Below are positions 1 to 64,000 of a DNA stretch of 64,000 bases, piece by piece. A model generated the notes under the pieces. That model was not told the DNA's origin and did no database searches. It saw only the letters and a program-made list of their open reading frames with translations. Numbering within the stretch: the first letter of the stretch is position 1; each line of letters starts with the position of its first letter. This stretch comes from a virus. The position numbers and the translations under genes were made by a program. The stretch lies in the IMG/VR virus record IMGVR_UViG_3300034018_000240; one strand, 5' to 3'.

Positions 1-805
1 CTGCTTTGCTATGATATACAGGAATGCCTAATGCATCTGCAATCTTTGTGACACCACAGAATACTAGAATACGCTCGTCTTTATGTTTTGCTAGAAGTTC
101 TTTAGTCTTGTTAAGTTTTGCAAGACTGTTCTGAACAATTCTCATCCTAGCAAGACGTAAAAACATTGTACTCTTTCTCTGTTTCTCCATCTGATCTATA
201 ACCCAACCATAAGCATCAAATTGCTTCTTTTCAGTTTTCCATTTGCCTTTATAGTTGTTGTCCACTTTGTTATCTAATGCTACAGAAATCACTTTGATCT
301 CGTAGTCTGTAATAACACCTTCTTTAATTGCTTGTTCTATGGGATATGTAGCTAAAACTGGTAGCTTTAACTCTAGTCCTAATGTTTCTTCTGTATTTGA
401 TGTTAAAGTTCCTGTAAGACCTAACACTCTTTTGCAACATAATTCCTTTACAGCCTCTATTTGTGCTTCTGAGAGTAAATGTATCTCATCAAGTACAACT
501 AGGTCATAAAAGCATTCTGTGTGCTTTTTAATAGATAAATGTGTAGTATAAGTTATATTACTATTCTTATACTTTCTAGTTAAGAAGTCTTGTTCCCATG
601 CTGATTTAATCTTTAGATCAGGGTAGGCGATCAATATACTAATATCCTTGGGTAATTGCTCCAATATATTGATAGTTGTATATATTTTTCCAAACCTAGG
701 ACATAGATTAAGAATACCAGACTCTTCATGATCTAAAAATATCTTAGCAAACTGTTGCTGCCTCTTATCTCGTAATGTAAGGGTGTGGGGCTTTTGGTTT
801 GCCAT
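1..805 (-). CDS. SF2 (DEAD/DEAH-type) helicase; the 3' part of the gene (C-terminal part of the protein) lies beyond the window start
   Basis: Manual minus-strand translation from the ATG at 805 gives MANQKPHTLTLRDKRQQQFAKIFLDHEESGILNLCPRFGKIYTT...CFYDLVVLDEIHLLSEAQIEAVKELCCKRVLGLTGTLTSNTEE...ILVFCGVTKIADALGIPVYHSKA. It contains a DEIH motif II and an LGLTGT motif III-like segment. The ORF continues past position 1 and is absent from the ORF track because it is truncated. Confidence 0.6.
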   Translation of the reverse strand, partial: MANQKPHTLTLRDKRQQQFAKIFLDHEESGILNLCPRFGKIYTTINILEQLPKDISILIAYPDLKIKSAWEQDFLTRKYKNSNITYTTHLSIKKHTECFYDLVVLDEIHLLSEAQIEAVKELCCKRVLGLTGTLTSNTEETLGLELKLPVLATYPIEQAIKEGVITDYEIKVISVALDNKVDNNYKGKWKTEKKQFDAYGWVIDQMEKQRKSTMFLRLARMRIVQNSLAKLNKTKELLAKHKDERILVFCGVTKIADALGIPVYHSKA

Positions 806-975
806 AGCTTATAATTGTTGTAAATGACCAAAATAAATACTCAGCATTCACAGCTACGTATGGGTCATGTTTTTGTATGTTGTTCATCAAACTGACTGTA
901 GGGAACAACACCACTTGCCACCAATGGCTCTTTTTAGTGGGTAATGTATTATACATTTTGAAGTTTAATTTCATG

Positions 976-2037
976 TTACTTGTTTAAAAAGAAAGTTTTA
1001 TTAATAATCTCATTGTATACGTTTTCATTCATATACTTTACTTTTGGTAGCTCTTTGAACATACCAATCTGACCTAGGAAACCTAGACCAATTCTTACAT
1101 CATCCTCACCATATGAATTCTTAATGAGTCTTAATGATCTAAAGTACTTTGCACCATACTCATCTCTAAGTTTGTTCAGGTCATATCCTGATGGGTCTTG
1201 TACTTTATATCTCATAGGGTCAAACAATGCTAGGACAACGTCAGCATCGTTCTGGGTTTGTGAACTGTCAGCAAAGTCTTCCAACTGTGGTTCTACATCA
1301 CCATTCTTTAGTCTCATTGGACTAGAAATGTCTCTGTTGAACTGACTGACAATCACAGGACTATAACCATACATATCTCTAGCATATCTAAGCTCATCTG
1401 ACATTTTATCTATCAGTTGCTTCTTAGTAGGATAGTCTTTTGTTGGTTTCAATAAACCTATATGATCAATAACAACAATAGTTAGTTCACTCTCATTATT
1501 AGGAATGTATCTTTTGTTATACTGATCTACATCTTCTATTACACCATTTTGTAATGCATGTTCTTTTAGATGTTTAGATATGCCTATTGGGTTATCTGGT
1601 CCATCAATGATTGTAATGACATCTTTCATGTTCTCTAAGTAATCTTCATACATCAAGAATAGATCGTGCTCATCACTCGTCATCTTCTCTGTCCAACCTA
1701 ATAGCTTTGGCACAGGAATAATTACTCCTTGGTCTAGAAATATCTTTCTACTGACCCACTTGGCATACTTGTACGTTCTACTACGCTCCATTGAGCGATA
1801 TATGATGCGTAACTTCAGTTCTGGAGGTTTGTTATCAATGTACCAATCAAATGGATTTAAAACATAAGCGTCATCAATGAAGCTAGTTTTACCTGATCCA
1901 GTGAGACCACCCACAAGTGTGTACATAGACTTCCTAATGCCAATGTATCTGTTCAATCTATCAAAGCCCATAGGTATACCATTGTTTCTACCATCTAGGC
2001 CAGCTTGAACTTCTCGTTTTAAATCTTCAAAACTCAT
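976..2037 (-). CDS. DnaB-family (RecA-fold) replicative DNA helicase, helicase domain only
   Basis: 353 aa. Walker A in TLVGGLTGSGKTSFIDDA, Walker B-like TIVVIDHIGLL, DnaB H3-like IVSQFNRD, H4-like ADVVLALFD. Motif order and spacing match the DnaB/T7 gp4 helicase family. Confidence 0.7.
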   Translation of the reverse strand: MSFEDLKREVQAGLDGRNNGIPMGFDRLNRYIGIRKSMYTLVGGLTGSGKTSFIDDAYVLNPFDWYIDNKPPELKLRIIYRSMERSRTYKYAKWVSRKIFLDQGVIIPVPKLLGWTEKMTSDEHDLFLMYEDYLENMKDVITIIDGPDNPIGISKHLKEHALQNGVIEDVDQYNKRYIPNNESELTIVVIDHIGLLKPTKDYPTKKQLIDKMSDELRYARDMYGYSPVIVSQFNRDISSPMRLKNGDVEPQLEDFADSSQTQNDADVVLALFDPMRYKVQDPSGYDLNKLRDEYGAKYFRSLRLIKNSYGEDDVRIGLGFLGQIGMFKELPKVKYMNENVYNEIINKTFFLNK

Positions 2038-2660
2038 ATGTCCATTCCTTTAATTGGTTCGTCAGCCTCTTTAATTACCACACCCTGATTGATAAGCTCT
2101 ATATAGTTTTGAAATGAGCGTTGATTCAAATAAGTAAGACTGCCTTGCATGTAACTTAATCTATTTGTACCTGTCTTGAAAGAATTCTCTTTCTTTTGCG
2201 TCACTTCATATTCTAATGCTGCTATGAGCTGATCAACTGTGTATTCTCCTTCAGCAAGGATAGCATCTAGTTTTAGTTGGCAGTCATCTTTGTAAACACG
2301 CAGTGTTCTACCACCTGAGAAGCTTTTACCTTTATGTGTAAAGATATCAGTTCCTGGATATGCAGCCCACCATCTCTCAAACTCAGCAAAGGTTTGTGTT
2401 TTCTTTACAATCTTACTAGTCTTAGCACGTGTGTTCATGAATTCCAATAGATTCCTACCAAGGACTGTAATCTTAAATTGCTCAGACACTAATCCTTTTC
2501 TACGCAATGTCTGACATAGCATATCTGTCTTTGCTCCTCCTTCAGCTAATGTCTTGATGTCAAATTCTTCATCTATCAGCTTGAGAAGAAATACCATGTC
2601 TAATGTATATCCATCTTTGAGTAGTTGCTCAAAATGGTAAGGGGTTACTTTGATGTTCAT
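2034..2660 (-). CDS. hypothetical protein (208 aa), translationally coupled to the downstream helicase gene (ATGA overlap)
   Basis: Long ORF in the same orientation as neighbours. The 4-nt stop/start overlap with the DnaB-like gene suggests a functional link (possible loader/accessory factor; speculation). No recognisable motif. Confidence 0.45.
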   Translation of the reverse strand: MNIKVTPYHFEQLLKDGYTLDMVFLLKLIDEEFDIKTLAEGGAKTDMLCQTLRRKGLVSEQFKITVLGRNLLEFMNTRAKTSKIVKKTQTFAEFERWWAAYPGTDIFTHKGKSFSGGRTLRVYKDDCQLKLDAILAEGEYTVDQLIAALEYEVTQKKENSFKTGTNRLSYMQGSLTYLNQRSFQNYIELINQGVVIKEADEPIKGMDI

Positions 2661-2874
2661 GTTCTCTGTTTAGTATTTTGTCTTTATCAATTACTACTAT
2701 CTGAGCAGGCAGTTTTATTCTTCTAAACTCCTCTTCAAGTATCTGTTGTGTCTCTTGCAAATATACTAAATCTTTGAGAGATTCTCTCTCCCAATCTTCA
2801 TTAATTTGTAGATTTTTCATCTTTTTTATATTGTGCGTTGTTCCAAAAGAATGGACATGCCACTGTAATAACAC
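2629..2874 (-). CDS. small hypothetical protein; probable true start at ATG 2820 (MKNLQINEDWERE..., 63 aa)
   Basis: The ORF-track start is a GTG directly preceded by an in-frame TAG. An ATG lies at 2820. No motifs. Confidence 0.25.
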   Translation of the reverse strand: MLLQWHVHSFGTTHNIKKMKNLQINEDWERESLKDLVYLQETQQILEEEFRRIKLPAQIVVIDKDKILNREHEHQSNPLPF

Positions 2875-3028
2875 CTAGTGTTACATCATGTTCATCTAAC
2901 ATCATGTTCACTTTATATGGGGGATCTGAAAAATATGATTGTCCCAACTCATCAGGAATTGCTGTATATCTATGACAATTTAGTCTTAACATACAACTAC
3001 CACCTTTACAACATGAAATATCTGGCAT
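2801..3028 (-). CDS. small Cys-rich protein (75 aa) containing an FSDPPY motif
   Basis: MPDISCCKGGSCMLRLNCHRY...SYFSDPPYKVN. DPPY is the catalytic motif IV of N6-adenine/N4-cytosine DNA methyltransferases, but the ORF is far too short to be an MTase and no FxGxG motif follows. Confidence 0.3.
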   Translation of the reverse strand: MPDISCCKGGSCMLRLNCHRYTAIPDELGQSYFSDPPYKVNMMLDEHDVTLGVITVACPFFWNNAQYKKDEKSTN

Positions 3029-3029
3029 C

Positions 3030-3305
3030 TTATTTGTTTTTATGATTAATGTATATACGTAGTGTCTTATGTGTATCTTCTATCAAAGCTATCACTTTGG
3101 CATTCTTATCCCAATTGTAATACTTAACTACACCATCTTCTACAACTTCAATTTGTGTAACTAGTGTAGTGTTTAATATATTTTTACTAGGTAGAGGTAG
3201 TTTGTTTAGGGATATGTCCCTTGTACTCATTGGTCTGTGATAAGGATATTTTCCTGACATATGTTTAGTTTTAATTATTCTGCTGCATAACCAAAGAATA
3301 TCCAC
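3030..3305 (-). CDS. hypothetical protein (91 aa)
   Basis: ORF in the co-oriented early block; no motif. Confidence 0.3.
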   Translation of the reverse strand: MDILWLCSRIIKTKHMSGKYPYHRPMSTRDISLNKLPLPSKNILNTTLVTQIEVVEDGVVKYYNWDKNAKVIALIEDTHKTLRIYINHKNK

Positions 3306-3832
3306 TCACCATCTCTTTCTGTTGGTGATTTTTTGTATGTTATCTTAGCTACTAAGTTGTCACCTTTCTCTAAGAACTTCTTGATTACTATTGATGTAGT
3401 TACTTGATACTTTTCTGTATATTTACGAGCGTCTTTTACAGCATCCCCTTTTGTATCCCATGAACCAATAACATGATCACCACGTTGAACAACATATTTA
3501 AGTACCCACTTCTTCGTACCTGGTGTAACTATGTGCTCCACTTGAGATTGAGTCTTGTTCTTATTACCTACAGGTTGTACAACACATATAGCTGAACAAT
3601 CACGTTTGTTCATAGCATGACTATCAAATCTGTCACGTATGTAAGCAGATACATCATTAAACTTACTTTTCTTATATGCTTCTGTTTCATCTCTAAATCC
3701 ATGGGTAGTACTAATTGTACCATTGTAGCCATCTTGATGACCATACTCAAGTTCAGCTTCTTCACAAGCTCTGTTATATGCTTCTTCTGCTGTTTTACCA
3801 CCATATCTTGCTTTAAATTGACATGCTCCCAT
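3275..3832 (-). CDS. hypothetical protein (185 aa)
   Basis: Long ORF, co-oriented; no recognisable catalytic motif. Confidence 0.5.
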   Translation of the reverse strand: MGACQFKARYGGKTAEEAYNRACEEAELEYGHQDGYNGTISTTHGFRDETEAYKKSKFNDVSAYIRDRFDSHAMNKRDCSAICVVQPVGNKNKTQSQVEHIVTPGTKKWVLKYVVQRGDHVIGSWDTKGDAVKDARKYTEKYQVTTSIVIKKFLEKGDNLVAKITYKKSPTERDGEWIFFGYAAE

Positions 3833-3843
3833 AATTATTTATT

Positions 3844-4029
3844 TTATCTGCCATTCCAGGCAGGTGATGTAAATGAAATTCCTCCTTCTGTTCTATGATT
3901 GTTATTAATCTGATTGTCAGATGGTTCATCGTCTTCTTCATCTTCCCAATCGCAATGATCCCTACATTCAGGACAAATGTCTATCTCAGGCATACGAGAG
4001 TATGCCCCACAACATGTTGAATAAGCCAT
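3844..4029 (-). CDS. small zinc-ribbon-like acidic protein (61 aa)
   Basis: CC..(x)..CPEC..HC cysteine/histidine spacing followed by the acidic run DWEDEEDDEPSD. Confidence 0.4.
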   Translation of the reverse strand: MAYSTCCGAYSRMPEIDICPECRDHCDWEDEEDDEPSDNQINNNHRTEGGISFTSPAWNGR

Positions 4030-4040
4030 AAATTTTAGTT

Positions 4041-4442
4041 TTATTTTACTTCAATGTGATTCCTACCATCATTCCAATAACTTATGTCACCATACCATAC
4101 AAAGATTTCTTCGTCTGGTTGTATGAGCTTTGTAGCAACAAACTCAAATGTGTTGCGTTCTATGTTGGATCTCCAAGCAGCGTTGGCTGTGTCTGAATGA
4201 TTATAGAATGAACCAAACCCACCAGCTACCACTTGTTTCTCCCATCCTGATCCACCACCCTGTGGCCAATTGAATCTGTAATCTATGACACAAGGAGAAA
4301 CTTCTCCATTCTTCATACCTACATCAAAAAAGGGACACTCTTCTATGATGTCCCCTTCAAATATTACCTTGTCTGCAAATACTCCCCAGCCATGTATGCT
4401 GCTTGGAGCCATGTAGACTTTTGTTGATTGATAGATACGCAT
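4041..4442 (-). CDS. SET-domain protein lysine methyltransferase (minimal viral vSET-like, 133 aa)
   Basis: GWGVFADKVIFEGDIIEECP matches the SET N-region (compare chlorovirus vSET GYGVFARKSFEKGELVEEC, quoted from memory). GFGSFYNHSDTANA matches the NHSxxPN pseudoknot motif. EEIFVWYGDISYW matches the EELxxxYG post-SET motif. Size fits minimal viral SET proteins. Confidence 0.8.
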   Translation of the reverse strand: MRIYQSTKVYMAPSSIHGWGVFADKVIFEGDIIEECPFFDVGMKNGEVSPCVIDYRFNWPQGGGSGWEKQVVAGGFGSFYNHSDTANAAWRSNIERNTFEFVATKLIQPDEEIFVWYGDISYWNDGRNHIEVK

Positions 4443-4444
4443 AA

Positions 4445-4717
4445 TTAATCTTTTATTCTCAAACCAAACTGTAAGTCAAACCATTGAAAGTTTGCCTCAG
4501 CTCTTGATTTGTTTATTTTAAATACTTTCTTCATTAATGGAATAGCGTAAGCTTTAAACTGATCATGTTGTTCTTGTGTCATAGTCCATTTGCTATACCA
4601 TTCTTTAGTCATAAATGCTTCTTGTGTAGACTTACCAATCATTCCTAATTGATAGTCTACTAAATGATCACCTATGTTCTCTCTATTTATCTTTGCCATG
4701 CTTTTTGATTTCTTCAA
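4445..4717 (-). CDS. hypothetical protein (90 aa)
   Basis: Co-oriented ORF, no motif. Confidence 0.4.
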   Translation of the reverse strand: MKKSKSMAKINRENIGDHLVDYQLGMIGKSTQEAFMTKEWYSKWTMTQEQHDQFKAYAIPLMKKVFKINKSRAEANFQWFDLQFGLRIKD

Positions 4718-4907
4718 TTACTTCATCCCAGTATTGTGGATCATTATCTAGTCCAGAACCCATCCACATATCTTTGGCTTTTGTATCCATTATTTCATGT
4801 GCTGTTAGCGATGCACAGTCTGCTGCTTTATATATATCTCCAACTATGGATAAATGATTGAGTACGAGATATGCTGCTTTTACTTTTGCTTCCATTGTGT
4901 GTCTCAT
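4683..4907 (-). CDS. hypothetical protein (74 aa)
   Basis: Co-oriented ORF immediately upstream of polB (1-nt stop/start overlap); no motif. Confidence 0.4.
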   Translation of the reverse strand: MRHTMEAKVKAAYLVLNHLSIVGDIYKAADCASLTAHEIMDTKAKDMWMGSGLDNDPQYWDEVIEEIKKHGKDK

Positions 4908-6859
4908 TAGAATAAACTCATTTGATTAGGATTAACAATAACTTTACGTTTCTTACCTTCTAGTTGTATCTTGTGTATTATGCGTTCAGCACGCTCAATA
5001 TAATATGCATGATTGATGTTGTCCAGAGGATGATCTGATGTTAGATGATTACATACATGCATCACCCAATCACCTGCTTCCACTTGTGATACATCAACAG
5101 CTGTGCTATCTGAATTCTCGTTCTTCACCTTCAGTAGCTTCTCTCCTGTATTAGATACATAATATCTAATCAGCTTGTTATAGACTGTCTTCGTCTCTTT
5201 GCTGTGACCTTCGTAATGAAAGTCTTTACTAGCTTTCTGTCTGAGACAAAAGTCATATATATTTGTATGATTGCGAATGGTATCAGCCACAGGCACGTCA
5301 TTAACAAAAAAATGCTCAAGTGCAATAGGGACAACCCTAGCACTCTTATTTTTGTGTAGTTCAAAGTCTGTAAGGAAGTCACCCTTCTTTTTGATTTCGC
5401 CATCTGTTTTGATTGCTAGATAGTCATTTACTGTCGAGAATATAATCTTAGCATAGTCTGTACGTTCTAACTCATAACTGGTTAGATCCATCCACCACTT
5501 GTTAATCTCATGCATCTTCTCAACTTTGTCTTTGTGCACCTTGATTGTCACACCATCTGTATTTGCAGATATAATGTTTATACCAGCTAATTCATATGCT
5601 TCGATGAGCATCAGAAGACTTAGTTCTCCTGTGATGGTTGTGAACATTGTGAGCTGTCTGTCATAGATCCAAGACTGCATGTCAGAAGACTTACCATAAA
5701 CTGAATTGACTGCGAGTTTGAGTGCTCCAACAATACCTTTAATCTTTTTATCCTTTTTAGCAAGAGGCTTGAGCTCCAATCTTTTATCAAACATGGTTTT
5801 GTATCCTCTAAGGAACTCAGGGCCCAAATGATGAGGATATTTACCATTATTAATAATGATAGCAGGGTAATAACTGGATACATCCCAATCCACAATAATA
5901 TAATCAGCATCAGCTTCAAATATCTTAGGCTTGTTCTCTGTATGTAAGCCACCCTTTGCAAAAGTGTATATGTTGTCATAAAACTCTAATGATTCTTTAA
6001 ATTCATCTTTGATAGTTAGTTTCTCTTTGCTAATTGCTTTTAAGAACTGTTGTAGTTTTGGTGTCTGGAATGTAATGTAATCAGCAATACAATGTCTCAC
6101 CTTTACTTCAGTTCTAAACAAGCCTTTCTTTGGTAAATCAGAATATAATATGTTCTTTTCTTGACAATAGAACTTCTTAATCATCTCATCACCAATCTTA
6201 CTATCAGAATAGTTTAAACATGGTATGCCAAACTCTTCTTCAATATCTTGTCTGAGCTCTATCTGATTATTGCCCTTATACAATGGATGCTCAGTTTGAC
6301 CTATTGTTACCTTGTAGAACTCATAGGTAGCCATAACATCATTCTTACAATAGTCTTTAGTCAGTTGAATCTCTTCATCTGTCATGTTAATCTTTGTATG
6401 ATGTATAGGCATCTCTTCAATGTTCTCTAGATCCATCTCAAACTCTAGTCGTTTCAGTGAGACCATTCTATTCTTGTTATCATAGTGGTTCACTCTGAAT
6501 ACATCTATCTGCTTAAGTGTAAGCCATTCTTCTCTGTACTCAGGAAATACATCATAGTTAGCATCATGGATAATATCAGCAGCCTTTTGTGCTATCTTAG
6601 CAGCTGTCTCAAGAGCTGTGAGCTCATGCCAGTTTTCATAGTTACGCAAGATCCACTCAATCACTTGAGAGTCAAAGCGTAAGTTATTATAACCAACCCA
6701 ATAGTATTCAGGATGTTGTTCAATAAATCTCATATACCCATCTAGTTGGTTCTTATCCTTACTCACTTCAAACTCTGTATAAGTTTTGCTCCCAGGATTA
6801 TATATGCCAATGAGGAATAACTCCTGCATTGTCTCAATATCATAGATGAGTATATTCAT
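4907..6859 (-). CDS. family B DNA polymerase with 3'-5' proofreading exonuclease (650 aa)
   Basis: Exo I IYDIET, Exo II YNNLRFD, Exo III YCKNDV. Pol motif A DWDVSSYYPAIII (DxxSLYPS), motif B KLAVNSVYGKSS (Kx3NSxYG), motif C-like ISANTDGV (variant of YxDTDS). Compact size and motif B resemble phi29-type protein-primed polymerases. Confidence 0.85.
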   Translation of the reverse strand: MNILIYDIETMQELFLIGIYNPGSKTYTEFEVSKDKNQLDGYMRFIEQHPEYYWVGYNNLRFDSQVIEWILRNYENWHELTALETAAKIAQKAADIIHDANYDVFPEYREEWLTLKQIDVFRVNHYDNKNRMVSLKRLEFEMDLENIEEMPIHHTKINMTDEEIQLTKDYCKNDVMATYEFYKVTIGQTEHPLYKGNNQIELRQDIEEEFGIPCLNYSDSKIGDEMIKKFYCQEKNILYSDLPKKGLFRTEVKVRHCIADYITFQTPKLQQFLKAISKEKLTIKDEFKESLEFYDNIYTFAKGGLHTENKPKIFEADADYIIVDWDVSSYYPAIIINNGKYPHHLGPEFLRGYKTMFDKRLELKPLAKKDKKIKGIVGALKLAVNSVYGKSSDMQSWIYDRQLTMFTTITGELSLLMLIEAYELAGINIISANTDGVTIKVHKDKVEKMHEINKWWMDLTSYELERTDYAKIIFSTVNDYLAIKTDGEIKKKGDFLTDFELHKNKSARVVPIALEHFFVNDVPVADTIRNHTNIYDFCLRQKASKDFHYEGHSKETKTVYNKLIRYYVSNTGEKLLKVKNENSDSTAVDVSQVEAGDWVMHVCNHLTSDHPLDNINHAYYIERAERIIHKIQLEGKKRKVIVNPNQMSLF

Positions 6860-7125
6860 AATTGTTTATTTTTGTTAGTCCATCCATTTGCCATGTGTTC
6901 TTAAATGCCAAAATCTATGGCTTAACACTGCAACTATTATACCCCAAAATGTATCAGCTTCATATGAGCCTTCTTTAACTATTAGTTTCATATTATCTTT
7001 TATATGTTTTAATGTATTCTTTAATACACCATTTAATCATGTCCCATAGATAATATCTTTGTTTTGATTTAGAAAGCTTGTGTAAGCTTTCATAATAACT
7101 AAAATATTCATTCATAATTAGAAGT

Positions 7126-7392
7126 TTATTTCTCTTTTACTGATTTCTTAGCTGTTTTCACAGACTTTTTACTCTTATTAGAAATATAGTTCTCTTTACT
7201 ATCTAATAATGTAAGAAACGCTGCACTAATAACATCATATAAATATTTATCTTCAAGCATAGCTGATGCAAATGATGCAGCTAATATTGTTTTATCACCA
7301 TCGTCATCATATAATGTATGTACAGTGCCATCACCTATAGACATAAAGAAATGAGCTTTGAGCTTTGCTATTTGTGCTTTACTTTTTGCCAT
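7126..7392 (-). CDS. hypothetical protein with lysine-rich C-terminal tail (88 aa)
   Basis: C-terminus KSKKSVKTAKKSVKEK is histone-H1-like/basic; possible nucleic-acid binding (speculative). Confidence 0.45.
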   Translation of the reverse strand: MAKSKAQIAKLKAHFFMSIGDGTVHTLYDDDGDKTILAASFASAMLEDKYLYDVISAAFLTLLDSKENYISNKSKKSVKTAKKSVKEK

Positions 7393-7476
7393 ATTTATCT
7401 TTTAAACGTTGATAAACATAAGTTACCATATATGCCCAGCATATCACTGCTAAGACTATTTGAATGTAGAATAAAA

Positions 7477-7686
7477 TCATAAATTTATATTATATCTTTC
7501 TAATGAGATGTTCTTACAGAATCTAATCTCTTTGTTTGTTAATGTCCATATTTGTCCATCATCCATAGCACATGTAAATAAAAGGTTATGCTCCTGGCTA
7601 TAATCTATAACCAAAAAAGCATAACCTTCCATTTTATCAGATACCCTTACTATTGGTATCATTGGATTTAATTGCAGAATCATCAT
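7477..7686 (-). CDS. hypothetical protein (69 aa)
   Basis: Small co-oriented ORF. Confidence 0.3.
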   Translation of the reverse strand: MMILQLNPMIPIVRVSDKMEGYAFLVIDYSQEHNLLFTCAMDDGQIWTLTNKEIRFCKNISLERYNINL

Positions 7687-7781
7687 CTTTATTTGTATTA
7701 TCGTCTATAAATGGGGCATTTATCCATTCAACTATGATCCATACCCAAACAAGTAATACAAAGATAATAAAATAAATCATG

Positions 7782-8021
7782 TCAATAGTTTTTAAATCTA
7801 ATAAGTTTATACTCATCAGAGCTGATATACATATATCTGCGTCCTTTGATGTGTAATCTCTTAGATGGTTTATAATTTGCTTTCACAGCAAATATACTAT
7901 CTATTAGTTTAGAACAAGAATTAATTGTTCTTCTATAAGAAGAATCTTGTTGGTCTGGTTCGTACACTGTAATTGTATGTGTGCAATGTGGTTTTGCACT
8001 AAAGATTAGGCTGTAAGACAT
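7782..8021 (-). CDS. hypothetical protein (79 aa)
   Basis: Small co-oriented ORF; start preceded by CCAACACACATG, which resembles the AACACAC upstream motif of the 9485 and 9907 genes. Confidence 0.3.
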   Translation of the reverse strand: MSYSLIFSAKPHCTHTITVYEPDQQDSSYRRTINSCSKLIDSIFAVKANYKPSKRLHIKGRRYMYISSDEYKLIRFKNY

Positions 8022-8039
8022 GTGTGTTGGTATTAGTGG

Positions 8040-8348
8040 TTAAAAGAAGAATGTCATACCTGTTTCAGATATCTCTATCTTTGTAGGCTTTCTAAACGTA
8101 ACAGATCTTTTAAGAGGCATCTTTGTAGATACTGTCTTTGTCATAACTGGTTGACGTCTAGTGCGTTGTGGTGCCATGTCTAACATTTTAATGTAAACAC
8201 CATTAACTGGTCTGTTAAGACTGTTAGCTACAAACTTTGATAACTTAGCCATGGACATAGGCTTTGCAGTCTTTTTGTTGTCCATCATCATTGTCTTGAT
8301 TGTTCTTAATTCCTTCTTGGAATAGTTGTTTGATCCTTTCTTTCTCAT
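8040..8348 (-). CDS. hypothetical basic protein (possible later start near 8252-8291)
   Basis: Overlaps the upstream ORF by about 100 nt as drawn. K/R rich. Confidence 0.25.
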   Translation of the reverse strand: MRKKGSNNYSKKELRTIKTMMMDNKKTAKPMSMAKLSKFVANSLNRPVNGVYIKMLDMAPQRTRRQPVMTKTVSTKMPLKRSVTFRKPTKIEISETGMTFFF

Positions 8349-8646
8349 TTTGCTTTATTTTTTTGTTTAGTAAATACTGTTTTCTTTTAATTCTAGCTTC
8401 CTTTCTTTTCTTATTATGTTTCTTATTAATAGGTCCAGCTTGTTGCTGTCTCAATATTTGTTTTGGTGTTGTATCAAGACTAGTTAGCGTTTCACCTATT
8501 TTAGCTGATAAAGCTGTTCTAGGTTTTAATGGTAAAGGTATATTATGATGACTCATATGACCAGTATCAACACTTAAATCAATCTCTTTCACCAAACGTG
8601 GAGGGTTTTTAATCCTTCTCTTTCTTGTATTTCCTTTTAATATCAT
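8245..8646 (-). CDS. hypothetical highly basic protein (133 aa)
   Basis: KKHNKKRKEARIKRKQYLLNKKIKQNEKERIKQ low-complexity basic region. Sits immediately downstream of the 8671-8697 terminator, so probably the first gene of a new transcription unit. Confidence 0.35.
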   Translation of the reverse strand: MILKGNTRKRRIKNPPRLVKEIDLSVDTGHMSHHNIPLPLKPRTALSAKIGETLTSLDTTPKQILRQQQAGPINKKHNKKRKEARIKRKQYLLNKKIKQNEKERIKQLFQEGIKNNQDNDDGQQKDCKAYVHG

Positions 8647-8670
8647 ACGCTCTTCTATTTTATGTGTAAT

Positions 8671-8697
8671 AAAAAAGCCCTACATTTCTGCAGGGCT
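8671..8697 (-). terminator. rho-independent terminator for leftward transcription
   Basis: Minus-strand reading AGCCCTGCA-GAAA-TGTAGGGCT (9-bp stem with one G-U, GNRA tetraloop) followed by TTTTTT. Lies between the stop of 8717-8977 and the start of 8245-8646. Confidence 0.55.
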
Positions 8698-8716
8698 CTC
8701 GCTTACTAACCACACA

Positions 8717-8977
8717 TTAACCTAACCTTAATTTATTATCGTCCCATAATGCACTGACATTTAACTCTTTACACCATTGGTTGAACTTTTCACGCTCTGT
8801 AGGTGTAAATGGTTTGTTAATCTTTACAGTGATTTTGGGTCTGTCTTCTGTCTTTTGCTTGTTTTTAAATAATTCTAAGATATTTCTCATAGCTATTTCG
8901 TTTTGAATGTTAATATTATTCTGTTTCATGGTCTGCATCATTTGGTTCAGGATCATATTCAGTGAGGTCATCTTCAT
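8717..8977 (-). CDS. hypothetical protein (start probably at an internal Met, about 8935-8971)
   Basis: Co-oriented ORF followed by the intrinsic terminator. Confidence 0.35.
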   Translation of the reverse strand: MKMTSLNMILNQMMQTMKQNNINIQNEIAMRNILELFKNKQKTEDRPKITVKINKPFTPTEREKFNQWCKELNVSALWDDNKLRLG

Positions 8978-9485
8978 CTAAATCATCCTCCCAATCCTCA
9001 TCATCATCATCATCGTATTCATGCTCATCCACAAAACTTACATGTCTAATAGTCACCTTATCATGAAAAAAGACTACATTTCTATGTATACCTTCTTCAT
9101 CTTCAGAGTCAAATACTTCCAATGCTATATCACCATTCTCACCATCTTCACCATAAACATAGGCATTAATGATTTGAACTGTGAGGTCTTCCAAGTCATC
9201 AGAACTATCACCTTGGTCCCACCAACCTATTTGGTCAGGTGTTGCAAGGATTTCTTCTTTATCATCCTTATTCTGTGTTGGCATAACAATGTATGGCTCA
9301 ACTGGTGCACCATTGAAAGCAATGTAGCTTTCCATATCTTGTGGTATGTGTGTTAGTTCATGGAGTTGTAGGTATTCATATACCTGTCCATAAACCACAT
9401 CCTTTTGCTTTGATGCAAACCACATGCCTTTCTCTAGTTGTCTAGGCATATATGATTTGAATACAAGTTTAGCTAGTGTAAACAT
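8916..9485 (-). CDS. extremely acidic protein (189 aa; C-terminal about 60 residues almost entirely D/E)
   Basis: C-terminus FDSEDEEGIH...HEYDDDDDEDWEDDLDEDDLTEYDPEPNDADHETE. Start codon preceded by AAAAACACACGATATG. Confidence 0.5.
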   Translation of the reverse strand: MFTLAKLVFKSYMPRQLEKGMWFASKQKDVVYGQVYEYLQLHELTHIPQDMESYIAFNGAPVEPYIVMPTQNKDDKEEILATPDQIGWWDQGDSSDDLEDLTVQIINAYVYGEDGENGDIALEVFDSEDEEGIHRNVVFFHDKVTIRHVSFVDEHEYDDDDDEDWEDDLDEDDLTEYDPEPNDADHETE

Positions 9486-9498
9486 ATCGTGTGTTTTT
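9486..9498 (-). promoter_or_regulatory. conserved AAAAACACACGAT element abutting the start codon (minus strand)
   Basis: Minus-strand reading AAAAACACACGAT-ATG. Confidence 0.3.
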
Positions 9499-9628
9499 AG
9501 TGTATGTTAGCAAATATAGGTTAATTAGTTAATATAAGGACCCAGCTAGGGGAAGCTGAGCCCTATATATCTCACACAAACTAACCACTAATATTGTATT
9601 GTTATAAAGTCAGGTAATTCGTTCATGG

Positions 9629-9907
9629 CTAAAGTGTGTTAGTTAATTTCTCTTGTTTATATTCTTCCACTGCTATTTTAAGCTTCTCTCTTTGTTGATG
9701 AGCATAATCTTCAGTGACAAAACTAAGCTCCATCGTGTTATCTGTTCCTGGTTCAGAACAGCGTCCACCATACTTAAGCTTACCTAAATGTCCCCAAAAG
9801 TACATATCTCTAACCATCTCAATGGCTTCGAGTTCGTCTTCTGTCTCTCTAATAATCTTATAACCACTCAAGTTGTTGTTGTCATCCCTAATTAGTTCTA
9901 GTTTCAT
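9629..9907 (-). CDS. hypothetical protein (92 aa)
   Basis: ORF preceded by TAAACACACGATTATG, the same upstream motif as the 9485 gene. Confidence 0.45.
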   Translation of the reverse strand: MKLELIRDDNNNLSGYKIIRETEDELEAIEMVRDMYFWGHLGKLKYGGRCSEPGTDNTMELSFVTEDYAHQQREKLKIAVEEYKQEKLTNTL

Positions 9908-9920
9908 AATCGTGTGTTTA
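9908..9920 (-). promoter_or_regulatory. conserved TAAACACACGATT element abutting the start codon (minus strand)
   Basis: Minus-strand reading TAAACACACGATT-ATG; near-identical to the 9486 site. Confidence 0.3.
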
Positions 9921-10258
9921 GAATGTGTGTGTAAAAAGCGAATATATAGCCTAATGTTGCCTCAGCTGTATATTCTTATGTGTATGTCATAACGCAACAA
10001 ATAAAATCCCTCTGTACTCAAATGTATAATCTGTGGTTCAGGCTCATACGTCCTTTATGATAGTCCACCCTACCTCTATGTCTAGACCATAGATTAATTG
10101 ATTATACATTTGTCTATCCTTGGGAAATAGAAATGGTACATTAAATGATTAAATAGCTGTATTACAATTCAATTACCTCCAAGCAAATAAGCTTGATAGG
10201 ACGTAATAGGTCATGCATAACCTTTTACAACTATTTAATCAATATAATAAAGAGCAGA

Positions 10259-10498
10259 CTAATTGCCTGCTCCAATATCCTGAACAAAATAGAACTCACC
10301 ACCATGAATGAGTCTAATACCACCATATAATATACCATCTATATGAACAAACTTATCCAACACACCTTGTATTGGCAATTCCATAGACTTAATACTATCA
10401 ATAGAGACTTGTTCACTCTCTATAAAGAAATCATCCTTACTAATAGGACTAATGTTATTGCCAAATAATGTATAGGCAAGTTGTTGTGCGTTATTCAT
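10259..10498 (-). CDS. hypothetical protein (79 aa)
   Basis: Isolated ORF flanked by AT-rich intergenic DNA. Confidence 0.4.
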   Translation of the reverse strand: MNNAQQLAYTLFGNNISPISKDDFFIESEQVSIDSIKSMELPIQGVLDKFVHIDGILYGGIRLIHGGEFYFVQDIGAGN

Positions 10499-10660
10499 AT
10501 AAATGCTATTTAATGCTATATATATTGTATTGTATAGCGTGAATTAATGTATCTTGAAAAGATAGCTAAAAGGGCCTATTAAGCACACACCTCTTCAAAC
10601 ATTCACACGAAATATATTGATTATCAGTGTGTTATATTGTCTGAAGTCTTGATGTTGTAT

Positions 10661-10685
10661 AAAAAAGGGGGCACGAGGCCCCCTT
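10661..10685 (-). terminator. rho-independent terminator for leftward transcription
   Basis: Minus-strand reading GGGGGC-CTCGT-GCCCCC followed by TTTTTT. Starts 3 nt after the stop of the 10690-11097 gene. Confidence 0.6.
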
Positions 10686-10689
10686 AATG

Positions 10690-11097
10690 CTAGTAAGCAG
10701 CTAGTTCTTCGTAACTAACAGCTTGCTTAGCAGTGCTATCAATTACAAATTCTTCTTCTTCACCACCTTTACCAACTGGTGCACAGATTGTAGTGATCTT
10801 ACCATCAAGGCTTTCACAAATGTTAAGCTTCAAAATGGCAGCAATCACGTCTCTTTTAGGTGCCCCATTATCAAGAGCGTTCTTCACAGTCAAGCTAACT
10901 CTCTTACTTAATGGACAAGTGGTGCTTGTACCATCTTTTAGTGTTAATACCATTGACATTGCTTTGATGACACCATCATTGAACCTGCTGATAGTACCTG
11001 GACAAAACTTAACGCTTCCACCTGCGTGAAGACTTGCAACTGTTCCCAATTCAGTTAGCTTAGGAGTGCTAACAAACTCTTTGTACATTAGTGCCAT
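10690..11097 (-). CDS. hypothetical protein, first gene of the leftward early arm (135 aa from MALMYKEFVS...)
   Basis: The ORF track extends to 11199 through the G-rich regulatory repeats. The Met at 11097 is the plausible start. The gene is insulated by its own strong terminator. C-terminus GGEEEEFVIDSTAKQAVSYEELAAY is acidic. Confidence 0.5.
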   Translation of the reverse strand: MALMYKEFVSTPKLTELGTVASLHAGGSVKFCPGTISRFNDGVIKAMSMVLTLKDGTSTTCPLSKRVSLTVKNALDNGAPKRDVIAAILKLNICESLDGKITTICAPVGKGGEEEEFVIDSTAKQAVSYEELAAY

Positions 11098-11119
11098 TGT
11101 TTTTCGTTTTAGGCTGTTA

Positions 11120-11570
11120 ATTAATAGGGGGGATGTGTCGATCCCCCAATTGTAGGAGGGGTGGCAAGCTGGAAGTACCCTCTCCTCCCATGGACACAAT
11201 AGGGGTAGGGGGTATGTAAAATTTTTGGTAGGGGGTTGTTAATTGTTCCATGTGGAACATTCTGTCTAAGCAATTGAAGACTAGGGGGTTAGCTGGCCCA
11301 AGTGTTAAATGTTGTGTCACACTTTTTCAAATATTTGTGACAGATTTGGCAAGTTATAACAAGTCTATATTCTGCCAAAAGTCAAGCTATAGCTTTACCC
11401 TAGGGGATGTTTAGTCAAGGGATAGCTTTACATAATGTGTCTTATTATACCCATAAGCATATAGTTTGGTCTTTATAAGGGACATTATATCTTAGGGCAT
11501 ATAAAAATAAATTTGGTGGGTATAAATATTTACCTGTATCTTTGGGGGGGATTTAGGGGGGGCCCCATCT
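11120..11570. repeat. divergent regulatory hub with TAGGGG(G) iteron-like repeats, short palindromes and G7 tracts; candidate early promoter/operator region and/or replication origin
   Basis: TAGGGG(G) copies at about 11125, 11152 (variant), 11200, 11205, 11229, 11282, 11401 and 11554. Inverted repeat GGGGGAT-GTGTCG-ATCCCCC at 11128-11147. Palindrome TGTTCCA-TG-TGGAACA at 11244-11259. GGGGGGG-ATTTA-GGGGGGG-CCCC at 11544-11566. Transcription polarity switches here. Confidence 0.5.
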
Positions 11571-11601
11571 AATACCTCTCTATTAATTAAAGCTTTGATA
11601 T

Positions 11602-11844
11602 ATGGTAGTATTATTACTTGGTTGTATTGTTGGTCTCTTGAGTGTGATTGTAGTGGTATGGGGGTTTGTACACTTTGAGGAGTGGGAGATAGGGATAGAG
11701 TTTCTACCTAAACATTATAACAACTTTGAGCTAGGAATATCGAATAGAAACTACGAGCTGACAGATGGAGGACTAGAGCAAGAGCTTAGAATAGGTCTGT
11801 TATTATTCACCTTTTTAATCATGTTTAGGAGATTTGATGCATAA
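11602..11844 (+). CDS. small hydrophobic (membrane) protein (80 aa)
   Basis: MVVLLLGCIVGLLSVIVVVWGFV... N-terminal TM-like segment. First ORF of the rightward arm; could be spurious. Confidence 0.3.
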   Translation: MVVLLLGCIVGLLSVIVVVWGFVHFEEWEIGIEFLPKHYNNFELGISNRNYELTDGGLEQELRIGLLLFTFLIMFRRFDA

Positions 11845-11907
11845 TATAGCATTAACTTTTATAATAACTAAAATAGTTATTTGTAGATCGTCCAGATATA
11901 CATACCT

Positions 11908-12273
11908 TTGTATCAACTAATTATGGAAGCAAAACCAATTGTACAACGACTAAAGACTTCAGTCAATGACAGTATTGTCATGGCTGAGAAGTATTATAGA
12001 ATCTTGTCAGCTGTCAATGACCTGAAGCTTACAAAGAGGGAGATACAATTGATAGCCTTTGCTGCTATAAAAGGGAACATCTCTTATGCTAATATACGTA
12101 AGGAGTTTTGTGAAAGATACGACAGTACGTCCCCAGCCATAAATAACATTATCTCCAAACTAAAGAAGATGGGGATATTTGTAAAGGATGGGACAAAGGT
12201 GAAGGTTAATCCCATCATCTTGCTCAACTTTGAGAAAGATCTTGTATTGCAAATAACTCTAGCACATGGATAA
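11908..12273 (+). CDS. hypothetical early protein (121 aa)
   Basis: Co-oriented ORF at the start of the rightward arm. Confidence 0.45.
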   Translation: MYQLIMEAKPIVQRLKTSVNDSIVMAEKYYRILSAVNDLKLTKREIQLIAFAAIKGNISYANIRKEFCERYDSTSPAINNIISKLKKMGIFVKDGTKVKVNPIILLNFEKDLVLQITLAHG

Positions 12274-12652
12274 GCCTATAAGTATGTCTGTCAAGGACTA
12301 CCTTGTTAGGACCCTTGCTGTGAAGATGATGATTTCTGAGAAGACAATTGAGACAGTGATAAACCACCAGTTTCAATCTGCCAACGAGGCGATGGACACA
12401 AATAACAGTATTGAAATCTCTGGGTTTGGGAAGTTTTATTTCAATGAGAAGAAAGCCAAGAAACGTCTAGAAGACTTGACTAGGAAGAAAAACCTAATGC
12501 TTGAGTTCCTAGCCAGTGCTGAAACCTCAGAACAAAAGAAACGTTCCTCTCAGGTGACACTAGAAAAAACAGAAGCTCTGATCAATTTACTAAAAAGTAA
12601 AATTATATATGAAGATCAACTTCTCTCAGATTTACGAGGGCTGGAAGAATAA
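12266..12652 (+). CDS. HU/IHF-like (DNABII-like) DNA-binding protein, N-terminal similarity only
   Basis: MSVKDYLVRTLAVKMMISEKTIETVINHQFQSANEAMDTNNSIEISGFGKFYFNEKKAKK parallels the HU pattern (helix-helix then GFGxF...R..R). The RNP arm motif is absent; the C-terminus is charged and coiled. Confidence 0.45.
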   Translation: MDKPISMSVKDYLVRTLAVKMMISEKTIETVINHQFQSANEAMDTNNSIEISGFGKFYFNEKKAKKRLEDLTRKKNLMLEFLASAETSEQKKRSSQVTLEKTEALINLLKSKIIYEDQLLSDLRGLEE

Positions 12653-12956
12653 CCTGTTCCCAGCTGATGACATGAAAGAACGCATTAGGGAAATTAGCCA
12701 ACAACGTATGGCTATTTGTGATACCTGTGAATGGTGTTCTGAAAACAGACCTAAGAAACCTCGAAGGTTTGATAAGCATTGTACACATTGTGGGTGTGTT
12801 CTATCAGCTAAGACTAGGTGTCTATCTTGTAGCTGTCCTATAGAAAAGTGGGGAGCAGAGATGGAATCACGAGAGGAAGAAGAACAATTAATACAAACAG
12901 TATATGGAAAACAGGGAAGTGAAAATTCAGAAGATTCCACTGGACAGACTAATTGA
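12609..12956 (+). CDS. Cys-rich zinc-finger protein (probable start at Met 12672)
   Basis: CDTCEWC...(x)...CTHCGC...C..CSC gives four CxxC-type pairs. Acidic low-complexity C-terminus. Confidence 0.4.
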   Translation: MKINFSQIYEGWKNNLFPADDMKERIREISQQRMAICDTCEWCSENRPKKPRRFDKHCTHCGCVLSAKTRCLSCSCPIEKWGAEMESREEEEQLIQTVYGKQGSENSEDSTGQTN

Positions 12957-13161
12957 GACTTTAGTTAACCTTTATAACCAGGGAATAGACTATATTGATA
13001 TATCTGGAGTACCAGGTGTTGAGTTTGATAGAATGGCTATTGTCTTTACAAAAGACTATATGACAGAAGAAGGAAAGAAAAACTTTGGAGAAGACAGTGA
13101 GTTAGACTTGGAGATTGGTCCAAGCAAACTAACAGATGACGATATAAACCAGTTAATATAA
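12904..13161 (+). CDS. hypothetical protein (85 aa)
   Basis: ORF overlapping the previous gene by 53 nt; no motif. Confidence 0.35.
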   Translation: MENREVKIQKIPLDRLIETLVNLYNQGIDYIDISGVPGVEFDRMAIVFTKDYMTEEGKKNFGEDSELDLEIGPSKLTDDDINQLI

Positions 13162-13165
13162 TACA

Positions 13166-13450
13166 ATGAGTAAAAAGACTCACTATACAGAAGTGATATC
13201 TATATTACAAGAACTAAATAAAGACTTCCCTACATACAATTTGGGCAGACACTTAGCTACAGCTCTTGCAGACTATGGTGACATTTGGGGTATAACAGAT
13301 AAAGAACTTGCATTTGCTCTAAGTAAGTATAAGAGTGAGATAGAGATGGATGTACCTCACACAGATGAATCTGAGTTAGAAAAGATTATAAAAGAAGGTA
13401 TGGACCTTGATAACATCCTGAAGGAGGAGGAAGAAGATGGCGACTATTAA
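13166..13450 (+). CDS. hypothetical protein (94 aa)
   Basis: Co-oriented ORF; acidic C-terminus. Confidence 0.45.
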   Translation: MSKKTHYTEVISILQELNKDFPTYNLGRHLATALADYGDIWGITDKELAFALSKYKSEIEMDVPHTDESELEKIIKEGMDLDNILKEEEEDGDY

Positions 13451-13769
13451 GAAAACTACATACGTAAATACAGAGCTTGAATGGGCAGAAGTACAGCTAA
13501 AGTCTTGGAAAGCATACGTTGATGCTAATCCACTACATGAATTGAAAGATAGGATTGAGTGGAAACCTACAGCTAAAGGAGGAATGTTACCTATGGTCAT
13601 AGCCTCTATTGAAGCTCAAGGTAAGTTTGTCCAAGAGACAATGAAAAACTACCTAGCATTGGTAGAAGTGGTAGATAAGTTAAGAAACATGGAAGAAGCT
13701 AAGGTGGAAGTGAGAGGAAAAGGTGAATTATCAGGAGCTGCTGCTGAGTTCTTAGCAAATAGAAAATGA
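13437..13769 (+). CDS. hypothetical protein immediately upstream of terL; positional candidate for the small terminase subunit
   Basis: 110 aa, overlaps the terL start by 4 nt. Only position supports the TerS idea. Confidence 0.45.
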   Translation: MATIKKTTYVNTELEWAEVQLKSWKAYVDANPLHELKDRIEWKPTAKGGMLPMVIASIEAQGKFVQETMKNYLALVEVVDKLRNMEEAKVEVRGKGELSGAAAEFLANRK

Positions 13770-15808
13770 TAGAACTACAAAATATAGATTACAAAGACTG
13801 GTTTATAAATCAGAAGCGTATTCCTGATAAAGACTCTCAGGAGTGTAAGCCATTCTTTGACTTTCACAGAGAGCTATGTTTAAATGGAGCCATGATGGGG
13901 GGTGTTTATATCAACCCCTTTTTGTATTGGCACCTAAACATATGGCATACAGAGGTAGATGTAATAGATGAAAGAGGAAGGATTGCACAGAAATATGCCA
14001 ATCCTTTTTTAAGAGATAATGAATGGCTTGTGACAAATGAAATTGACAGAGCTCAACAAGAAAAGAGGGGCTTAGTCATTCTAGGTATTAGACGTTTTGC
14101 CAAGTCAGTTTTAGAAGCATCCTATATTGCATGGGGTGCAACCTTTGATGAAAACAGTCAGAATATCATAGCAGGCTTAAATGCCCCAGATATAAAACTG
14201 ATTACTGATAAGATTGACAAAGGATTGAATTTCATTCCTGAGTATTGGAGATGGCAGAGAATTGAGGACAACTGGAAGAACCAAGTGACTCTAGGTATAA
14301 AGACCAAGTCTGGTGAACGTATCCCATTCTCTTCCATTCTAATACGTAACCTTGATGAAGGTAATAATGAAGAGGCCATTGCAGGTACAAAACCACGTAA
14401 ATTAATTATAGATGAAATTGGTAAAGGAAACTTTCTTAGAGGCTTACAGGCTGCTATTCCAGGTTTCACTACACCCTATGGCTGGGGATGTAGCCCCATA
14501 CTTACTGGGACTGGTGGGGACATGAAGAAATTCATGGATGCAAAGAGCTTAATGTTTGACGTAGACAACTTTAACTTCCTTACATATAATAATAGTAAAG
14601 ATGACAAACGTATACATGGATTGTTCATCTCTCATAAATATAGAATGGAGGCAAAGGATGATTCTACACTAGGAGCATATTTGAATGAACCATCCACCTC
14701 AGACTTACACAATGTAAAAATGCTTGTAAGTGATGAAGAAAAGGCAACACAGATTACTAATGATAATTTAGAAAGACTTAAGAAAGCTGGAGATAGAATA
14801 GCCTATCTAAAAGAAAAGATGTACTATCCTCAGGAAGTGGATGACATTTTCTTAAATGAGGATACTAATATATTTGATATTGACAGTGCTAAGAGACAGA
14901 AGTTTAGATTGTTGCAACAAGAAAGAACAGGAACTCCTGTTATCTTGTTTAATGATGGAGAGAAGATAGCTCATGAGTTTACAGATAAATTACCCATCTC
15001 TAACTTCCCTCTAAAAAACTCAGACCTAAAAGAAGCACCTGTTGTTATATATGAATTCCCTGTGGATAATCCTCCTTATGGATTGTATGTAGCAGGAGTC
15101 GATCCATATAGACAAGGTAAGTCTGCATATTCAAGTTCACTTGGATCTGTATACATATATAAAAGGATGCATGAAATTTCAGGTGAGAAGTATCAAGATA
15201 TGTTCGTAGCTTCGTATTGTGCAAGACCTGATAAGAAAGAAACTTGGGAAGAACAAGCTAGACTTCTTATTAAATACTATAACGCTAGAACTTTGTGTGA
15301 GAATGATGATATATCATTTATTGAATATATGAAGAGTAAAGGAGATGCACACTACTTAGAGAAACAACCTGAATGGCTTAAAGAGATTGTTCCTAATACC
15401 ACTGTAAAAAGAGATTATGGAATTCATCGTTCAAGTCAGAAGATAATTGACTATCTTCACACCTGTTTAAAGAAGTATATGGAAGCTCCAATCTTTGTAG
15501 AGAAGAATGACGCAGGTGAAGTGATTAGAGAAGTCTTGGGTGTGAGTAAGATATTTGATCCTGTATTGCTTGAAGAGATTATTCAATACAATGATCAAGG
15601 TAACTTTGATAGAATTATTGCTGCAGAGTTAGCAATAGCACAAGCATTAAAGATGGACCCAATAATGGGTAAGATAGGTGGTACATCAGATGAGAGAGTA
15701 GCTTCTATGTTCAATAAGAAAAGAGGCAATATACTTTTCACTGAAGCTAGGAACAACATGTTTGGACAATCAAGAAATAAATATAAACGAAATAAATTGT
15801 TTTCATAA
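13766..15808 (+). CDS. terL: terminase large subunit (ATPase plus RNase H-like nuclease)
   Basis: 680 aa. Walker A-like GIRRFAKS, Walker B KLIIDEIG, C-terminal nuclease motif YVAGVDPYRQGKS (hhhGhD), followed directly by the portal gene. Confidence 0.75.
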   Translation: MIELQNIDYKDWFINQKRIPDKDSQECKPFFDFHRELCLNGAMMGGVYINPFLYWHLNIWHTEVDVIDERGRIAQKYANPFLRDNEWLVTNEIDRAQQEKRGLVILGIRRFAKSVLEASYIAWGATFDENSQNIIAGLNAPDIKLITDKIDKGLNFIPEYWRWQRIEDNWKNQVTLGIKTKSGERIPFSSILIRNLDEGNNEEAIAGTKPRKLIIDEIGKGNFLRGLQAAIPGFTTPYGWGCSPILTGTGGDMKKFMDAKSLMFDVDNFNFLTYNNSKDDKRIHGLFISHKYRMEAKDDSTLGAYLNEPSTSDLHNVKMLVSDEEKATQITNDNLERLKKAGDRIAYLKEKMYYPQEVDDIFLNEDTNIFDIDSAKRQKFRLLQQERTGTPVILFNDGEKIAHEFTDKLPISNFPLKNSDLKEAPVVIYEFPVDNPPYGLYVAGVDPYRQGKSAYSSSLGSVYIYKRMHEISGEKYQDMFVASYCARPDKKETWEEQARLLIKYYNARTLCENDDISFIEYMKSKGDAHYLEKQPEWLKEIVPNTTVKRDYGIHRSSQKIIDYLHTCLKKYMEAPIFVEKNDAGEVIREVLGVSKIFDPVLLEEIIQYNDQGNFDRIIAAELAIAQALKMDPIMGKIGGTSDERVASMFNKKRGNILFTEARNNMFGQSRNKYKRNKLFS

Positions 15809-18396
15809 TGGCAATTATAAGATACACGAAAGACGCAACAATTAGGTATGCCTACCTTAATATCTTCCCTGATCAGTTCAAGACTGAGAGAGAAAAGATG
15901 GATGAGAGTTGGATTAAAAACACAATGGACTATTTTGCTAACAAGGCATATGCTGAGTATGTTAAGAGCAGAGATACATTTGTTAAAAACTATGACTTAG
16001 TAAAAGGTATTCTAAGAAGAGAAGATTTTTATCAAGAACCAGAAGTAAGAAGTTTTACAGATGTGCTCACAGCAGATTTAGCTCTTCCTGCCTATGTAAA
16101 ACATTATTCTATAATGACCACTCCTATTAACGAGTTAGTAGGAGAAATCTCTAAGAGACCTGACGCATTTCGTGTCAAAGCATTTGATGATGATAGTAAA
16201 GCTGAAGAGCTTGAGTTTAAAACTCAAATGTTAAATGATTATGTAGTTAATACAGCCAAGAGAAAGATATTAGAAAAGGCTGCTATGAATGGAGAAGAGA
16301 TTGAAGAGGAAGAATTAAATCAAATGACTTTAGATCAAGTTAAAGATGAATTAGACTCTTATACATCTACAGCAGAAAAGTGGGCAAACCATATTCTTAC
16401 AGCTCAGAAGGCTGAGTTTAATTTAAAGGAGAAAGGAGAAGACTCTTTTAGAGATCTTTTAATTTCTGCTAGAGAGTTCTTTCACATATATGAAGATAAC
16501 TCTAAGCTTGGATTTAACGTTGAGGTGGCTAATCCTAAGAACACTTGGTTCTTAACTACTCCTGATAGAAAATGGATATCTGATCCTACAGGTCGTGCAC
16601 AAGGTGCATATGCTGCTGGTATTGTACAAGTTATGGAATTGTCTGAGATTATTGAATCTATCCCAGACTTAACTAAAGATGAGATTGATCACTTACGTAG
16701 TTCATTACAAGACTATGGATTGATCAATGTACGTGAATCTAACTTGGGCAATCCTAATGCTATTCCTGGTAATGAATCTATTCAATACGATACATTTGAC
16801 CCATTAGTCTTACAGACTAGAATGATTATTGAGTCTGAGATGAAACAGAATGATGATGGTCTTCAGGACTTCTTAGGACTTACATCTAATGTAAGCTCTT
16901 TTGGTTATAAGTATGTTGTAGTAAGATCTTATTGGATTTCTAAAAAGAAGATAGGTAAAGTTATTTACTTAGATGAGATGGGTAATGAACAGTCTCAACT
17001 TGTAGATGAAAACTATAAATCTGGAATGCTTCCTACACAACAGTCTTTAGAGTGGGGTTGGATTAACCAATGGTATCAAGGTGTTAAAATTGGTCCAGAT
17101 ATCTATCATGTCAAACCTTATAACTTATTACCTTATTGTCCTATCATAGGTCAAACGTTTGAAGTGAAGAACACAGAGGCTAAGAGTCTTGTAGATATGA
17201 TGAAGCCTTTCCAAGTTTTATATAATGTGTGTATGAACCAGTTATATAAATTACTTGAGAAGGAAGTAGGTAAGGTTCAGTTAATGTCTATTAGACATAT
17301 TCCTATTCCTAAAGATGGAGATGCTCAAGATGCTCTTGACATTTGGGAAATGGAAGCTCGTAACAGAGGTGTAGTATTTGTGGATGATAGTCCAGAAAAC
17401 TTAAAGAGCCCAAGCTCATTTAATCAATACACTAGCTTAGACCTTACACGTACGCAGGAGATCCAAGCAAGATACACTCTAGCACAACAACTTAAGAATG
17501 AGTGTTGGGAATTAATAGGTATGTCAAGACAAAGACTTGGTGCTATACAAGCTAGTGAATCAGCTACAGCAACCAATGCAGCCATTACACAATCTTATGC
17601 TCAGACAGAACCTTTATTTGTAGCTCATGAATATATCATGGGTCAATTATATCAATCTATTATTGATGCTGCTTTATATGTAGAAAGTTCTAAACCACAA
17701 TCTACTATTTCTTATGTAAATTCTGAAGGAGAATCTGCATTTGTTTCTGTAAATGGTTCAGACTTACGTTTTAGAGATTTAAAAATATTCTTGACTAACA
17801 GACCTGAAGATAAGCAAATGTTTAATGAAATTAGAGGTTTGTCTCAAGCTGTTCTACAAAATGGTGGTTCATTACATGACATCATTGAGCTTTATAGCAC
17901 TAACTCTATTCGTCAGATGAAGAAGGTGTTCAAAACTCTTAAGAGCAGACAAGAAGAATTGGAAGTTACTAAGTTACAACAACAACAACAACAATTAGAC
18001 CAACAACAGCAACAAGCTGAAGCTCAACTGCAATTACTTCAACAACAACAAGCTGAGAAGATTGCTAATGATAATTATCAAGCTGAGCTTGATAGAATCA
18101 ATAAAAAAGAAATTGCTCTTATTGCAGCAGAGGCTAAGAACATGGGACCATTGAGTGATGAAGATGCTTCTGGTGTTCCTGATGTATTGGAAATCAATAA
18201 GTTAGCTACAGAGGAATCAAAAGCTATAAAAGATTATCAAAGCAAGATGGCTGATATTCAATCTAAGAATAGGATGGCTTCACAAAAACTTGAAGTTGAA
18301 AGAGAAAAATTACAAGTGGCTAGAGAAAACCAAGCAAATGATTTAGCTATTGCTAAGGAAAATGCCAAGGGTAGAGCTGCTAAAAAACCTAAATAA
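15808..18396 (+). CDS. portal protein (862 aa)
   Basis: Position immediately after terL with a TAATG overlap. Size typical of crAss-like portals. C-terminal Q-rich coiled coil (QQQQQQLDQQQQQAEAQLQLLQQQQ). Confidence 0.6.
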   Translation: MAIIRYTKDATIRYAYLNIFPDQFKTEREKMDESWIKNTMDYFANKAYAEYVKSRDTFVKNYDLVKGILRREDFYQEPEVRSFTDVLTADLALPAYVKHYSIMTTPINELVGEISKRPDAFRVKAFDDDSKAEELEFKTQMLNDYVVNTAKRKILEKAAMNGEEIEEEELNQMTLDQVKDELDSYTSTAEKWANHILTAQKAEFNLKEKGEDSFRDLLISAREFFHIYEDNSKLGFNVEVANPKNTWFLTTPDRKWISDPTGRAQGAYAAGIVQVMELSEIIESIPDLTKDEIDHLRSSLQDYGLINVRESNLGNPNAIPGNESIQYDTFDPLVLQTRMIIESEMKQNDDGLQDFLGLTSNVSSFGYKYVVVRSYWISKKKIGKVIYLDEMGNEQSQLVDENYKSGMLPTQQSLEWGWINQWYQGVKIGPDIYHVKPYNLLPYCPIIGQTFEVKNTEAKSLVDMMKPFQVLYNVCMNQLYKLLEKEVGKVQLMSIRHIPIPKDGDAQDALDIWEMEARNRGVVFVDDSPENLKSPSSFNQYTSLDLTRTQEIQARYTLAQQLKNECWELIGMSRQRLGAIQASESATATNAAITQSYAQTEPLFVAHEYIMGQLYQSIIDAALYVESSKPQSTISYVNSEGESAFVSVNGSDLRFRDLKIFLTNRPEDKQMFNEIRGLSQAVLQNGGSLHDIIELYSTNSIRQMKKVFKTLKSRQEELEVTKLQQQQQQLDQQQQQAEAQLQLLQQQQAEKIANDNYQAELDRINKKEIALIAAEAKNMGPLSDEDASGVPDVLEINKLATEESKAIKDYQSKMADIQSKNRMASQKLEVEREKLQVARENQANDLAIAKENAKGRAAKKPK

Positions 18397-18926
18397 TGTT
18401 TGATAAACTGATTGAGATAATAACTAACTGGTGGTTACAACTAACTCCAGTTATTATTGTCAGAGACTATGAAGGAGCTGTATTACTAAGGTGTGGAAAA
18501 TTCTACAGTGTTCTTGAACCTGGACTACATTTTAAGATTCCTTTGTTTGATGAGGTGATAGATCACCATGTAGTAACAACTACCCTTAGTCTTGATGCTC
18601 AATCTTTATACACCTTGGACAAACAAAACATTGTTGTCAAGGGAGTTGTAAAATACAAGATAGCTGATGTAAAGATATTCCTACTTGAGGTATTTGATGC
18701 ACAAGATGCATTGTCAGACATGTCTCAAAGTATAATAAAAAACGTTATTATGTCAATGACCATGGAGGAATGTACAGATCAGGAACTTGACAACACTTTG
18801 ACAAAGAAAGTTAGAGTGGAAGCTAGGAAATGGGGAGTTGAGGTTCAACAAGTTACACTTACAGACCTTGCCCCAATCAGAAGTTATAGGTTTATAAATG
18901 ACAACTTTCTTAACAAATTAGATTAG
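18396..18926 (+). CDS. SPFH / band-7 (stomatin-prohibitin-flotillin-HflK/C) domain protein
   Basis: Hydrophobic N-terminus (LIEIITNWWLQLTPVIIV), then VLLRCGKFYSVLEPGLHFKIPLFDEV matching the SPFH core (compare stomatin VLEPGLHFLIP), and a C-terminal ARKWGVEVQQVTLTDLAP block. Confidence 0.7.
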   Translation: MFDKLIEIITNWWLQLTPVIIVRDYEGAVLLRCGKFYSVLEPGLHFKIPLFDEVIDHHVVTTTLSLDAQSLYTLDKQNIVVKGVVKYKIADVKIFLLEVFDAQDALSDMSQSIIKNVIMSMTMEECTDQELDNTLTKKVRVEARKWGVEVQQVTLTDLAPIRSYRFINDNFLNKLD

Positions 18927-19036
18927 AGTAAAAAATATTAATGCTATATTATATTGAATAATGGTCAATATAAAGGCTCCTCTCTTTGCTATTAACTTAA
19001 GTTACTTTACTTTTACATACAAAACCAATTAAAACT

Positions 19037-19045
19037 CAACTACAT
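19037..19045 (+). promoter_or_regulatory. conserved CAACTACAT element abutting the start codon
   Basis: aaaactCAACTACATATGg. The same 8-9-mer is flush against the ATG at 22109 and 32164. Confidence 0.35.
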
Positions 19046-20329
19046 ATGGCTGAAAATCTAGATATGCCCCAAATGGGTAATTTTAGTATTCAAGATACTA
19101 TGGATATGGGAATGGGAAGTCAAGAGTTATTAAATGACTTGTTATCTCCTGATAGTGCTACATCTAACCCTGATGACATTCAGGATATTAAAGATGAACC
19201 TACACCTGCATCCACAAAGAAAACTACTTCTAAACAACCAGCTACATCAGCTCCTGCTCCAGAAGATGATAAGAAAGAAGAAGCTCCTGTAAAGGACATT
19301 CAAAGTTTCTTATATGGAGATGAAGATGATGAAGATGCTGAAGAAGATGATGACGCTCCTGCAACAGATAAAAAACCAGTTGCAAAAGGTGCTGATAATC
19401 AAGAAGATAGTAATGAAGATGGTGAAGATGGTGAAGAAGCAGTTCCTAACCAATTCGAAGCTTTATCAAAAGATCTTTTAAAACTAGGTGTCTTTTCACA
19501 AGACGAAGATGAAGAAGAAACAGTTATTGATAGCCCTGAAGCTTTCTTGGAAAAGTTCCAAGCAGAGAAGAAAAAGGGAGCTATTGAAATAGTAAACAAC
19601 TTCATTGGTCAGTTTGGAGAAGATTATCAAGAAGCATTTGATGCCATATTTGTAAAAGGAGTTAGTCCAAAAGACTACTTTAGTGCATATAATCAAATCC
19701 AATCTTTCTCTGATATGGATTTAAGCGATGAGAGTAATCAAGTTGCTGTTATTAAACAAGCATTGACAGATCAAGGATTTGAGCCTGAAGATGTTACAAC
19801 AGAGATTGAAAGACTTAAAAATTATGGTGACTTAGAAACTGTTGCTGCTAAACACCACAAAGTCTTGATAAAAAAGGAAGCGTCAAAGCTTCAACAATTA
19901 GAGCAAGATAAACAAGCTCAATTACAACAGCAACAAGCCATCAAGCAACAATACTTACAGAATGTAAACAATGTTTTACAAGAGAAGATTAAAGCTAAAG
20001 AATTTGATGGCATACCAATTAACCCTAAATTAGCTGGTGAACTACAAGATTTCCTAGTAACAGACAAGTACAAGACAGCATCTGGAGAAACTCTCACAGA
20101 CTTTGATCGTACTATACTGGAGCTGAAACGTCCTGAGAATCATGAGAAGAAGGTCAAACTTGCTCTATTGATGAAAATCATTGAGAAAGATCCTACACTA
20201 TCTACTATTCAAAAGACAGGTATCACCAAAAAGTCTAATGAATTATTTGGTGAGGTTGCCAGACAAGCCCAGAAGAGTTCAGTGAAATCTAAACAGTCAG
20301 CTAGACCTACTTCTTCTTGGTTTCAATAA
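19046..20329 (+). CDS. acidic coiled-coil protein, probable scaffolding protein (427 aa)
   Basis: D/E-rich N-terminal half (DEDDEDAEEDDD), Q-rich coiled coil (QQLEQDKQAQLQQQQAIKQQ). Located between portal and the putative capsid gene. Preceded by the CAACTACATATG motif. Confidence 0.5.
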   Translation: MAENLDMPQMGNFSIQDTMDMGMGSQELLNDLLSPDSATSNPDDIQDIKDEPTPASTKKTTSKQPATSAPAPEDDKKEEAPVKDIQSFLYGDEDDEDAEEDDDAPATDKKPVAKGADNQEDSNEDGEDGEEAVPNQFEALSKDLLKLGVFSQDEDEEETVIDSPEAFLEKFQAEKKKGAIEIVNNFIGQFGEDYQEAFDAIFVKGVSPKDYFSAYNQIQSFSDMDLSDESNQVAVIKQALTDQGFEPEDVTTEIERLKNYGDLETVAAKHHKVLIKKEASKLQQLEQDKQAQLQQQQAIKQQYLQNVNNVLQEKIKAKEFDGIPINPKLAGELQDFLVTDKYKTASGETLTDFDRTILELKRPENHEKKVKLALLMKIIEKDPTLSTIQKTGITKKSNELFGEVARQAQKSSVKSKQSARPTSSWFQ

Positions 20330-20364
20330 CAAATTTATATAACAAAAATTAAAAAAGTATAACA

Positions 20365-21918
20365 ATGGCAATTCAAACAATTCCAGGTTTAACTGGATTT
20401 ACTTATGCTCGTGTCGCTTCTATGGATAAGCGTGCAGTAGGTAAGTTAACTGATGCAAACCATTTAGAGAGCTTTCACTCTACAGAGCCTGCAGACTATG
20501 ATAAGAAGATTATCAGTTTGTACACTCAGAGTTCTCTTTATAGTAATGACTTCTTAGACATGATCAACAAGTCTACTCCTTACTATATTGATAACAACAG
20601 TGATGCTTGGAAATGGCAAGTACAAGTTCCTTACAAATTCCCAAAAATCATTGATGTTCCTACAAGCACATTAGAATTAAACAAACCTGGTATTGATGGT
20701 CAAGAATTCCAATTGATTATTGATACTAATGAGTTCTCTAAGAATGCAATTATTTCTGTAGGTACTCGTCAGTATGGTCCTCGTTTCTACGTAGTAAAAG
20801 ATCCTGTTCCTTGGAACGTAGGTTTCTTATACACTTTCACTTTGGTGAGTGACAATCCTACAGTAGATTTCGTAAGTGCTACATTCTTACAAGTGGGTAT
20901 CGAACTAGAATTAGTTGATGCTGCAATTGGTGAATTCGATCAAGACTTATTAGGTCTTCCTCGTTTAGGTGAGCAAATCACAATGTTTGAATCTTTAGGT
21001 TCTGCATATGGTTATGAGCACAAAATCACTGAGTGGGCTGATGATAAGATGATGAGAGATACAAAAGGTAATCCATTGGATATCTTAGTATACGCTCCTC
21101 AAAGACGTAACCAATTACCTTTAACTCGTAATGATGTTAAGTGGGAACCATTTATTGAGTTCTGGATGCGTAAGTCTATGTTAGAATTAAAAGTTAAGCG
21201 TATGATCTGGGCTCGTCCTGGAACTGTGAAGACTAATGGTTCTAAGCAAGAATTAAAGCGTACTTCTGCTGGTGTATATCACAGAATGCGTAACAATGGT
21301 AACTTAGTACAGTACAACAGAGGTGAGTTCACTGCGAACTTAATTCGTTCTGTATTTGGTGACTTATTCTACAGACGTGTGGATGTTAAAGACAGACGTG
21401 TTAAAATGTACACTAATGAAGCTGGCTTTGACGTATTCCAACAAGCTTTAAAGACAGATGCTTTGAATTCTGGCTTAACTTTCATGGCTGATTCTGGTAA
21501 CAGATACATGCAAGGAGAAGGACAACACATCACTTACAACTTTGCATTCGATGCAATGGTAACTCGTGAGACTGGTCGTGTTGAATTAATCCACTTGAAA
21601 GAGTTAGACCTTCCTCAAACAAATTTAGAATTTGGACAGAACAAGAAGTCAACTCCAGTATTTATGGTGTTTGATGTATCTCCAATGTCTGATGGTTCTA
21701 TGATCAATAATATTCGTGAAGTACGTATGAAGGGTGCACCTTCTATGACTTGGGGTTATATCGATGGTACTCGTCACCACTTAGGCTTTGCTAAGTCTCA
21801 AGGTATGAGTTCTGCGAACAAGTTCCCTGGATATGAGATTTGGATGAAGGATCGTTGTGATGTATTCATTGAAGATTTATCTAGAACAGTATTGATTGAA
21901 GAAATTCCTCAATTCTAA
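20365..21918 (+). CDS. putative major capsid protein (517 aa)
   Basis: Size and position (after scaffold, before a stem-loop cluster) fit crAss-like HK97-fold MCPs. No direct motif evidence. Confidence 0.5.
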   Translation: MAIQTIPGLTGFTYARVASMDKRAVGKLTDANHLESFHSTEPADYDKKIISLYTQSSLYSNDFLDMINKSTPYYIDNNSDAWKWQVQVPYKFPKIIDVPTSTLELNKPGIDGQEFQLIIDTNEFSKNAIISVGTRQYGPRFYVVKDPVPWNVGFLYTFTLVSDNPTVDFVSATFLQVGIELELVDAAIGEFDQDLLGLPRLGEQITMFESLGSAYGYEHKITEWADDKMMRDTKGNPLDILVYAPQRRNQLPLTRNDVKWEPFIEFWMRKSMLELKVKRMIWARPGTVKTNGSKQELKRTSAGVYHRMRNNGNLVQYNRGEFTANLIRSVFGDLFYRRVDVKDRRVKMYTNEAGFDVFQQALKTDALNSGLTFMADSGNRYMQGEGQHITYNFAFDAMVTRETGRVELIHLKELDLPQTNLEFGQNKKSTPVFMVFDVSPMSDGSMINNIREVRMKGAPSMTWGYIDGTRHHLGFAKSQGMSSANKFPGYEIWMKDRCDVFIEDLSRTVLIEEIPQF

Positions 21919-21950
21919 TAATGCCCCTCTAAGGATAGTATTCTTAGACT

Positions 21951-22080
21951 GACACCTCTGGTGTTTCGCATAAAAAAATCAGAAGACGTTCCCCCCACAT
22001 CCCAGTGGGGGAGTCTTCTAACACAGATGGACATGTACAAGTAAATTCTGTACAGTGTTCCCTTCGATGGGAACCATCTG
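21951..22080 (+). terminator. cluster of three stem-loops downstream of the putative MCP gene (terminator / RNA-stability elements)
   Basis: Hairpin GACACC-TCT-GGTGTT (21951-21965), then TTTCG. Long GC-rich hairpin GAAGACgttCCCCCCAC-ATCCCA-GTGGGGGAGtcTTC (21982-22018), preceded by A7. Hairpin CAGATGG...GTTCCC-TTCGAT-GGGAAC-CATCTG (22024-22080). No canonical U-tract on the plus strand. Confidence 0.4.
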
Positions 22081-22099
22081 CAAATAAACCAAATAAAAA

Positions 22100-22108
22100 C
22101 AACTACAT
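22100..22108 (+). promoter_or_regulatory. conserved CAACTACAT element abutting the start codon
   Basis: aaaaaCAACTACATATGg, downstream of the stem-loop cluster. Confidence 0.35.
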
Positions 22109-23077
22109 ATGGGCAAGATAGGAAAAATATCTACTATTAAAAAAGACTACAACAATTCTCAGTTACAAACAATGCAAGGTGGACTTGCATCAAGAGGCTA
22201 CACAAGAATTCCTGGTACAGGAGTTTTTAAATATCCTTATAAAGAATTGGATGGTCAGTACAGAACAGGCTTAGATCCAAAGGCTGCTTACATCAGAAGA
22301 ATCTCTGATCCTCTTGAAAGAGAGATGGAGATTGAAAGAGTAACAGAATTAAGAGACAAGCTAGAAGCAGCATTAGGTGGTGTTGACTTAGGTCCTCGTT
22401 CTCAGTTCTGGAACTATGGCTTATCAACTTCTGTTGATGATTCCTTACACGTACAACCTGTTAAGCTTATGGATGGCGACAATTATTATGATTTGTCAAT
22501 GCCATTGCAAGAGCTAGCATTCTCATGGTTGAGAGTTCATCCAACAATTGCTTCTAGCTATCAAGCTTGGGAGCGTGGTGAATTCCCTGCAGACATTCAA
22601 TATTATGTTGCAGATGATGAGATTGAAAACAAGGTGATGTTTAAAAAGAAACAACTTATTAATAAAGCTATTGTTAAGTTTGATTCTATGACTCCTGAGA
22701 AGAAGAAGAAAGTGGCTCGTCTACTTGGTCTTCCAGTATCTGATGATTCTAAAGAAGAAGCAGTTTACAATCAGGTGGATAACCTCCTAAAACAAACAGA
22801 ATTCAAGAATGGCAAATATCAAGGTTTGAACCCTATAGAAGTGTTCAACAGATTTGCAGATATGAAAGAAAACTTGCTCCATATCAAAGACCTAGTAAAA
22901 CAAGCTGTTGCTCATTCAATTTATAGAGTGAGACCTAATGGTAGAGTTTTTGAAGGTGAATTTGAAATAGCAGTTGATGAAGATGATTTAGTTAAATTCC
23001 TTGCAGATGAAGACAACCAAGATCAGTTATTGACTTTGGAAGGCAAATTAAAAGGAAAAAAAATAGCCTCATTATGA
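22109..23077 (+). CDS. structural protein of unknown function (322 aa)
   Basis: Preceded by the CAACTACATATG motif. Lies in the head/tail morphogenesis block. Confidence 0.5.
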   Translation: MGKIGKISTIKKDYNNSQLQTMQGGLASRGYTRIPGTGVFKYPYKELDGQYRTGLDPKAAYIRRISDPLEREMEIERVTELRDKLEAALGGVDLGPRSQFWNYGLSTSVDDSLHVQPVKLMDGDNYYDLSMPLQELAFSWLRVHPTIASSYQAWERGEFPADIQYYVADDEIENKVMFKKKQLINKAIVKFDSMTPEKKKKVARLLGLPVSDDSKEEAVYNQVDNLLKQTEFKNGKYQGLNPIEVFNRFADMKENLLHIKDLVKQAVAHSIYRVRPNGRVFEGEFEIAVDEDDLVKFLADEDNQDQLLTLEGKLKGKKIASL

Positions 23078-23805
23078 TCCCAGTAGATAGTTTATTATAT
23101 AAGATTGACCAGAAACTAAATAAACTATCAACAAATGAGCATCAACAAATTAACCTAGAAGATAAGATTCTAGCACTTAACGAAGCTCAGATAAAGCTAA
23201 TAAAGCAAAAGGTTGATGGTACTAGTACAAACTCTGGTTATGGGTTGGATGCATTTAAAAAACGCTATGAAGACCTTCAAAGTTTAGTTATCACCTATAA
23301 CAATCAACCTTTGCCTTTAGCATTAAAGAATGCACAGTTGAATCAGTATTTTGCAAGTCTTAATGTTTTGACTCCAAAATATATGTTCTATCTTGATAGT
23401 TATATATTAGCAGACAAAGGAAGATGTACAAATAGAAAGATATGGATAAATAGAGATTTGGCTAAACATGGTGACATTCAGTTTATACTAACTAATGACA
23501 ACTACAAGCCTTCTTTCGAATATCAAGAAACATTTAACTTTCTATCCTCTGACGAGATATCTATATTTACAGATGGTACATTTACACCAAAAGATATTTA
23601 CATATCATATATGAGATATCCAGTGTACATTAACAAGACAGGATATATCATGTTAGATGGCTTGCCTTCTTTTGATCAAAACTGTGAACTTGAGACTTAC
23701 TTAGAAGATGAGTTGTTGGATCTTACAGTACAAAACTTGGCAATGTATACAGAAAACCAAAGTGCTGTTCAAAGCTCAATCTATAGAATACAAACAAACG
23801 AATAA
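23074..23805 (+). CDS. structural protein of unknown function (243 aa)
   Basis: 4-nt overlap with the upstream gene (translational coupling). Confidence 0.5.
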   Translation: MIPVDSLLYKIDQKLNKLSTNEHQQINLEDKILALNEAQIKLIKQKVDGTSTNSGYGLDAFKKRYEDLQSLVITYNNQPLPLALKNAQLNQYFASLNVLTPKYMFYLDSYILADKGRCTNRKIWINRDLAKHGDIQFILTNDNYKPSFEYQETFNFLSSDEISIFTDGTFTPKDIYISYMRYPVYINKTGYIMLDGLPSFDQNCELETYLEDELLDLTVQNLAMYTENQSAVQSSIYRIQTNE

Positions 23806-23831
23806 TTTTTCACAATTAAATATAAAGCAAA

Positions 23832-24992
23832 ATGGCTGATTTTTCATTAACCACCCTCTTTGTAGTACCAGTAGGAAACACATTACCTAGCTCTGGATCT
23901 ACACAGAATTTAACAGCTGGTCAAGTAGGTATTTTCCTAAATGACTATAGTGTTGCTACATCTAGTAACATCGCTGATGCCCCTTATTTCTATGTTGCTC
24001 AAGGTAGAACAAACACGTATTTACAAGGCTCTAAGCGTTCAGACAAAATTGCTGGATGTGTAACTGGTGCTGCTTGTAAGTCAAACGTAACTGAATGGTA
24101 CAAGTCTAATGGTTGTGCAACTGCTGTAAATCAAGTTACTGATGTAACTGGTTTCACAGTTAAACCTGGTGAGATTGTAACATTAACTTTACGTGGTTTC
24201 TCTAGCTACTTAGAAACATTGTACTTCAATGGTTTCACTCGTTCTGTAACAGTTAATGCTCCATGTCTTGGATGTGGTGACGATCCTTGTACAGATGTAG
24301 ATGTGCCTGCATTGATTGATGATCTTATCTATCATTTAGAGTTAGATGCTCCAGGTAACAATCCTGATAACATCACTTTAAATCAATTTTACCAATTCCA
24401 AAGACTTGGTAACAATGCAAATGCGTTCTTACGTATCACTGGTAAACCATTGACTAAATATGGCCAGCCTTGTGACGTTGCTGCATTCCCTTGGGAGTAT
24501 GACAGATTCTACTTCAGAACTTTCATCTTCTCTGGTCCAGCTACAACTGCTGATTTCATTGTTGATGATCCTTGTAACAGAGTTGCTACTCCAGTGATTA
24601 GACAACGTTCTAACTATCCTGTTGGTACTTCTGCTGAAGTTCAACAATTAGAGAAGAACTTCTATAGCTACCAAGCTGGTTACTTAAAGCATTTATACAG
24701 AATGGGTGGTTACAACGAGAACTTTGAGTCTTGGGTAACTGATGGTCAAATCTATGATTTGTACTATATCAAATTCAATGAGTATAATAAATCTGAGTAC
24801 CAATGGGGTGACTATATCTATGAAGATAGCACAGTGATTATTGCTGTTCCTAGCAATCAAACAACTGCTATCGAAGCTATATTAGAAGCTGCTTTAGGAA
24901 CTGTTGCTGGAGATACATCTTGTATCACTACAACTAGTACTACAACTACTGTATGGCCTAGTACTTCAACAACAACTACTTTGATCCCTTAA
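23832..24992 (+). CDS. structural protein with Thr-rich C-terminus (386 aa)
   Basis: Ends CITTTSTTTTVWPSTSTTTTLIP; followed by an intrinsic terminator. Confidence 0.5.
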   Translation: MADFSLTTLFVVPVGNTLPSSGSTQNLTAGQVGIFLNDYSVATSSNIADAPYFYVAQGRTNTYLQGSKRSDKIAGCVTGAACKSNVTEWYKSNGCATAVNQVTDVTGFTVKPGEIVTLTLRGFSSYLETLYFNGFTRSVTVNAPCLGCGDDPCTDVDVPALIDDLIYHLELDAPGNNPDNITLNQFYQFQRLGNNANAFLRITGKPLTKYGQPCDVAAFPWEYDRFYFRTFIFSGPATTADFIVDDPCNRVATPVIRQRSNYPVGTSAEVQQLEKNFYSYQAGYLKHLYRMGGYNENFESWVTDGQIYDLYYIKFNEYNKSEYQWGDYIYEDSTVIIAVPSNQTTAIEAILEAALGTVAGDTSCITTTSTTTTVWPSTSTTTTLIP

Positions 24993-25020
24993 GAACTAAG
25001 GTAAGATCATATTAACCTAT

Positions 25021-25064
25021 GCCAGAGGGTGAGAGGATATCTCAAATCCTCTGGCATTTTTATT
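25021..25064 (+). terminator. rho-independent terminator
   Basis: GCCAGAGG...CCTCTGGC (alternative inner stem AGAGGAT-ATCTCAA-ATCCTCT) followed by ATTTTTATT. Confidence 0.5.
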
Positions 25065-25073
25065 ATATAAATC

Positions 25074-25631
25074 ATGACATTAGATTTTTTAGTAATTAAC
25101 ACTTATGATACTAGCACATTAGCAATAGCTGATACGTCTGTGTATAATACAAATCCACCAAGTGTTAGTTCTCCAACTATGCAAATAACTGTGCCTGGTT
25201 ATACTGTTCCTGTAGCTATTCCTTTCAATGTTCAACAAATAAATACTTATAACTCAATTATATTGGGTTTAACTGCTTTTCCTGCTATTTCTCCATTACC
25301 TGATGGTGTATATTTTTTAAAATATTCAGTGGCTCCAGCAAATACTAATTATGTAGAAAAAAACATAATGCGTACAAATGCTATTCAGGAAAAGTTTGAT
25401 AGTGCTTTTATGAAACTTGATATGATGGAATGTGATTCAGCTATCAGAACCCAAGCTAAGGTGGTATTAAATAGTGTATATTATATGATTCAAGGATCTA
25501 TAGCAGCAGCTAATAACTGTGCAATTGATACAGCTAACAGATTGTACAATCAAGCTAATAGACAACTTGACTATTTTATTGCTAACCAATGTGGTTGTAC
25601 AGGAAACAACTATATAATTAATTTCTACTAA
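25074..25631 (+). CDS. structural protein of unknown function (185 aa)
   Basis: Co-oriented ORF in the tail region. Confidence 0.5.
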   Translation: MTLDFLVINTYDTSTLAIADTSVYNTNPPSVSSPTMQITVPGYTVPVAIPFNVQQINTYNSIILGLTAFPAISPLPDGVYFLKYSVAPANTNYVEKNIMRTNAIQEKFDSAFMKLDMMECDSAIRTQAKVVLNSVYYMIQGSIAAANNCAIDTANRLYNQANRQLDYFIANQCGCTGNNYIINFY

Positions 25632-25632
25632 T

Positions 25633-25785
25633 ATGGCAAACTGTAGAGGATGTGGCATGAAAGTTGGATGTGGCTGTCAGTTGATTAATGGCCTATGTTC
25701 AGCTTGTCACAACAAAGCAAAAAATGCTCTAAAAAGATTAAAAGATGCTTACACCAAGATTGACAGATTGTGTAATAAATGGTAG
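25633..25785 (+). CDS. small Cys-rich zinc-ribbon-like protein (50 aa; below the ORF-track cutoff)
   Basis: MANCRGCGMKVGCGCQLINGLCSACHNKAK... CxxC-x5-CxC-x6-CxxC. Overlaps the start of 25745-26020 in another frame. Confidence 0.3.
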   Translation: MANCRGCGMKVGCGCQLINGLCSACHNKAKNALKRLKDAYTKIDRLCNKW

Positions 25786-26020
25786 TATCCCAGCAACTCT
25801 TACACAAATTGATGCAAGGTTGACATATTGGGCAAATATTGAATATAACAATATCTCCTTTTCTACCAATACTTACATCCCTGGGGATGTAATAGGAGAT
25901 TTACTAAATTACAAACGTATATTAGAATATAGATCTTGTAATCCAGATTATGCTATGGTGTGTGGTCTTCCCACTACCTCTCAAGTTATAAGCAGGGTTA
26001 AAATTCTAATTAATAAATAA
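25745..26020 (+). CDS. hypothetical protein (91 aa)
   Basis: ORF-track ORF. Overlaps the small Cys-rich ORF by 41 nt, so one of the two may be spurious. Confidence 0.3.
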   Translation: MLTPRLTDCVINGSIPATLTQIDARLTYWANIEYNNISFSTNTYIPGDVIGDLLNYKRILEYRSCNPDYAMVCGLPTTSQVISRVKILINK

Positions 26021-26028
26021 ATTATAAT

Positions 26029-27186
26029 ATGTCTTGCGAAAGTTGCTACAATGGTTGTGTTGATATAGTATCTGATAAGTGTGTCAGATATACAGGAGTT
26101 ACGTATGCCTCAGTGGGCATTGATGCTGGTGATTCTTTATACCAAGTAGAGATTGCTTTGATAGAAAAAGTCATTTCTTTCTTGAATGGATCTGGTATAA
26201 ACATTAGTATAAACCCTACTTTTTTATGTAACTACATGCAGACATTTTTACCTGCAGGTAGTACTTTTACACTTCCTACAATAATTTCAGGAATTGTAAG
26301 AGCTATTTGTGATATTAACACTCGTGTTGTTAGTATTAATAATACACTAACTATATTAAATGCTGATTATACAATTGGCTGTCTTACAGGAGTTACAGCT
26401 TCTTCTGACACTCATGATATTGTTCAGGCTACTATAAATAAACTTTGTGCAGTTTCAACTGATCTTACTGCTCTTACTCTTAATGTAAATACAAACTATG
26501 TTAAGTTAGCAGATCTTGATGCTTTGATTGCTGCATATATTGCAGGTACATCAGGTGGTGGTTCTACCCAACAGTATTTAAAAATGGTTCCATTTGTAGC
26601 CTATGAATATTATGGACCATTAACAAACTTTGATGGATCAGGTATTGGCATCCCAGCAAATGGTTTCTTCAAAGTATATTTATGTAATGGTCTAAATGGC
26701 ACCCCTGATAGAAGAGGACGTGCTGCTGTAGGAGCCATTCAAAATGTACCAGGTGCTCCATTAGATGCTGCAGTAAATCCTGCTAATGCTGGTAATCCAA
26801 ACTATGCTTTGTATAACACAGCAGGAGCAAACACTGTAACTTTGATTACATCACAAATTCCTGTACATAGTCATAATGCTACTGTAGTGGCATCTGGATC
26901 AGTGCCAAACCACACTCACATAATAATGGGAGGATCAGGTCCTGGTAATAGTCCTGCTCCAAATGCATTACAAGTTATGGCAAATGAAAAAGGAGATGGT
27001 GGTAATGCAAGTTATAAATTTTCAATTGCTAGTTCTCAAGTACATAACTCTGGTATAAGTAGTGCAAGTGGAGCTGGTCCTGTAGCACTTAGTGTGGCTG
27101 TTTCAAACAGCGATACAGGTAGTGGAGGAGCTCATCCTAACATACAACCTGTAATAGCTGCATATTATATTATGTATATTCCTTAA
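26029..27186 (+). CDS. tail fibre protein with phage tail-collar domain
   Basis: FKVYLCNGLNGTPDRRGRAAVG...ANTVTLITSQIPVHSHNA matches the collar-domain pattern (LPDLRGR...vtLt..qmPaHtH). N-terminus MSCESCYNGC is paralogous to that of the next gene. Confidence 0.65.
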   Translation: MSCESCYNGCVDIVSDKCVRYTGVTYASVGIDAGDSLYQVEIALIEKVISFLNGSGINISINPTFLCNYMQTFLPAGSTFTLPTIISGIVRAICDINTRVVSINNTLTILNADYTIGCLTGVTASSDTHDIVQATINKLCAVSTDLTALTLNVNTNYVKLADLDALIAAYIAGTSGGGSTQQYLKMVPFVAYEYYGPLTNFDGSGIGIPANGFFKVYLCNGLNGTPDRRGRAAVGAIQNVPGAPLDAAVNPANAGNPNYALYNTAGANTVTLITSQIPVHSHNATVVASGSVPNHTHIIMGGSGPGNSPAPNALQVMANEKGDGGNASYKFSIASSQVHNSGISSASGAGPVALSVAVSNSDTGSGGAHPNIQPVIAAYYIMYIP

Positions 27187-27207
27187 TCTATTTAAACTAA
27201 CTATAAA

Positions 27208-29106
27208 ATGTCTTGTTCTTCTTGCTATCCTAATCCTAATCCTTGTTACACTGCATATTATCAACCTGGTCAAAACTGTGGTTGTTGTGGTGGTGTAGTG
27301 GGTGATTGTGGATGTGTTGGTACTGCTGGCACTGCTGGCACTGGTGGCTGGGGCTGCTGGTGTGGTGCTACAGGCTGTGCAGATGCTCCTTATAATAGTA
27401 ATAATACTGTCTATGTTGGACCTAATCTTCCTAACTCAGGTGTTAACACTTGTGACACTTTAACCACTGCATTAGAAAAAATTGACTATGTAGTAACAGG
27501 TGGTGGAGGTGGTGGAAAAAATGGAACATCAGGAACTAGTGGAACTCCTAGTACAAGTGGTTCTTCTGGAACCTCTGGTTCTTCTGGCTCTAGTGGTGTA
27601 ACTGGTGCTCAAGGTGCTGCTGGTGTAAATGGTACAGCAGGTTCTTCTGGTACATCAGCTTTGTCTGGTTCTTCTGGATCTTCTGGAAGTTCAGGAACTG
27701 CTGGTAAAAATGGTTCTAGTGGTGTTGATGGTAGTTCTGGAATCAGTGGTAGTAGTGGTACAAGTGGAAATTCAGGATCAAGTGGTAATAGTGGTACAAG
27801 TGGTACTGATGGCTCTAGTGGAACAGCAGGAACAGCAGGAACAGCAGGAGCTGACGGAGCTAATGGAAGCAGTGGCACAAGTGGTCAAAATGCAACCAGT
27901 GGTACAGCAGGACTATCAGGTGATAAATATGCTACAACATCAGTTAGCTCATTTACACTAGGAAGTGGAGGTACAATTACTGTTGGTACAGGACTTTCTT
28001 ATACCATAGCACAATCTGTATTAATTTCATTTAATGGATCAAACTATCAAACTTCTCCAGTTACATCTTATAACTCTGGAACAGGTGTTTTAGTTTTAGG
28101 TACACCAAGTGCTACTGTAGGTTCAGGAACTTATAGTTCTTGGACAGTTAACTTAGCAGGAGCTGCAGGTGGTAATGGTTCTAGTGGTACTTCTGGTTCT
28201 TCTGGAACAAATGGTACAGCTGGTACTAGTGGTACGTCTGGTACAGCTGGTACTTCTGGTACTAATGGAACAACTGGCACTTCTGGAACAACAGGTACAA
28301 GTGGAACAAATGGAACTTCTGGTTCTAGTGGTACTAGTGGTACCAATGGAACAACTGGTACAAATGGATCATCAGGGTCTAGTGGATCTTCAGGTTCATC
28401 TGGCTCTTCTGGATCATCAGGTAGCTCTGGATCTTCTGGGGTTAGTGGTACTAGTGGATCTTCTGGTGTATCTAATAGTATTTCTGGTGCTACTAATCAA
28501 GTTCTTAAATATAGTAGTGCTACTTCTGCTGTAGGATGTTCTATATATGATGATGATAATTATACATCAATAGGTGGTCCTAATCCAGGATCAAGACTTA
28601 ATGTATATCTAGGTAATGGTCAACCAGCAGGAAACTATGTTGCAGATTTTGCAGGCATAGAACCATACGTTACAGTTAGAGCATTAGGTGGTAGTAATAC
28701 TGCTACATTACAATTACTTCCTACATCAGGTTATACAGCATTTATTGGTAACTATAATGGTGGAGGTGTGATAATTAGAGCAATGAATGCTGATGTGGTT
28801 ACAATTGATTCATCTGGTGTTACAGCTCCAGCATTTTTTGAAACTTCTGATATTAGGTATAAGGATGTATTAGAATGGAACCCAGAAATAAATGTGCTTG
28901 GAATAGATGTAATTAAATTTAAGCGTACTGATATTGTAACTAATACAATTAACTATGGTTATTCAGCTCAACAAGTACAAGAAATTATTCCTGATGTTGT
29001 TAATGAGATAGATGAAAAGTTAAGTGTAAACTACATAGCTGTTCATACATTAAAGATAGCAGCATTAGAAAAACGTATTGCAGAACTTGAAGCTAAATTA
29101 AAATAA
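27208..29106 (+). CDS. collagen-like tail fibre with C-terminal S74 intramolecular-chaperone autopeptidase domain
   Basis: Cys-rich N-terminus. Two long (G-X-Y)n tracts (about 27520-27930 and 28140-28490). C-terminus SDIRYKDVLEWNPE...GYSAQQVQEIIPDVV...LKIAALEKRIAELEAKLK matches the endosialidase-chaperone pattern (SDxRxK...GxiAQEvqevlPelV...coiled coil). Confidence 0.75.
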   Translation: MSCSSCYPNPNPCYTAYYQPGQNCGCCGGVVGDCGCVGTAGTAGTGGWGCWCGATGCADAPYNSNNTVYVGPNLPNSGVNTCDTLTTALEKIDYVVTGGGGGGKNGTSGTSGTPSTSGSSGTSGSSGSSGVTGAQGAAGVNGTAGSSGTSALSGSSGSSGSSGTAGKNGSSGVDGSSGISGSSGTSGNSGSSGNSGTSGTDGSSGTAGTAGTAGADGANGSSGTSGQNATSGTAGLSGDKYATTSVSSFTLGSGGTITVGTGLSYTIAQSVLISFNGSNYQTSPVTSYNSGTGVLVLGTPSATVGSGTYSSWTVNLAGAAGGNGSSGTSGSSGTNGTAGTSGTSGTAGTSGTNGTTGTSGTTGTSGTNGTSGSSGTSGTNGTTGTNGSSGSSGSSGSSGSSGSSGSSGSSGVSGTSGSSGVSNSISGATNQVLKYSSATSAVGCSIYDDDNYTSIGGPNPGSRLNVYLGNGQPAGNYVADFAGIEPYVTVRALGGSNTATLQLLPTSGYTAFIGNYNGGGVIIRAMNADVVTIDSSGVTAPAFFETSDIRYKDVLEWNPEINVLGIDVIKFKRTDIVTNTINYGYSAQQVQEIIPDVVNEIDEKLSVNYIAVHTLKIAALEKRIAELEAKLK

Positions 29107-29108
29107 TA

Positions 29109-29789
29109 ATGAGTTGGGCATCCTTAACAAACAATCAGTGTATTTCTTGCAATAATTTACAAGATGGTGTAAACAATAATGTGTTTACATTAAAAAATGC
29201 TATCCCTGTTAGTAACAAACAAGTCACTAGAAATGAAGCAGAATTTTATGTAAACATTCAAAATATAACAAATAGGTCTGCTAATGAACTTGTAATTAAA
29301 AGTGATGTAATATCTTCTGGTAGTACAACAACTACATCAACTACTCAAGTTCCAACTCCTTGTGGAAATCCAACTTCTTATTCAGGAGGAGTTACATATC
29401 CAACACCATTCACAATTACAGTTGGTAGTGGTACAGGAAATACTACTCTGACATTTGATGCACAAAATGTTCCTGATAGATTTATAGTTCAATGGAATGG
29501 TAATTTTGTAATTGATACAGGATATAGAGGTAATTCTAATTATAACATTGGAGGAAGTCTTAGAAGTAACTTTAATTCTTCTTTAAGTGGTAAAGTAGAT
29601 CCTATAACAGGATTAACTTATCCAAACACTACTCAATGGCCAGGAGATGGTTATCCACTAGTAGTAAGTCCTGGTAATGGAACTTCTGTATTTTCTAAAA
29701 ATGCTTCCTCACCAACTACAGCAAATGTTTTTGTTTATGCTCCTCTTCCAGGAACTGCGTGGTCATTTACATTAGGTTGCCCAATATAA
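29109..29789 (+). CDS. tail fibre / receptor-binding protein, MSWAS family paralog 1 (226 aa)
   Basis: About 70-aa N-terminal module, nearly identical to that of the next gene (MSWASLTNNQCISCNNLQD...FTLKNAIPV...AEFYVNI), then a poly-Thr linker and a unique C-terminal domain. Confidence 0.55.
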   Translation: MSWASLTNNQCISCNNLQDGVNNNVFTLKNAIPVSNKQVTRNEAEFYVNIQNITNRSANELVIKSDVISSGSTTTTSTTQVPTPCGNPTSYSGGVTYPTPFTITVGSGTGNTTLTFDAQNVPDRFIVQWNGNFVIDTGYRGNSNYNIGGSLRSNFNSSLSGKVDPITGLTYPNTTQWPGDGYPLVVSPGNGTSVFSKNASSPTTANVFVYAPLPGTAWSFTLGCPI

Positions 29790-29821
29790 TATTTTAAAAC
29801 CAAATTAATATTAAATAAGTA

Positions 29822-31336
29822 ATGAGTTGGGCATCAATAGCAAATAATCAATGTGTTTCATTAAATAATTTACAGGATGCTGTGAACAATGGAGTATTTA
29901 CATTAAAGAATATAATTCCTGTTCCTAACACTAAACAAGTAACTTCAGGTGAAGCAGAATTTTTTGTAAATATAATTCCTACAGGTAAGTCTGTTAATGA
30001 ACTTGTTGTTAAGTCTAATTTAGTTTCACCTCCAACTACAACTACTACATCAAGTACAAGTACAACAAGTACAACCACAACATTTATTTCAGATCCTTGT
30101 AATTGTGTTGAAGTAAATATTACATCTGCTGGTGGTGAAGTAGCAACATTTAATTGTTTTGGAGTAAATGAAAACTATGTTTATGCAACAGCTGGTACTA
30201 GATATATTTGTGCAGCTGTTATTGGTGGCTTATTACAAGCTAACATCGTATCAGGTACAGGAACGTTAACACCTATTGGTAATTGTAAAACTGGACCTTG
30301 TGGATCAACAACAACAACAACAACAACAACTATATTTAATCCAACTAACAACCTTAATTTTATTCAGACTATTGTAAGTAGAGATGATGTTACTAGCTCA
30401 AATGATGGAAAATATGTAGCTACAATATGCGTTACAAATAATAAATTATATATTTCTAATGACTATGGACTTACTTATACAACAGTTACTGTTGCTGGGA
30501 CAAATACACTCTATAGAGTTGCTGTAAGTGGAACAGGTGAGTATATGTATTGTCTTTCACAAGCTCAAGGACAACCAGGTGTTATTTCAAGATCTACAGA
30601 TTATGGTGTTAATTGGAATACTACAGGTACTGCAACAGGAGCATATTCTTCAATTACTACAAATAGAACAGGACAATATGTAATTGTTGGAGCAATAAAT
30701 TTAGGTGAAGCAGAATCAGGGTTGGGTCAAATTTGGAGATCTTCAGATTATGGAGTATCTTTTGTAAGAGTAGATTTTTCTTTTGGTGGTCTTTATCCTC
30801 AAGCACCCTATGCTGTTACAGTAGATAGTTCAGGTAATCGTCAATATGCTGCTACCATTAATCTTAGTATGGCAGCATTTGATGGAACTGTAGGAAGAAC
30901 AACAACTGCTTTAGGTAATTTTACACCCAAAGCTCAAGATGGTAATCAAACATATTATGGAGTGAGTACCTCTGCTGATGGATCAAAAGTGGTTGTTGCT
31001 AATCAAGGTGGATTTTACGGATATAGTCCTGGAAATGTTCAGTTGAAAAGAAGTATAGATTATGGTGACACGTATGCAAATTTTGGTGGAGTTTCTACTC
31101 AATGGCTTGGTGTAACTATAGATGGAAGTGGTACAAATATAATAGCTGTTCCAGGTACTTCAGGAGCAAGCACTTTATATAAATCAGTTTCATTTGGTAC
31201 ACTTTCTTCAGTAGCAAGTTCTAAACTTTGGACTAGTGTATCAATTTCTTATAATGCAACTGTAGCAATTGCTGCAGAAACAACTGGACTTTGGAGATCT
31301 ACAAATGGTGGATCTACTTGGACAAAATTATCTTAA
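29822..31336 (+). CDS. tail fibre / receptor-binding protein, MSWAS family paralog 2, with C-terminal BNR/Asp-box beta-propeller
   Basis: Shared N-terminal module and a poly-Thr linker. Repeated S-x-D-x-G-x-(T/N)-W-like motifs: SNDGKYVAT, SRSTDYGVNWNT, RSSDYGVSFV, SIDYGDTYAN, STNGGSTWTKL. Confidence 0.65.
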   Translation: MSWASIANNQCVSLNNLQDAVNNGVFTLKNIIPVPNTKQVTSGEAEFFVNIIPTGKSVNELVVKSNLVSPPTTTTTSSTSTTSTTTTFISDPCNCVEVNITSAGGEVATFNCFGVNENYVYATAGTRYICAAVIGGLLQANIVSGTGTLTPIGNCKTGPCGSTTTTTTTTIFNPTNNLNFIQTIVSRDDVTSSNDGKYVATICVTNNKLYISNDYGLTYTTVTVAGTNTLYRVAVSGTGEYMYCLSQAQGQPGVISRSTDYGVNWNTTGTATGAYSSITTNRTGQYVIVGAINLGEAESGLGQIWRSSDYGVSFVRVDFSFGGLYPQAPYAVTVDSSGNRQYAATINLSMAAFDGTVGRTTTALGNFTPKAQDGNQTYYGVSTSADGSKVVVANQGGFYGYSPGNVQLKRSIDYGDTYANFGGVSTQWLGVTIDGSGTNIIAVPGTSGASTLYKSVSFGTLSSVASSKLWTSVSISYNATVAIAAETTGLWRSTNGGSTWTKLS

Positions 31337-31358
31337 TTAAACCAAACAAATCAATAAT

Positions 31359-31988
31359 ATGACAGTCTTAGTAACATTAACATTAGCAGGGACAGACGTA
31401 GGTCCCTTTAACCTTTATTCAAATGTAGATGGATATACCACAGCAATAGCAAGTGGTGTATCTAGAGCTGCATTAGTAGCAGGATACAATCTTTTAAATG
31501 TGCCTGATAATGCTTCTGTTATCAGAGTACAATCTACAGGCACTTGTACAAATTATCTTGATATACTTTTAAGTGGTGCAACAACCACTACAACTAGTAG
31601 CACTTCTACTTCTACAACAACCTCTACAACCACAGCATTTGTTGAATGTATAACTGGTGATAGAAATGCACTCGCTACATGTTCTGGAGGTGAATCTGCT
31701 CCATTCACAGTGACTGCAGGAAATACAGCTCTTATCACTCCTGGTGGATATTACTACTCTGGAACTGGTACAAGAACATATGCATGTTACATTATGGATG
31801 CTGCAAATACCACAGTTTTATATACGTTCACTTATACTCAGACAAGCATGAGTCCAGGAACTTGGGCATCAACATTACCTTCTAACATCTTATCTGCAGG
31901 TAGCTATCGCTTAAGAACAGATACAGTGAACTGTTTCACTAGCTCTGGTACATTTAGTTTAGTTGCAACTTGCAACACACCTGATTAA
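31359..31988 (+). CDS. tail fibre-associated protein, TGPFDL family paralog 1 (209 aa)
   Basis: N-terminal about 70-aa module (LTLAGTDVGPFNLYSNVDGY...LVAGYNLLNVPDNASVIRVQSTGTCTNYLD) shared with the 41115 and 41560 genes. Poly-Thr/Ser linker. Followed by a strong terminator. Confidence 0.55.
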   Translation: MTVLVTLTLAGTDVGPFNLYSNVDGYTTAIASGVSRAALVAGYNLLNVPDNASVIRVQSTGTCTNYLDILLSGATTTTTSSTSTSTTTSTTTAFVECITGDRNALATCSGGESAPFTVTAGNTALITPGGYYYSGTGTRTYACYIMDAANTTVLYTFTYTQTSMSPGTWASTLPSNILSAGSYRLRTDTVNCFTSSGTFSLVATCNTPD

Positions 31989-32019
31989 AAACCCCTGTTT
32001 GTTGGTTTACAGATGGTCT

Positions 32020-32049
32020 CCCCTAGGGTTTCTACCCTGGGGGTTTTTT
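32020..32049 (+). terminator. rho-independent terminator
   Basis: CCCCTAGGGT-TTCT-ACCCTGGGGG (10-bp stem including one G-U) followed by TTTTTT. Confidence 0.7.
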
Positions 32050-32155
32050 GTTTAAACTCTAACTAAAAAAGTTATTCTATATAATTAAATTAGTTAACAA
32101 AATTTTGAAAATGTCAAAAATAATTCCTACCTTTACAGTAATTTTAACTAAACTA

Positions 32156-32163
32156 AACTACAT
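32156..32163 (+). promoter_or_regulatory. conserved AACTACAT element abutting the start codon
   Basis: ctaaactaAACTACATATGc, 110 nt downstream of the terminator. Confidence 0.35.
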
Positions 32164-33414
32164 ATGCCTGAAAATCAATCCTTGCTGCAACAGCTAGAAG
32201 AGATTCTACACTGGAAAAAAAGTAAAAAGTTCTATGCTGATAAGCTTGGAATTACAGAGTTTGAGGTGGATGAGCTATTAAAAGAATTAAGAAATCAAGA
32301 GAAGAGTGAAGAAGATGCTGAGATAGGGAACTATATTGCTGATCTAGAAAACAGGGTTATTAAGTTTACAGAAGATCTAGCTAAGGGTACAGGAGAGGTT
32401 GTAGCCAACTTTAGCGAAGAGGTTAAGAGTTTAGACGAACTCATTGAGAAATGTAAGATAGATACAGAGAAGTGGGAGATAACCAAATATGTTCAAAACT
32501 TCTGGGGAAATGGAAACAATCCTCATTGGCAAGTCAAAGCATGGTTAGGGAAGAAGTCTACAGAACAAGTTTTTCAAGATGTGTTTGTAGACTTTTTAGC
32601 TTCATATAAGCCTGTGTCTCAAGAAGTTATGAGTCCTAAGGTTGACTTTAACAAACCAAATGGTATGTTAGTTATCAACAAACAAGACTCTCACTTAAAC
32701 AAATGGGACATAGATGGTAATAATAATGTAGCAGATAGACTAGCTAACATTATGTACAAGGTGGAACTGATAGCTAATCAAGCTCAGTTATCCAACAACT
32801 TGCAGAACATAACTTACATAATAGGATCTGATGAGTTTAACAGTGAGTATACAAATGCCACTACAAAAGGAACTCCTCAACAGAACACGCATACATATCA
32901 TACATCTTTTGAATACATCTGTGGACATGAGGTGTTAATGATTACAATGTTATTACAATATGCTCAGAATGTAAATGTAATCTATGTGGCAGGTAATCAT
33001 GATGAGTTTGTAGGTTGGCATTTAGTTAACTGGTTACAAACCTACTTCAGAAATACAGAGAGATTAGCATTTGATTTATCTCCTAAGTATAGAAAGTATG
33101 TAAGCTATGGTGATTCAGCATTGATGTTTAACCATGGAGATGCTATCAAACCAGCTAAGCTTGCAGCTTTATTCCCAATAGAGTTTAGAGAACATTGGTC
33201 TAGTCATAGCAAGTTTTACATTTTTACAGGAGACAAACACCATGAGGTGAGTCATGATTTCAATGGTATAAAGTTTTATCAAATTCCAGCATTTTCAAAT
33301 GCTAAAAGTCTTTGGGACGACAAGATGGGTCACACAATGTCCAAGGCAGAAGTAACAGGATTTTTAATAGATGACTGTGATGGGATGACAAATATATTCA
33401 AACAGTATTTATAA
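32164..33414 (+). CDS. calcineurin-like metallophosphoesterase family protein (416 aa)
   Basis: Ordered motifs QDSH (DxH), IGSDE (GDxxD-like), YVAGNHDEF (GNHD/E), NHGD, TGDKHHEVSHD (GHxH-like). Preceded by the AAACTACATATG motif and an AT-rich promoter-like region. Confidence 0.55.
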   Translation: MPENQSLLQQLEEILHWKKSKKFYADKLGITEFEVDELLKELRNQEKSEEDAEIGNYIADLENRVIKFTEDLAKGTGEVVANFSEEVKSLDELIEKCKIDTEKWEITKYVQNFWGNGNNPHWQVKAWLGKKSTEQVFQDVFVDFLASYKPVSQEVMSPKVDFNKPNGMLVINKQDSHLNKWDIDGNNNVADRLANIMYKVELIANQAQLSNNLQNITYIIGSDEFNSEYTNATTKGTPQQNTHTYHTSFEYICGHEVLMITMLLQYAQNVNVIYVAGNHDEFVGWHLVNWLQTYFRNTERLAFDLSPKYRKYVSYGDSALMFNHGDAIKPAKLAALFPIEFREHWSSHSKFYIFTGDKHHEVSHDFNGIKFYQIPAFSNAKSLWDDKMGHTMSKAEVTGFLIDDCDGMTNIFKQYL

Positions 33415-34151
33415 TGGCAACATTAAGACAAATGGTTTCAGATGTACGTTCAGTACATAAATTGCTCACTACAGATAATCTAATTACTGATAGAGTGGTT
33501 GCGTCTGAAATCAAGAACAACACATTTTTACTAATCAAACGTGAGACTAATCTCAGAAAGCTTTGGGCTACTGATACTGTATTTCAAACACTTCCTTGTT
33601 TGGAAATGCTAGAGGTGCCTATTTCTGATTGCTGTGAATATGTGGACCCTTGTCAAGTTGCAAGAAGCAAATACAAACTTCCTCGCATCAGTGAGGGAAA
33701 CTATCAATACTTAATCCAAGGTGTTTATTCTATAAACGCTATGGGAGGTAAAGGAAAAAGATTCAAAGAGATTACAATCAATAGATACTTAAATCTATTA
33801 AAACTTCCTATCATAAAAGCTGAACAATACTATTGGATAGCTAATGGTGGGTATCTATATGTTAACAATCCTAACTTAAAATCAGTTAGAATATCTGCAT
33901 TCTTTGAAGAAGATATTCCAAACAGTATTTTATATCCTGATGATTGTGCTTGTGGAAACATTCCTTCTGTAACAAATGAAGAGTATTGTATAAATCCATT
34001 AGACAAAGAGTTTGGATGCCCAGGCTACTTAATAACACAAGTGTTACAACTTACTTCTCAAAAACTATTATCGACATACTTTAGCATTAAAACAGACCAA
34101 ACATTTGATGGCATTGATGGACAAGCTCCCAATGCAAAACCAACAAGCTAA
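33414..34151 (+). CDS. structural protein of unknown function (245 aa)
   Basis: TAATG-coupled to the upstream gene. Confidence 0.5.
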   Translation: MATLRQMVSDVRSVHKLLTTDNLITDRVVASEIKNNTFLLIKRETNLRKLWATDTVFQTLPCLEMLEVPISDCCEYVDPCQVARSKYKLPRISEGNYQYLIQGVYSINAMGGKGKRFKEITINRYLNLLKLPIIKAEQYYWIANGGYLYVNNPNLKSVRISAFFEEDIPNSILYPDDCACGNIPSVTNEEYCINPLDKEFGCPGYLITQVLQLTSQKLLSTYFSIKTDQTFDGIDGQAPNAKPTS

Positions 34152-34627
34152 TGCGTACTAAGATAGACTGGAGAAGCTCTAGTAAAGAAAACTACAGTAA
34201 CTTTTGTAAGAAACATCCCACCATAAAAATTACATTTGATGAGTGGCGAAACATTATATATTTATATAATGACAATTTTAAAAACTACATTCTAGAAACA
34301 GGAGAGAAAGCAAGACTTCCTTTTGGCTTTGGTGAGTTCTCTATCAATAAAAAGAAGAGAAAGAAAACAAAGACAGTTGATGGAAAAGAAGTGGTTAACC
34401 TACCAGTAGACTGGCAGAAGACAAAACAAAAGGGAAAAATCATCTACAACTTCAACTTTCATACAGAGGGATTCTTTTTTGGTTGGATGTGGTTTAAAGA
34501 GTCCACTAGGATTCGTAATATAAATCTTTGGTATTTCAAACCTTCTCGTACCACTTCTAGATTGCTGTCACATTACATAAAAACAGATGATAAATACCAA
34601 CACATTTATTGTGAATGGAAAAAATAA
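34151..34627 (+). CDS. structural protein of unknown function (158 aa)
   Basis: Coupled ORF. Confidence 0.45.
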   Translation: MRTKIDWRSSSKENYSNFCKKHPTIKITFDEWRNIIYLYNDNFKNYILETGEKARLPFGFGEFSINKKKRKKTKTVDGKEVVNLPVDWQKTKQKGKIIYNFNFHTEGFFFGWMWFKESTRIRNINLWYFKPSRTTSRLLSHYIKTDDKYQHIYCEWKK

Positions 34628-34633
34628 AAGAAC

Positions 34634-35605
34634 ATGGCATACTATTACAGATACAATTTTGTCTCACCTGAACCAATTTATTCAGTTGTTAAGGAAGAGT
34701 TAAAATCCTACTTTGACACAGGAGCAGTGGATGATTTGCTTTTCCCTACTTACTTAGACAAATGTCTACAGAAGTTAGGTAGGTCAAGTTATGTCATTGC
34801 TGAACAGACGCTAGATATTTCTGGTTATGAGGCTAGACTTCCTGATAACTTCTTTGCTGTTAGAGAGGCTTGGATGTGTACAGAGATACCATCTAACTAC
34901 CCATATCAAACAGCTAACTCGTTCTATTCTCAAGCTGCTTCTCAAACAACAATACAAGTCTCTCCTATTATTAGTGGTGGAGTTCCTTGTGTAGAACCTA
35001 ACTGTACAACAGGATGTCCTACGTGTATGCCTGATATCATCCAAGCAGTATATAAAACCAATCAACAGATTGCTAGATCAATAAAAAGAGAATACTTATT
35101 AAAACCAGGTAATATATCTTGTCAAAGTAAGTGTGATGTAAGTTATACAGATGCTTGGGAATTCTATACACCTGCTCCTCCTATACATGAGTTCACTCCA
35201 GGATCAGCAGGATATGATAGCTTTGACATTAGAGATAATAAGTTTGTCACTAACTTTGGTTGTGGTATAGTTCATATGATATTCTATGCTACAGACTATG
35301 ATGCTATTGGTAATCAGTTAATTCCTGATAACTATCGTATTAGAGAGTTTGTAGAAGCGTTTATTAAATACAAGGTGTTTGAGACATTGGCTAATCAAAT
35401 CAATGATGAAACTTTTAATCAAATACAACAGAAGCTAGCATATTACAAACAGCTACATGATGAAGCATTCATTATGGCTTACACTGAAATTAAGAAGCAA
35501 GACGCATGGACTAAACAAAGAAGAGTAAGAAATGACTTACAACGCTTTGGACAATATGAATTACCAAATAGAAGCTCAAGATATGGCAGAGGATGGAATA
35601 GATAA
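34634..35605 (+). CDS. structural protein of unknown function (323 aa)
   Basis: Long ORF, Cys-rich central part. Confidence 0.5.
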   Translation: MAYYYRYNFVSPEPIYSVVKEELKSYFDTGAVDDLLFPTYLDKCLQKLGRSSYVIAEQTLDISGYEARLPDNFFAVREAWMCTEIPSNYPYQTANSFYSQAASQTTIQVSPIISGGVPCVEPNCTTGCPTCMPDIIQAVYKTNQQIARSIKREYLLKPGNISCQSKCDVSYTDAWEFYTPAPPIHEFTPGSAGYDSFDIRDNKFVTNFGCGIVHMIFYATDYDAIGNQLIPDNYRIREFVEAFIKYKVFETLANQINDETFNQIQQKLAYYKQLHDEAFIMAYTEIKKQDAWTKQRRVRNDLQRFGQYELPNRSSRYGRGWNR

Positions 35606-38600
35606 TCAAGGAACATCTAACGTAAGACAAGAATTTAATCTTGGCAGAGTTGGATTAGACATGGACTCTTCTGTAAATCAAATACAGAAGGGTAAGCTTT
35701 CTTATGCTCTAAACGCAGCATTAGAAAACTTTGACGCTAATTCTGTAAGCTATCAGAATGAGCCAAGTAATGAAGCTTGCTTAGAGTTTCCTGAAGGCTT
35801 TCAGCTTATTGGAACTCATTTCATACAAGAGAAAAACAAACACATATTCTTCTTAGCGAATCCTCAAACAGGAGGAAGTGAGATAGGATATATGGATAAC
35901 AATGATTGTGTATATCGCACACTTTGTACTCCTATTCCTGATACAGACTTAACAGTTTGTGCTAACTCAGAATGTTTAAACTTTGATATAAACTATCCAA
36001 TACACAAGGCTGTACATAAGATTACAAACTGTACCACTGAGGTTTATTGGACTGATGGATTAAATCCAAGAAGATATATTAACATTGAGCAAGTTCCATA
36101 TGTTTTTTCATATGAAGGAGGTAATACTTGTGATCCAACTATTCTAGTAGTAGATGGACAAGGAGTTCTTGATTGTAATAAGTTAGATGTACAACCTAAC
36201 TTTCAAATTCCTAATATAGAAGTTGCTGAAATTGTTGTAGGAGGAGATTTGAGAGCTGGTACTTATCAATTTGCTATTCAATATGGTAATGCTTCAGGAG
36301 ATGCTTATACATCCTACTTCTCTATAACTAATCCTACATCTATTGCTAATACAGAAATAACAACTCCTGATTTTCAATATTCTGTAGGTGAATCTATTGT
36401 ATTAAATATTACTAACTTAGATGTTACAGGATACTTCCAATACTTTAACTTAGCTGTTATAAAGACCATTAATAATGGTACCACTGTAGAATTAGTGGGA
36501 ACATATAACATTGAAGAAAAGTCTACAAGTATAACTTATACAGGACAGAACACAACTCAGATTCCTTTGAGTCTTGCAGATGTTCTTGAAAAGTTTCCTT
36601 ATTATGAGATTGCTCAAGATGTAACAAACGTACAAGATGTTATTGTTTGGGACAACTTAACTTCTATTGATAGAATCAACTATCAAAGCGTTGCTAATCA
36701 AGTACAACTTCAATGGGAGACATATAAACTGCCAGCTGGTAACACCTATGCTGATGGTTTTTATACTTCCAACTTAAGAGGATATTTAAGAGATGAGGTT
36801 TATGCATTTGAAATTGTATTCTTATTAACCAATGGTAAGCAAACAGATGGTTTTCATATTCCTGGTAGATCACCAATTTCTAATGATTTAACTCCTATTT
36901 ATGAAACTGGTCCTAATGCAACTCCTGACTTCATAGGTACTGCTACTAATGTTGAACCTGTTACACTTTATAAATATAGTCCTAATTGGAAAATATATAA
37001 TACAGCCAGTGTATCTACAACGTATCCTGTTCCTACAGACAATACTAGGAAGATAGGAGAGGCATACCCTTATCAATCTGGAGACTTTGCATATTGGGAG
37101 TCTACTGAGGAGTATCCATGTAACGTAGATGTATGGGGAGACTTAGCTGGTAAACCAATTAGACACCATAAATTTCCTGATGTTCTTGTAAGTCCTTACT
37201 TTGAGAGTCCAAGCATTGTATATAATGGAGGTCAGATAGAACCTGTAATGCAAGTTGCCAATGCTATCTATCCAATAGGTGTGAAGATAGATGTACAACA
37301 AGTGGCATTTGCTATTCAAAGCTCTAGTTTAACAAATGAAGAGAAGGCATCTATTGCTGGATTTAAAATAGTAAGAGGTAATAGAAGTACAAACAAATCT
37401 ATTATTGCTAAAGGTATTCTTAGAAATGTAGGTAAATACACTAGAGAAGATCCTGCTGATCCTAATGCTACATACTACTACTATCCTAACTATCCATACA
37501 ATGACTTAAGTGAAGATCCATTCTTACTTGAGAGAAACAATGCTTACAACTCTCAATGTGATACGTTCTCTGTATCAGTGACAACTCCTGGTATCTTACA
37601 ATACACAAACTGTTTTACAGGAGAAGTAGATACACAAGCTTTTACTAGCAGTACCACTGAAATATGTTCTATCACACTTCCTGTTGTAAATAGTGGTTCT
37701 GCAACATTTACAAATACTACAACTACTACTTATACAATTACAAATAATTCAGCTGTTAGTTCTGTTACATTTAATTATACAGATCCAGTTACAGGAGCAT
37801 TACAAAGTATAACAGTAGGTAGTGTTGTAGGTGGTAACAACGTTAAAACATTTAACTCTACCACTTTCCCTGTAAGAACATCAGGACTAAGTAATTATAA
37901 AATAGTAGCTAGCAACACAAGTGAAAACTTAAATTGTTATCCTAATAAATTAGATGGATTTAATAATCCTGAGTCTGCTTACAGACAAGTATTTAATTCT
38001 CCAGAGACTTCTTTTGGACAACCTACACTAGGTAATGTTCTTAAGTTAGAGAGTGTATTATTTGGTGGAGGAAGAGCTCATTTTGTTGAAGTGCAGAAAC
38101 ATGCTATGTATAAGCTTATCACTGAACAAACACAAGTTGATGCTTTAACCTCTAGTAAGAGAATAGCTGATCTTGGGGGATTTAGTCCTACAGCATTCTT
38201 TACAGCATATCAAACTTACTTACAGATTTATATCAATGGTATTAGTAGACAAAACTTTGCATATTCATTTAACTCTATATCTAGTTATGATTATAGTGCA
38301 GATATTTCTAATAATCAAGGAATTAAACAAAGACAACTTGATCTAGCTCAATACGTATTTCCAGGTGTACAGAACGTAGGTGATAATTATGATCTTAATA
38401 ACTGGAACAGAGAGTCTTCAGTTTATGTTAAAACTATTGATGTTAGAAATGGAATACCTGTATCACCTTTGCCATATCCTAATGACACCCCTTCTCTTGT
38501 TGTAGCAGGTGTAAGTCAAATTAGTGACACTTCAAGATTTACAATTTCAGAAGCAGAAAACTGTGCTAGTCCTGAAGCTCAGAGAGATATCAAAGTAGTA

Positions 38601-41093
38601 TCTTACTATGGTTCTATAAAGGCTATTAATAATGCTCAATGGGGACAGATATATTCATATCAAACTATTGACACAGGATTCCAAAGAATATTCAGTGCAA
38701 TATCTGCTAATGATCCTGAAGTAATATTTGGTGGTGATACATATATTGGTAAGTTTGGATTTAAAACAAAACTTCCATTCTTTATTGATAATAGAGTGAA
38801 TGCTCCTGATGATTCTGATATATATTATGATGAGATAGGTAATGTAGCTTACCCACAATATTGGTATTCAGCAAGATCTATCTTGTCTGATTTTACTGTA
38901 GGCTCTACTGTAATGAAGAATATAATCTCTACCAAAGCACATTATCTTGATTGTCCTAATGATGATATTGCTGACAGTGGTACAACAACTTCTACAACTA
39001 CACCTGCTCCAGGAACAGTAATAGCTGGTTCTTTGAATTATGTGTATGATGGTAAGATGTACTTGTTTGCTTATGGTATTCCTTACTATTATGTAGAGAG
39101 TTCTATTAATGTAGACTTACGTCAGGCATTCAATAACTTAGAAGGTGACTTCTATCCACATGTAAGTTCAGGTATCCCTGATACTTGGTTCCAAGAAAGT
39201 AGAGTTCCTATTGCTCTTGATAATACATATTATTACAATACAACCTTCTCTAAGCAGAATGTAGAGAACTTCTTCTCTCACTTGCCTGCAGATTGGATAC
39301 AGCAATTATGTTATAAAAACTTTCCATTCAGAGCAATATACTCTGATAGACAAGAAAGTTATTCTGACAATAGAATAAATAGCTGGTTGATATATCGTCC
39401 AGTGAGCTTCTTTGATTTCCCTCAAAACTATGGTAATCTTATATCTTTAGATGGTATTCAGAACAGAGCTACACTAGCTAGATTTGAGAACAAGACATTG
39501 TTATATGGTAACATGTTAACATTGAATACAAGTAATCCTCAAGCAGCTTATTTAGGTAATCCTTCATTATTCAGCAGTGTTGAACCACCTCCTATAGATT
39601 ACGCTGAAACAGATCTTGGATATGTTGGTTGTCAAAATAAGATGTTGCTTAAGATACCTCAAGGGCAGATAACTATTGATGCTAAGAGATGTCAAGTATT
39701 TTTAATTCAAGGAACACAAGCAACTGATATTTCAGGATTTGGTTCTGGTCTTAATAGATTCTTTACAAATCATTTAGCATTTGAAATACTAAGATACTTC
39801 CCAACAGTTAACACAGATAATCATTTCAAGAATATTGGTATTCATGGTGTGTATGATAGTGTATTTGAAAGAGTAATAATTACTAAGTTAGACTATGTTC
39901 CACAACCAGGTAAAGAGGTATTTTATGATGAGGTGGTTAAACAGTTTTATGTTGACCAACCAGTAGCTGGTGATCTTGTAGTTAAGAAATATATCGAGGT
40001 GACAGATCTTGAATACTTCTGTAACAAATCATGGACTGTTTCATTTAACTTCAATACAAAGAGTTGGGTGAGTTTTCATACATATCTTCCTAACTTCTAT
40101 ATAGGAGAAAACAGCTTCTTCTATTCTGGATTAAATGAAGGTTGTGATGTCACAGCAGTGGCAGTTGTACCAATACCTTCTCCAACCACAACTACAACAA
40201 CAACAAGAATTATATACTGTAACCTAACTGGTACAGCTGTAGTGGTAGGATATCCTTGTCTTTTAGGAGGAACAGCTTCACAACAAACCACTACCACTAC
40301 AACAACATCTACATCTACTTCTACTAGTACCACTACTACTACCACAACTGCTGTGCCTTTTGACTGTATATTAATTCCAGGATCTTTTACAACAGAACCT
40401 GATTGTAGATTAACAGCAGGAGAATTTATACGTGTATCTGTTACTACAACAAGTACAACAACTCCTACTCCTACAACTAGCACTACCACTACACCACAAC
40501 CATCTCTTTATAGATATAGTTCAGCAGGTCCTGATGATGCTTGTGGTACTGCTTTAACAATGACAAATGTAATATTGACTGATCCACCATTCTGTTCTGC
40601 AACTGCAATTCAATGTGATGAGTTTGTACTATCACCAGCTGGTGTACCAGTATGGGTTCGCACTGGTAATAGCTATAGAGCTGCAACAATCAATGATCCT
40701 AATACATCTGGAATTGCTACATTCGATGTAGGAACATGTATTGTATGTACAACTACAACTAGTACTTCTTCTACTACTACTACCACTACAACTGCAGCAC
40801 CTGTTGCAAGAACTGTAACTAACCTTGGTGCAAGTGCTTCTGATATATTAGGAGAGATTTATATAGATTCCTCAGTTACTCTTAGTGGTAATGTAAATGT
40901 AGATACTATAATAGAAGTAGTTGTGTCCACTAGTACATATGGTGATATCACTGTATATGTTACAATACTCAATGGTAACAATGCAGGAGTTGGTTCAACT
41001 TCTGTTGGAATGGGAAGTCTTCCATCAGTATCAGGTCAATGTATTGCATCTTCTGATAATGTATATGTAACTTTCATTGGGTATGAATGTTAA
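35532..41093 (+). CDS. giant tail/fibre-associated protein (about 1830-1853 aa) with multiple poly-Thr/Ser linkers
   Basis: Longest uninterrupted frame. The start is ambiguous (ATG at 35532, 35556 or 35583; the last overlaps the upstream gene by only 23 nt). Four poly-T/S linker tracts in the last 300 residues separate Cys-containing modules. Confidence 0.6.
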   Translation: MTYNALDNMNYQIEAQDMAEDGIDNQGTSNVRQEFNLGRVGLDMDSSVNQIQKGKLSYALNAALENFDANSVSYQNEPSNEACLEFPEGFQLIGTHFIQEKNKHIFFLANPQTGGSEIGYMDNNDCVYRTLCTPIPDTDLTVCANSECLNFDINYPIHKAVHKITNCTTEVYWTDGLNPRRYINIEQVPYVFSYEGGNTCDPTILVVDGQGVLDCNKLDVQPNFQIPNIEVAEIVVGGDLRAGTYQFAIQYGNASGDAYTSYFSITNPTSIANTEITTPDFQYSVGESIVLNITNLDVTGYFQYFNLAVIKTINNGTTVELVGTYNIEEKSTSITYTGQNTTQIPLSLADVLEKFPYYEIAQDVTNVQDVIVWDNLTSIDRINYQSVANQVQLQWETYKLPAGNTYADGFYTSNLRGYLRDEVYAFEIVFLLTNGKQTDGFHIPGRSPISNDLTPIYETGPNATPDFIGTATNVEPVTLYKYSPNWKIYNTASVSTTYPVPTDNTRKIGEAYPYQSGDFAYWESTEEYPCNVDVWGDLAGKPIRHHKFPDVLVSPYFESPSIVYNGGQIEPVMQVANAIYPIGVKIDVQQVAFAIQSSSLTNEEKASIAGFKIVRGNRSTNKSIIAKGILRNVGKYTREDPADPNATYYYYPNYPYNDLSEDPFLLERNNAYNSQCDTFSVSVTTPGILQYTNCFTGEVDTQAFTSSTTEICSITLPVVNSGSATFTNTTTTTYTITNNSAVSSVTFNYTDPVTGALQSITVGSVVGGNNVKTFNSTTFPVRTSGLSNYKIVASNTSENLNCYPNKLDGFNNPESAYRQVFNSPETSFGQPTLGNVLKLESVLFGGGRAHFVEVQKHAMYKLITEQTQVDALTSSKRIADLGGFSPTAFFTAYQTYLQIYINGISRQNFAYSFNSISSYDYSADISNNQGIKQRQLDLAQYVFPGVQNVGDNYDLNNWNRESSVYVKTIDVRNGIPVSPLPYPNDTPSLVVAGVSQISDTSRFTISEAENCASPEAQRDIKVVSYYGSIKAINNAQWGQIYSYQTIDTGFQRIFSAISANDPEVIFGGDTYIGKFGFKTKLPFFIDNRVNAPDDSDIYYDEIGNVAYPQYWYSARSILSDFTVGSTVMKNIISTKAHYLDCPNDDIADSGTTTSTTTPAPGTVIAGSLNYVYDGKMYLFAYGIPYYYVESSINVDLRQAFNNLEGDFYPHVSSGIPDTWFQESRVPIALDNTYYYNTTFSKQNVENFFSHLPADWIQQLCYKNFPFRAIYSDRQESYSDNRINSWLIYRPVSFFDFPQNYGNLISLDGIQNRATLARFENKTLLYGNMLTLNTSNPQAAYLGNPSLFSSVEPPPIDYAETDLGYVGCQNKMLLKIPQGQITIDAKRCQVFLIQGTQATDISGFGSGLNRFFTNHLAFEILRYFPTVNTDNHFKNIGIHGVYDSVFERVIITKLDYVPQPGKEVFYDEVVKQFYVDQPVAGDLVVKKYIEVTDLEYFCNKSWTVSFNFNTKSWVSFHTYLPNFYIGENSFFYSGLNEGCDVTAVAVVPIPSPTTTTTTTRIIYCNLTGTAVVVGYPCLLGGTASQQTTTTTTTSTSTSTSTTTTTTTAVPFDCILIPGSFTTEPDCRLTAGEFIRVSVTTTSTTTPTPTTSTTTTPQPSLYRYSSAGPDDACGTALTMTNVILTDPPFCSATAIQCDEFVLSPAGVPVWVRTGNSYRAATINDPNTSGIATFDVGTCIVCTTTTSTSSTTTTTTTAAPVARTVTNLGASASDILGEIYIDSSVTLSGNVNVDTIIEVVVSTSTYGDITVYVTILNGNNAGVGSTSVGMGSLPSVSGQCIASSDNVYVTFIGYEC

Positions 41094-41114
41094 AATAATA
41101 TAAAATAAAATAAT

Positions 41115-41549
41115 ATGCCATTTTCAGCAACAATAAGTTTAAATTTTGCAGGAGCAAACACTGGTCCTTTTGATCTTTTTTCAGATGCAGACACTTATGC
41201 TGTAGCATTTGCATTAGCAGTTCCTAAAGCGTCTTTGCTTGCAGGATATTTATCAAGTGCTGTTCCTGATTTTACAACAATCTGTAGAGTTAAATCTACA
41301 GGAGCGTGTGTTAATTATGTAGACATGCCTCTTGATGATCCTTACATATTTGTATATACAAGATGTGATACAGGAGATGAGTATTATAAGATAGGATTAA
41401 TAACAACAGGAAATGTACAAGATACTAATACACCTACAGCAAACTGTTATCAATATGTTGCTCAAGGATTACTATCAGCCATGACTATTGCCTATCCAAG
41501 TTTAACAATTAACAATACTTTATCTGCTTCAAGTTGTCCTTGCGTTTAA
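41115..41549 (+). CDS. TGPFDL family paralog 2 (144 aa)
   Basis: SLNFAGANTGPFDLFSDADTY...LLAGYLSSAVPDFTTICRVKSTGACVNYVD aligns with the N-terminus of the 31359 gene. Confidence 0.5.
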   Translation: MPFSATISLNFAGANTGPFDLFSDADTYAVAFALAVPKASLLAGYLSSAVPDFTTICRVKSTGACVNYVDMPLDDPYIFVYTRCDTGDEYYKIGLITTGNVQDTNTPTANCYQYVAQGLLSAMTIAYPSLTINNTLSASSCPCV

Positions 41550-41559
41550 AATAATATAA

Positions 41560-42426
41560 ATGGCTAAAACAGTAATAATAAGATTAACTTGCTCAGGTGG
41601 CAGAACAGGACCCTTTGATATCTCTGATAACTTAGGGACAGTCTTGGGCATTGACATTACTAAACAAGACCTTATTGATGGATATACTGTTAGTGTTGCT
41701 GACTCTGTTACTACAATAATTATAAGATCTAAAGGTAAGTGTTCTACTAGCATTAATGTTACAATTGGTACAGCTACAAAAGAACAGCTTGCTGCTTTAG
41801 ACTACACTGTATGTAACACAGGATCTATATGGAAGCATTTAGATGATACAATACATTATAACAAATACTATGGTAATGTAGAACCATACATAATTGAATA
41901 TCCATTTGCTTATCAAACCTATGATGAGATACTTCAGAATGTTAAAGATTATAGTAAGGTGTATAACTATATACCATCTGTAGATGGAGTGGTTAATGAA
42001 ACTGCTAAGATAGAGGTTGATAATCAATGGTTTAACAAAGCTGTTCTATATAATGGACAACAGTCTACAGGTATATTAGAACTTGTACCAAAGCCAATCA
42101 ACAACCTAAAACAATACTTAGCTTACCCAATATATAATGACTTTAGCAAGACTATCACTTATACTAAGTCAGATAACTTCTATCAATATAATACATTCTG
42201 GGGATTAGTTAAGAATAAATCATTACCTTTGTTTAGAACAAGTTGTGAGTCTTTATCAGTAGATAAGGTTGTAAATCAAGTGAATATGGATTATGGAAAA
42301 CGTTCATTTAAGAAAGAACCATTGAGAGCCAAAGACTTAAAGGTAAGACACATCCTTGACAATAGCTCTGAAGCACATATAGTTTCTCAATTCATTATTG
42401 CACCTGCTCAAATCTCTTATAAGTAA
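41560..42426 (+). CDS. TGPFDL family paralog 3 with extended C-terminal domain (288 aa)
   Basis: IRLTCSGGRTGPFDISDNLGTV...LIDGYTVSVADSVTTIIIRSKGKCSTSINV shares the same module. Confidence 0.55.
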   Translation: MAKTVIIRLTCSGGRTGPFDISDNLGTVLGIDITKQDLIDGYTVSVADSVTTIIIRSKGKCSTSINVTIGTATKEQLAALDYTVCNTGSIWKHLDDTIHYNKYYGNVEPYIIEYPFAYQTYDEILQNVKDYSKVYNYIPSVDGVVNETAKIEVDNQWFNKAVLYNGQQSTGILELVPKPINNLKQYLAYPIYNDFSKTITYTKSDNFYQYNTFWGLVKNKSLPLFRTSCESLSVDKVVNQVNMDYGKRSFKKEPLRAKDLKVRHILDNSSEAHIVSQFIIAPAQISYK

Positions 42427-45400
42427 TGGCTAACTGGTTAGACAAATATGAACAAGGAGGCTTAGTCTTAAAGAAAAAGACCAAGGATAACTATGGCAAG
42501 AAAGCTAATCCTAATGATGTCCAAGTATCTGTAGGTCCTGACTTTGTAGGACTTGGATATAACATTAAGGGTAGGGACTATTCTCCTGCATGGGGTGGGC
42601 GATTTCAGAATGGTGGATTCTTACAACCTAATAGTTCTAAATTGCCAGAAGGATATGTAATACCATATAACACTCCTAGCACTGAATTAGCTATGTCTAT
42701 AGGTGGAGAAAAAGGAGAACCAGCTTATTTAATTCCTTCATTTAAAGGTGGTAAGAAATTAAAAGATCCTATTGCTGAATATAAGAAGACAGGTGAACAT
42801 CTTGGTGGTCCATTTAAAACATGGCAAGAAGCTGAGAAGTTTGGTGAGATGAGACATGAATATGTAGAGAAAGGACAATCACTTCCTTCTCCATTGAAGT
42901 GGTGGGATGATATGCAAATGGGGGGATCTATGCCAGGTTCTGTAGGCTTCACGTACGCACGTGTAGCTGGCTCAGCTCCTGCTAATGGTAAGTATACTAA
43001 GAAGACAAAAGCTAGTGCTCAGAATGGTCAAGAGATGAAATTCTACCAAGAAGGACTAGACTTCAAACCTAAGAGTATAAGTCAAGATGGAAAAACTATT
43101 CCTAATGAGAAAGAGGAAATAAAACCAATTACAACTTCTCAAAAAAACATAGGACAAGCTGCAGCATGGAAAGTAATAGAAGCTATTAAAGCTAACACTC
43201 CATATCAATTATCAGAAAGTGCTGTAAAGTCTGGAATAGATCCATCATTAACATGTATAGGTGGTGTATGTAATGTCTATAAAGATTTAGGTGTTGACTT
43301 CTCTGGTGTAGGAAATGAAAAACAAGGTGTAAGAGAATCAAGAACAAAAGGTAAAGTAGTAGAATATAATCCAACATTTGATAAAAACTATAAAGCTGCT
43401 GGATTTGAAAAAGTAAAAGGAAGACCTATTGAATTTAATGAGTTAACTGATATAATACAAAAAGGAAACTTAAATCCAGGAGATTTTATACAATACTATA
43501 ATAAAAAAGGTATTCCAGATCATACTAATATTGTATTAGGTTCAAACCCTGATGGCAGTGTTGAGGTTTATAATTCATATAAACATGGACAGGTAACAAG
43601 AGGAGAAAGTAAAGAACCTTATGTATATACATTAAATCCTGAAGCACAAGACTATAAAGGTAAAAAAATTAATGTATTTAGAGTAGGTGATCAAAAGGCA
43701 ACAGAAATAAGAGATGCAAGTGCAAATGATCCAAGTGGTATAACAAACACTTGGTTTAATTACAATATGGAGAAGGCGATTCAAAGAAGAATGAAAATAC
43801 TAGAAAAGGATTACCAAGAACTTGCAAAACAAAGTGGTGAACCTGCTAAAAAACTAACTCCATCACAATTAAGAAAAGCTGCAATAGAAGAAGAAAGACG
43901 TATTTATGAATCAGATCCTATGTTTAAAAGAAACCTAGAGATAATAAATACAGTTGACTTTTCTGAATCTCCACAAGAAGCAATGTATAGAACATTGAAT
44001 AAAAAGAAAAATGGTGGATGGTTAGATAACTACAGTGAACCAATAAGAGATGACAGAGGACAGTGGGCTCATCCAGGTAAGATAACAGAGATAGGATCTA
44101 ACAATATTACAATGCAAGGGGTAGACTATCCTGTTCTTGGCATATCTGATACAGGTGATACACAGATGATGTATCCTGATCAAGATTATAAGTTTGATGG
44201 TGAAAAGGTTACAGAGTATCCAATGGCTCAAGATGGTGAGAACATTACCAAAAAACTGAAGAAAGAAGCTGAGGAGAAATTAGAAAGGATGAAGAAACCT
44301 AAGGCTACTCTATCTCAATATACACCTAAGAAAGGGGAACAAGCTAAGTTTGATAAACAGAAGTTACAAAGAATAGCTGAAGACAATGCTCCATTAAATA
44401 GAATGGCTGCTAGTAAGGGAGCTAAGAATATGCAAGATGCTATAGAAGCAGCATTGATAATGGAAGGTGGATTGGCAGCAAGTAAGCTTGTTGGTAAAGG
44501 TGCCAAAGCAGCTGCTAAATATGCTACAGAACAAACAGCCTTAAAGAATGTTTATAAGTTAAATCCATATGCATTTAAACCTACAGAGGGAATGATGTAT
44601 AGAGGTATTGGTAAAGAAGGAATGGAAGATGCATTACAAAGTGGTCTGTTTAGAGCTAAACAAAATGTAACTCCTACTAGTATAGGTAACTTTAATACTA
44701 CTAGACAATTTAGTAAAGCTTACTATACTCCTAGATTTGATATAGCAGATCAGTATGGACAAGGGTATATTGCTGAGGTACCAAGAGGAGCTTCTGACTG
44801 GGGTAAGAGATATGGTAAAAAAGAATGGAGTCAAATAGCTCAAAGAGATATACCTATAACTGAAGGTAAAGTTTTACAGAAAGATTGGTTAAAAAGATAT
44901 AAAGAAGTTCCTAAACCAACTGCTTCAGAACAAGTTGTAAGAGGTCCAATTCCTGCTCCTTACAAAGGAACAACTTTACCTTATGATAACATTGGATATA
45001 AGGAACCAGCAACAGGAGAACTAGCTCCATACATGACACCAGAGTTTGAAGCAATTCCATATAGTGAATTACCTAAAACTGTATATCATGGTGGTCCTAG
45101 TGTTATTTCAGACGCAGGTGCTATTAGAATAACTAGAGAAGGATTGCCTATTCAAAGTGCAACTTCTCCAACTTCAAGAGGATTCTATGCAACTCCTAAT
45201 ACTTGGATGCATATGGAAGGTTCTCCAAATCCTCTTAGAGATGTAGAAGGATTTTATCCAAAACTTGCTAGTGAGAATGCTGAAAACTATGCAATGGGAA
45301 GAGGGGATGCATACATACATGGAGGTGAGTTTGTTGAAAATCCTAGAATAGTTGACTGGAAAACATTTAGTCAAATGGAACCAGTTAAGAATCTTAATCC

Positions 45401-45593
45401 TGACTTTAGAAGACTAAGTCCTGAGGCTGCTAAAATAGCAGAAGATCTTGGTATATATGGTCTTAGAGATAATAGTGAATATAACATTCTTAATCCACAA
45501 AAGGTTTTTAAATCATTTAAACCTGCATATAAAAATCTGGGTAAAGGTTGGGAAAAATATAACAAAGGTGGCTGGTTAAACAAATATAAATAA
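42426..45593 (+). CDS. large virion (probably ejected) protein with CHAP/NlpC-P60-like cysteine peptidase (peptidoglycan hydrolase) domain
   Basis: 1055 aa. Candidate catalytic Cys in TCIGGVCNVYKDLG (about 43251-43271). Candidate His in NPGDFIQYYNKKGIPDHTNIVLG (about 43490-43530), followed by GSVEVYNSY, matching the Cys...GDhh...HVgI...N pattern. GGWL(D/N)(K/N)Y motif at N-terminus, middle and extreme C-terminus. Confidence 0.6.
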   Translation: MANWLDKYEQGGLVLKKKTKDNYGKKANPNDVQVSVGPDFVGLGYNIKGRDYSPAWGGRFQNGGFLQPNSSKLPEGYVIPYNTPSTELAMSIGGEKGEPAYLIPSFKGGKKLKDPIAEYKKTGEHLGGPFKTWQEAEKFGEMRHEYVEKGQSLPSPLKWWDDMQMGGSMPGSVGFTYARVAGSAPANGKYTKKTKASAQNGQEMKFYQEGLDFKPKSISQDGKTIPNEKEEIKPITTSQKNIGQAAAWKVIEAIKANTPYQLSESAVKSGIDPSLTCIGGVCNVYKDLGVDFSGVGNEKQGVRESRTKGKVVEYNPTFDKNYKAAGFEKVKGRPIEFNELTDIIQKGNLNPGDFIQYYNKKGIPDHTNIVLGSNPDGSVEVYNSYKHGQVTRGESKEPYVYTLNPEAQDYKGKKINVFRVGDQKATEIRDASANDPSGITNTWFNYNMEKAIQRRMKILEKDYQELAKQSGEPAKKLTPSQLRKAAIEEERRIYESDPMFKRNLEIINTVDFSESPQEAMYRTLNKKKNGGWLDNYSEPIRDDRGQWAHPGKITEIGSNNITMQGVDYPVLGISDTGDTQMMYPDQDYKFDGEKVTEYPMAQDGENITKKLKKEAEEKLERMKKPKATLSQYTPKKGEQAKFDKQKLQRIAEDNAPLNRMAASKGAKNMQDAIEAALIMEGGLAASKLVGKGAKAAAKYATEQTALKNVYKLNPYAFKPTEGMMYRGIGKEGMEDALQSGLFRAKQNVTPTSIGNFNTTRQFSKAYYTPRFDIADQYGQGYIAEVPRGASDWGKRYGKKEWSQIAQRDIPITEGKVLQKDWLKRYKEVPKPTASEQVVRGPIPAPYKGTTLPYDNIGYKEPATGELAPYMTPEFEAIPYSELPKTVYHGGPSVISDAGAIRITREGLPIQSATSPTSRGFYATPNTWMHMEGSPNPLRDVEGFYPKLASENAENYAMGRGDAYIHGGEFVENPRIVDWKTFSQMEPVKNLNPDFRRLSPEAAKIAEDLGIYGLRDNSEYNILNPQKVFKSFKPAYKNLGKGWEKYNKGGWLNKYK

Positions 45594-45613
45594 ATCATAC
45601 AATAGAGTATAAT

Positions 45614-48490
45614 ATGAAAGACCAAATATTAAAGATTGCTAAAGTAAAGTCTGAGAAGGAATTCTACAAGAAGTATCCTACAGAAGAAGCATTCATGAAA
45701 GTTCATGGTAAAGAGTTAAAGAAAGCTGCTATGGGTAAGTCTATGGTGAACAAACAGTTACACCAACTTACAGACTTTGGCAATCCTCCTAAGTTTCAAG
45801 GTGGTGGTAGTGCTAATGGAAATGTGCTAAATCTTATGGGTTGGGGAAATGCTCAACCTGCTGTACAACCTGCTACTTATAATAGCTGGACAGGACTTGT
45901 TGGTGGATCACAGAATGCTGCTGGACAAGAAGTAGTTACAAAAGCAGCTACAGATGCTGCATTTGGTGAAGGTGGTCTTCCTGAAGGTGCTGGTGGAGGT
46001 GGTATGGCAGCAGGAGTAGCAACAGCAGCTATTGGTGCATTGCCAGGAATCATAGGAGGTATCGAAGCAATTGGTTCACAAAGAAAAGCAATAAATAAAG
46101 CATATCAAGCTAGAGAGTTATCAGAACTAGCTTTACAAGCTGGCTCTACAAGAGAGAAAGTTAAACGTAAATATGTAAGACCAGAAGATAATATTGTACA
46201 GCCTGGACAGTTAGGTAATCCTTATGGATCAGGTACAAACTTCTTAGCTGAGAATGGTAGAATGATTGGTGGCAATCCTACAGAGATTCAGAACATGTAC
46301 AATCCTGGTGATATGTACACTGACCTTGGATTTGAACCAATGGGAGAAACATTGAAACAATTTAAAAAAGGTGGCAATCTTCCTGAAGCAGCATTTGGAG
46401 ATTACTTCCAAAGTTCTGGTCAAGCACAGATTGGTAGTGCTGCAGGTACAGCCATTGGTAGTATTGTAGGTGGACCATTAGGTGGTGCAATTGGTGGACT
46501 TATTGGTACAGTGGGTGGTAACCTATTAGGTGGTGCTAAAAATGCTAGAGAACTAGAAGCAGAGAAAAAGAAAGCTGAGATGAACACTCAACAAGCTGCG
46601 TTCCAACAAGCTCAACAAAATCAGTTTGGTGCATATATGGAGCAAGGTGGTAAGGTGGATGTAGGTGATGAATATAAGTGGGTTAGTCATACATGGCAAC
46701 CACAAACAATTGCTAAGTTTGGTGAGTATAATGTTAAAGACTTGTTAAAGCCTCCTCATGATGCAGATATGCTAAGAAGTGGTGGTCATTTAAAAGATGA
46801 GTATTATACACCTCCTAGTGCAGAAGCATTGTTTACTGGCAGACCTGAGCGAAAGCCTTTAACTATGCAACATGGTGGACAGATGGCTATGGGGGGTGAC
46901 TTAGAAATAATTGAAGGTGGTAAGGCAGAAACAATCTCTTATAATCCTTTCCTACCAGATGGTGGTGAGACAGTTATGTTTAAAGGAAGATCTCATGACA
47001 ATGGTGGCATTCCTATTAACTTTGGTGAGAATGGTGTAGAAGTTGAGGGTGGTGAACCAGCTGTTAAACTAAAAGATGGTGGTAAAGACAACAATATGGT
47101 TGTATTTGGTAACATGAAGATTGATAAAAACATAGCAGACCTTATGGGAGATCCAAAAGCAAAAGGTAGAAAGTTCAAACATTATGTAGCTGATATAGCT
47201 AAGAATGATGCAAAACAATTGAAAATAAGTGAGAAGGCTAATGAAAAAATTATCAATGCTGATAATAATAGTACAGCTGGTCATTTACAGTTAATAACAA
47301 ATGAACTTATAAAACAAGGAGCTGAAGAGTATCAAAAGATAAATGCTAAAAAGATTCAGGAAGCAGGTATTGTACAAAATGCTATTCTTGATACAGCTAG
47401 TCAATTAGGAGTTAAGAGTGACAAACTTGCTGAAGGTAAGCTTGAAAAAGAATATGACAAACGTATGATGGCTAAAGATGGTAAGAAATTAAAGAAGGCT
47501 CAAAATGGAGAGTATGAATATTTTGATCCTAAAAATAATTATTTAGAAGAAGAAATTAACACTTCACAAAATACTGGTGGTGTAATGTCTGGATATGATC
47601 AAAATATGAATTACTTTGATCAGTCAGGAAATCTAGTAGATCAATCTGGAGATCTTCCTAAAGCAGTTGGAGTAGCTGGAGTTGAAGGTGGAGGATTTGG
47701 ACAAGCATTAAAGTCATTAGGAAGTACTTTAGGTAAAGGGCTTGAGAAGTATGGTCCTAGTATCCTATCTAACATAGCTCCATTCTTAAGACCTAGTAAT
47801 GCTAATGAAGAATTATCTCCAGATCAATTATATCCTGAATACTTTGCATTGGCTACCAATCAGTTAGAACCTGTACAGGCTCAAACATTCCAGCCAATGT
47901 TAGATACTCCTATGGATATCTCTTTTAATGATCAGATTAATGCTATTGATGCTCAATCTAGAGCAGCCATTAGAGCAGCAGGTTCAAACCCAGCTGCCCA
48001 AGCAATGATTATGGCTCAGGCATTAGAAGCTAAAAACCAAGTGTTTGGAAATCGAGACAGAATCAATACTACAAACAAGATGCAGATATTTGATAAGAAT
48101 AGAGCAATGTTAAATGATGCTCAGCTTAAAAACTTACAAATTCTTGATAATCAATACGTTAGACAAGCTCAGGCTAGATCTAATACTAAAGAACAAGCAC
48201 TTAGTGCGTTAAGTTCTATAGCTGCTAAGACAGCACAACAAAGAGCTGCTAATAGACAATTGGCTGTTATGGAGAACATGTACAACTTTAGATTCACTCC
48301 AAGTGGTAGAGCAATTAATATGAATGCTCCTGCTCAGTTTAATATTCCTGGAGCAGGAGGGTCTCAAAAATCTACAGATGCAAAAGGAAATGATCTTCTT
48401 CCTATCTATAATAAGAAAGGAGACATTACAGGATATAAAGTCAAAGAAGCTAGACATGGTTCACTTGTAAAAGCTCTAAAAAATCTCTAA
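45614..48490 (+). CDS. large virion protein with glycine-zipper membrane-like segments (958 aa)
   Basis: AGGGGMAAGVATAAIGALPGIIGGIEAIGS and AAGTAIGSIVGGPLGGAIGGLIGTVGGNLLGGAK ((G/A)xxxG repeats). Many Gly-Gly dipeptides. Coiled-coil C-terminal half. Confidence 0.55.
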   Translation: MKDQILKIAKVKSEKEFYKKYPTEEAFMKVHGKELKKAAMGKSMVNKQLHQLTDFGNPPKFQGGGSANGNVLNLMGWGNAQPAVQPATYNSWTGLVGGSQNAAGQEVVTKAATDAAFGEGGLPEGAGGGGMAAGVATAAIGALPGIIGGIEAIGSQRKAINKAYQARELSELALQAGSTREKVKRKYVRPEDNIVQPGQLGNPYGSGTNFLAENGRMIGGNPTEIQNMYNPGDMYTDLGFEPMGETLKQFKKGGNLPEAAFGDYFQSSGQAQIGSAAGTAIGSIVGGPLGGAIGGLIGTVGGNLLGGAKNARELEAEKKKAEMNTQQAAFQQAQQNQFGAYMEQGGKVDVGDEYKWVSHTWQPQTIAKFGEYNVKDLLKPPHDADMLRSGGHLKDEYYTPPSAEALFTGRPERKPLTMQHGGQMAMGGDLEIIEGGKAETISYNPFLPDGGETVMFKGRSHDNGGIPINFGENGVEVEGGEPAVKLKDGGKDNNMVVFGNMKIDKNIADLMGDPKAKGRKFKHYVADIAKNDAKQLKISEKANEKIINADNNSTAGHLQLITNELIKQGAEEYQKINAKKIQEAGIVQNAILDTASQLGVKSDKLAEGKLEKEYDKRMMAKDGKKLKKAQNGEYEYFDPKNNYLEEEINTSQNTGGVMSGYDQNMNYFDQSGNLVDQSGDLPKAVGVAGVEGGGFGQALKSLGSTLGKGLEKYGPSILSNIAPFLRPSNANEELSPDQLYPEYFALATNQLEPVQAQTFQPMLDTPMDISFNDQINAIDAQSRAAIRAAGSNPAAQAMIMAQALEAKNQVFGNRDRINTTNKMQIFDKNRAMLNDAQLKNLQILDNQYVRQAQARSNTKEQALSALSSIAAKTAQQRAANRQLAVMENMYNFRFTPSGRAINMNAPAQFNIPGAGGSQKSTDAKGNDLLPIYNKKGDITGYKVKEARHGSLVKALKNL

Positions 48491-48566
48491 CTAATTAAGT
48501 TATAGTGAATTACTAAAATTTGTTATAGCTCTTGGTAATTCTAATATTTTAAATTAATTTTGTATT

Positions 48567-51161
48567 ATGGCATCGTTTACTGATAAATCCTTACAATTCA
48601 ACCCTTACATCCAAGAGCTCCCTGTGGAGGCCATGGTGCAAGTGGGCATGCAAAAGCAAGCCCAGTATGATCAAGGTGTGCAAAAAATTCAGAATGAAAT
48701 TGATCGAGTTGGTGGTATAGAATTATACAGACCCCAAGACAAACAGGTATTACAATCTAAACTCAATGAGTTAGGTAGTAGATTAAAGACTGTGGCAGCA
48801 GGAGACTTTTCTAATCAACAACTAGTTAACTCAGTTGCTGGTATGACAGGTCAAATTATTAAAGATGAAAACATCATAAACGCTGTATCATCTACGCAAC
48901 AATATAAAAAAGCTGTTAAGGAAAGAGAAGAATATCTAAAAGATGGCAAGACTTCTCCATCAAATGACTGGTTGTTTCAACAAAAAACTAACAAGTGGAT
49001 GAATGGAGATGTAAAAGAAACATTTAGTGGAGGGTATGATCCATACACAAACTGGAGAAAAAATGCATTAGATATTATAAAGGATCTCACTGGAGATTCA
49101 ACTATTACAGAAGAAGATTTTACAACAGTTGTTGGTGAAGATGGGAAACCTCAAGTGGTCTTAGCAGATGCTACTACAAGAACAAAACTTGCAGGTGTGT
49201 CTCCTGACCAAATCAAACAAGCACTATCTGTAGGTTTAACACCTGCTGATTGGAGACAGTTAGAGATAGATGGTGTATATACATATAGTAATGTTACTGA
49301 TCCTAATTTATTTAAAGAGAATGTTAATAGTGAATACTTAGATAAGTCTGAATACTTCACTAAACAAAAACAAGCTCTTGAGAATTCTTTAAGTTCTACA
49401 AATTCAAATGTTCAGAAACAAATGATTCAAGATAAGATAAATGGTCTTGATTCTACAATTAACAAACTTAATAAAGAAAGAGATAGTATATTAGGTCTTG
49501 TTGATAGAGGAGATTTGGAAAGAGCTAAGGCAAACTTATTTACTCTTAACTCTATTAACAACTTTGCTAAACCTTTCTCTCATACAGAAGTTGAGATCAC
49601 AAAAGAAGATAGTCCTGCAGCTCAAATGCAAATGCAAAGGGAAACAAAAAATCAAGCTTGGAAGATACATAAAGATAATATGTATTGGAAGTCAAGAGAA
49701 GTCAAAGCTGCAGAAGAGGCTAATAAAATAGCAAAGAAAACAGCAGAAGGATATGGTGCTTTTGCAGCTCCTGTAGATCAGGATACTCTTCCTAAATTAA
49801 CTGTTGGTGAACTTACAAGAACAACAGATATAGAGTTAGGTAAAATTAAAGATAGAGATGAAGCTTTTTTAAAGTCTCAAGGTAAAACTAAAGAATGGTT
49901 TGAACAACAAAGAGCTGCGTGGGAAACAAGACCTACAGGGGTTAGTCCTGTTGTAGCTAACTATTTTAATACTACAGAAAAAGAAAGAAGACAAGCTGAA
50001 GCTAATCAAGAATTAATATTAGATGTTAGAAGAAAGGCAGAAGCTGAACATGGTACAATAGATAAGCTTATTCCTAAAAATGCTCCTACTGTTACTTATA
50101 AAAAAGGTAATGAAGTATATCAATATACAGCTAAAGACTTTGTAGACTTTAATACAGTAGCATATAAATATAGAGGTACTGGTGGTGGTACAGCTCCAGG
50201 TGGAGGATCTGTTGTTGGTATGGCAGGAACTCCTGTAGCTTCAGCAGATGCTAAAGCTAGACAAGAGTTAAGTCCTAAGATGTATAACTTGTATAAGATT
50301 TGGAGTAAGATGCCAGCCAAGAGATATGATTCTGACAAGGTTATATTAGCTCAACTAGACAATTATGCAAAGACTGTAAATAAGCCTTATAAAGAAACCT
50401 TACAAAAGATTGATAAGACTATGGAAGATACTTTTAAAAATAGGATTTCTGTAAGTCAAGCTGCTGGATATAACATCCCTTCAATAACTCCTGCTCAAAA
50501 AGGAAGTTTAAAAAGCTTTTTAATTGCTGCTGCTGCTGCTGCTGAGAAGAGTGGTGGTAAACTTGCAGGCTCTCCTGATTTTAATGTTGAGACTGCTAGA
50601 GAAATTGCAGGATCAGAAAATCCAAACTTTTCAATAGATGTTGCTGAAGGCACTGAATTCCAAGAACCTTATTATAAAGTTACAGCTGTTGGTCCAGGAG
50701 GAAAAGCAACTAGTTTTAGATTAACTCCAGAACAAAAAATAGGAGGCTTTGGTACTCAATTTGATGATGTAGCATCACAACAACTAAGACCATATTTAGA
50801 TCAAATAAATAAAACAGGAGGAATGACCACTGCCAAAGATGGTAGTGCCAGGACAACTGTTAGCAATGCTTTCTTAGGTAATCTTGATTTTGAAAATGTA
50901 AGAACCTATGGTGTGAAAGCAAATATCATACAACTTAGTCCAGGCAATTATACACTAGGTATCAAAGCATATGATCCTATAAGAAGAAGTTGGACTACTG
51001 ATGAGATGTACTATCCAAGTGTAGGAAGTATGACTAAGGAAGGACTTAACATGGCTATAAAAAATATGAATGATAGTGAGATATTTAGATTGATAAATGA
51101 AAGACCAGCAACAGCTGGTGACTTACAAAAAATACAAAAAGCTTCTCAAAAACCTTTATAA
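48567..51161 (+). CDS. large virion protein of unknown function (864 aa)
   Basis: Long ORF, TAATG-coupled to the giant ORF downstream. Confidence 0.55.
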   Translation: MASFTDKSLQFNPYIQELPVEAMVQVGMQKQAQYDQGVQKIQNEIDRVGGIELYRPQDKQVLQSKLNELGSRLKTVAAGDFSNQQLVNSVAGMTGQIIKDENIINAVSSTQQYKKAVKEREEYLKDGKTSPSNDWLFQQKTNKWMNGDVKETFSGGYDPYTNWRKNALDIIKDLTGDSTITEEDFTTVVGEDGKPQVVLADATTRTKLAGVSPDQIKQALSVGLTPADWRQLEIDGVYTYSNVTDPNLFKENVNSEYLDKSEYFTKQKQALENSLSSTNSNVQKQMIQDKINGLDSTINKLNKERDSILGLVDRGDLERAKANLFTLNSINNFAKPFSHTEVEITKEDSPAAQMQMQRETKNQAWKIHKDNMYWKSREVKAAEEANKIAKKTAEGYGAFAAPVDQDTLPKLTVGELTRTTDIELGKIKDRDEAFLKSQGKTKEWFEQQRAAWETRPTGVSPVVANYFNTTEKERRQAEANQELILDVRRKAEAEHGTIDKLIPKNAPTVTYKKGNEVYQYTAKDFVDFNTVAYKYRGTGGGTAPGGGSVVGMAGTPVASADAKARQELSPKMYNLYKIWSKMPAKRYDSDKVILAQLDNYAKTVNKPYKETLQKIDKTMEDTFKNRISVSQAAGYNIPSITPAQKGSLKSFLIAAAAAAEKSGGKLAGSPDFNVETAREIAGSENPNFSIDVAEGTEFQEPYYKVTAVGPGGKATSFRLTPEQKIGGFGTQFDDVASQQLRPYLDQINKTGGMTTAKDGSARTTVSNAFLGNLDFENVRTYGVKANIIQLSPGNYTLGIKAYDPIRRSWTTDEMYYPSVGSMTKEGLNMAIKNMNDSEIFRLINERPATAGDLQKIQKASQKPL

Positions 51162-54100
51162 TGGCAGATACTCCTTTAATAGACAGGGCATTATTAGATT
51201 CATCATTGAATGATTATACACCTACTGAACTTCCTGAAAGACCTGCAAGTGTTCCTTATCAAAGCTTGCGAAGTCAATACGAAGGAACTGGTATTCCTAT
51301 GATGGATGGAGAACCTACTCCTACTGCATTAAGTGCTCTTGAGAATGCTGTATTAACTGCAGGTAGAAATGATGGTAAGAAGATGGCAGGTGGCATTGAT
51401 AGAACTTTAACAGAGGTAAGTAGTGATAGATATAAGAGCTTCATGCCTGGTGATTATAATAATGAAGATGCTTATGCTCAAAGTCAAAGTTGGGCTAGTA
51501 AAATGGTTAATGGTGTAGGTAAAGGTTTAGTTCTTACAGGAACTACTTTCTTACAATCTACTGTAGGACTAGTAAATGGTCTAGCTAACTTTGCAAACTC
51601 TGGAAGATTTGCAGATATTTATGATAATGACATGAATAGGTTTTTAGATGAGGAAGTTGTAAAGGCTTCTGAAAACATAATGCCTAACTATTATAAAGCA
51701 GGAGAAAGAGAACAAGATTGGTATTCTCCAAGTAAGTTATTTAGTGCTAACTTTATTTGGGATGGAGTTGTTAAAAACTTAGGCTTTGCTGCAGGTGCTG
51801 CATTGTCAGGAGGAGCATATGCTGCTGCTCTAAAATCAATCCCTCTTACAGCTAGACTGTTCTCAGTGGGTAAGGGTGCTCAAGCTTTAGCTGCTTCAGA
51901 AGAAGCATTGCTTGCTGCAGATAAAGCAGCTTCTACTTATGGTAAACTTAAAGGACTTTCTGATAAGTTTTTATCATCTTATAGCTCATTAGGTCAAGGA
52001 GGTAGAATTACTGTTGCAGCTTTAGGTACAGTGGGTGAGGCTGGCTTTGAAGCATACCATACGCTTAATGATTTTAGAAATAAAAAGATTGAAGAATATA
52101 AAGAAGCAAATGGTGGTCAAGCTCCTATGGGAGAAGATCTGTTAAAGATTAATCAACTTTCTGAAGAAGTGGGTAATTCTTCTTACTTTGCAAACGTTGG
52201 TTTATTAACTGCTACTAACTATATTCAGTTTCCTAAAATACTAGGAGCTACATACAAAGGGGAGAAAGGGATTGTTAATTCTCTTACAAAAGAAATTGGT
52301 GAAATTACAACAGACGCTACTGGTAAATATATAGCAGCTCCTAATAGATTTGGAAAAATCTTATCTACATTAAATAAGGTGAGACCATATACCTTCTCTG
52401 CTTCAGAAGCATTTGAGGAAGGTGCACAATACGCAATTGGCAAATCTACAGAAAACTATTACAATAAGAAATATAACAACGAACCAACTAATTGGTTAGA
52501 TGGTGTTGCTGCAGGAATTAGTGAAACATTAACTACTAATGAGGGTATGGAGAACATACTTATTGGTGGATTGTCTGGAGCATTAATGTTAGGTCCTGGT
52601 AAGTTTGGTGAAGCAAAAGAAAAGTCAAAGAATACACAAGCTGCTATTACAGAATTTAATAATGCTATCTTGTCTGACTTCTCTAAAGAAGTTAAAGGAT
52701 CTGTTAATAGAGGTACAACTATACAAGAGGAAAGAGAAACAGCAATAAGAAGAGGTGATATTCTAGAGAGCAAAGACTTAGAGCGTGATTACATAATCAA
52801 CTATCTAACTCCTCGTATTAAGTATGGTAGATTTGATCTTGTTCAAAGCGACATTGCTCAGTATAAAACTCTAGCAATGACTGATGAGGGATTTGCACAG
52901 TTACAATCAGAAGGTAAGGCATTAGATACAGATACTAAAGAAGCATATCTACAAAGATTAGCTAACTTAGAAGTTACTGCTCAGAACATTAAATCATTAT
53001 ATCAATCATTAGATGTACGTTATGGTGGGTTAGTAAATGCTGATGGTAAGCCTGTCTATTCACCAAAGGTGATGGATCAGATGATATATGCTGCAACTAA
53101 GGTGGCAGACTATGATGAAAGACTTCCTCAATTAATGACAGTGTTAGATGCTGTAGGTATTGATACTACTACTGTTGTTAATGACTTAACTAATGGAGAC
53201 AGTGATTCTTACATAGCAGCTGTTGAAAAAATTAAGGCATCAAAGTCTATTAATGAAGATGAATTAATGCAGACATTAGAAGATGTTGCAGAGCTTGCTT
53301 TGCGTAGAGACAACTTCTTGTTTGAATATAATGATATAAAGAACAATCCTAGTAAGTATGACACTGCAGAAACTATGGATAAAGATGCTCCAAAGAAAGA
53401 AACTGTAAAAGTTAAGACTAAGGATGGTGAAGAAGATATTGAAGTAGATACAGAATACTACTTAGGTAGAACTGTTAAGTATGACAAAGATGGTAATGAG
53501 GTTTATGGATTTCCAAGATTAACTATCCTTGGAGAAAATGAAGATGGTACTATTAAGATTAAGGATTCTAATGGTGTTGTAAGAGACATCTCTAAAGAAG
53601 AATTAGCTGGCTATAAATTAGGCAAAGTGTCAGACACTTTAAATAATAAAAAAGCCAAATACTATATGGAACATAGTAACACTGTGTTTCAATTTAACTT
53701 TGGTAAAGGTAAGAAAGTTAAAGGTAGATTAGAATACTCCCCTAAAGATGGAGTATTAAACTTTGTGTACAGAGACACTAAAGGAAAGATTAAATCTATT
53801 GAGGTTACAGGTAGTCAATTTGTAGCTCAAGAAGGATATGATGTTCCTATGATTATGGCTGTTGGTGAACTTACACCAATTCAAAAACAAGCATTAGATG
53901 AATTTGTTAGTTTAAAAGAATCAAAATTTTCTGCTAAAAGAGAAGCTAGATTAAAAATACTAAATGACATGTTTGATGAAACATCATCAAAGCTAATGTC
54001 TACACAAAAGTTATTAGAACAAAAATACAATGAACTTGAGAAGATAACAGGCGATCTTACTAATGTTGAAACCAAGCTTAAGGCTGGTGAGATGACTAAG

Positions 54101-57100
54101 AAGAATGCGTTCAAAAAAACCACAGCCAACGCACTTAGAGCTGCAAGTAAATTATCTAAACTAAGAGATAAGTTAATTGATGAGATTAGAGAATTAGAAT
54201 CTCAACAAGAAGAACTTGAGTTTACACAAGCTTACATTGCTGACATGGTTCAGAATATAGGTGAGCTTCCTGCAGAAAGTGAAGACTTTATCAATGAATT
54301 AAAAGAACAAAAGTCTCTTGTTGAAGATTTAATATTAGATACTGGTAAAAATATTAATGCTTTGTCTAAGCTCTTAACTAATGTTGAGAAAGCTTTAGAT
54401 ACTGCTGTAGATTTGGCATTAGATCTGATTAAGAAGTTTGAAGCTAAATATCCAAACTTACCTTACACTCCATTAGCTTTACAAGAATATTTGAATGCTA
54501 ATCCAGAAGTTAGAAGAAATAACCCTGAATTAATGTCAGACTTAATTGAGTTTGAAAGAGATCTTGCCAATATTGATGAGTTAGATGTAACTCCTAATGA
54601 ACGCAGTGTTGCTGAATTAAGAGAAGAGTTACAAGGTTTACAAGATCAGTTAAAGGAATATGAGCAAGACTTAAAAGCTAGAGAAGCAATTTTAACTAGA
54701 TTTCAAGATGTTGCTAAAGCTTATAAGTTACAGAAAGAACAAGAGAAAAAGTTAAAGAGTGATGGTAAACTTATTAATGCAGTTATTGGTACATTAAGTA
54801 AGGAACAATTAGACAATACTCCATATAGTGTTAAGTACGAACCTACTTCTAAGAAAGGTCCAAAGATATTAGTTACATCTACTGTTGCTAGTAAGAATAT
54901 ATTAGGCTATGCACGTGCAAATTACTTTGGTAATAAGTTCAACTCATTCCCTAATAAGAATAATATATTTGGTGTCTTAGTTACTTCTGCAAATGAAGAC
55001 AACATTATACCAGGACTTACTTCATATTTACAGAACAACAATACAGACATAGATCCAACAAAAACTATTGCATTAGTAATGGTTGAGGATCAAGGCAATG
55101 GTAACTTTGTATTGGTAGGTCAAGATGGGCAACCTCTTGCAGAAGGCCAAGATAAGTTAGAGAATGCTGTATTCCAAGTAATGCCTGACGAGAGTTTACA
55201 ATGGGGTCCTGACTTTGGTAATGAAACAATGTTCAGAAGCAACACACCTGAGCAAACTAGAAAAGAGTTAAAAGATCAATACATTGCTTTCAGAAATGAA
55301 ACATTAAAAGATCCTGCTGTTAGATTACAATCAATCACTCCTTCTTTTGGAAGACCTACTAGAGTTAGTATTACATTACCTGATGGTAAGAAGGTTACTG
55401 ATCCAAGTGCTGCTGTGTCTGTAAAGGCTGCTGGATTAATTGAAGACAAAGACTTAGTTGAAAAGCAGTTAATTGAAGTGCCTACTGTTGCAAAAGATAT
55501 TAGTAAAGGAAGCACAGAGTTTACAGATGTGCTTGGTAGAATATTCTTAGTATTAGATAATGCTTATGTTAAGTTAAAGAACAGACTGTTCAATACTAAA
55601 GAAGCTGAAACTATCTATGAGGTTCTTAATCAATTATCTAACAATGTGTTTGATGATGGTGGTGTAGAAGCTAGAAGTGAATATTTAATTGACTGGTTAA
55701 GAAGTGTTACATTCTGGGGCAAACCTAAAGAAGGCAAAGACCCTGGTTATAATAGTATATGGTTTGAGAGAGCAGATGGTGAATTAAGATTGTTCTTCTC
55801 TGGTAAAGGAGAGAGTCTTTCTTTTACACCACAAGCAATGGAAACTCAGAAAGATGCAATTGTCACTCTTCTACAAAACATGTACAATAATGTTAATGCT
55901 AGAAAGGTACAAAACACAGATGAATATAATTTAACATATGAAGAAATCATAGGTATTGGTGAGAATGGTATTCCACAAACAAAAGAATGGCAAAACTATC
56001 AAACATATTTGTTATCAGATGAGGGAAGAACAGCTGATGAGATTCCTTTGTTTACTGATATTACTGCGTTAGAATCTCCTGAAGATACTAATAGAGAGGG
56101 TGTATACTTTACACTTAGCGATGCTGCTGACAACTTTACTATTACAGAGATAGTTAGAACTGTGCCTAAGACTGTTGTTCCTGGTGGCATTAAGCCTACA
56201 GCTGCAACACCTGTTTCTGCAGAAGAAGAAACATTTACTGTAGGAGAAACACAAGAAGCTCCAATAGAAACTAAGACTGGTTCAAAGTTTGTATTAGATG
56301 GTAAGACTAAGAATATATTTATTACTCCAAAGGGAACTAGAATAGCTTTCACAGCTAATCGTAATTTATTGGCTAAAGGAGATATTGATAATGGTATTAA
56401 GATATTAAAAGGAGAAGACTTAGCTAAAGCTGAGGAAGCTTTAATTGCTGCAAATGTTAAGAAGGAAGATATGGGAAGAGCTTTAAAAGCTCCTATTGCT
56501 AACTTCTTAAATGTACCTGTACAGAAGGCAACTGCTGTAGAAGAAGATGAAGAAGCTTTTGCAATACCTGATGAAACAGATGCAGATGATGTAGTAATAG
56601 AGATTGAAGAAAAGGCACCAGCACAAATTACAACAAAGGGCCCTAGTGTAAGAAGTGGTGCTATAAAAGAAGCATTATTAGAAGATGAAGATGGAGACTT
56701 ACGTGAGATATTAGAGAATGAAATAAAGACATTCAAATCTGAAAACTGGAAGAAGTTAGAACAATGGTTAAGAGCTAATCTACCTAACGTTCCTGTATAT
56801 AGAGTGAAGAATGTTATCAAAGCTACAGGGGGAAGAAAGGCTTGGGGTATGTATAAGAATGGTGCTATCTATGTATACACTAATGCAGAGGCTGGGACAA
56901 CATATCATGAAGTGTTTCATGCTATCTGGAATATGTTCTCTGACCCTAAGGAACGCAAGGCTATTGTAAATGAATTCAAGAATAGAAAGGGCAGCTTTGT
57001 AGATAGAGTTACAGGACAAGAAGTTAAATACTCAGAAGCAACTCCTGGTCAAATCAAGGAACAACTAGCAGAAGAGTTTAGAGAATATGTATTAGATAAG

Positions 57101-60100
57101 AAAGTTCCACCTAAGCCTGCTGATGGTAGACCTTACATCATTAAGTTATTTACTGATTTAGCAAACTTTATTAAGGAATATTTCTTAGGTCCTCAAGCTG
57201 CAAGAAACACAGAAGAGTTATTTAAGAGAATAGGAGAAGGTTATTATAAGAACGCATCTCCATATCAGTCTAAGTTAGCATTAGCTAAACCTGGTATTAT
57301 TGATGTTGAAGATGCTATAGGCGACCCAACTAGTGAGTATAGTTTAATTGCTAATGGTCTTACAGGAGAACAAGTACATGATACTATTCAACAAATGACC
57401 TATTCTACTCTTACAAATCTTATTGCTACTAATCAAAGCCTATTTGATATCCCTGCTAAGAACAGAGCTGTAATATATAAAGAAGCTAAAGATAATCTTA
57501 AGTATACAGTTGTAGATAAGATTAAGAACATTGCTGCTAAACTAATGAAAGAAGGTATTGCTACAAAAGAAGATGTAGCTCCTGAGGTAGCAAAAGCTGA
57601 GCAGTTGTTTGCAATCATAGATAAAAACTGGGATGAGATAACTCAAATCTTTGAAGAACAATTATTATCTTATTCTATTGAATTTGATGAGAATGACAGT
57701 ACTCAAACAACAAATGAGAACAATACAGGTAGAGGAGACTATCAAGAGTCAGAGAAAATAGACAAGTTTAAGAAGGCTAACGCTGCTATTAAATTATTGT
57801 TAGCTACCATTCCATACAGAAATGCAAGAGGTAAAAGAACACTTTCTTCAATCAATGGTGTTAGATTAATACCAATGAGCAAGGTGTATATAGACCTTAA
57901 GAATGCTTTATACAACTCAGATACAGTAGATGATATGATGGAAAAACTACGTGAGTTTGTAGAGTCTCAAAAACCTGAATATGGTGTAATATACCAAAGA
58001 CTTACAGGACAACCTTCTTCTGAGAAGTTGAATCCTTATGCTAATATAAAAACTGATGCAGATCTTCAACTGGTTACTTCTTTCTACAATGTAATGAAGG
58101 GACAAGCTCCTGACGTGGTTACAGTGTACACAGCTCCTGATGGAACTGTAGTGACAACTGATATGTCTGTAGGCACAGCATCTAAGCAAATTGCTATTGA
58201 TATGGAAAACAGTATCATTAGCTCTATACAAAAGAACTTAGGAAAGTACTATAGATATGATGCTCCTAACAAAATGTACGTAGCTATTAAGAAGAACATT
58301 GAGAATCAACAGTTAGGATCATTAGAAAGAAGTGTATTATTTATGAAGTCTTTAGGAGTGGATGTTCCTATTAGAATGATTAGAAGACTTGGCTTTGAAT
58401 CTGACTTTAACAAAGCTGTTGCTGGTATAAAGAAGAACTTATTAGAAGCTGAGCAGATTAAGTTTATTTCTAGTAAGACAATTAACACTGCAGGTAGAGT
58501 TAAGGAGATTGCTGACATGCTTGCTAAGATTCAAAATCCTGACTTTGAAAGTACATATTTTAACCTTGAAGGTGATAGAGTACAGTCTTTCATAGGTGGT
58601 AATGCTATTAGTAGCTTACGTGATTTCTTAACTAAGATAAGCAATAAGAAACAATTAGTTGGCTCTAGATATGAATACTTACTTACAGATAACTTTGCTA
58701 ACATTGGTTCTGTATTCATGGACAAGATATTTGATAAAGATTCAGGAAACAAATTACCTAAGGGTGATGAGATATTAAGCACAGCGTATGCAGGTGGTAT
58801 GATTGATGAGGGTCTTGGCAAAAGAAAAGACCCAGCTAGTCTTACACCTAGTGAGCGTTTGAAGGAAGAGTTAAACCTTAACCTAGCAGGATACTATATG
58901 AACCTTGTTCCAGGAGATGCCTCTTTGGACTGGGCAAACTATGTAGGTAATACAGTTACATTAAATAGTTTAAAGAAAGACAATAGCTCAATACATAAAG
59001 TATTTAAAGGATACTTCTTGTCAGAGTTAGCTGTTTCTAGAGAAGGTCGTAAGATTGTACAAGATGAGAACGAGACTAGAAAGTCTACAGACCTGCGTTT
59101 CTTCAAGAATATATTAGGACCATCATTACATGAAGATATTGTATCATATGATCCAAGCAAAGAGAAATCTCTTGAGGATGTTTACACACACTTTGAATCA
59201 AGAATAAACACTGCTATAGACGCATTTGTTAAGAAGGATATTGAGAGAAGAAAAGCTGTGTATTCTAATTACAATATTCTTTCTGAAGATGAGAATGGTT
59301 TTAACTTTAATGGAGTGGAATTTGAAAAGAAAAGATCTTTAAGTGAGAATGATGTTGATGTGAATATCAAGTACTTATCTGTTAACTATATGATTAATAA
59401 CATAGAGTTACATAAACTTGTATACTCAGATCCATATTTCTACAAAGATGAATTGAAGCGTATTAAGAGTTTTTTATCTCCACGTCAGGCTATCATATAT
59501 GGTTCAGCAGGTTTAAATGCTGTAATGAATAATGTATATAATGATGACTATACAGATATTGATGATCTTGGATACACTGACTTCACAGCTGACTATTTCA
59601 AAACCATCACATTAGAGGATGTCAAAGGTGTAGCAGATGTAGAAGGATTTGCTAAAGAGTATTCATCATTCACTGAAACAGATGGTGGTGGTATGATTAG
59701 TATGCAAGCATATCGCAACTTTAGAATACGTGCTTCAAATTGGAACCCTAATGAGGAAAGACAATACAGATATGATGTTGCTTTTGAGAAAAGAGACAAG
59801 GGTCAGGACCTTTCTCCTAATGAATCAAATTTATTAGAAGCAGGCAATCCTCAAGTAAAGAGTGCATACACTCCATTGAAACCAGTTGTAGCTGGGGCTA
59901 AGATGAGTAAACAATCTTACAATGATGTTGTATTAGATAAGTTTGCCCTTTATCCATTGAGTTACAGAGTGTTACATGAGATTAATAAAGATTCAAATGC
60001 TATCAAGTTATACAACAAGATGCAGAAAGATAAGATTGACTACGCTGTATTTGACAGTGGTAGAAAGGTGGGGGCTGATGTATTAGTTAAATTATATGAT

Positions 60101-63100
60101 AGCAAGGGTAACTTTAATGATGCTCCTATTGCAGATGCAGATAAGATTAATATACCATTTAGTATTATAAGTGTACAGTCTGAGGTGCCTTCTAAGGATG
60201 AGGCTTTTGTAACAAGAGGTTCTCAGATTACCAAATTGGTAACATTAGACTTCTTACAAGCTGGTGTACCTTTTGACTTCATGTCTGATGAGAAAGATTT
60301 TAACAAGCGTTTAGAAGCTTGGGAAAACTTAGAAGATGAAACAGCTATGGCTAATGCATCTCCATTCTTCAAAGAGATATTGGAGAACCAAGACTTACTA
60401 GAGGAAATGACTGATATTGGTTATAAAAACCTTCTTGATAGATTAGGTATTAAACAAACCAAAGCAGGATTTGAGATTGTAGATCCTGAGAAGATTGCTC
60501 AAACATTACGTTCTGAGTTATTCAAAAGAGAAGTGAATCGCAATATAGTGGCTGCACTTGTGGGCTTTGAGAAAGGTCAAGTTTTAATTGAAGCTAGCCC
60601 TATGTACAGTCAAGTGAGAAACATTCTTTATTCTATAGTGGATAAGAACATTGTACGTCCAAAGATTAATGGTGGATTAAAAGTACAGATTCCTTCTACA
60701 GGATTTGAATCAGTAAGACCTGTAGGAAAGAATGGATTGTTTGAGTCAGATGTATTAAAGTTTTATGAGAAAGGTGGAGAGCGTGTAGCTGAGGTGATGG
60801 TAGGAAGATGGTTTGATAGTGATATGTCTGATGAGGACTTATTAAAATATTTAAACACTACAGATGAAGGTCAAGCTTTATTAAAGGGTGTAGCGTTTCG
60901 TATACCTACACAGAAGCAAAACTCTGTGGATGTAATTAAGATAGCTAAGTTTCTTCCTAAGGAGTTTGGTGACTCTGTTGTTGTACCAGCTGCGTTAGTT
61001 CAGAAGGTTGGATCTGACTTTGATATAGATAAGTTATCTATGTATTTCAAGAACATCTACAAAGGAAAAGATGGTAAGCCTAAGTTGATTCCATACTTTG
61101 GAATGGGCAAGGATGCTATCAAGAAGTTTGAAGAAATGTTTGACAAAGGAGAGTTCTTAACTAAAGAACAATTACAAGAGCTTGACAGATACATAGCAGA
61201 AGAACAAATCATGTTGGAAGACTTGATTGAAGAGAAGTCTAATGCAAGTAAGTTAATTACAGCAATAGTTGGAAACTTAAATGGTCTTATTAATGAAGAG
61301 GAATTAACACAGGAATTTACTAGAGGTATCAAAGCTAAAGATCAAATAATCAATCTATTATACAAGAAGTCTATTGAGAACCAATACATTCAGTCTTTAG
61401 AAAACATTATTGGAAGTGAGGCTAACTACACTAGATTAGTTACACCAAACAATGCTAAAGTGTTAAAAGATATGTCAATTGATATTACAGACAAGTTAGG
61501 TCTTGGTTCATTTGATTATTCTTCCACTGACAATATGTTGAATCAAATATTCATGTCTAGACTTAGACAGGCATTTGTACGTGGTAAATATGCAATTGGT
61601 CTTGCTGCTGTAGCTCAAACTAATCATGCTCAGAACCAACGTTCTAATATGTATGTTGATAAATCAATGATGTATAAATTAAGCAAGTCTGATCAGAAGT
61701 GGTTAGGAGATGCTAATGTTAACTTTAGCAAATATAATACAGTGAGGGTTGGTGGTAGAACAGTGCCTAGTCTTTCTGGTATTAAAGATGCTAACAATAA
61801 ATATGACATATCTGATATCATTGGTCAGTTTATTGATGGATATGTGGATATTGCTAAGGGTCCTTGGATTATGGAATTAGGTGCAAGTCCTAATGTAGCT
61901 CCTACATGGTTGTTCTTAGTTAAGATTGGAGTTCCAATTAAAGAAGTTGCCTACTTTATGAACCAACCAATCATTCGTGATTATGTACGTGAGTTAGAAA
62001 ACAGTGGATACACTTGGTTATTTAATGACTCAACTGTAGCTGCTATTAAAGACTCTGAGAAATATAAGGTGGACCCAAGTAAGGTACAAGGATTGAATAG
62101 TATTCCTAACGTTGCTGCTCTTGAGAAGAACATAGGTAAGAAGTCTTTTGATGTTGCTGGAAAAGCTGAACAACAATTCATATTAAATGAGTTCTTGAAG
62201 TATGGCATGATGGCTAATCAATTGTTTAAAGTGGTACAAGGATCTAACTTTGATACAACAGCGTTCAATGACCCAATGTTAATCTTTAAGAAAGAAGAGC
62301 AGTTATCTCAAGCTAGAGAAACTATTATATCTTCTGTAGATAACTTATTAAATAAATCTTTCATAGGTAGAGTTAGAATAGGATTACGTGATAGTAGAAA
62401 TGCTATTGGTCAGACAGCTTTGACTTCTGATACAAGAAGGGTAAGAGGTGTGCTTCAAAGCGTACTAAGACCTTACGTTAACTTGAACGATAGACAGTTT
62501 GTTAAGGTGGCTAGAAAAGCTGTTAATGATCTTTTTGACTGGGCTGTGCAAATCAATCCTACATTTAAGATCAATATGGAGAGAGACCTATTATCTAAAG
62601 ATGGTACAGCAAAACAGATTACAGATTATTTTAATGATATTAAAAATGATCCTGAGCACGTTTTACATAACAATGTTATTGTAAACTCTTTGGCTCCTAA
62701 GTTTGCAGGAACAGAAGAAGAGCGTCCTAATAATCTTTACATGCCAGGTAAGGATAACAAAGTATATGATCAAAACAAAGTTATATATGGCTTTGAAGAG
62801 TTGAGAAACTATATGGAGTCTACAGGTGATCTTCCTTTGTATAAGAAGTTGGTAAAGCTTTCTATATTACAATCTGGTTTATCTACATCTGCTATATCTT
62901 TCACTTCTCTTATTCCTTATGATGACTTTGTAGAAGAATACAATGATATTTTGTCCAAGTTAGAAACTTTACCTAACTTAGCTGACTTTGCTACATTGAA
63001 TGTTTTTGAAAGAAACAACTGGAATGATGATGAAATTGTTCCTCACAAGAAAGCACAATGGAAAACAGAGAAGCAAAAAGATGGTAAGTTAAAGACTAGA

Positions 63101-63598
63101 TATGATAATAATGCATTAACTATCTTAAACACTGGTGCAAATATTGCAATGAGAGATAAGAAGATACCTCAAGTTATTAAGATATCAACATTGTCTAGAG
63201 AGAGCACTAAGGATATCATTGTATATAGTTGGGAAGAAATACCTGCAGGAAAGACAAGAGCAGAGATGGTCAAAGCATCAGATTTCTCTTTTATTAAGAA
63301 AGGGTTATTTAAGAAAGTGATAGATGATGGTATTGATCCTTTAATTACATATAACAGATCAGGATATACATTCATTGTCTACAAAGCCATCAATGCTTGG
63401 GGTGATAGTTTTAGAGCTAATGAGTTCTATGACTTTGCTAACAAGTCTAAGATTGATAATGGGTTCATAGAGGTAGATGAGGTTAGTGATGATACTATTA
63501 AATCAGTATTCATAGGTGGTCAAAAGACTCCTCCTGTTGAAGCTTCAGAAATAGATGACGTATTAAATAAGAAAGATAAAGGCTGTAAAAAACAATAA
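51161..63598 (+). CDS. giant multidomain virion protein (4145 aa): HExxH zincin-like motif plus C-terminal DFDID motif consistent with the crAss-like two-barrel virion RNA polymerase
   Basis: Single uninterrupted 12.4-kb frame. HEVFH at 56906-56920 (residue about 1916, context GTTYHEVFHAIWNMF). DFDID at 61016-61030 (residue about 3286, context VQKVGSDFDIDKLSMYF), matching the DxDxD variant of the DPBB catalytic loop recalled from crAss-like virion RNAP literature. Long coiled-coil regions. Confidence 0.7.
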   Translation: MADTPLIDRALLDSSLNDYTPTELPERPASVPYQSLRSQYEGTGIPMMDGEPTPTALSALENAVLTAGRNDGKKMAGGIDRTLTEVSSDRYKSFMPGDYNNEDAYAQSQSWASKMVNGVGKGLVLTGTTFLQSTVGLVNGLANFANSGRFADIYDNDMNRFLDEEVVKASENIMPNYYKAGEREQDWYSPSKLFSANFIWDGVVKNLGFAAGAALSGGAYAAALKSIPLTARLFSVGKGAQALAASEEALLAADKAASTYGKLKGLSDKFLSSYSSLGQGGRITVAALGTVGEAGFEAYHTLNDFRNKKIEEYKEANGGQAPMGEDLLKINQLSEEVGNSSYFANVGLLTATNYIQFPKILGATYKGEKGIVNSLTKEIGEITTDATGKYIAAPNRFGKILSTLNKVRPYTFSASEAFEEGAQYAIGKSTENYYNKKYNNEPTNWLDGVAAGISETLTTNEGMENILIGGLSGALMLGPGKFGEAKEKSKNTQAAITEFNNAILSDFSKEVKGSVNRGTTIQEERETAIRRGDILESKDLERDYIINYLTPRIKYGRFDLVQSDIAQYKTLAMTDEGFAQLQSEGKALDTDTKEAYLQRLANLEVTAQNIKSLYQSLDVRYGGLVNADGKPVYSPKVMDQMIYAATKVADYDERLPQLMTVLDAVGIDTTTVVNDLTNGDSDSYIAAVEKIKASKSINEDELMQTLEDVAELALRRDNFLFEYNDIKNNPSKYDTAETMDKDAPKKETVKVKTKDGEEDIEVDTEYYLGRTVKYDKDGNEVYGFPRLTILGENEDGTIKIKDSNGVVRDISKEELAGYKLGKVSDTLNNKKAKYYMEHSNTVFQFNFGKGKKVKGRLEYSPKDGVLNFVYRDTKGKIKSIEVTGSQFVAQEGYDVPMIMAVGELTPIQKQALDEFVSLKESKFSAKREARLKILNDMFDETSSKLMSTQKLLEQKYNELEKITGDLTNVETKLKAGEMTKKNAFKKTTANALRAASKLSKLRDKLIDEIRELESQQEELEFTQAYIADMVQNIGELPAESEDFINELKEQKSLVEDLILDTGKNINALSKLLTNVEKALDTAVDLALDLIKKFEAKYPNLPYTPLALQEYLNANPEVRRNNPELMSDLIEFERDLANIDELDVTPNERSVAELREELQGLQDQLKEYEQDLKAREAILTRFQDVAKAYKLQKEQEKKLKSDGKLINAVIGTLSKEQLDNTPYSVKYEPTSKKGPKILVTSTVASKNILGYARANYFGNKFNSFPNKNNIFGVLVTSANEDNIIPGLTSYLQNNNTDIDPTKTIALVMVEDQGNGNFVLVGQDGQPLAEGQDKLENAVFQVMPDESLQWGPDFGNETMFRSNTPEQTRKELKDQYIAFRNETLKDPAVRLQSITPSFGRPTRVSITLPDGKKVTDPSAAVSVKAAGLIEDKDLVEKQLIEVPTVAKDISKGSTEFTDVLGRIFLVLDNAYVKLKNRLFNTKEAETIYEVLNQLSNNVFDDGGVEARSEYLIDWLRSVTFWGKPKEGKDPGYNSIWFERADGELRLFFSGKGESLSFTPQAMETQKDAIVTLLQNMYNNVNARKVQNTDEYNLTYEEIIGIGENGIPQTKEWQNYQTYLLSDEGRTADEIPLFTDITALESPEDTNREGVYFTLSDAADNFTITEIVRTVPKTVVPGGIKPTAATPVSAEEETFTVGETQEAPIETKTGSKFVLDGKTKNIFITPKGTRIAFTANRNLLAKGDIDNGIKILKGEDLAKAEEALIAANVKKEDMGRALKAPIANFLNVPVQKATAVEEDEEAFAIPDETDADDVVIEIEEKAPAQITTKGPSVRSGAIKEALLEDEDGDLREILENEIKTFKSENWKKLEQWLRANLPNVPVYRVKNVIKATGGRKAWGMYKNGAIYVYTNAEAGTTYHEVFHAIWNMFSDPKERKAIVNEFKNRKGSFVDRVTGQEVKYSEATPGQIKEQLAEEFREYVLDKKVPPKPADGRPYIIKLFTDLANFIKEYFLGPQAARNTEELFKRIGEGYYKNASPYQSKLALAKPGIIDVEDAIGDPTSEYSLIANGLTGEQVHDTIQQMTYSTLTNLIATNQSLFDIPAKNRAVIYKEAKDNLKYTVVDKIKNIAAKLMKEGIATKEDVAPEVAKAEQLFAIIDKNWDEITQIFEEQLLSYSIEFDENDSTQTTNENNTGRGDYQESEKIDKFKKANAAIKLLLATIPYRNARGKRTLSSINGVRLIPMSKVYIDLKNALYNSDTVDDMMEKLREFVESQKPEYGVIYQRLTGQPSSEKLNPYANIKTDADLQLVTSFYNVMKGQAPDVVTVYTAPDGTVVTTDMSVGTASKQIAIDMENSIISSIQKNLGKYYRYDAPNKMYVAIKKNIENQQLGSLERSVLFMKSLGVDVPIRMIRRLGFESDFNKAVAGIKKNLLEAEQIKFISSKTINTAGRVKEIADMLAKIQNPDFESTYFNLEGDRVQSFIGGNAISSLRDFLTKISNKKQLVGSRYEYLLTDNFANIGSVFMDKIFDKDSGNKLPKGDEILSTAYAGGMIDEGLGKRKDPASLTPSERLKEELNLNLAGYYMNLVPGDASLDWANYVGNTVTLNSLKKDNSSIHKVFKGYFLSELAVSREGRKIVQDENETRKSTDLRFFKNILGPSLHEDIVSYDPSKEKSLEDVYTHFESRINTAIDAFVKKDIERRKAVYSNYNILSEDENGFNFNGVEFEKKRSLSENDVDVNIKYLSVNYMINNIELHKLVYSDPYFYKDELKRIKSFLSPRQAIIYGSAGLNAVMNNVYNDDYTDIDDLGYTDFTADYFKTITLEDVKGVADVEGFAKEYSSFTETDGGGMISMQAYRNFRIRASNWNPNEERQYRYDVAFEKRDKGQDLSPNESNLLEAGNPQVKSAYTPLKPVVAGAKMSKQSYNDVVLDKFALYPLSYRVLHEINKDSNAIKLYNKMQKDKIDYAVFDSGRKVGADVLVKLYDSKGNFNDAPIADADKINIPFSIISVQSEVPSKDEAFVTRGSQITKLVTLDFLQAGVPFDFMSDEKDFNKRLEAWENLEDETAMANASPFFKEILENQDLLEEMTDIGYKNLLDRLGIKQTKAGFEIVDPEKIAQTLRSELFKREVNRNIVAALVGFEKGQVLIEASPMYSQVRNILYSIVDKNIVRPKINGGLKVQIPSTGFESVRPVGKNGLFESDVLKFYEKGGERVAEVMVGRWFDSDMSDEDLLKYLNTTDEGQALLKGVAFRIPTQKQNSVDVIKIAKFLPKEFGDSVVVPAALVQKVGSDFDIDKLSMYFKNIYKGKDGKPKLIPYFGMGKDAIKKFEEMFDKGEFLTKEQLQELDRYIAEEQIMLEDLIEEKSNASKLITAIVGNLNGLINEEELTQEFTRGIKAKDQIINLLYKKSIENQYIQSLENIIGSEANYTRLVTPNNAKVLKDMSIDITDKLGLGSFDYSSTDNMLNQIFMSRLRQAFVRGKYAIGLAAVAQTNHAQNQRSNMYVDKSMMYKLSKSDQKWLGDANVNFSKYNTVRVGGRTVPSLSGIKDANNKYDISDIIGQFIDGYVDIAKGPWIMELGASPNVAPTWLFLVKIGVPIKEVAYFMNQPIIRDYVRELENSGYTWLFNDSTVAAIKDSEKYKVDPSKVQGLNSIPNVAALEKNIGKKSFDVAGKAEQQFILNEFLKYGMMANQLFKVVQGSNFDTTAFNDPMLIFKKEEQLSQARETIISSVDNLLNKSFIGRVRIGLRDSRNAIGQTALTSDTRRVRGVLQSVLRPYVNLNDRQFVKVARKAVNDLFDWAVQINPTFKINMERDLLSKDGTAKQITDYFNDIKNDPEHVLHNNVIVNSLAPKFAGTEEERPNNLYMPGKDNKVYDQNKVIYGFEELRNYMESTGDLPLYKKLVKLSILQSGLSTSAISFTSLIPYDDFVEEYNDILSKLETLPNLADFATLNVFERNNWNDDEIVPHKKAQWKTEKQKDGKLKTRYDNNALTILNTGANIAMRDKKIPQVIKISTLSRESTKDIIVYSWEEIPAGKTRAEMVKASDFSFIKKGLFKKVIDDGIDPLITYNRSGYTFIVYKAINAWGDSFRANEFYDFANKSKIDNGFIEVDEVSDDTIKSVFIGGQKTPPVEASEIDDVLNKKDKGCKKQ

Positions 63599-63609
63599 AA
63601 TCAATCCAA

Positions 63610-64000
63610 ATGGCTGAATGTCAAGTATTTAGAAATGATGATGGTGTAATTGAAAGAGTAGAAGCTCCTAATGGGCAGCCTTCTACTCTATATAAAACTC
63701 TGCAAGATCTTGTAAAAGACAAGGAGCAAGCCTTACGTCTATGGGCACAGGTGTACACTGGTTCATTTAAGAACTGGTTTGGTGATTGGGAAAGAAAGCA
63801 AGGTTCTAAAGTAGTTGATGAAAATGGTGAACCATTAATAGTAAATGGTGATAAATTTCAATCAGATATAGTAACACCTGGACCTAATCAATTTAAGTCT
63901 GTACTTAATGAAGGATCATTTGCCATTGACAAGGGTGGATATGATAATACACAGGTAAGAACAGAAGCTATTCCTAGTGGAGAGGGAGTGGTAGCACGTA
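63610..64000 (+). CDS. hypothetical protein, 5' part only (runs off window end)
   Basis: ATG at 63610 (MAECQVFRNDDGVIERVEAPNGQPSTLYKTLQDLV...) is open to the window end. Confidence 0.45.
   Translation, partial: MAECQVFRNDDGVIERVEAPNGQPSTLYKTLQDLVKDKEQALRLWAQVYTGSFKNWFGDWERKQGSKVVDENGEPLIVNGDKFQSDIVTPGPNQFKSVLNEGSFAIDKGGYDNTQVRTEAIPSGEGVVAR

Follow-up and report, generated by a model that had tools for sequence, protein, structure and literature searches.

A 4145-residue open reading frame joins a gp47-like protein to a homologue of the crAss-like virion RNA polymerase in an environmental phage

What does a single open reading frame of 4145 codons encode in a viral genome, and does its product work as one chain or as several proteins released by cleavage? 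This question is raised by IMG/VR virus record IMGVR_UViG_3300034018_000240, from which a stretch of 64,000 nucleotides (the window) was analysed. RNA polymerase (RNAP) genes of crAss-like phages reach about 6000 aa (Crassvirales review, PMC10136315), and proteins of the gp65, gp66 and gp67 type are fused into one huge ORF, according to the account of Yutin et al. 2018 given by Drobysheva et al. A zincin-like domain has also been associated with the crAss-like RNAP module and its DxDxD/DFDxD motif (Drobysheva et al.; PMC10136315). The first-pass annotation regarded the frame as one of the longest phage ORFs and the fusion as a departure from described crAss-like phages. Neither view can be kept, since relatives reach 5167 aa, the literature extends to about 6000 aa, and both giant fused RNAPs and the zincin-like domain have been described. 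Giant fused crAss-like RNAPs are documented and common in metagenomes; the present gene is an ordinary example, and the fusion opens no new class of system. The product of the ORF is very probably a 465-kDa cargo/ejection protein that an environmental crAss-like phage packages in its virions; in it a gp47-like protein is joined to a gp66-like RNAP, which many crassviruses encode in adjacent separate genes.

The giant ORF extends without interruption from its ATG to a TAA stop (51161-63598, plus strand), exactly as the first-pass annotation had it, and the product has a mass of 464.5 kDa and a pI of 5.2, with 14 His and 1 Cys. The ATG shares bases (TAATG) with the TAA of the upstream gene for an 864-aa virion protein (48567-51161, plus strand), which belongs to the same large cargo/structural gene block. 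At 35% GC, a stop-free run of 4145 codons is expected by chance with a probability of about 1e-133. The identical 4145-aa sequence was found in 48 blocks of the searched collection; contigs of 62-112 kb that encode it come from at least 5 independent samples, and colinear open frames of 4123-4527 aa are present on 7 diverged viral contigs (41-45% identity). A 600-aa segment of the giant protein was used as the query for homologous proteins. The exhaustive search gave 710 cluster representatives; most of the top matches are 4000-5167 aa long and span the same junction, and about 100 representatives of at least 4000 aa cross from the gp47-like part into the RNAP. In this fused state the crAss-like virion RNAP module is widespread, occurring in hundreds of 50%-identity clusters. 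Some relatives do have split genes, through a frame change (L004, L005) or an in-frame TAA (L006, L017), as might be expected if a sequencing or assembly error (a lost stop or a frameshift) had merged two or three genes here, but this reading is effectively refuted by the recurrence of the product in at least 5 samples, by the single frame of 4.1-4.5 kaa retained in the 7 diverged relatives, and by the roughly 100 long representatives across the junction. The split in L004 is a one-base change in an A-run with the protein colinear on both sides, which further argues against a merge. For the same reason, the L004 gene boundary (aa ~2163) was rejected as a natural module boundary. The giant ORF is a real, intact fusion and no assembly artefact. 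As a clean, repeatedly assembled example, it provides a naturally occurring single-chain construct with which to examine whether polyproteins of this kind undergo cleavage.

The whole 4145-aa protein had no match in Pfam, PHROGs or the PDB by phmmer, and scans of its segments against Pfam and NCBIfam gave none above cut-off. Comparison with phage proteins identified the C-terminal half (aa ~2165-4145; 57653-63595, plus strand; N-terminal boundary approximate) as the counterpart of phi14:2 gp66 and crAss001 gp50, and it runs colinear with the RNAP ORFs that relatives encode separately. The catalytic core (aa 2674-3625; 59180-62035, plus strand) aligns with residues 787-1674 of gp66 (PDB 6VR4). 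In blastp this alignment has an E value of 1e-30 over about 950-1000 aa at ~21-23% identity, and a clade profile of the RNAP retrieves 6VR4 as its sole PDB match (E 5e-35). BLAST or the clade profile is needed for this result, since a phmmer search of the PDB with the RNAP region misses 6VR4 even at E 10. Judged by sequence, aa ~2674-3625 is a homologue of the crAss-like virion RNAP gp66, and the alignment to the solved structure implies a fold with a pair of double-psi beta-barrels (DPBB). Mapping of residues to gp66 places both DPBB domains in the core, together with the connector between them (aa 3001-3174, gp66 1095-1238; 60161-60682), the bridge-helix equivalent (aa 3461-3491, gp66 1529-1559; 61541-61633) and the trigger-loop equivalent (aa 3549-3587, gp66 1598-1636; 61805-61921), all on the plus strand. 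No T7-like RNAP catalytic domain was detected, as there was no Pfam RNA_pol match and no PDB match besides 6VR4.

The catalytic DFDID motif lies at aa 3286-3290 (61016-61030, plus strand; context VGSDFDIDKLSMYF) and corresponds to D1361/D1363/D1365 of gp66. By itself the motif is meaningless, because 1.45 DxDxD motifs are expected from composition and 2 are seen, DFDID and a DEDGD at aa 1842; its meaning comes through homology. The surrounding GSDFDIDK is the same as in gp66 and was found in 122 of the 148 family representatives, the remainder being mostly fragments, and DFDID is invariant within the clade. The first-pass annotation had placed this motif correctly, and its assignment to the metal-binding loop of a crAss-like virion RNAP is borne out by the gp66 alignment. 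The possibility that DEDGD (56684-56698) is another catalytic-type motif was weighed and set aside; it lies in an acidic, unconserved linker and is taken to be a chance match. We propose that the C-terminal half would act as a single-chain two-DPBB DNA-dependent RNAP whose DFDID loop would bind the catalytic Mg2+. The comparison with gp66 also shows differences. Although the catalytic core is shared, gp66 stands by itself as a protein of 2180 aa, the RNAP here being the C-terminal half of a longer chain, and the N-terminal 740 residues of gp66, including its cleft-blocking domain, cannot be aligned to the giant protein.

The N-terminal ~2100 aa are, by sequence comparison, the counterpart of crAss001 gp47, a virion cargo protein. 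A conserved module at aa ~100-800 (51458-53560, plus strand; clade conservation 0.33-0.47) is homologous to both crAss001 gp47 and phi14:2 gp67: blastp aligns aa 109-730 with residues 92-818 of gp47 (E 1e-36), and the module matches residues 47-416 of gp67 (E 4e-10). In tblastn it also matches many crassvirus genes annotated as 'putative RNA-polymerase subunit'. The gp47 and gp67 homologues are virion cargo or 'RNAP-associated' proteins. Transmembrane segments in this module were considered and found unconvincing, with marginal Gly/Ala-rich stretches at aa 123-141 and 206-227 (KD ~1.1-1.2). The following segment (aa 851-1249; 53711-54907, plus strand) is poorly conserved (0.25-0.33), rich in indels and absent from the tblastn HSPs in L012-L016; it is probably coiled-coil, and its Pfam matches are all sub-threshold and of coiled-coil type (Laminin_II, YscO, ATG16, Spectrin). 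A second conserved module (aa 1250-1650; 54908-56110, plus strand; conservation 0.38-0.54) gave no recognisable homologue beyond the clade and no Pfam or NCBIfam match, and is followed by an acidic/Pro-rich linker of low conservation (aa 1651-1850; 56111-56710, plus strand). Homology to gp47 stops at aa ~2010-2120 in blastp. The giant protein keeps the gp47-type order, with the N-terminal module followed by the HExxH domain, and ~440-500 residues separate that domain from the aligned RNAP core. In crAss001, gp47 (2341 aa, 'putative RNA-polymerase subunit') stands alone, with the genes for gp49 and the RNAP gp50 on the strand opposite its own, whereas here the gp47-like part runs into the RNAP.

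The HExx[H/E] domain (aa 1851-2100; 56711-57460, plus strand) is a homologue of the domain at the C-terminus of crAss001 gp47 (hhalign 98.9%; blastp E 1e-10 to 1e-15). Its HEVFH motif lies at aa 1916-1920 (56906-56920, plus strand; context GTTYHEVFHAIWNMF), where the first-pass annotation had located it, and reads GTTYHEVFH against GTTYHEAFH in gp47. Such a motif is unlikely by chance, because 0.004 HExxH motifs are expected from the composition of a protein with 14 His in 4145 aa. The first His and the Glu are invariant across the family; of 143 members, 98 have Glu at the fifth position and 45 have His. Fifty-one to 52 residues past the motif, E1971-E1972 (57071-57076, plus strand) lie in a conserved [LI]AEEFR helix; E1971 is nearly invariant in the alignments and sits on helix 118-135 of the predicted model. 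Conservation and model position make this pair a candidate third metal ligand of gluzincin type. An initial AF2 model (aa 1790-2170, 12 sequences) was too poor, with a pLDDT of 58.6, and an improved model was used for comparison. In the predicted model the topology is zincin-like, which together with the motif suggests that the domain is probably metal-binding and zincin-like.

Database searches with this domain were negative. Foldseek of the improved model gave no PDB match, the domain profile gave nothing relevant in the PDB, no Pfam or NCBIfam peptidase model matched the domain even at E <= 5, and the Pfam MPTase models did not match the giant protein. Comparison with gluzincins (anthrax lethal factor/PPEP, ATLF-like) and minimal zincins (SprT/Spartan, Wss1, IrrE, ArdC, abylysin) gave scores that were all below significance and no sequence-profile match; the family consensus here is HExxE, not HExxH. 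Homology to the 'Zincin-like' N-terminal region of phi14:2 gp65 was rejected with both a shallow and a deep profile (hhalign 0.1-0.5%), as were profile-profile links to phi14:2 gp67, the gp66 N-terminus and crAss001 gp49. The HExxH zincin-like module of the first-pass annotation is upheld in the presence of its motif and in its gp47 homology, and the topology of its model is suggestive of a zincin; no peptidase-family or PDB Foldseek match was found, and most of the family carries HExxE. The prevalence of HExxE matters for the design of catalytic-dead mutants and for peptidase annotation.

If it behaves like its counterparts in phi14:2 and crAss001, the giant protein would be made late and packed into the capsid, and would enter the host with the DNA and there transcribe early genes. 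During or after ejection the metal-binding domain would probably hydrolyse some substrate, which may be the polyprotein itself, a segment that inhibits the RNAP, or an envelope or protein target of the host. One reading, which was that of the first-pass annotation, takes the domain for an active zincin endopeptidase. It would split the 465-kDa precursor, inside the capsid or once ejected, to yield a gp47-like protein and a free RNAP, and could also remove a cleft-blocking inhibitory segment. In the view of Drobysheva et al., polyproteins that arise by fusion are 'likely cleaved', and the zincin-like domain may serve to activate the RNAP; Iyer et al. propose that embedded zincin-like MPTases process polyvalent virion proteins. 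The position of the domain immediately upstream of the RNAP, the encoding of the parts by separate genes in some relatives, the invariant His and Glu and the zincin-like predicted fold are consistent with self-processing. However, HExxE, carried by two thirds of the family, departs from the canonical zincin ligand set, a conserved cleavage site was not found, and the region after the domain (WDEI...SYSIEFDEND) is conserved and does not look like a free linker. The same domain is also present in crAss001 gp47, which is not fused to an RNAP, and therefore the domain does not serve solely to process a fusion. Self-processing is possible on this evidence, with the balance tilted against it.

The domain could instead be a metal-dependent hydrolase that acts at entry on peptidoglycan peptide stems or on envelope or defence proteins, with the giant protein left uncleaved in the ejection apparatus; we put this forward tentatively. 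Peptidoglycan digestion is listed as an alternative role by Drobysheva et al., and the MPTase domains of polyvalent virion proteins, which are zincin-like, have been proposed to target host systems (Iyer et al. 2017). The presence of the domain in unfused gp47 is consistent with such a role, as is the case of N4. The N4 virion RNAP (vRNAP), gp50, is also a giant, packaged and ejected RNAP with an HExxH zincin-like domain in one chain, and it is described as a single giant protein of ~3500 residues in which this domain is termed C1 (N4 structure 2026). The N4 polymerase, however, belongs to the T7-like single-subunit enzymes and is unrelated to the two-barrel fold, the HExxH domain follows it on the C-terminal side, and no sequence similarity between N4 vRNAP and the giant protein was detected. 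N4 vRNAP is the closest functional analogue and the resemblance is convergent.

A more doubtful proposal is that HExx[H/E] may be an undescribed zincin ligand variant (mostly His/Glu/Glu, with a His/His/Glu minority that includes this phage), permanently tethered to a two-barrel RNAP in a 465-kDa protein that works uncleaved as an ejection-and-transcription machine. If so, N4 vRNAP would have in this protein a convergent counterpart based on a polymerase fold unrelated to its own, and the H-to-E switch would mean a changed metal or chemistry, not a self-processing peptidase. It is unlikely that the domain, instead of being a hydrolase, has a structural or regulatory role, possibly with a stabilising metal, by docking on the RNAP or regulating it, and that the HExxH of this phage is an incidental variant of the HExxE motif.

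The giant ORF lies within a large virion/cargo gene block, as in phi14:2, crAss001 and Dulem virus 41, with a gp49-like gene downstream. In phi14:2 the gp66 gene lies in such a block between gp67/gp47-like and gp65/gp49-like genes, and the same arrangement is seen here. The downstream gene, the third of the module, starts with MAECQVFRNDDGV and is cut by the end of the window (63610-64000, plus strand). It encodes 1744 aa in identical contigs and weakly resembles crAss001 gp49; HExxH is absent from it in the clade members. Whereas documented fused polyproteins hold three proteins in one ORF, two are fused here and the third is a separate gene. The RNAP module is clearly crAss-type. The lineage that carries it here in its fused form is environmental, and its terminase most resembles those of non-Crassvirales phages: the best matches come from Leptolyngbya phage Lbo-JY46 (40%), which is unclassified, and from Lightbulbvirus phi17:2/phi4:1 (32%), with crassviruses next at 26-28%.

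The giant ORF lies at 51161..63598 on the plus strand and runs unbroken for 4145 codons from an ATG start to a TAA stop, as the first-pass annotation had stated. Both motifs sit on the plus strand where first proposed: HEVFH spans aa 1916-1920 (nt 56906-56920), and DFDID spans aa 3286-3290 (nt 61016-61030). The ATG of the giant ORF shares bases with the stop codon of the preceding 864-aa gene (TAATG), and the next gene starts at 63610, 12 nt past the giant ORF's own stop. The probability of 4145 codons without a stop is ~1e-133 at 35% GC. The assembly collection indexes the identical sequence in 48 blocks, and at least five JGI and ENA samples have contigs (62-112 kb) that encode the identical 4145-aa protein. 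We recovered 11 related IMG/VR loci, seven of which have a single colinear open frame of 4123-4527 aa with 41-45% identity. Thus, the frame is real and uninterrupted, as had been claimed. An exhaustive HMMER search with the junction segment (aa 1850-2999, which includes HExxH as well as the RNAP's N-terminal part) yielded 710 cluster representatives, 364 of them at E <= 1e-30. We retrieved 148 representatives; 97 were at least 4000 aa and the longest was 5167 aa. Most of them cover the entire query unbroken at positions ~1850-3050, and spacing between HExx[HE] and DFDxD is tightly conserved among family representatives (median, 1386 aa). The composition of the window protein is extreme, with 14 His and 1 Cys (near the C-terminus) per 4145 residues and a pI of 5.2; the near-absence of Cys could be linked to unfolding and refolding during ejection.

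HExxH is expected 0.004 times by chance in this protein, and a chance occurrence is improbable because only 14 His are present. DxDxD is expected 1.45 times and was observed twice; therefore, DFDID gains meaning through homology only. Both tblastn and blastp aligned gp66, the virion RNAP of Cellulophaga phage phi14:2 (annotated 'Catalytic RNA polymerase subunit'), with aa 2606-3607 at 23% identity (E 1e-30), and the octapeptide GSDFDIDK is identical between the two proteins. DFD[IV]D is invariant within the clade. A 10-sequence clade profile had a sole match in PDB, 6vr4_A (E 5e-35, ~940 positions). Published domain boundaries of gp66 place the connector at aa 3001-3174, the catalytic DFDID at aa 3286-3290, the bridge helix at aa 3461-3491, and the trigger loop at aa 3549-3587. 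The earlier reading of the DFDID module as a crAss-like virion RNAP is therefore correct.

The RNAP is indeed fused to additional material, but this material is not anonymous. The N-terminal region, aa 109-730, corresponds to aa 92-818 of gp47, a virion cargo protein of Bacteroides phage crAss001 (E 1e-36), and also matches phi14:2 gp67 (E 4e-10). Further downstream, aa 1863-2010 align with the C-terminal part of crAss001 gp47, which is recognised by a deep family profile (98.9% probability) and has its own HEAFH in the GTTYHExFH context shared with HEVFH. In phi14:2, g067, g066 and g065 form a module of three adjacent genes, the first two of which are combined in the giant ORF. The counterparts are separate genes in crAss001 (gp47, gp49 and gp50) and in Dulem virus 41, in the order gp47-like (2474 aa), RNAP (2247 aa) and a 1331-aa gene. 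The third gene stays separate in the window lineage (1744 aa, weakly gp49-like), and HExxH was not found in this gene of clade members. Mass spectrometry has identified gp47/49/50 of crAss001 and gp65/66/67 of phi14:2 as virion proteins.

The HExxH domain (aa ~1851-2100) is the most conserved block within the N-terminal 2600 residues. Its AlphaFold model, built with 32 sequences (mean pLDDT 72.8, core 75-93), runs from an N-terminal helix through three strands to the HExxH helix, with a nearly invariant AEEF (E1971) on a later helix. Iyer et al. give the same topology for the zincin-like MPTase found in polyvalent virion proteins. The modelled topology thus speaks for a zincin-like fold, but Foldseek against PDB, Pfam models and NCBIfam models gave no match to the domain, and HExxE is commoner than HExxH in the family. 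Significant BFVD matches were just other crAss-like large proteins, and no relation was detectable to the region of phi14:2 gp65 called zincin-like in the literature. In the alignment of 143 family members, His1 and Glu2 never vary, whereas position 5 is occupied by either Glu (98 members) or His (45). This restriction to His and Glu, combined with the conserved Glu farther downstream, points to a metal site that has been maintained. Since the family's ligand set is not that of a canonical zincin, we only infer that the domain may be a peptidase.

In two relatives, L004 and L005, the colinear sequence is broken into several frames. The apparent boundary that separates a 359-aa HExxH protein from the RNAP ORF in L004 (L004:11020-11100; ENA ERZ10646592 contig_31334) is a one-base frame change at aa ~2163 within the A-run GAGAAAACATAAGG. 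Because the protein is colinear on either side, the probable cause is either an indel error in the homopolymer or a very recent frameshift. Genuine in-frame TAA codons interrupt otherwise colinear giant frames in L006 (L006:2870-2925, ~aa 2518 of the window protein) and L017 (L017:5144-5149, ~aa 1100), at differing sites; the place of the gene split thus varies within the family. Fragmented RNAP ORFs have already been documented (Crassvirales review, PMC10136315). In L005 (L005:12956-15448; JGI 3300020048 Ga0207193_1005171), the RNAP region lies in 5-6 ORFs in alternating frames, and its final fragment (764 aa called) has an additional NADAR domain (PF08719) at its C-terminus; the window protein lacks this ADP-ribose-processing module.

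The giant ORF is thus a genuine and well-supported fusion of a virion RNAP. The central claim to novelty in the first-pass annotation fails, because its elements are in the literature. Drobysheva et al., citing Yutin et al. 2018, describe gp65/66/67-type virion proteins joined in one huge polyprotein, which they suggest is likely cleaved. They included in the module a zincin-like protease domain that might activate RNAP or digest peptidoglycan, and RNAP genes up to ~6000 aa are a hallmark of Crassvirales (PMC10136315). An analogous RNAP-plus-zincin theme was shown in N4-like vRNAPs (Iyer et al.), and the N4 structure (2026) places an HExxH C1 domain within the giant vRNAP, described as a single ~3500-residue protein. 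Mildly new are the metagenome abundance of the two-protein fusion, the predominance of HExxE, and the lineage, whose terminase is nearest to Lbo-JY46 and Lightbulbvirus rather than to classified Crassvirales.

The window is a tailed phage. Its left arm encodes DNA polymerase on the minus strand, and the plus strand encodes terminase, portal, major head protein, tail fibres and a series of very large proteins (1853, 1055, 958, 864 and 4145 aa). Between ~10000 and 11500, GC and AT skews change sign and the minus-strand DNA polymerase arm gives way to the plus-strand structural arm, which indicates a divergent transcription point and possibly an early-promoter region. The terminase (13766-15808) best matches Leptolyngbya phage Lbo-JY46, an unclassified member of Caudoviricetes with a cyanobacterial host (40% identity), and the Cellulophaga phages Lightbulbvirus phi17:2/phi4:1 (32%); identity to classified Crassvirales is lower (26-28%). 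In contrast, the RNAP module is clearly crAss-type, and Lbo-JY46 and phi17:2 are absent among the RNAP matches listed. The 1853-aa ORF (35532-41093) matches the N-terminal part of phrog_15100, also phrog_37948 and, weakly, crAss001 gp44; a 288-aa ORF two genes downstream (41560-42426) matches the C-terminal end of phrog_15100 (1588-1781). These look like one large virion protein, split in the window and whole elsewhere. A DNA repair exonuclease (32164-33414; SbcD/Mre11-like, phrog_704, E 5e-45) lies amid the structural/tail gene block, and aa ~300-450 of a 632-aa tail-fibre protein (27208-29106) match many collagen-like tail fibre/minor tail PHROGs.
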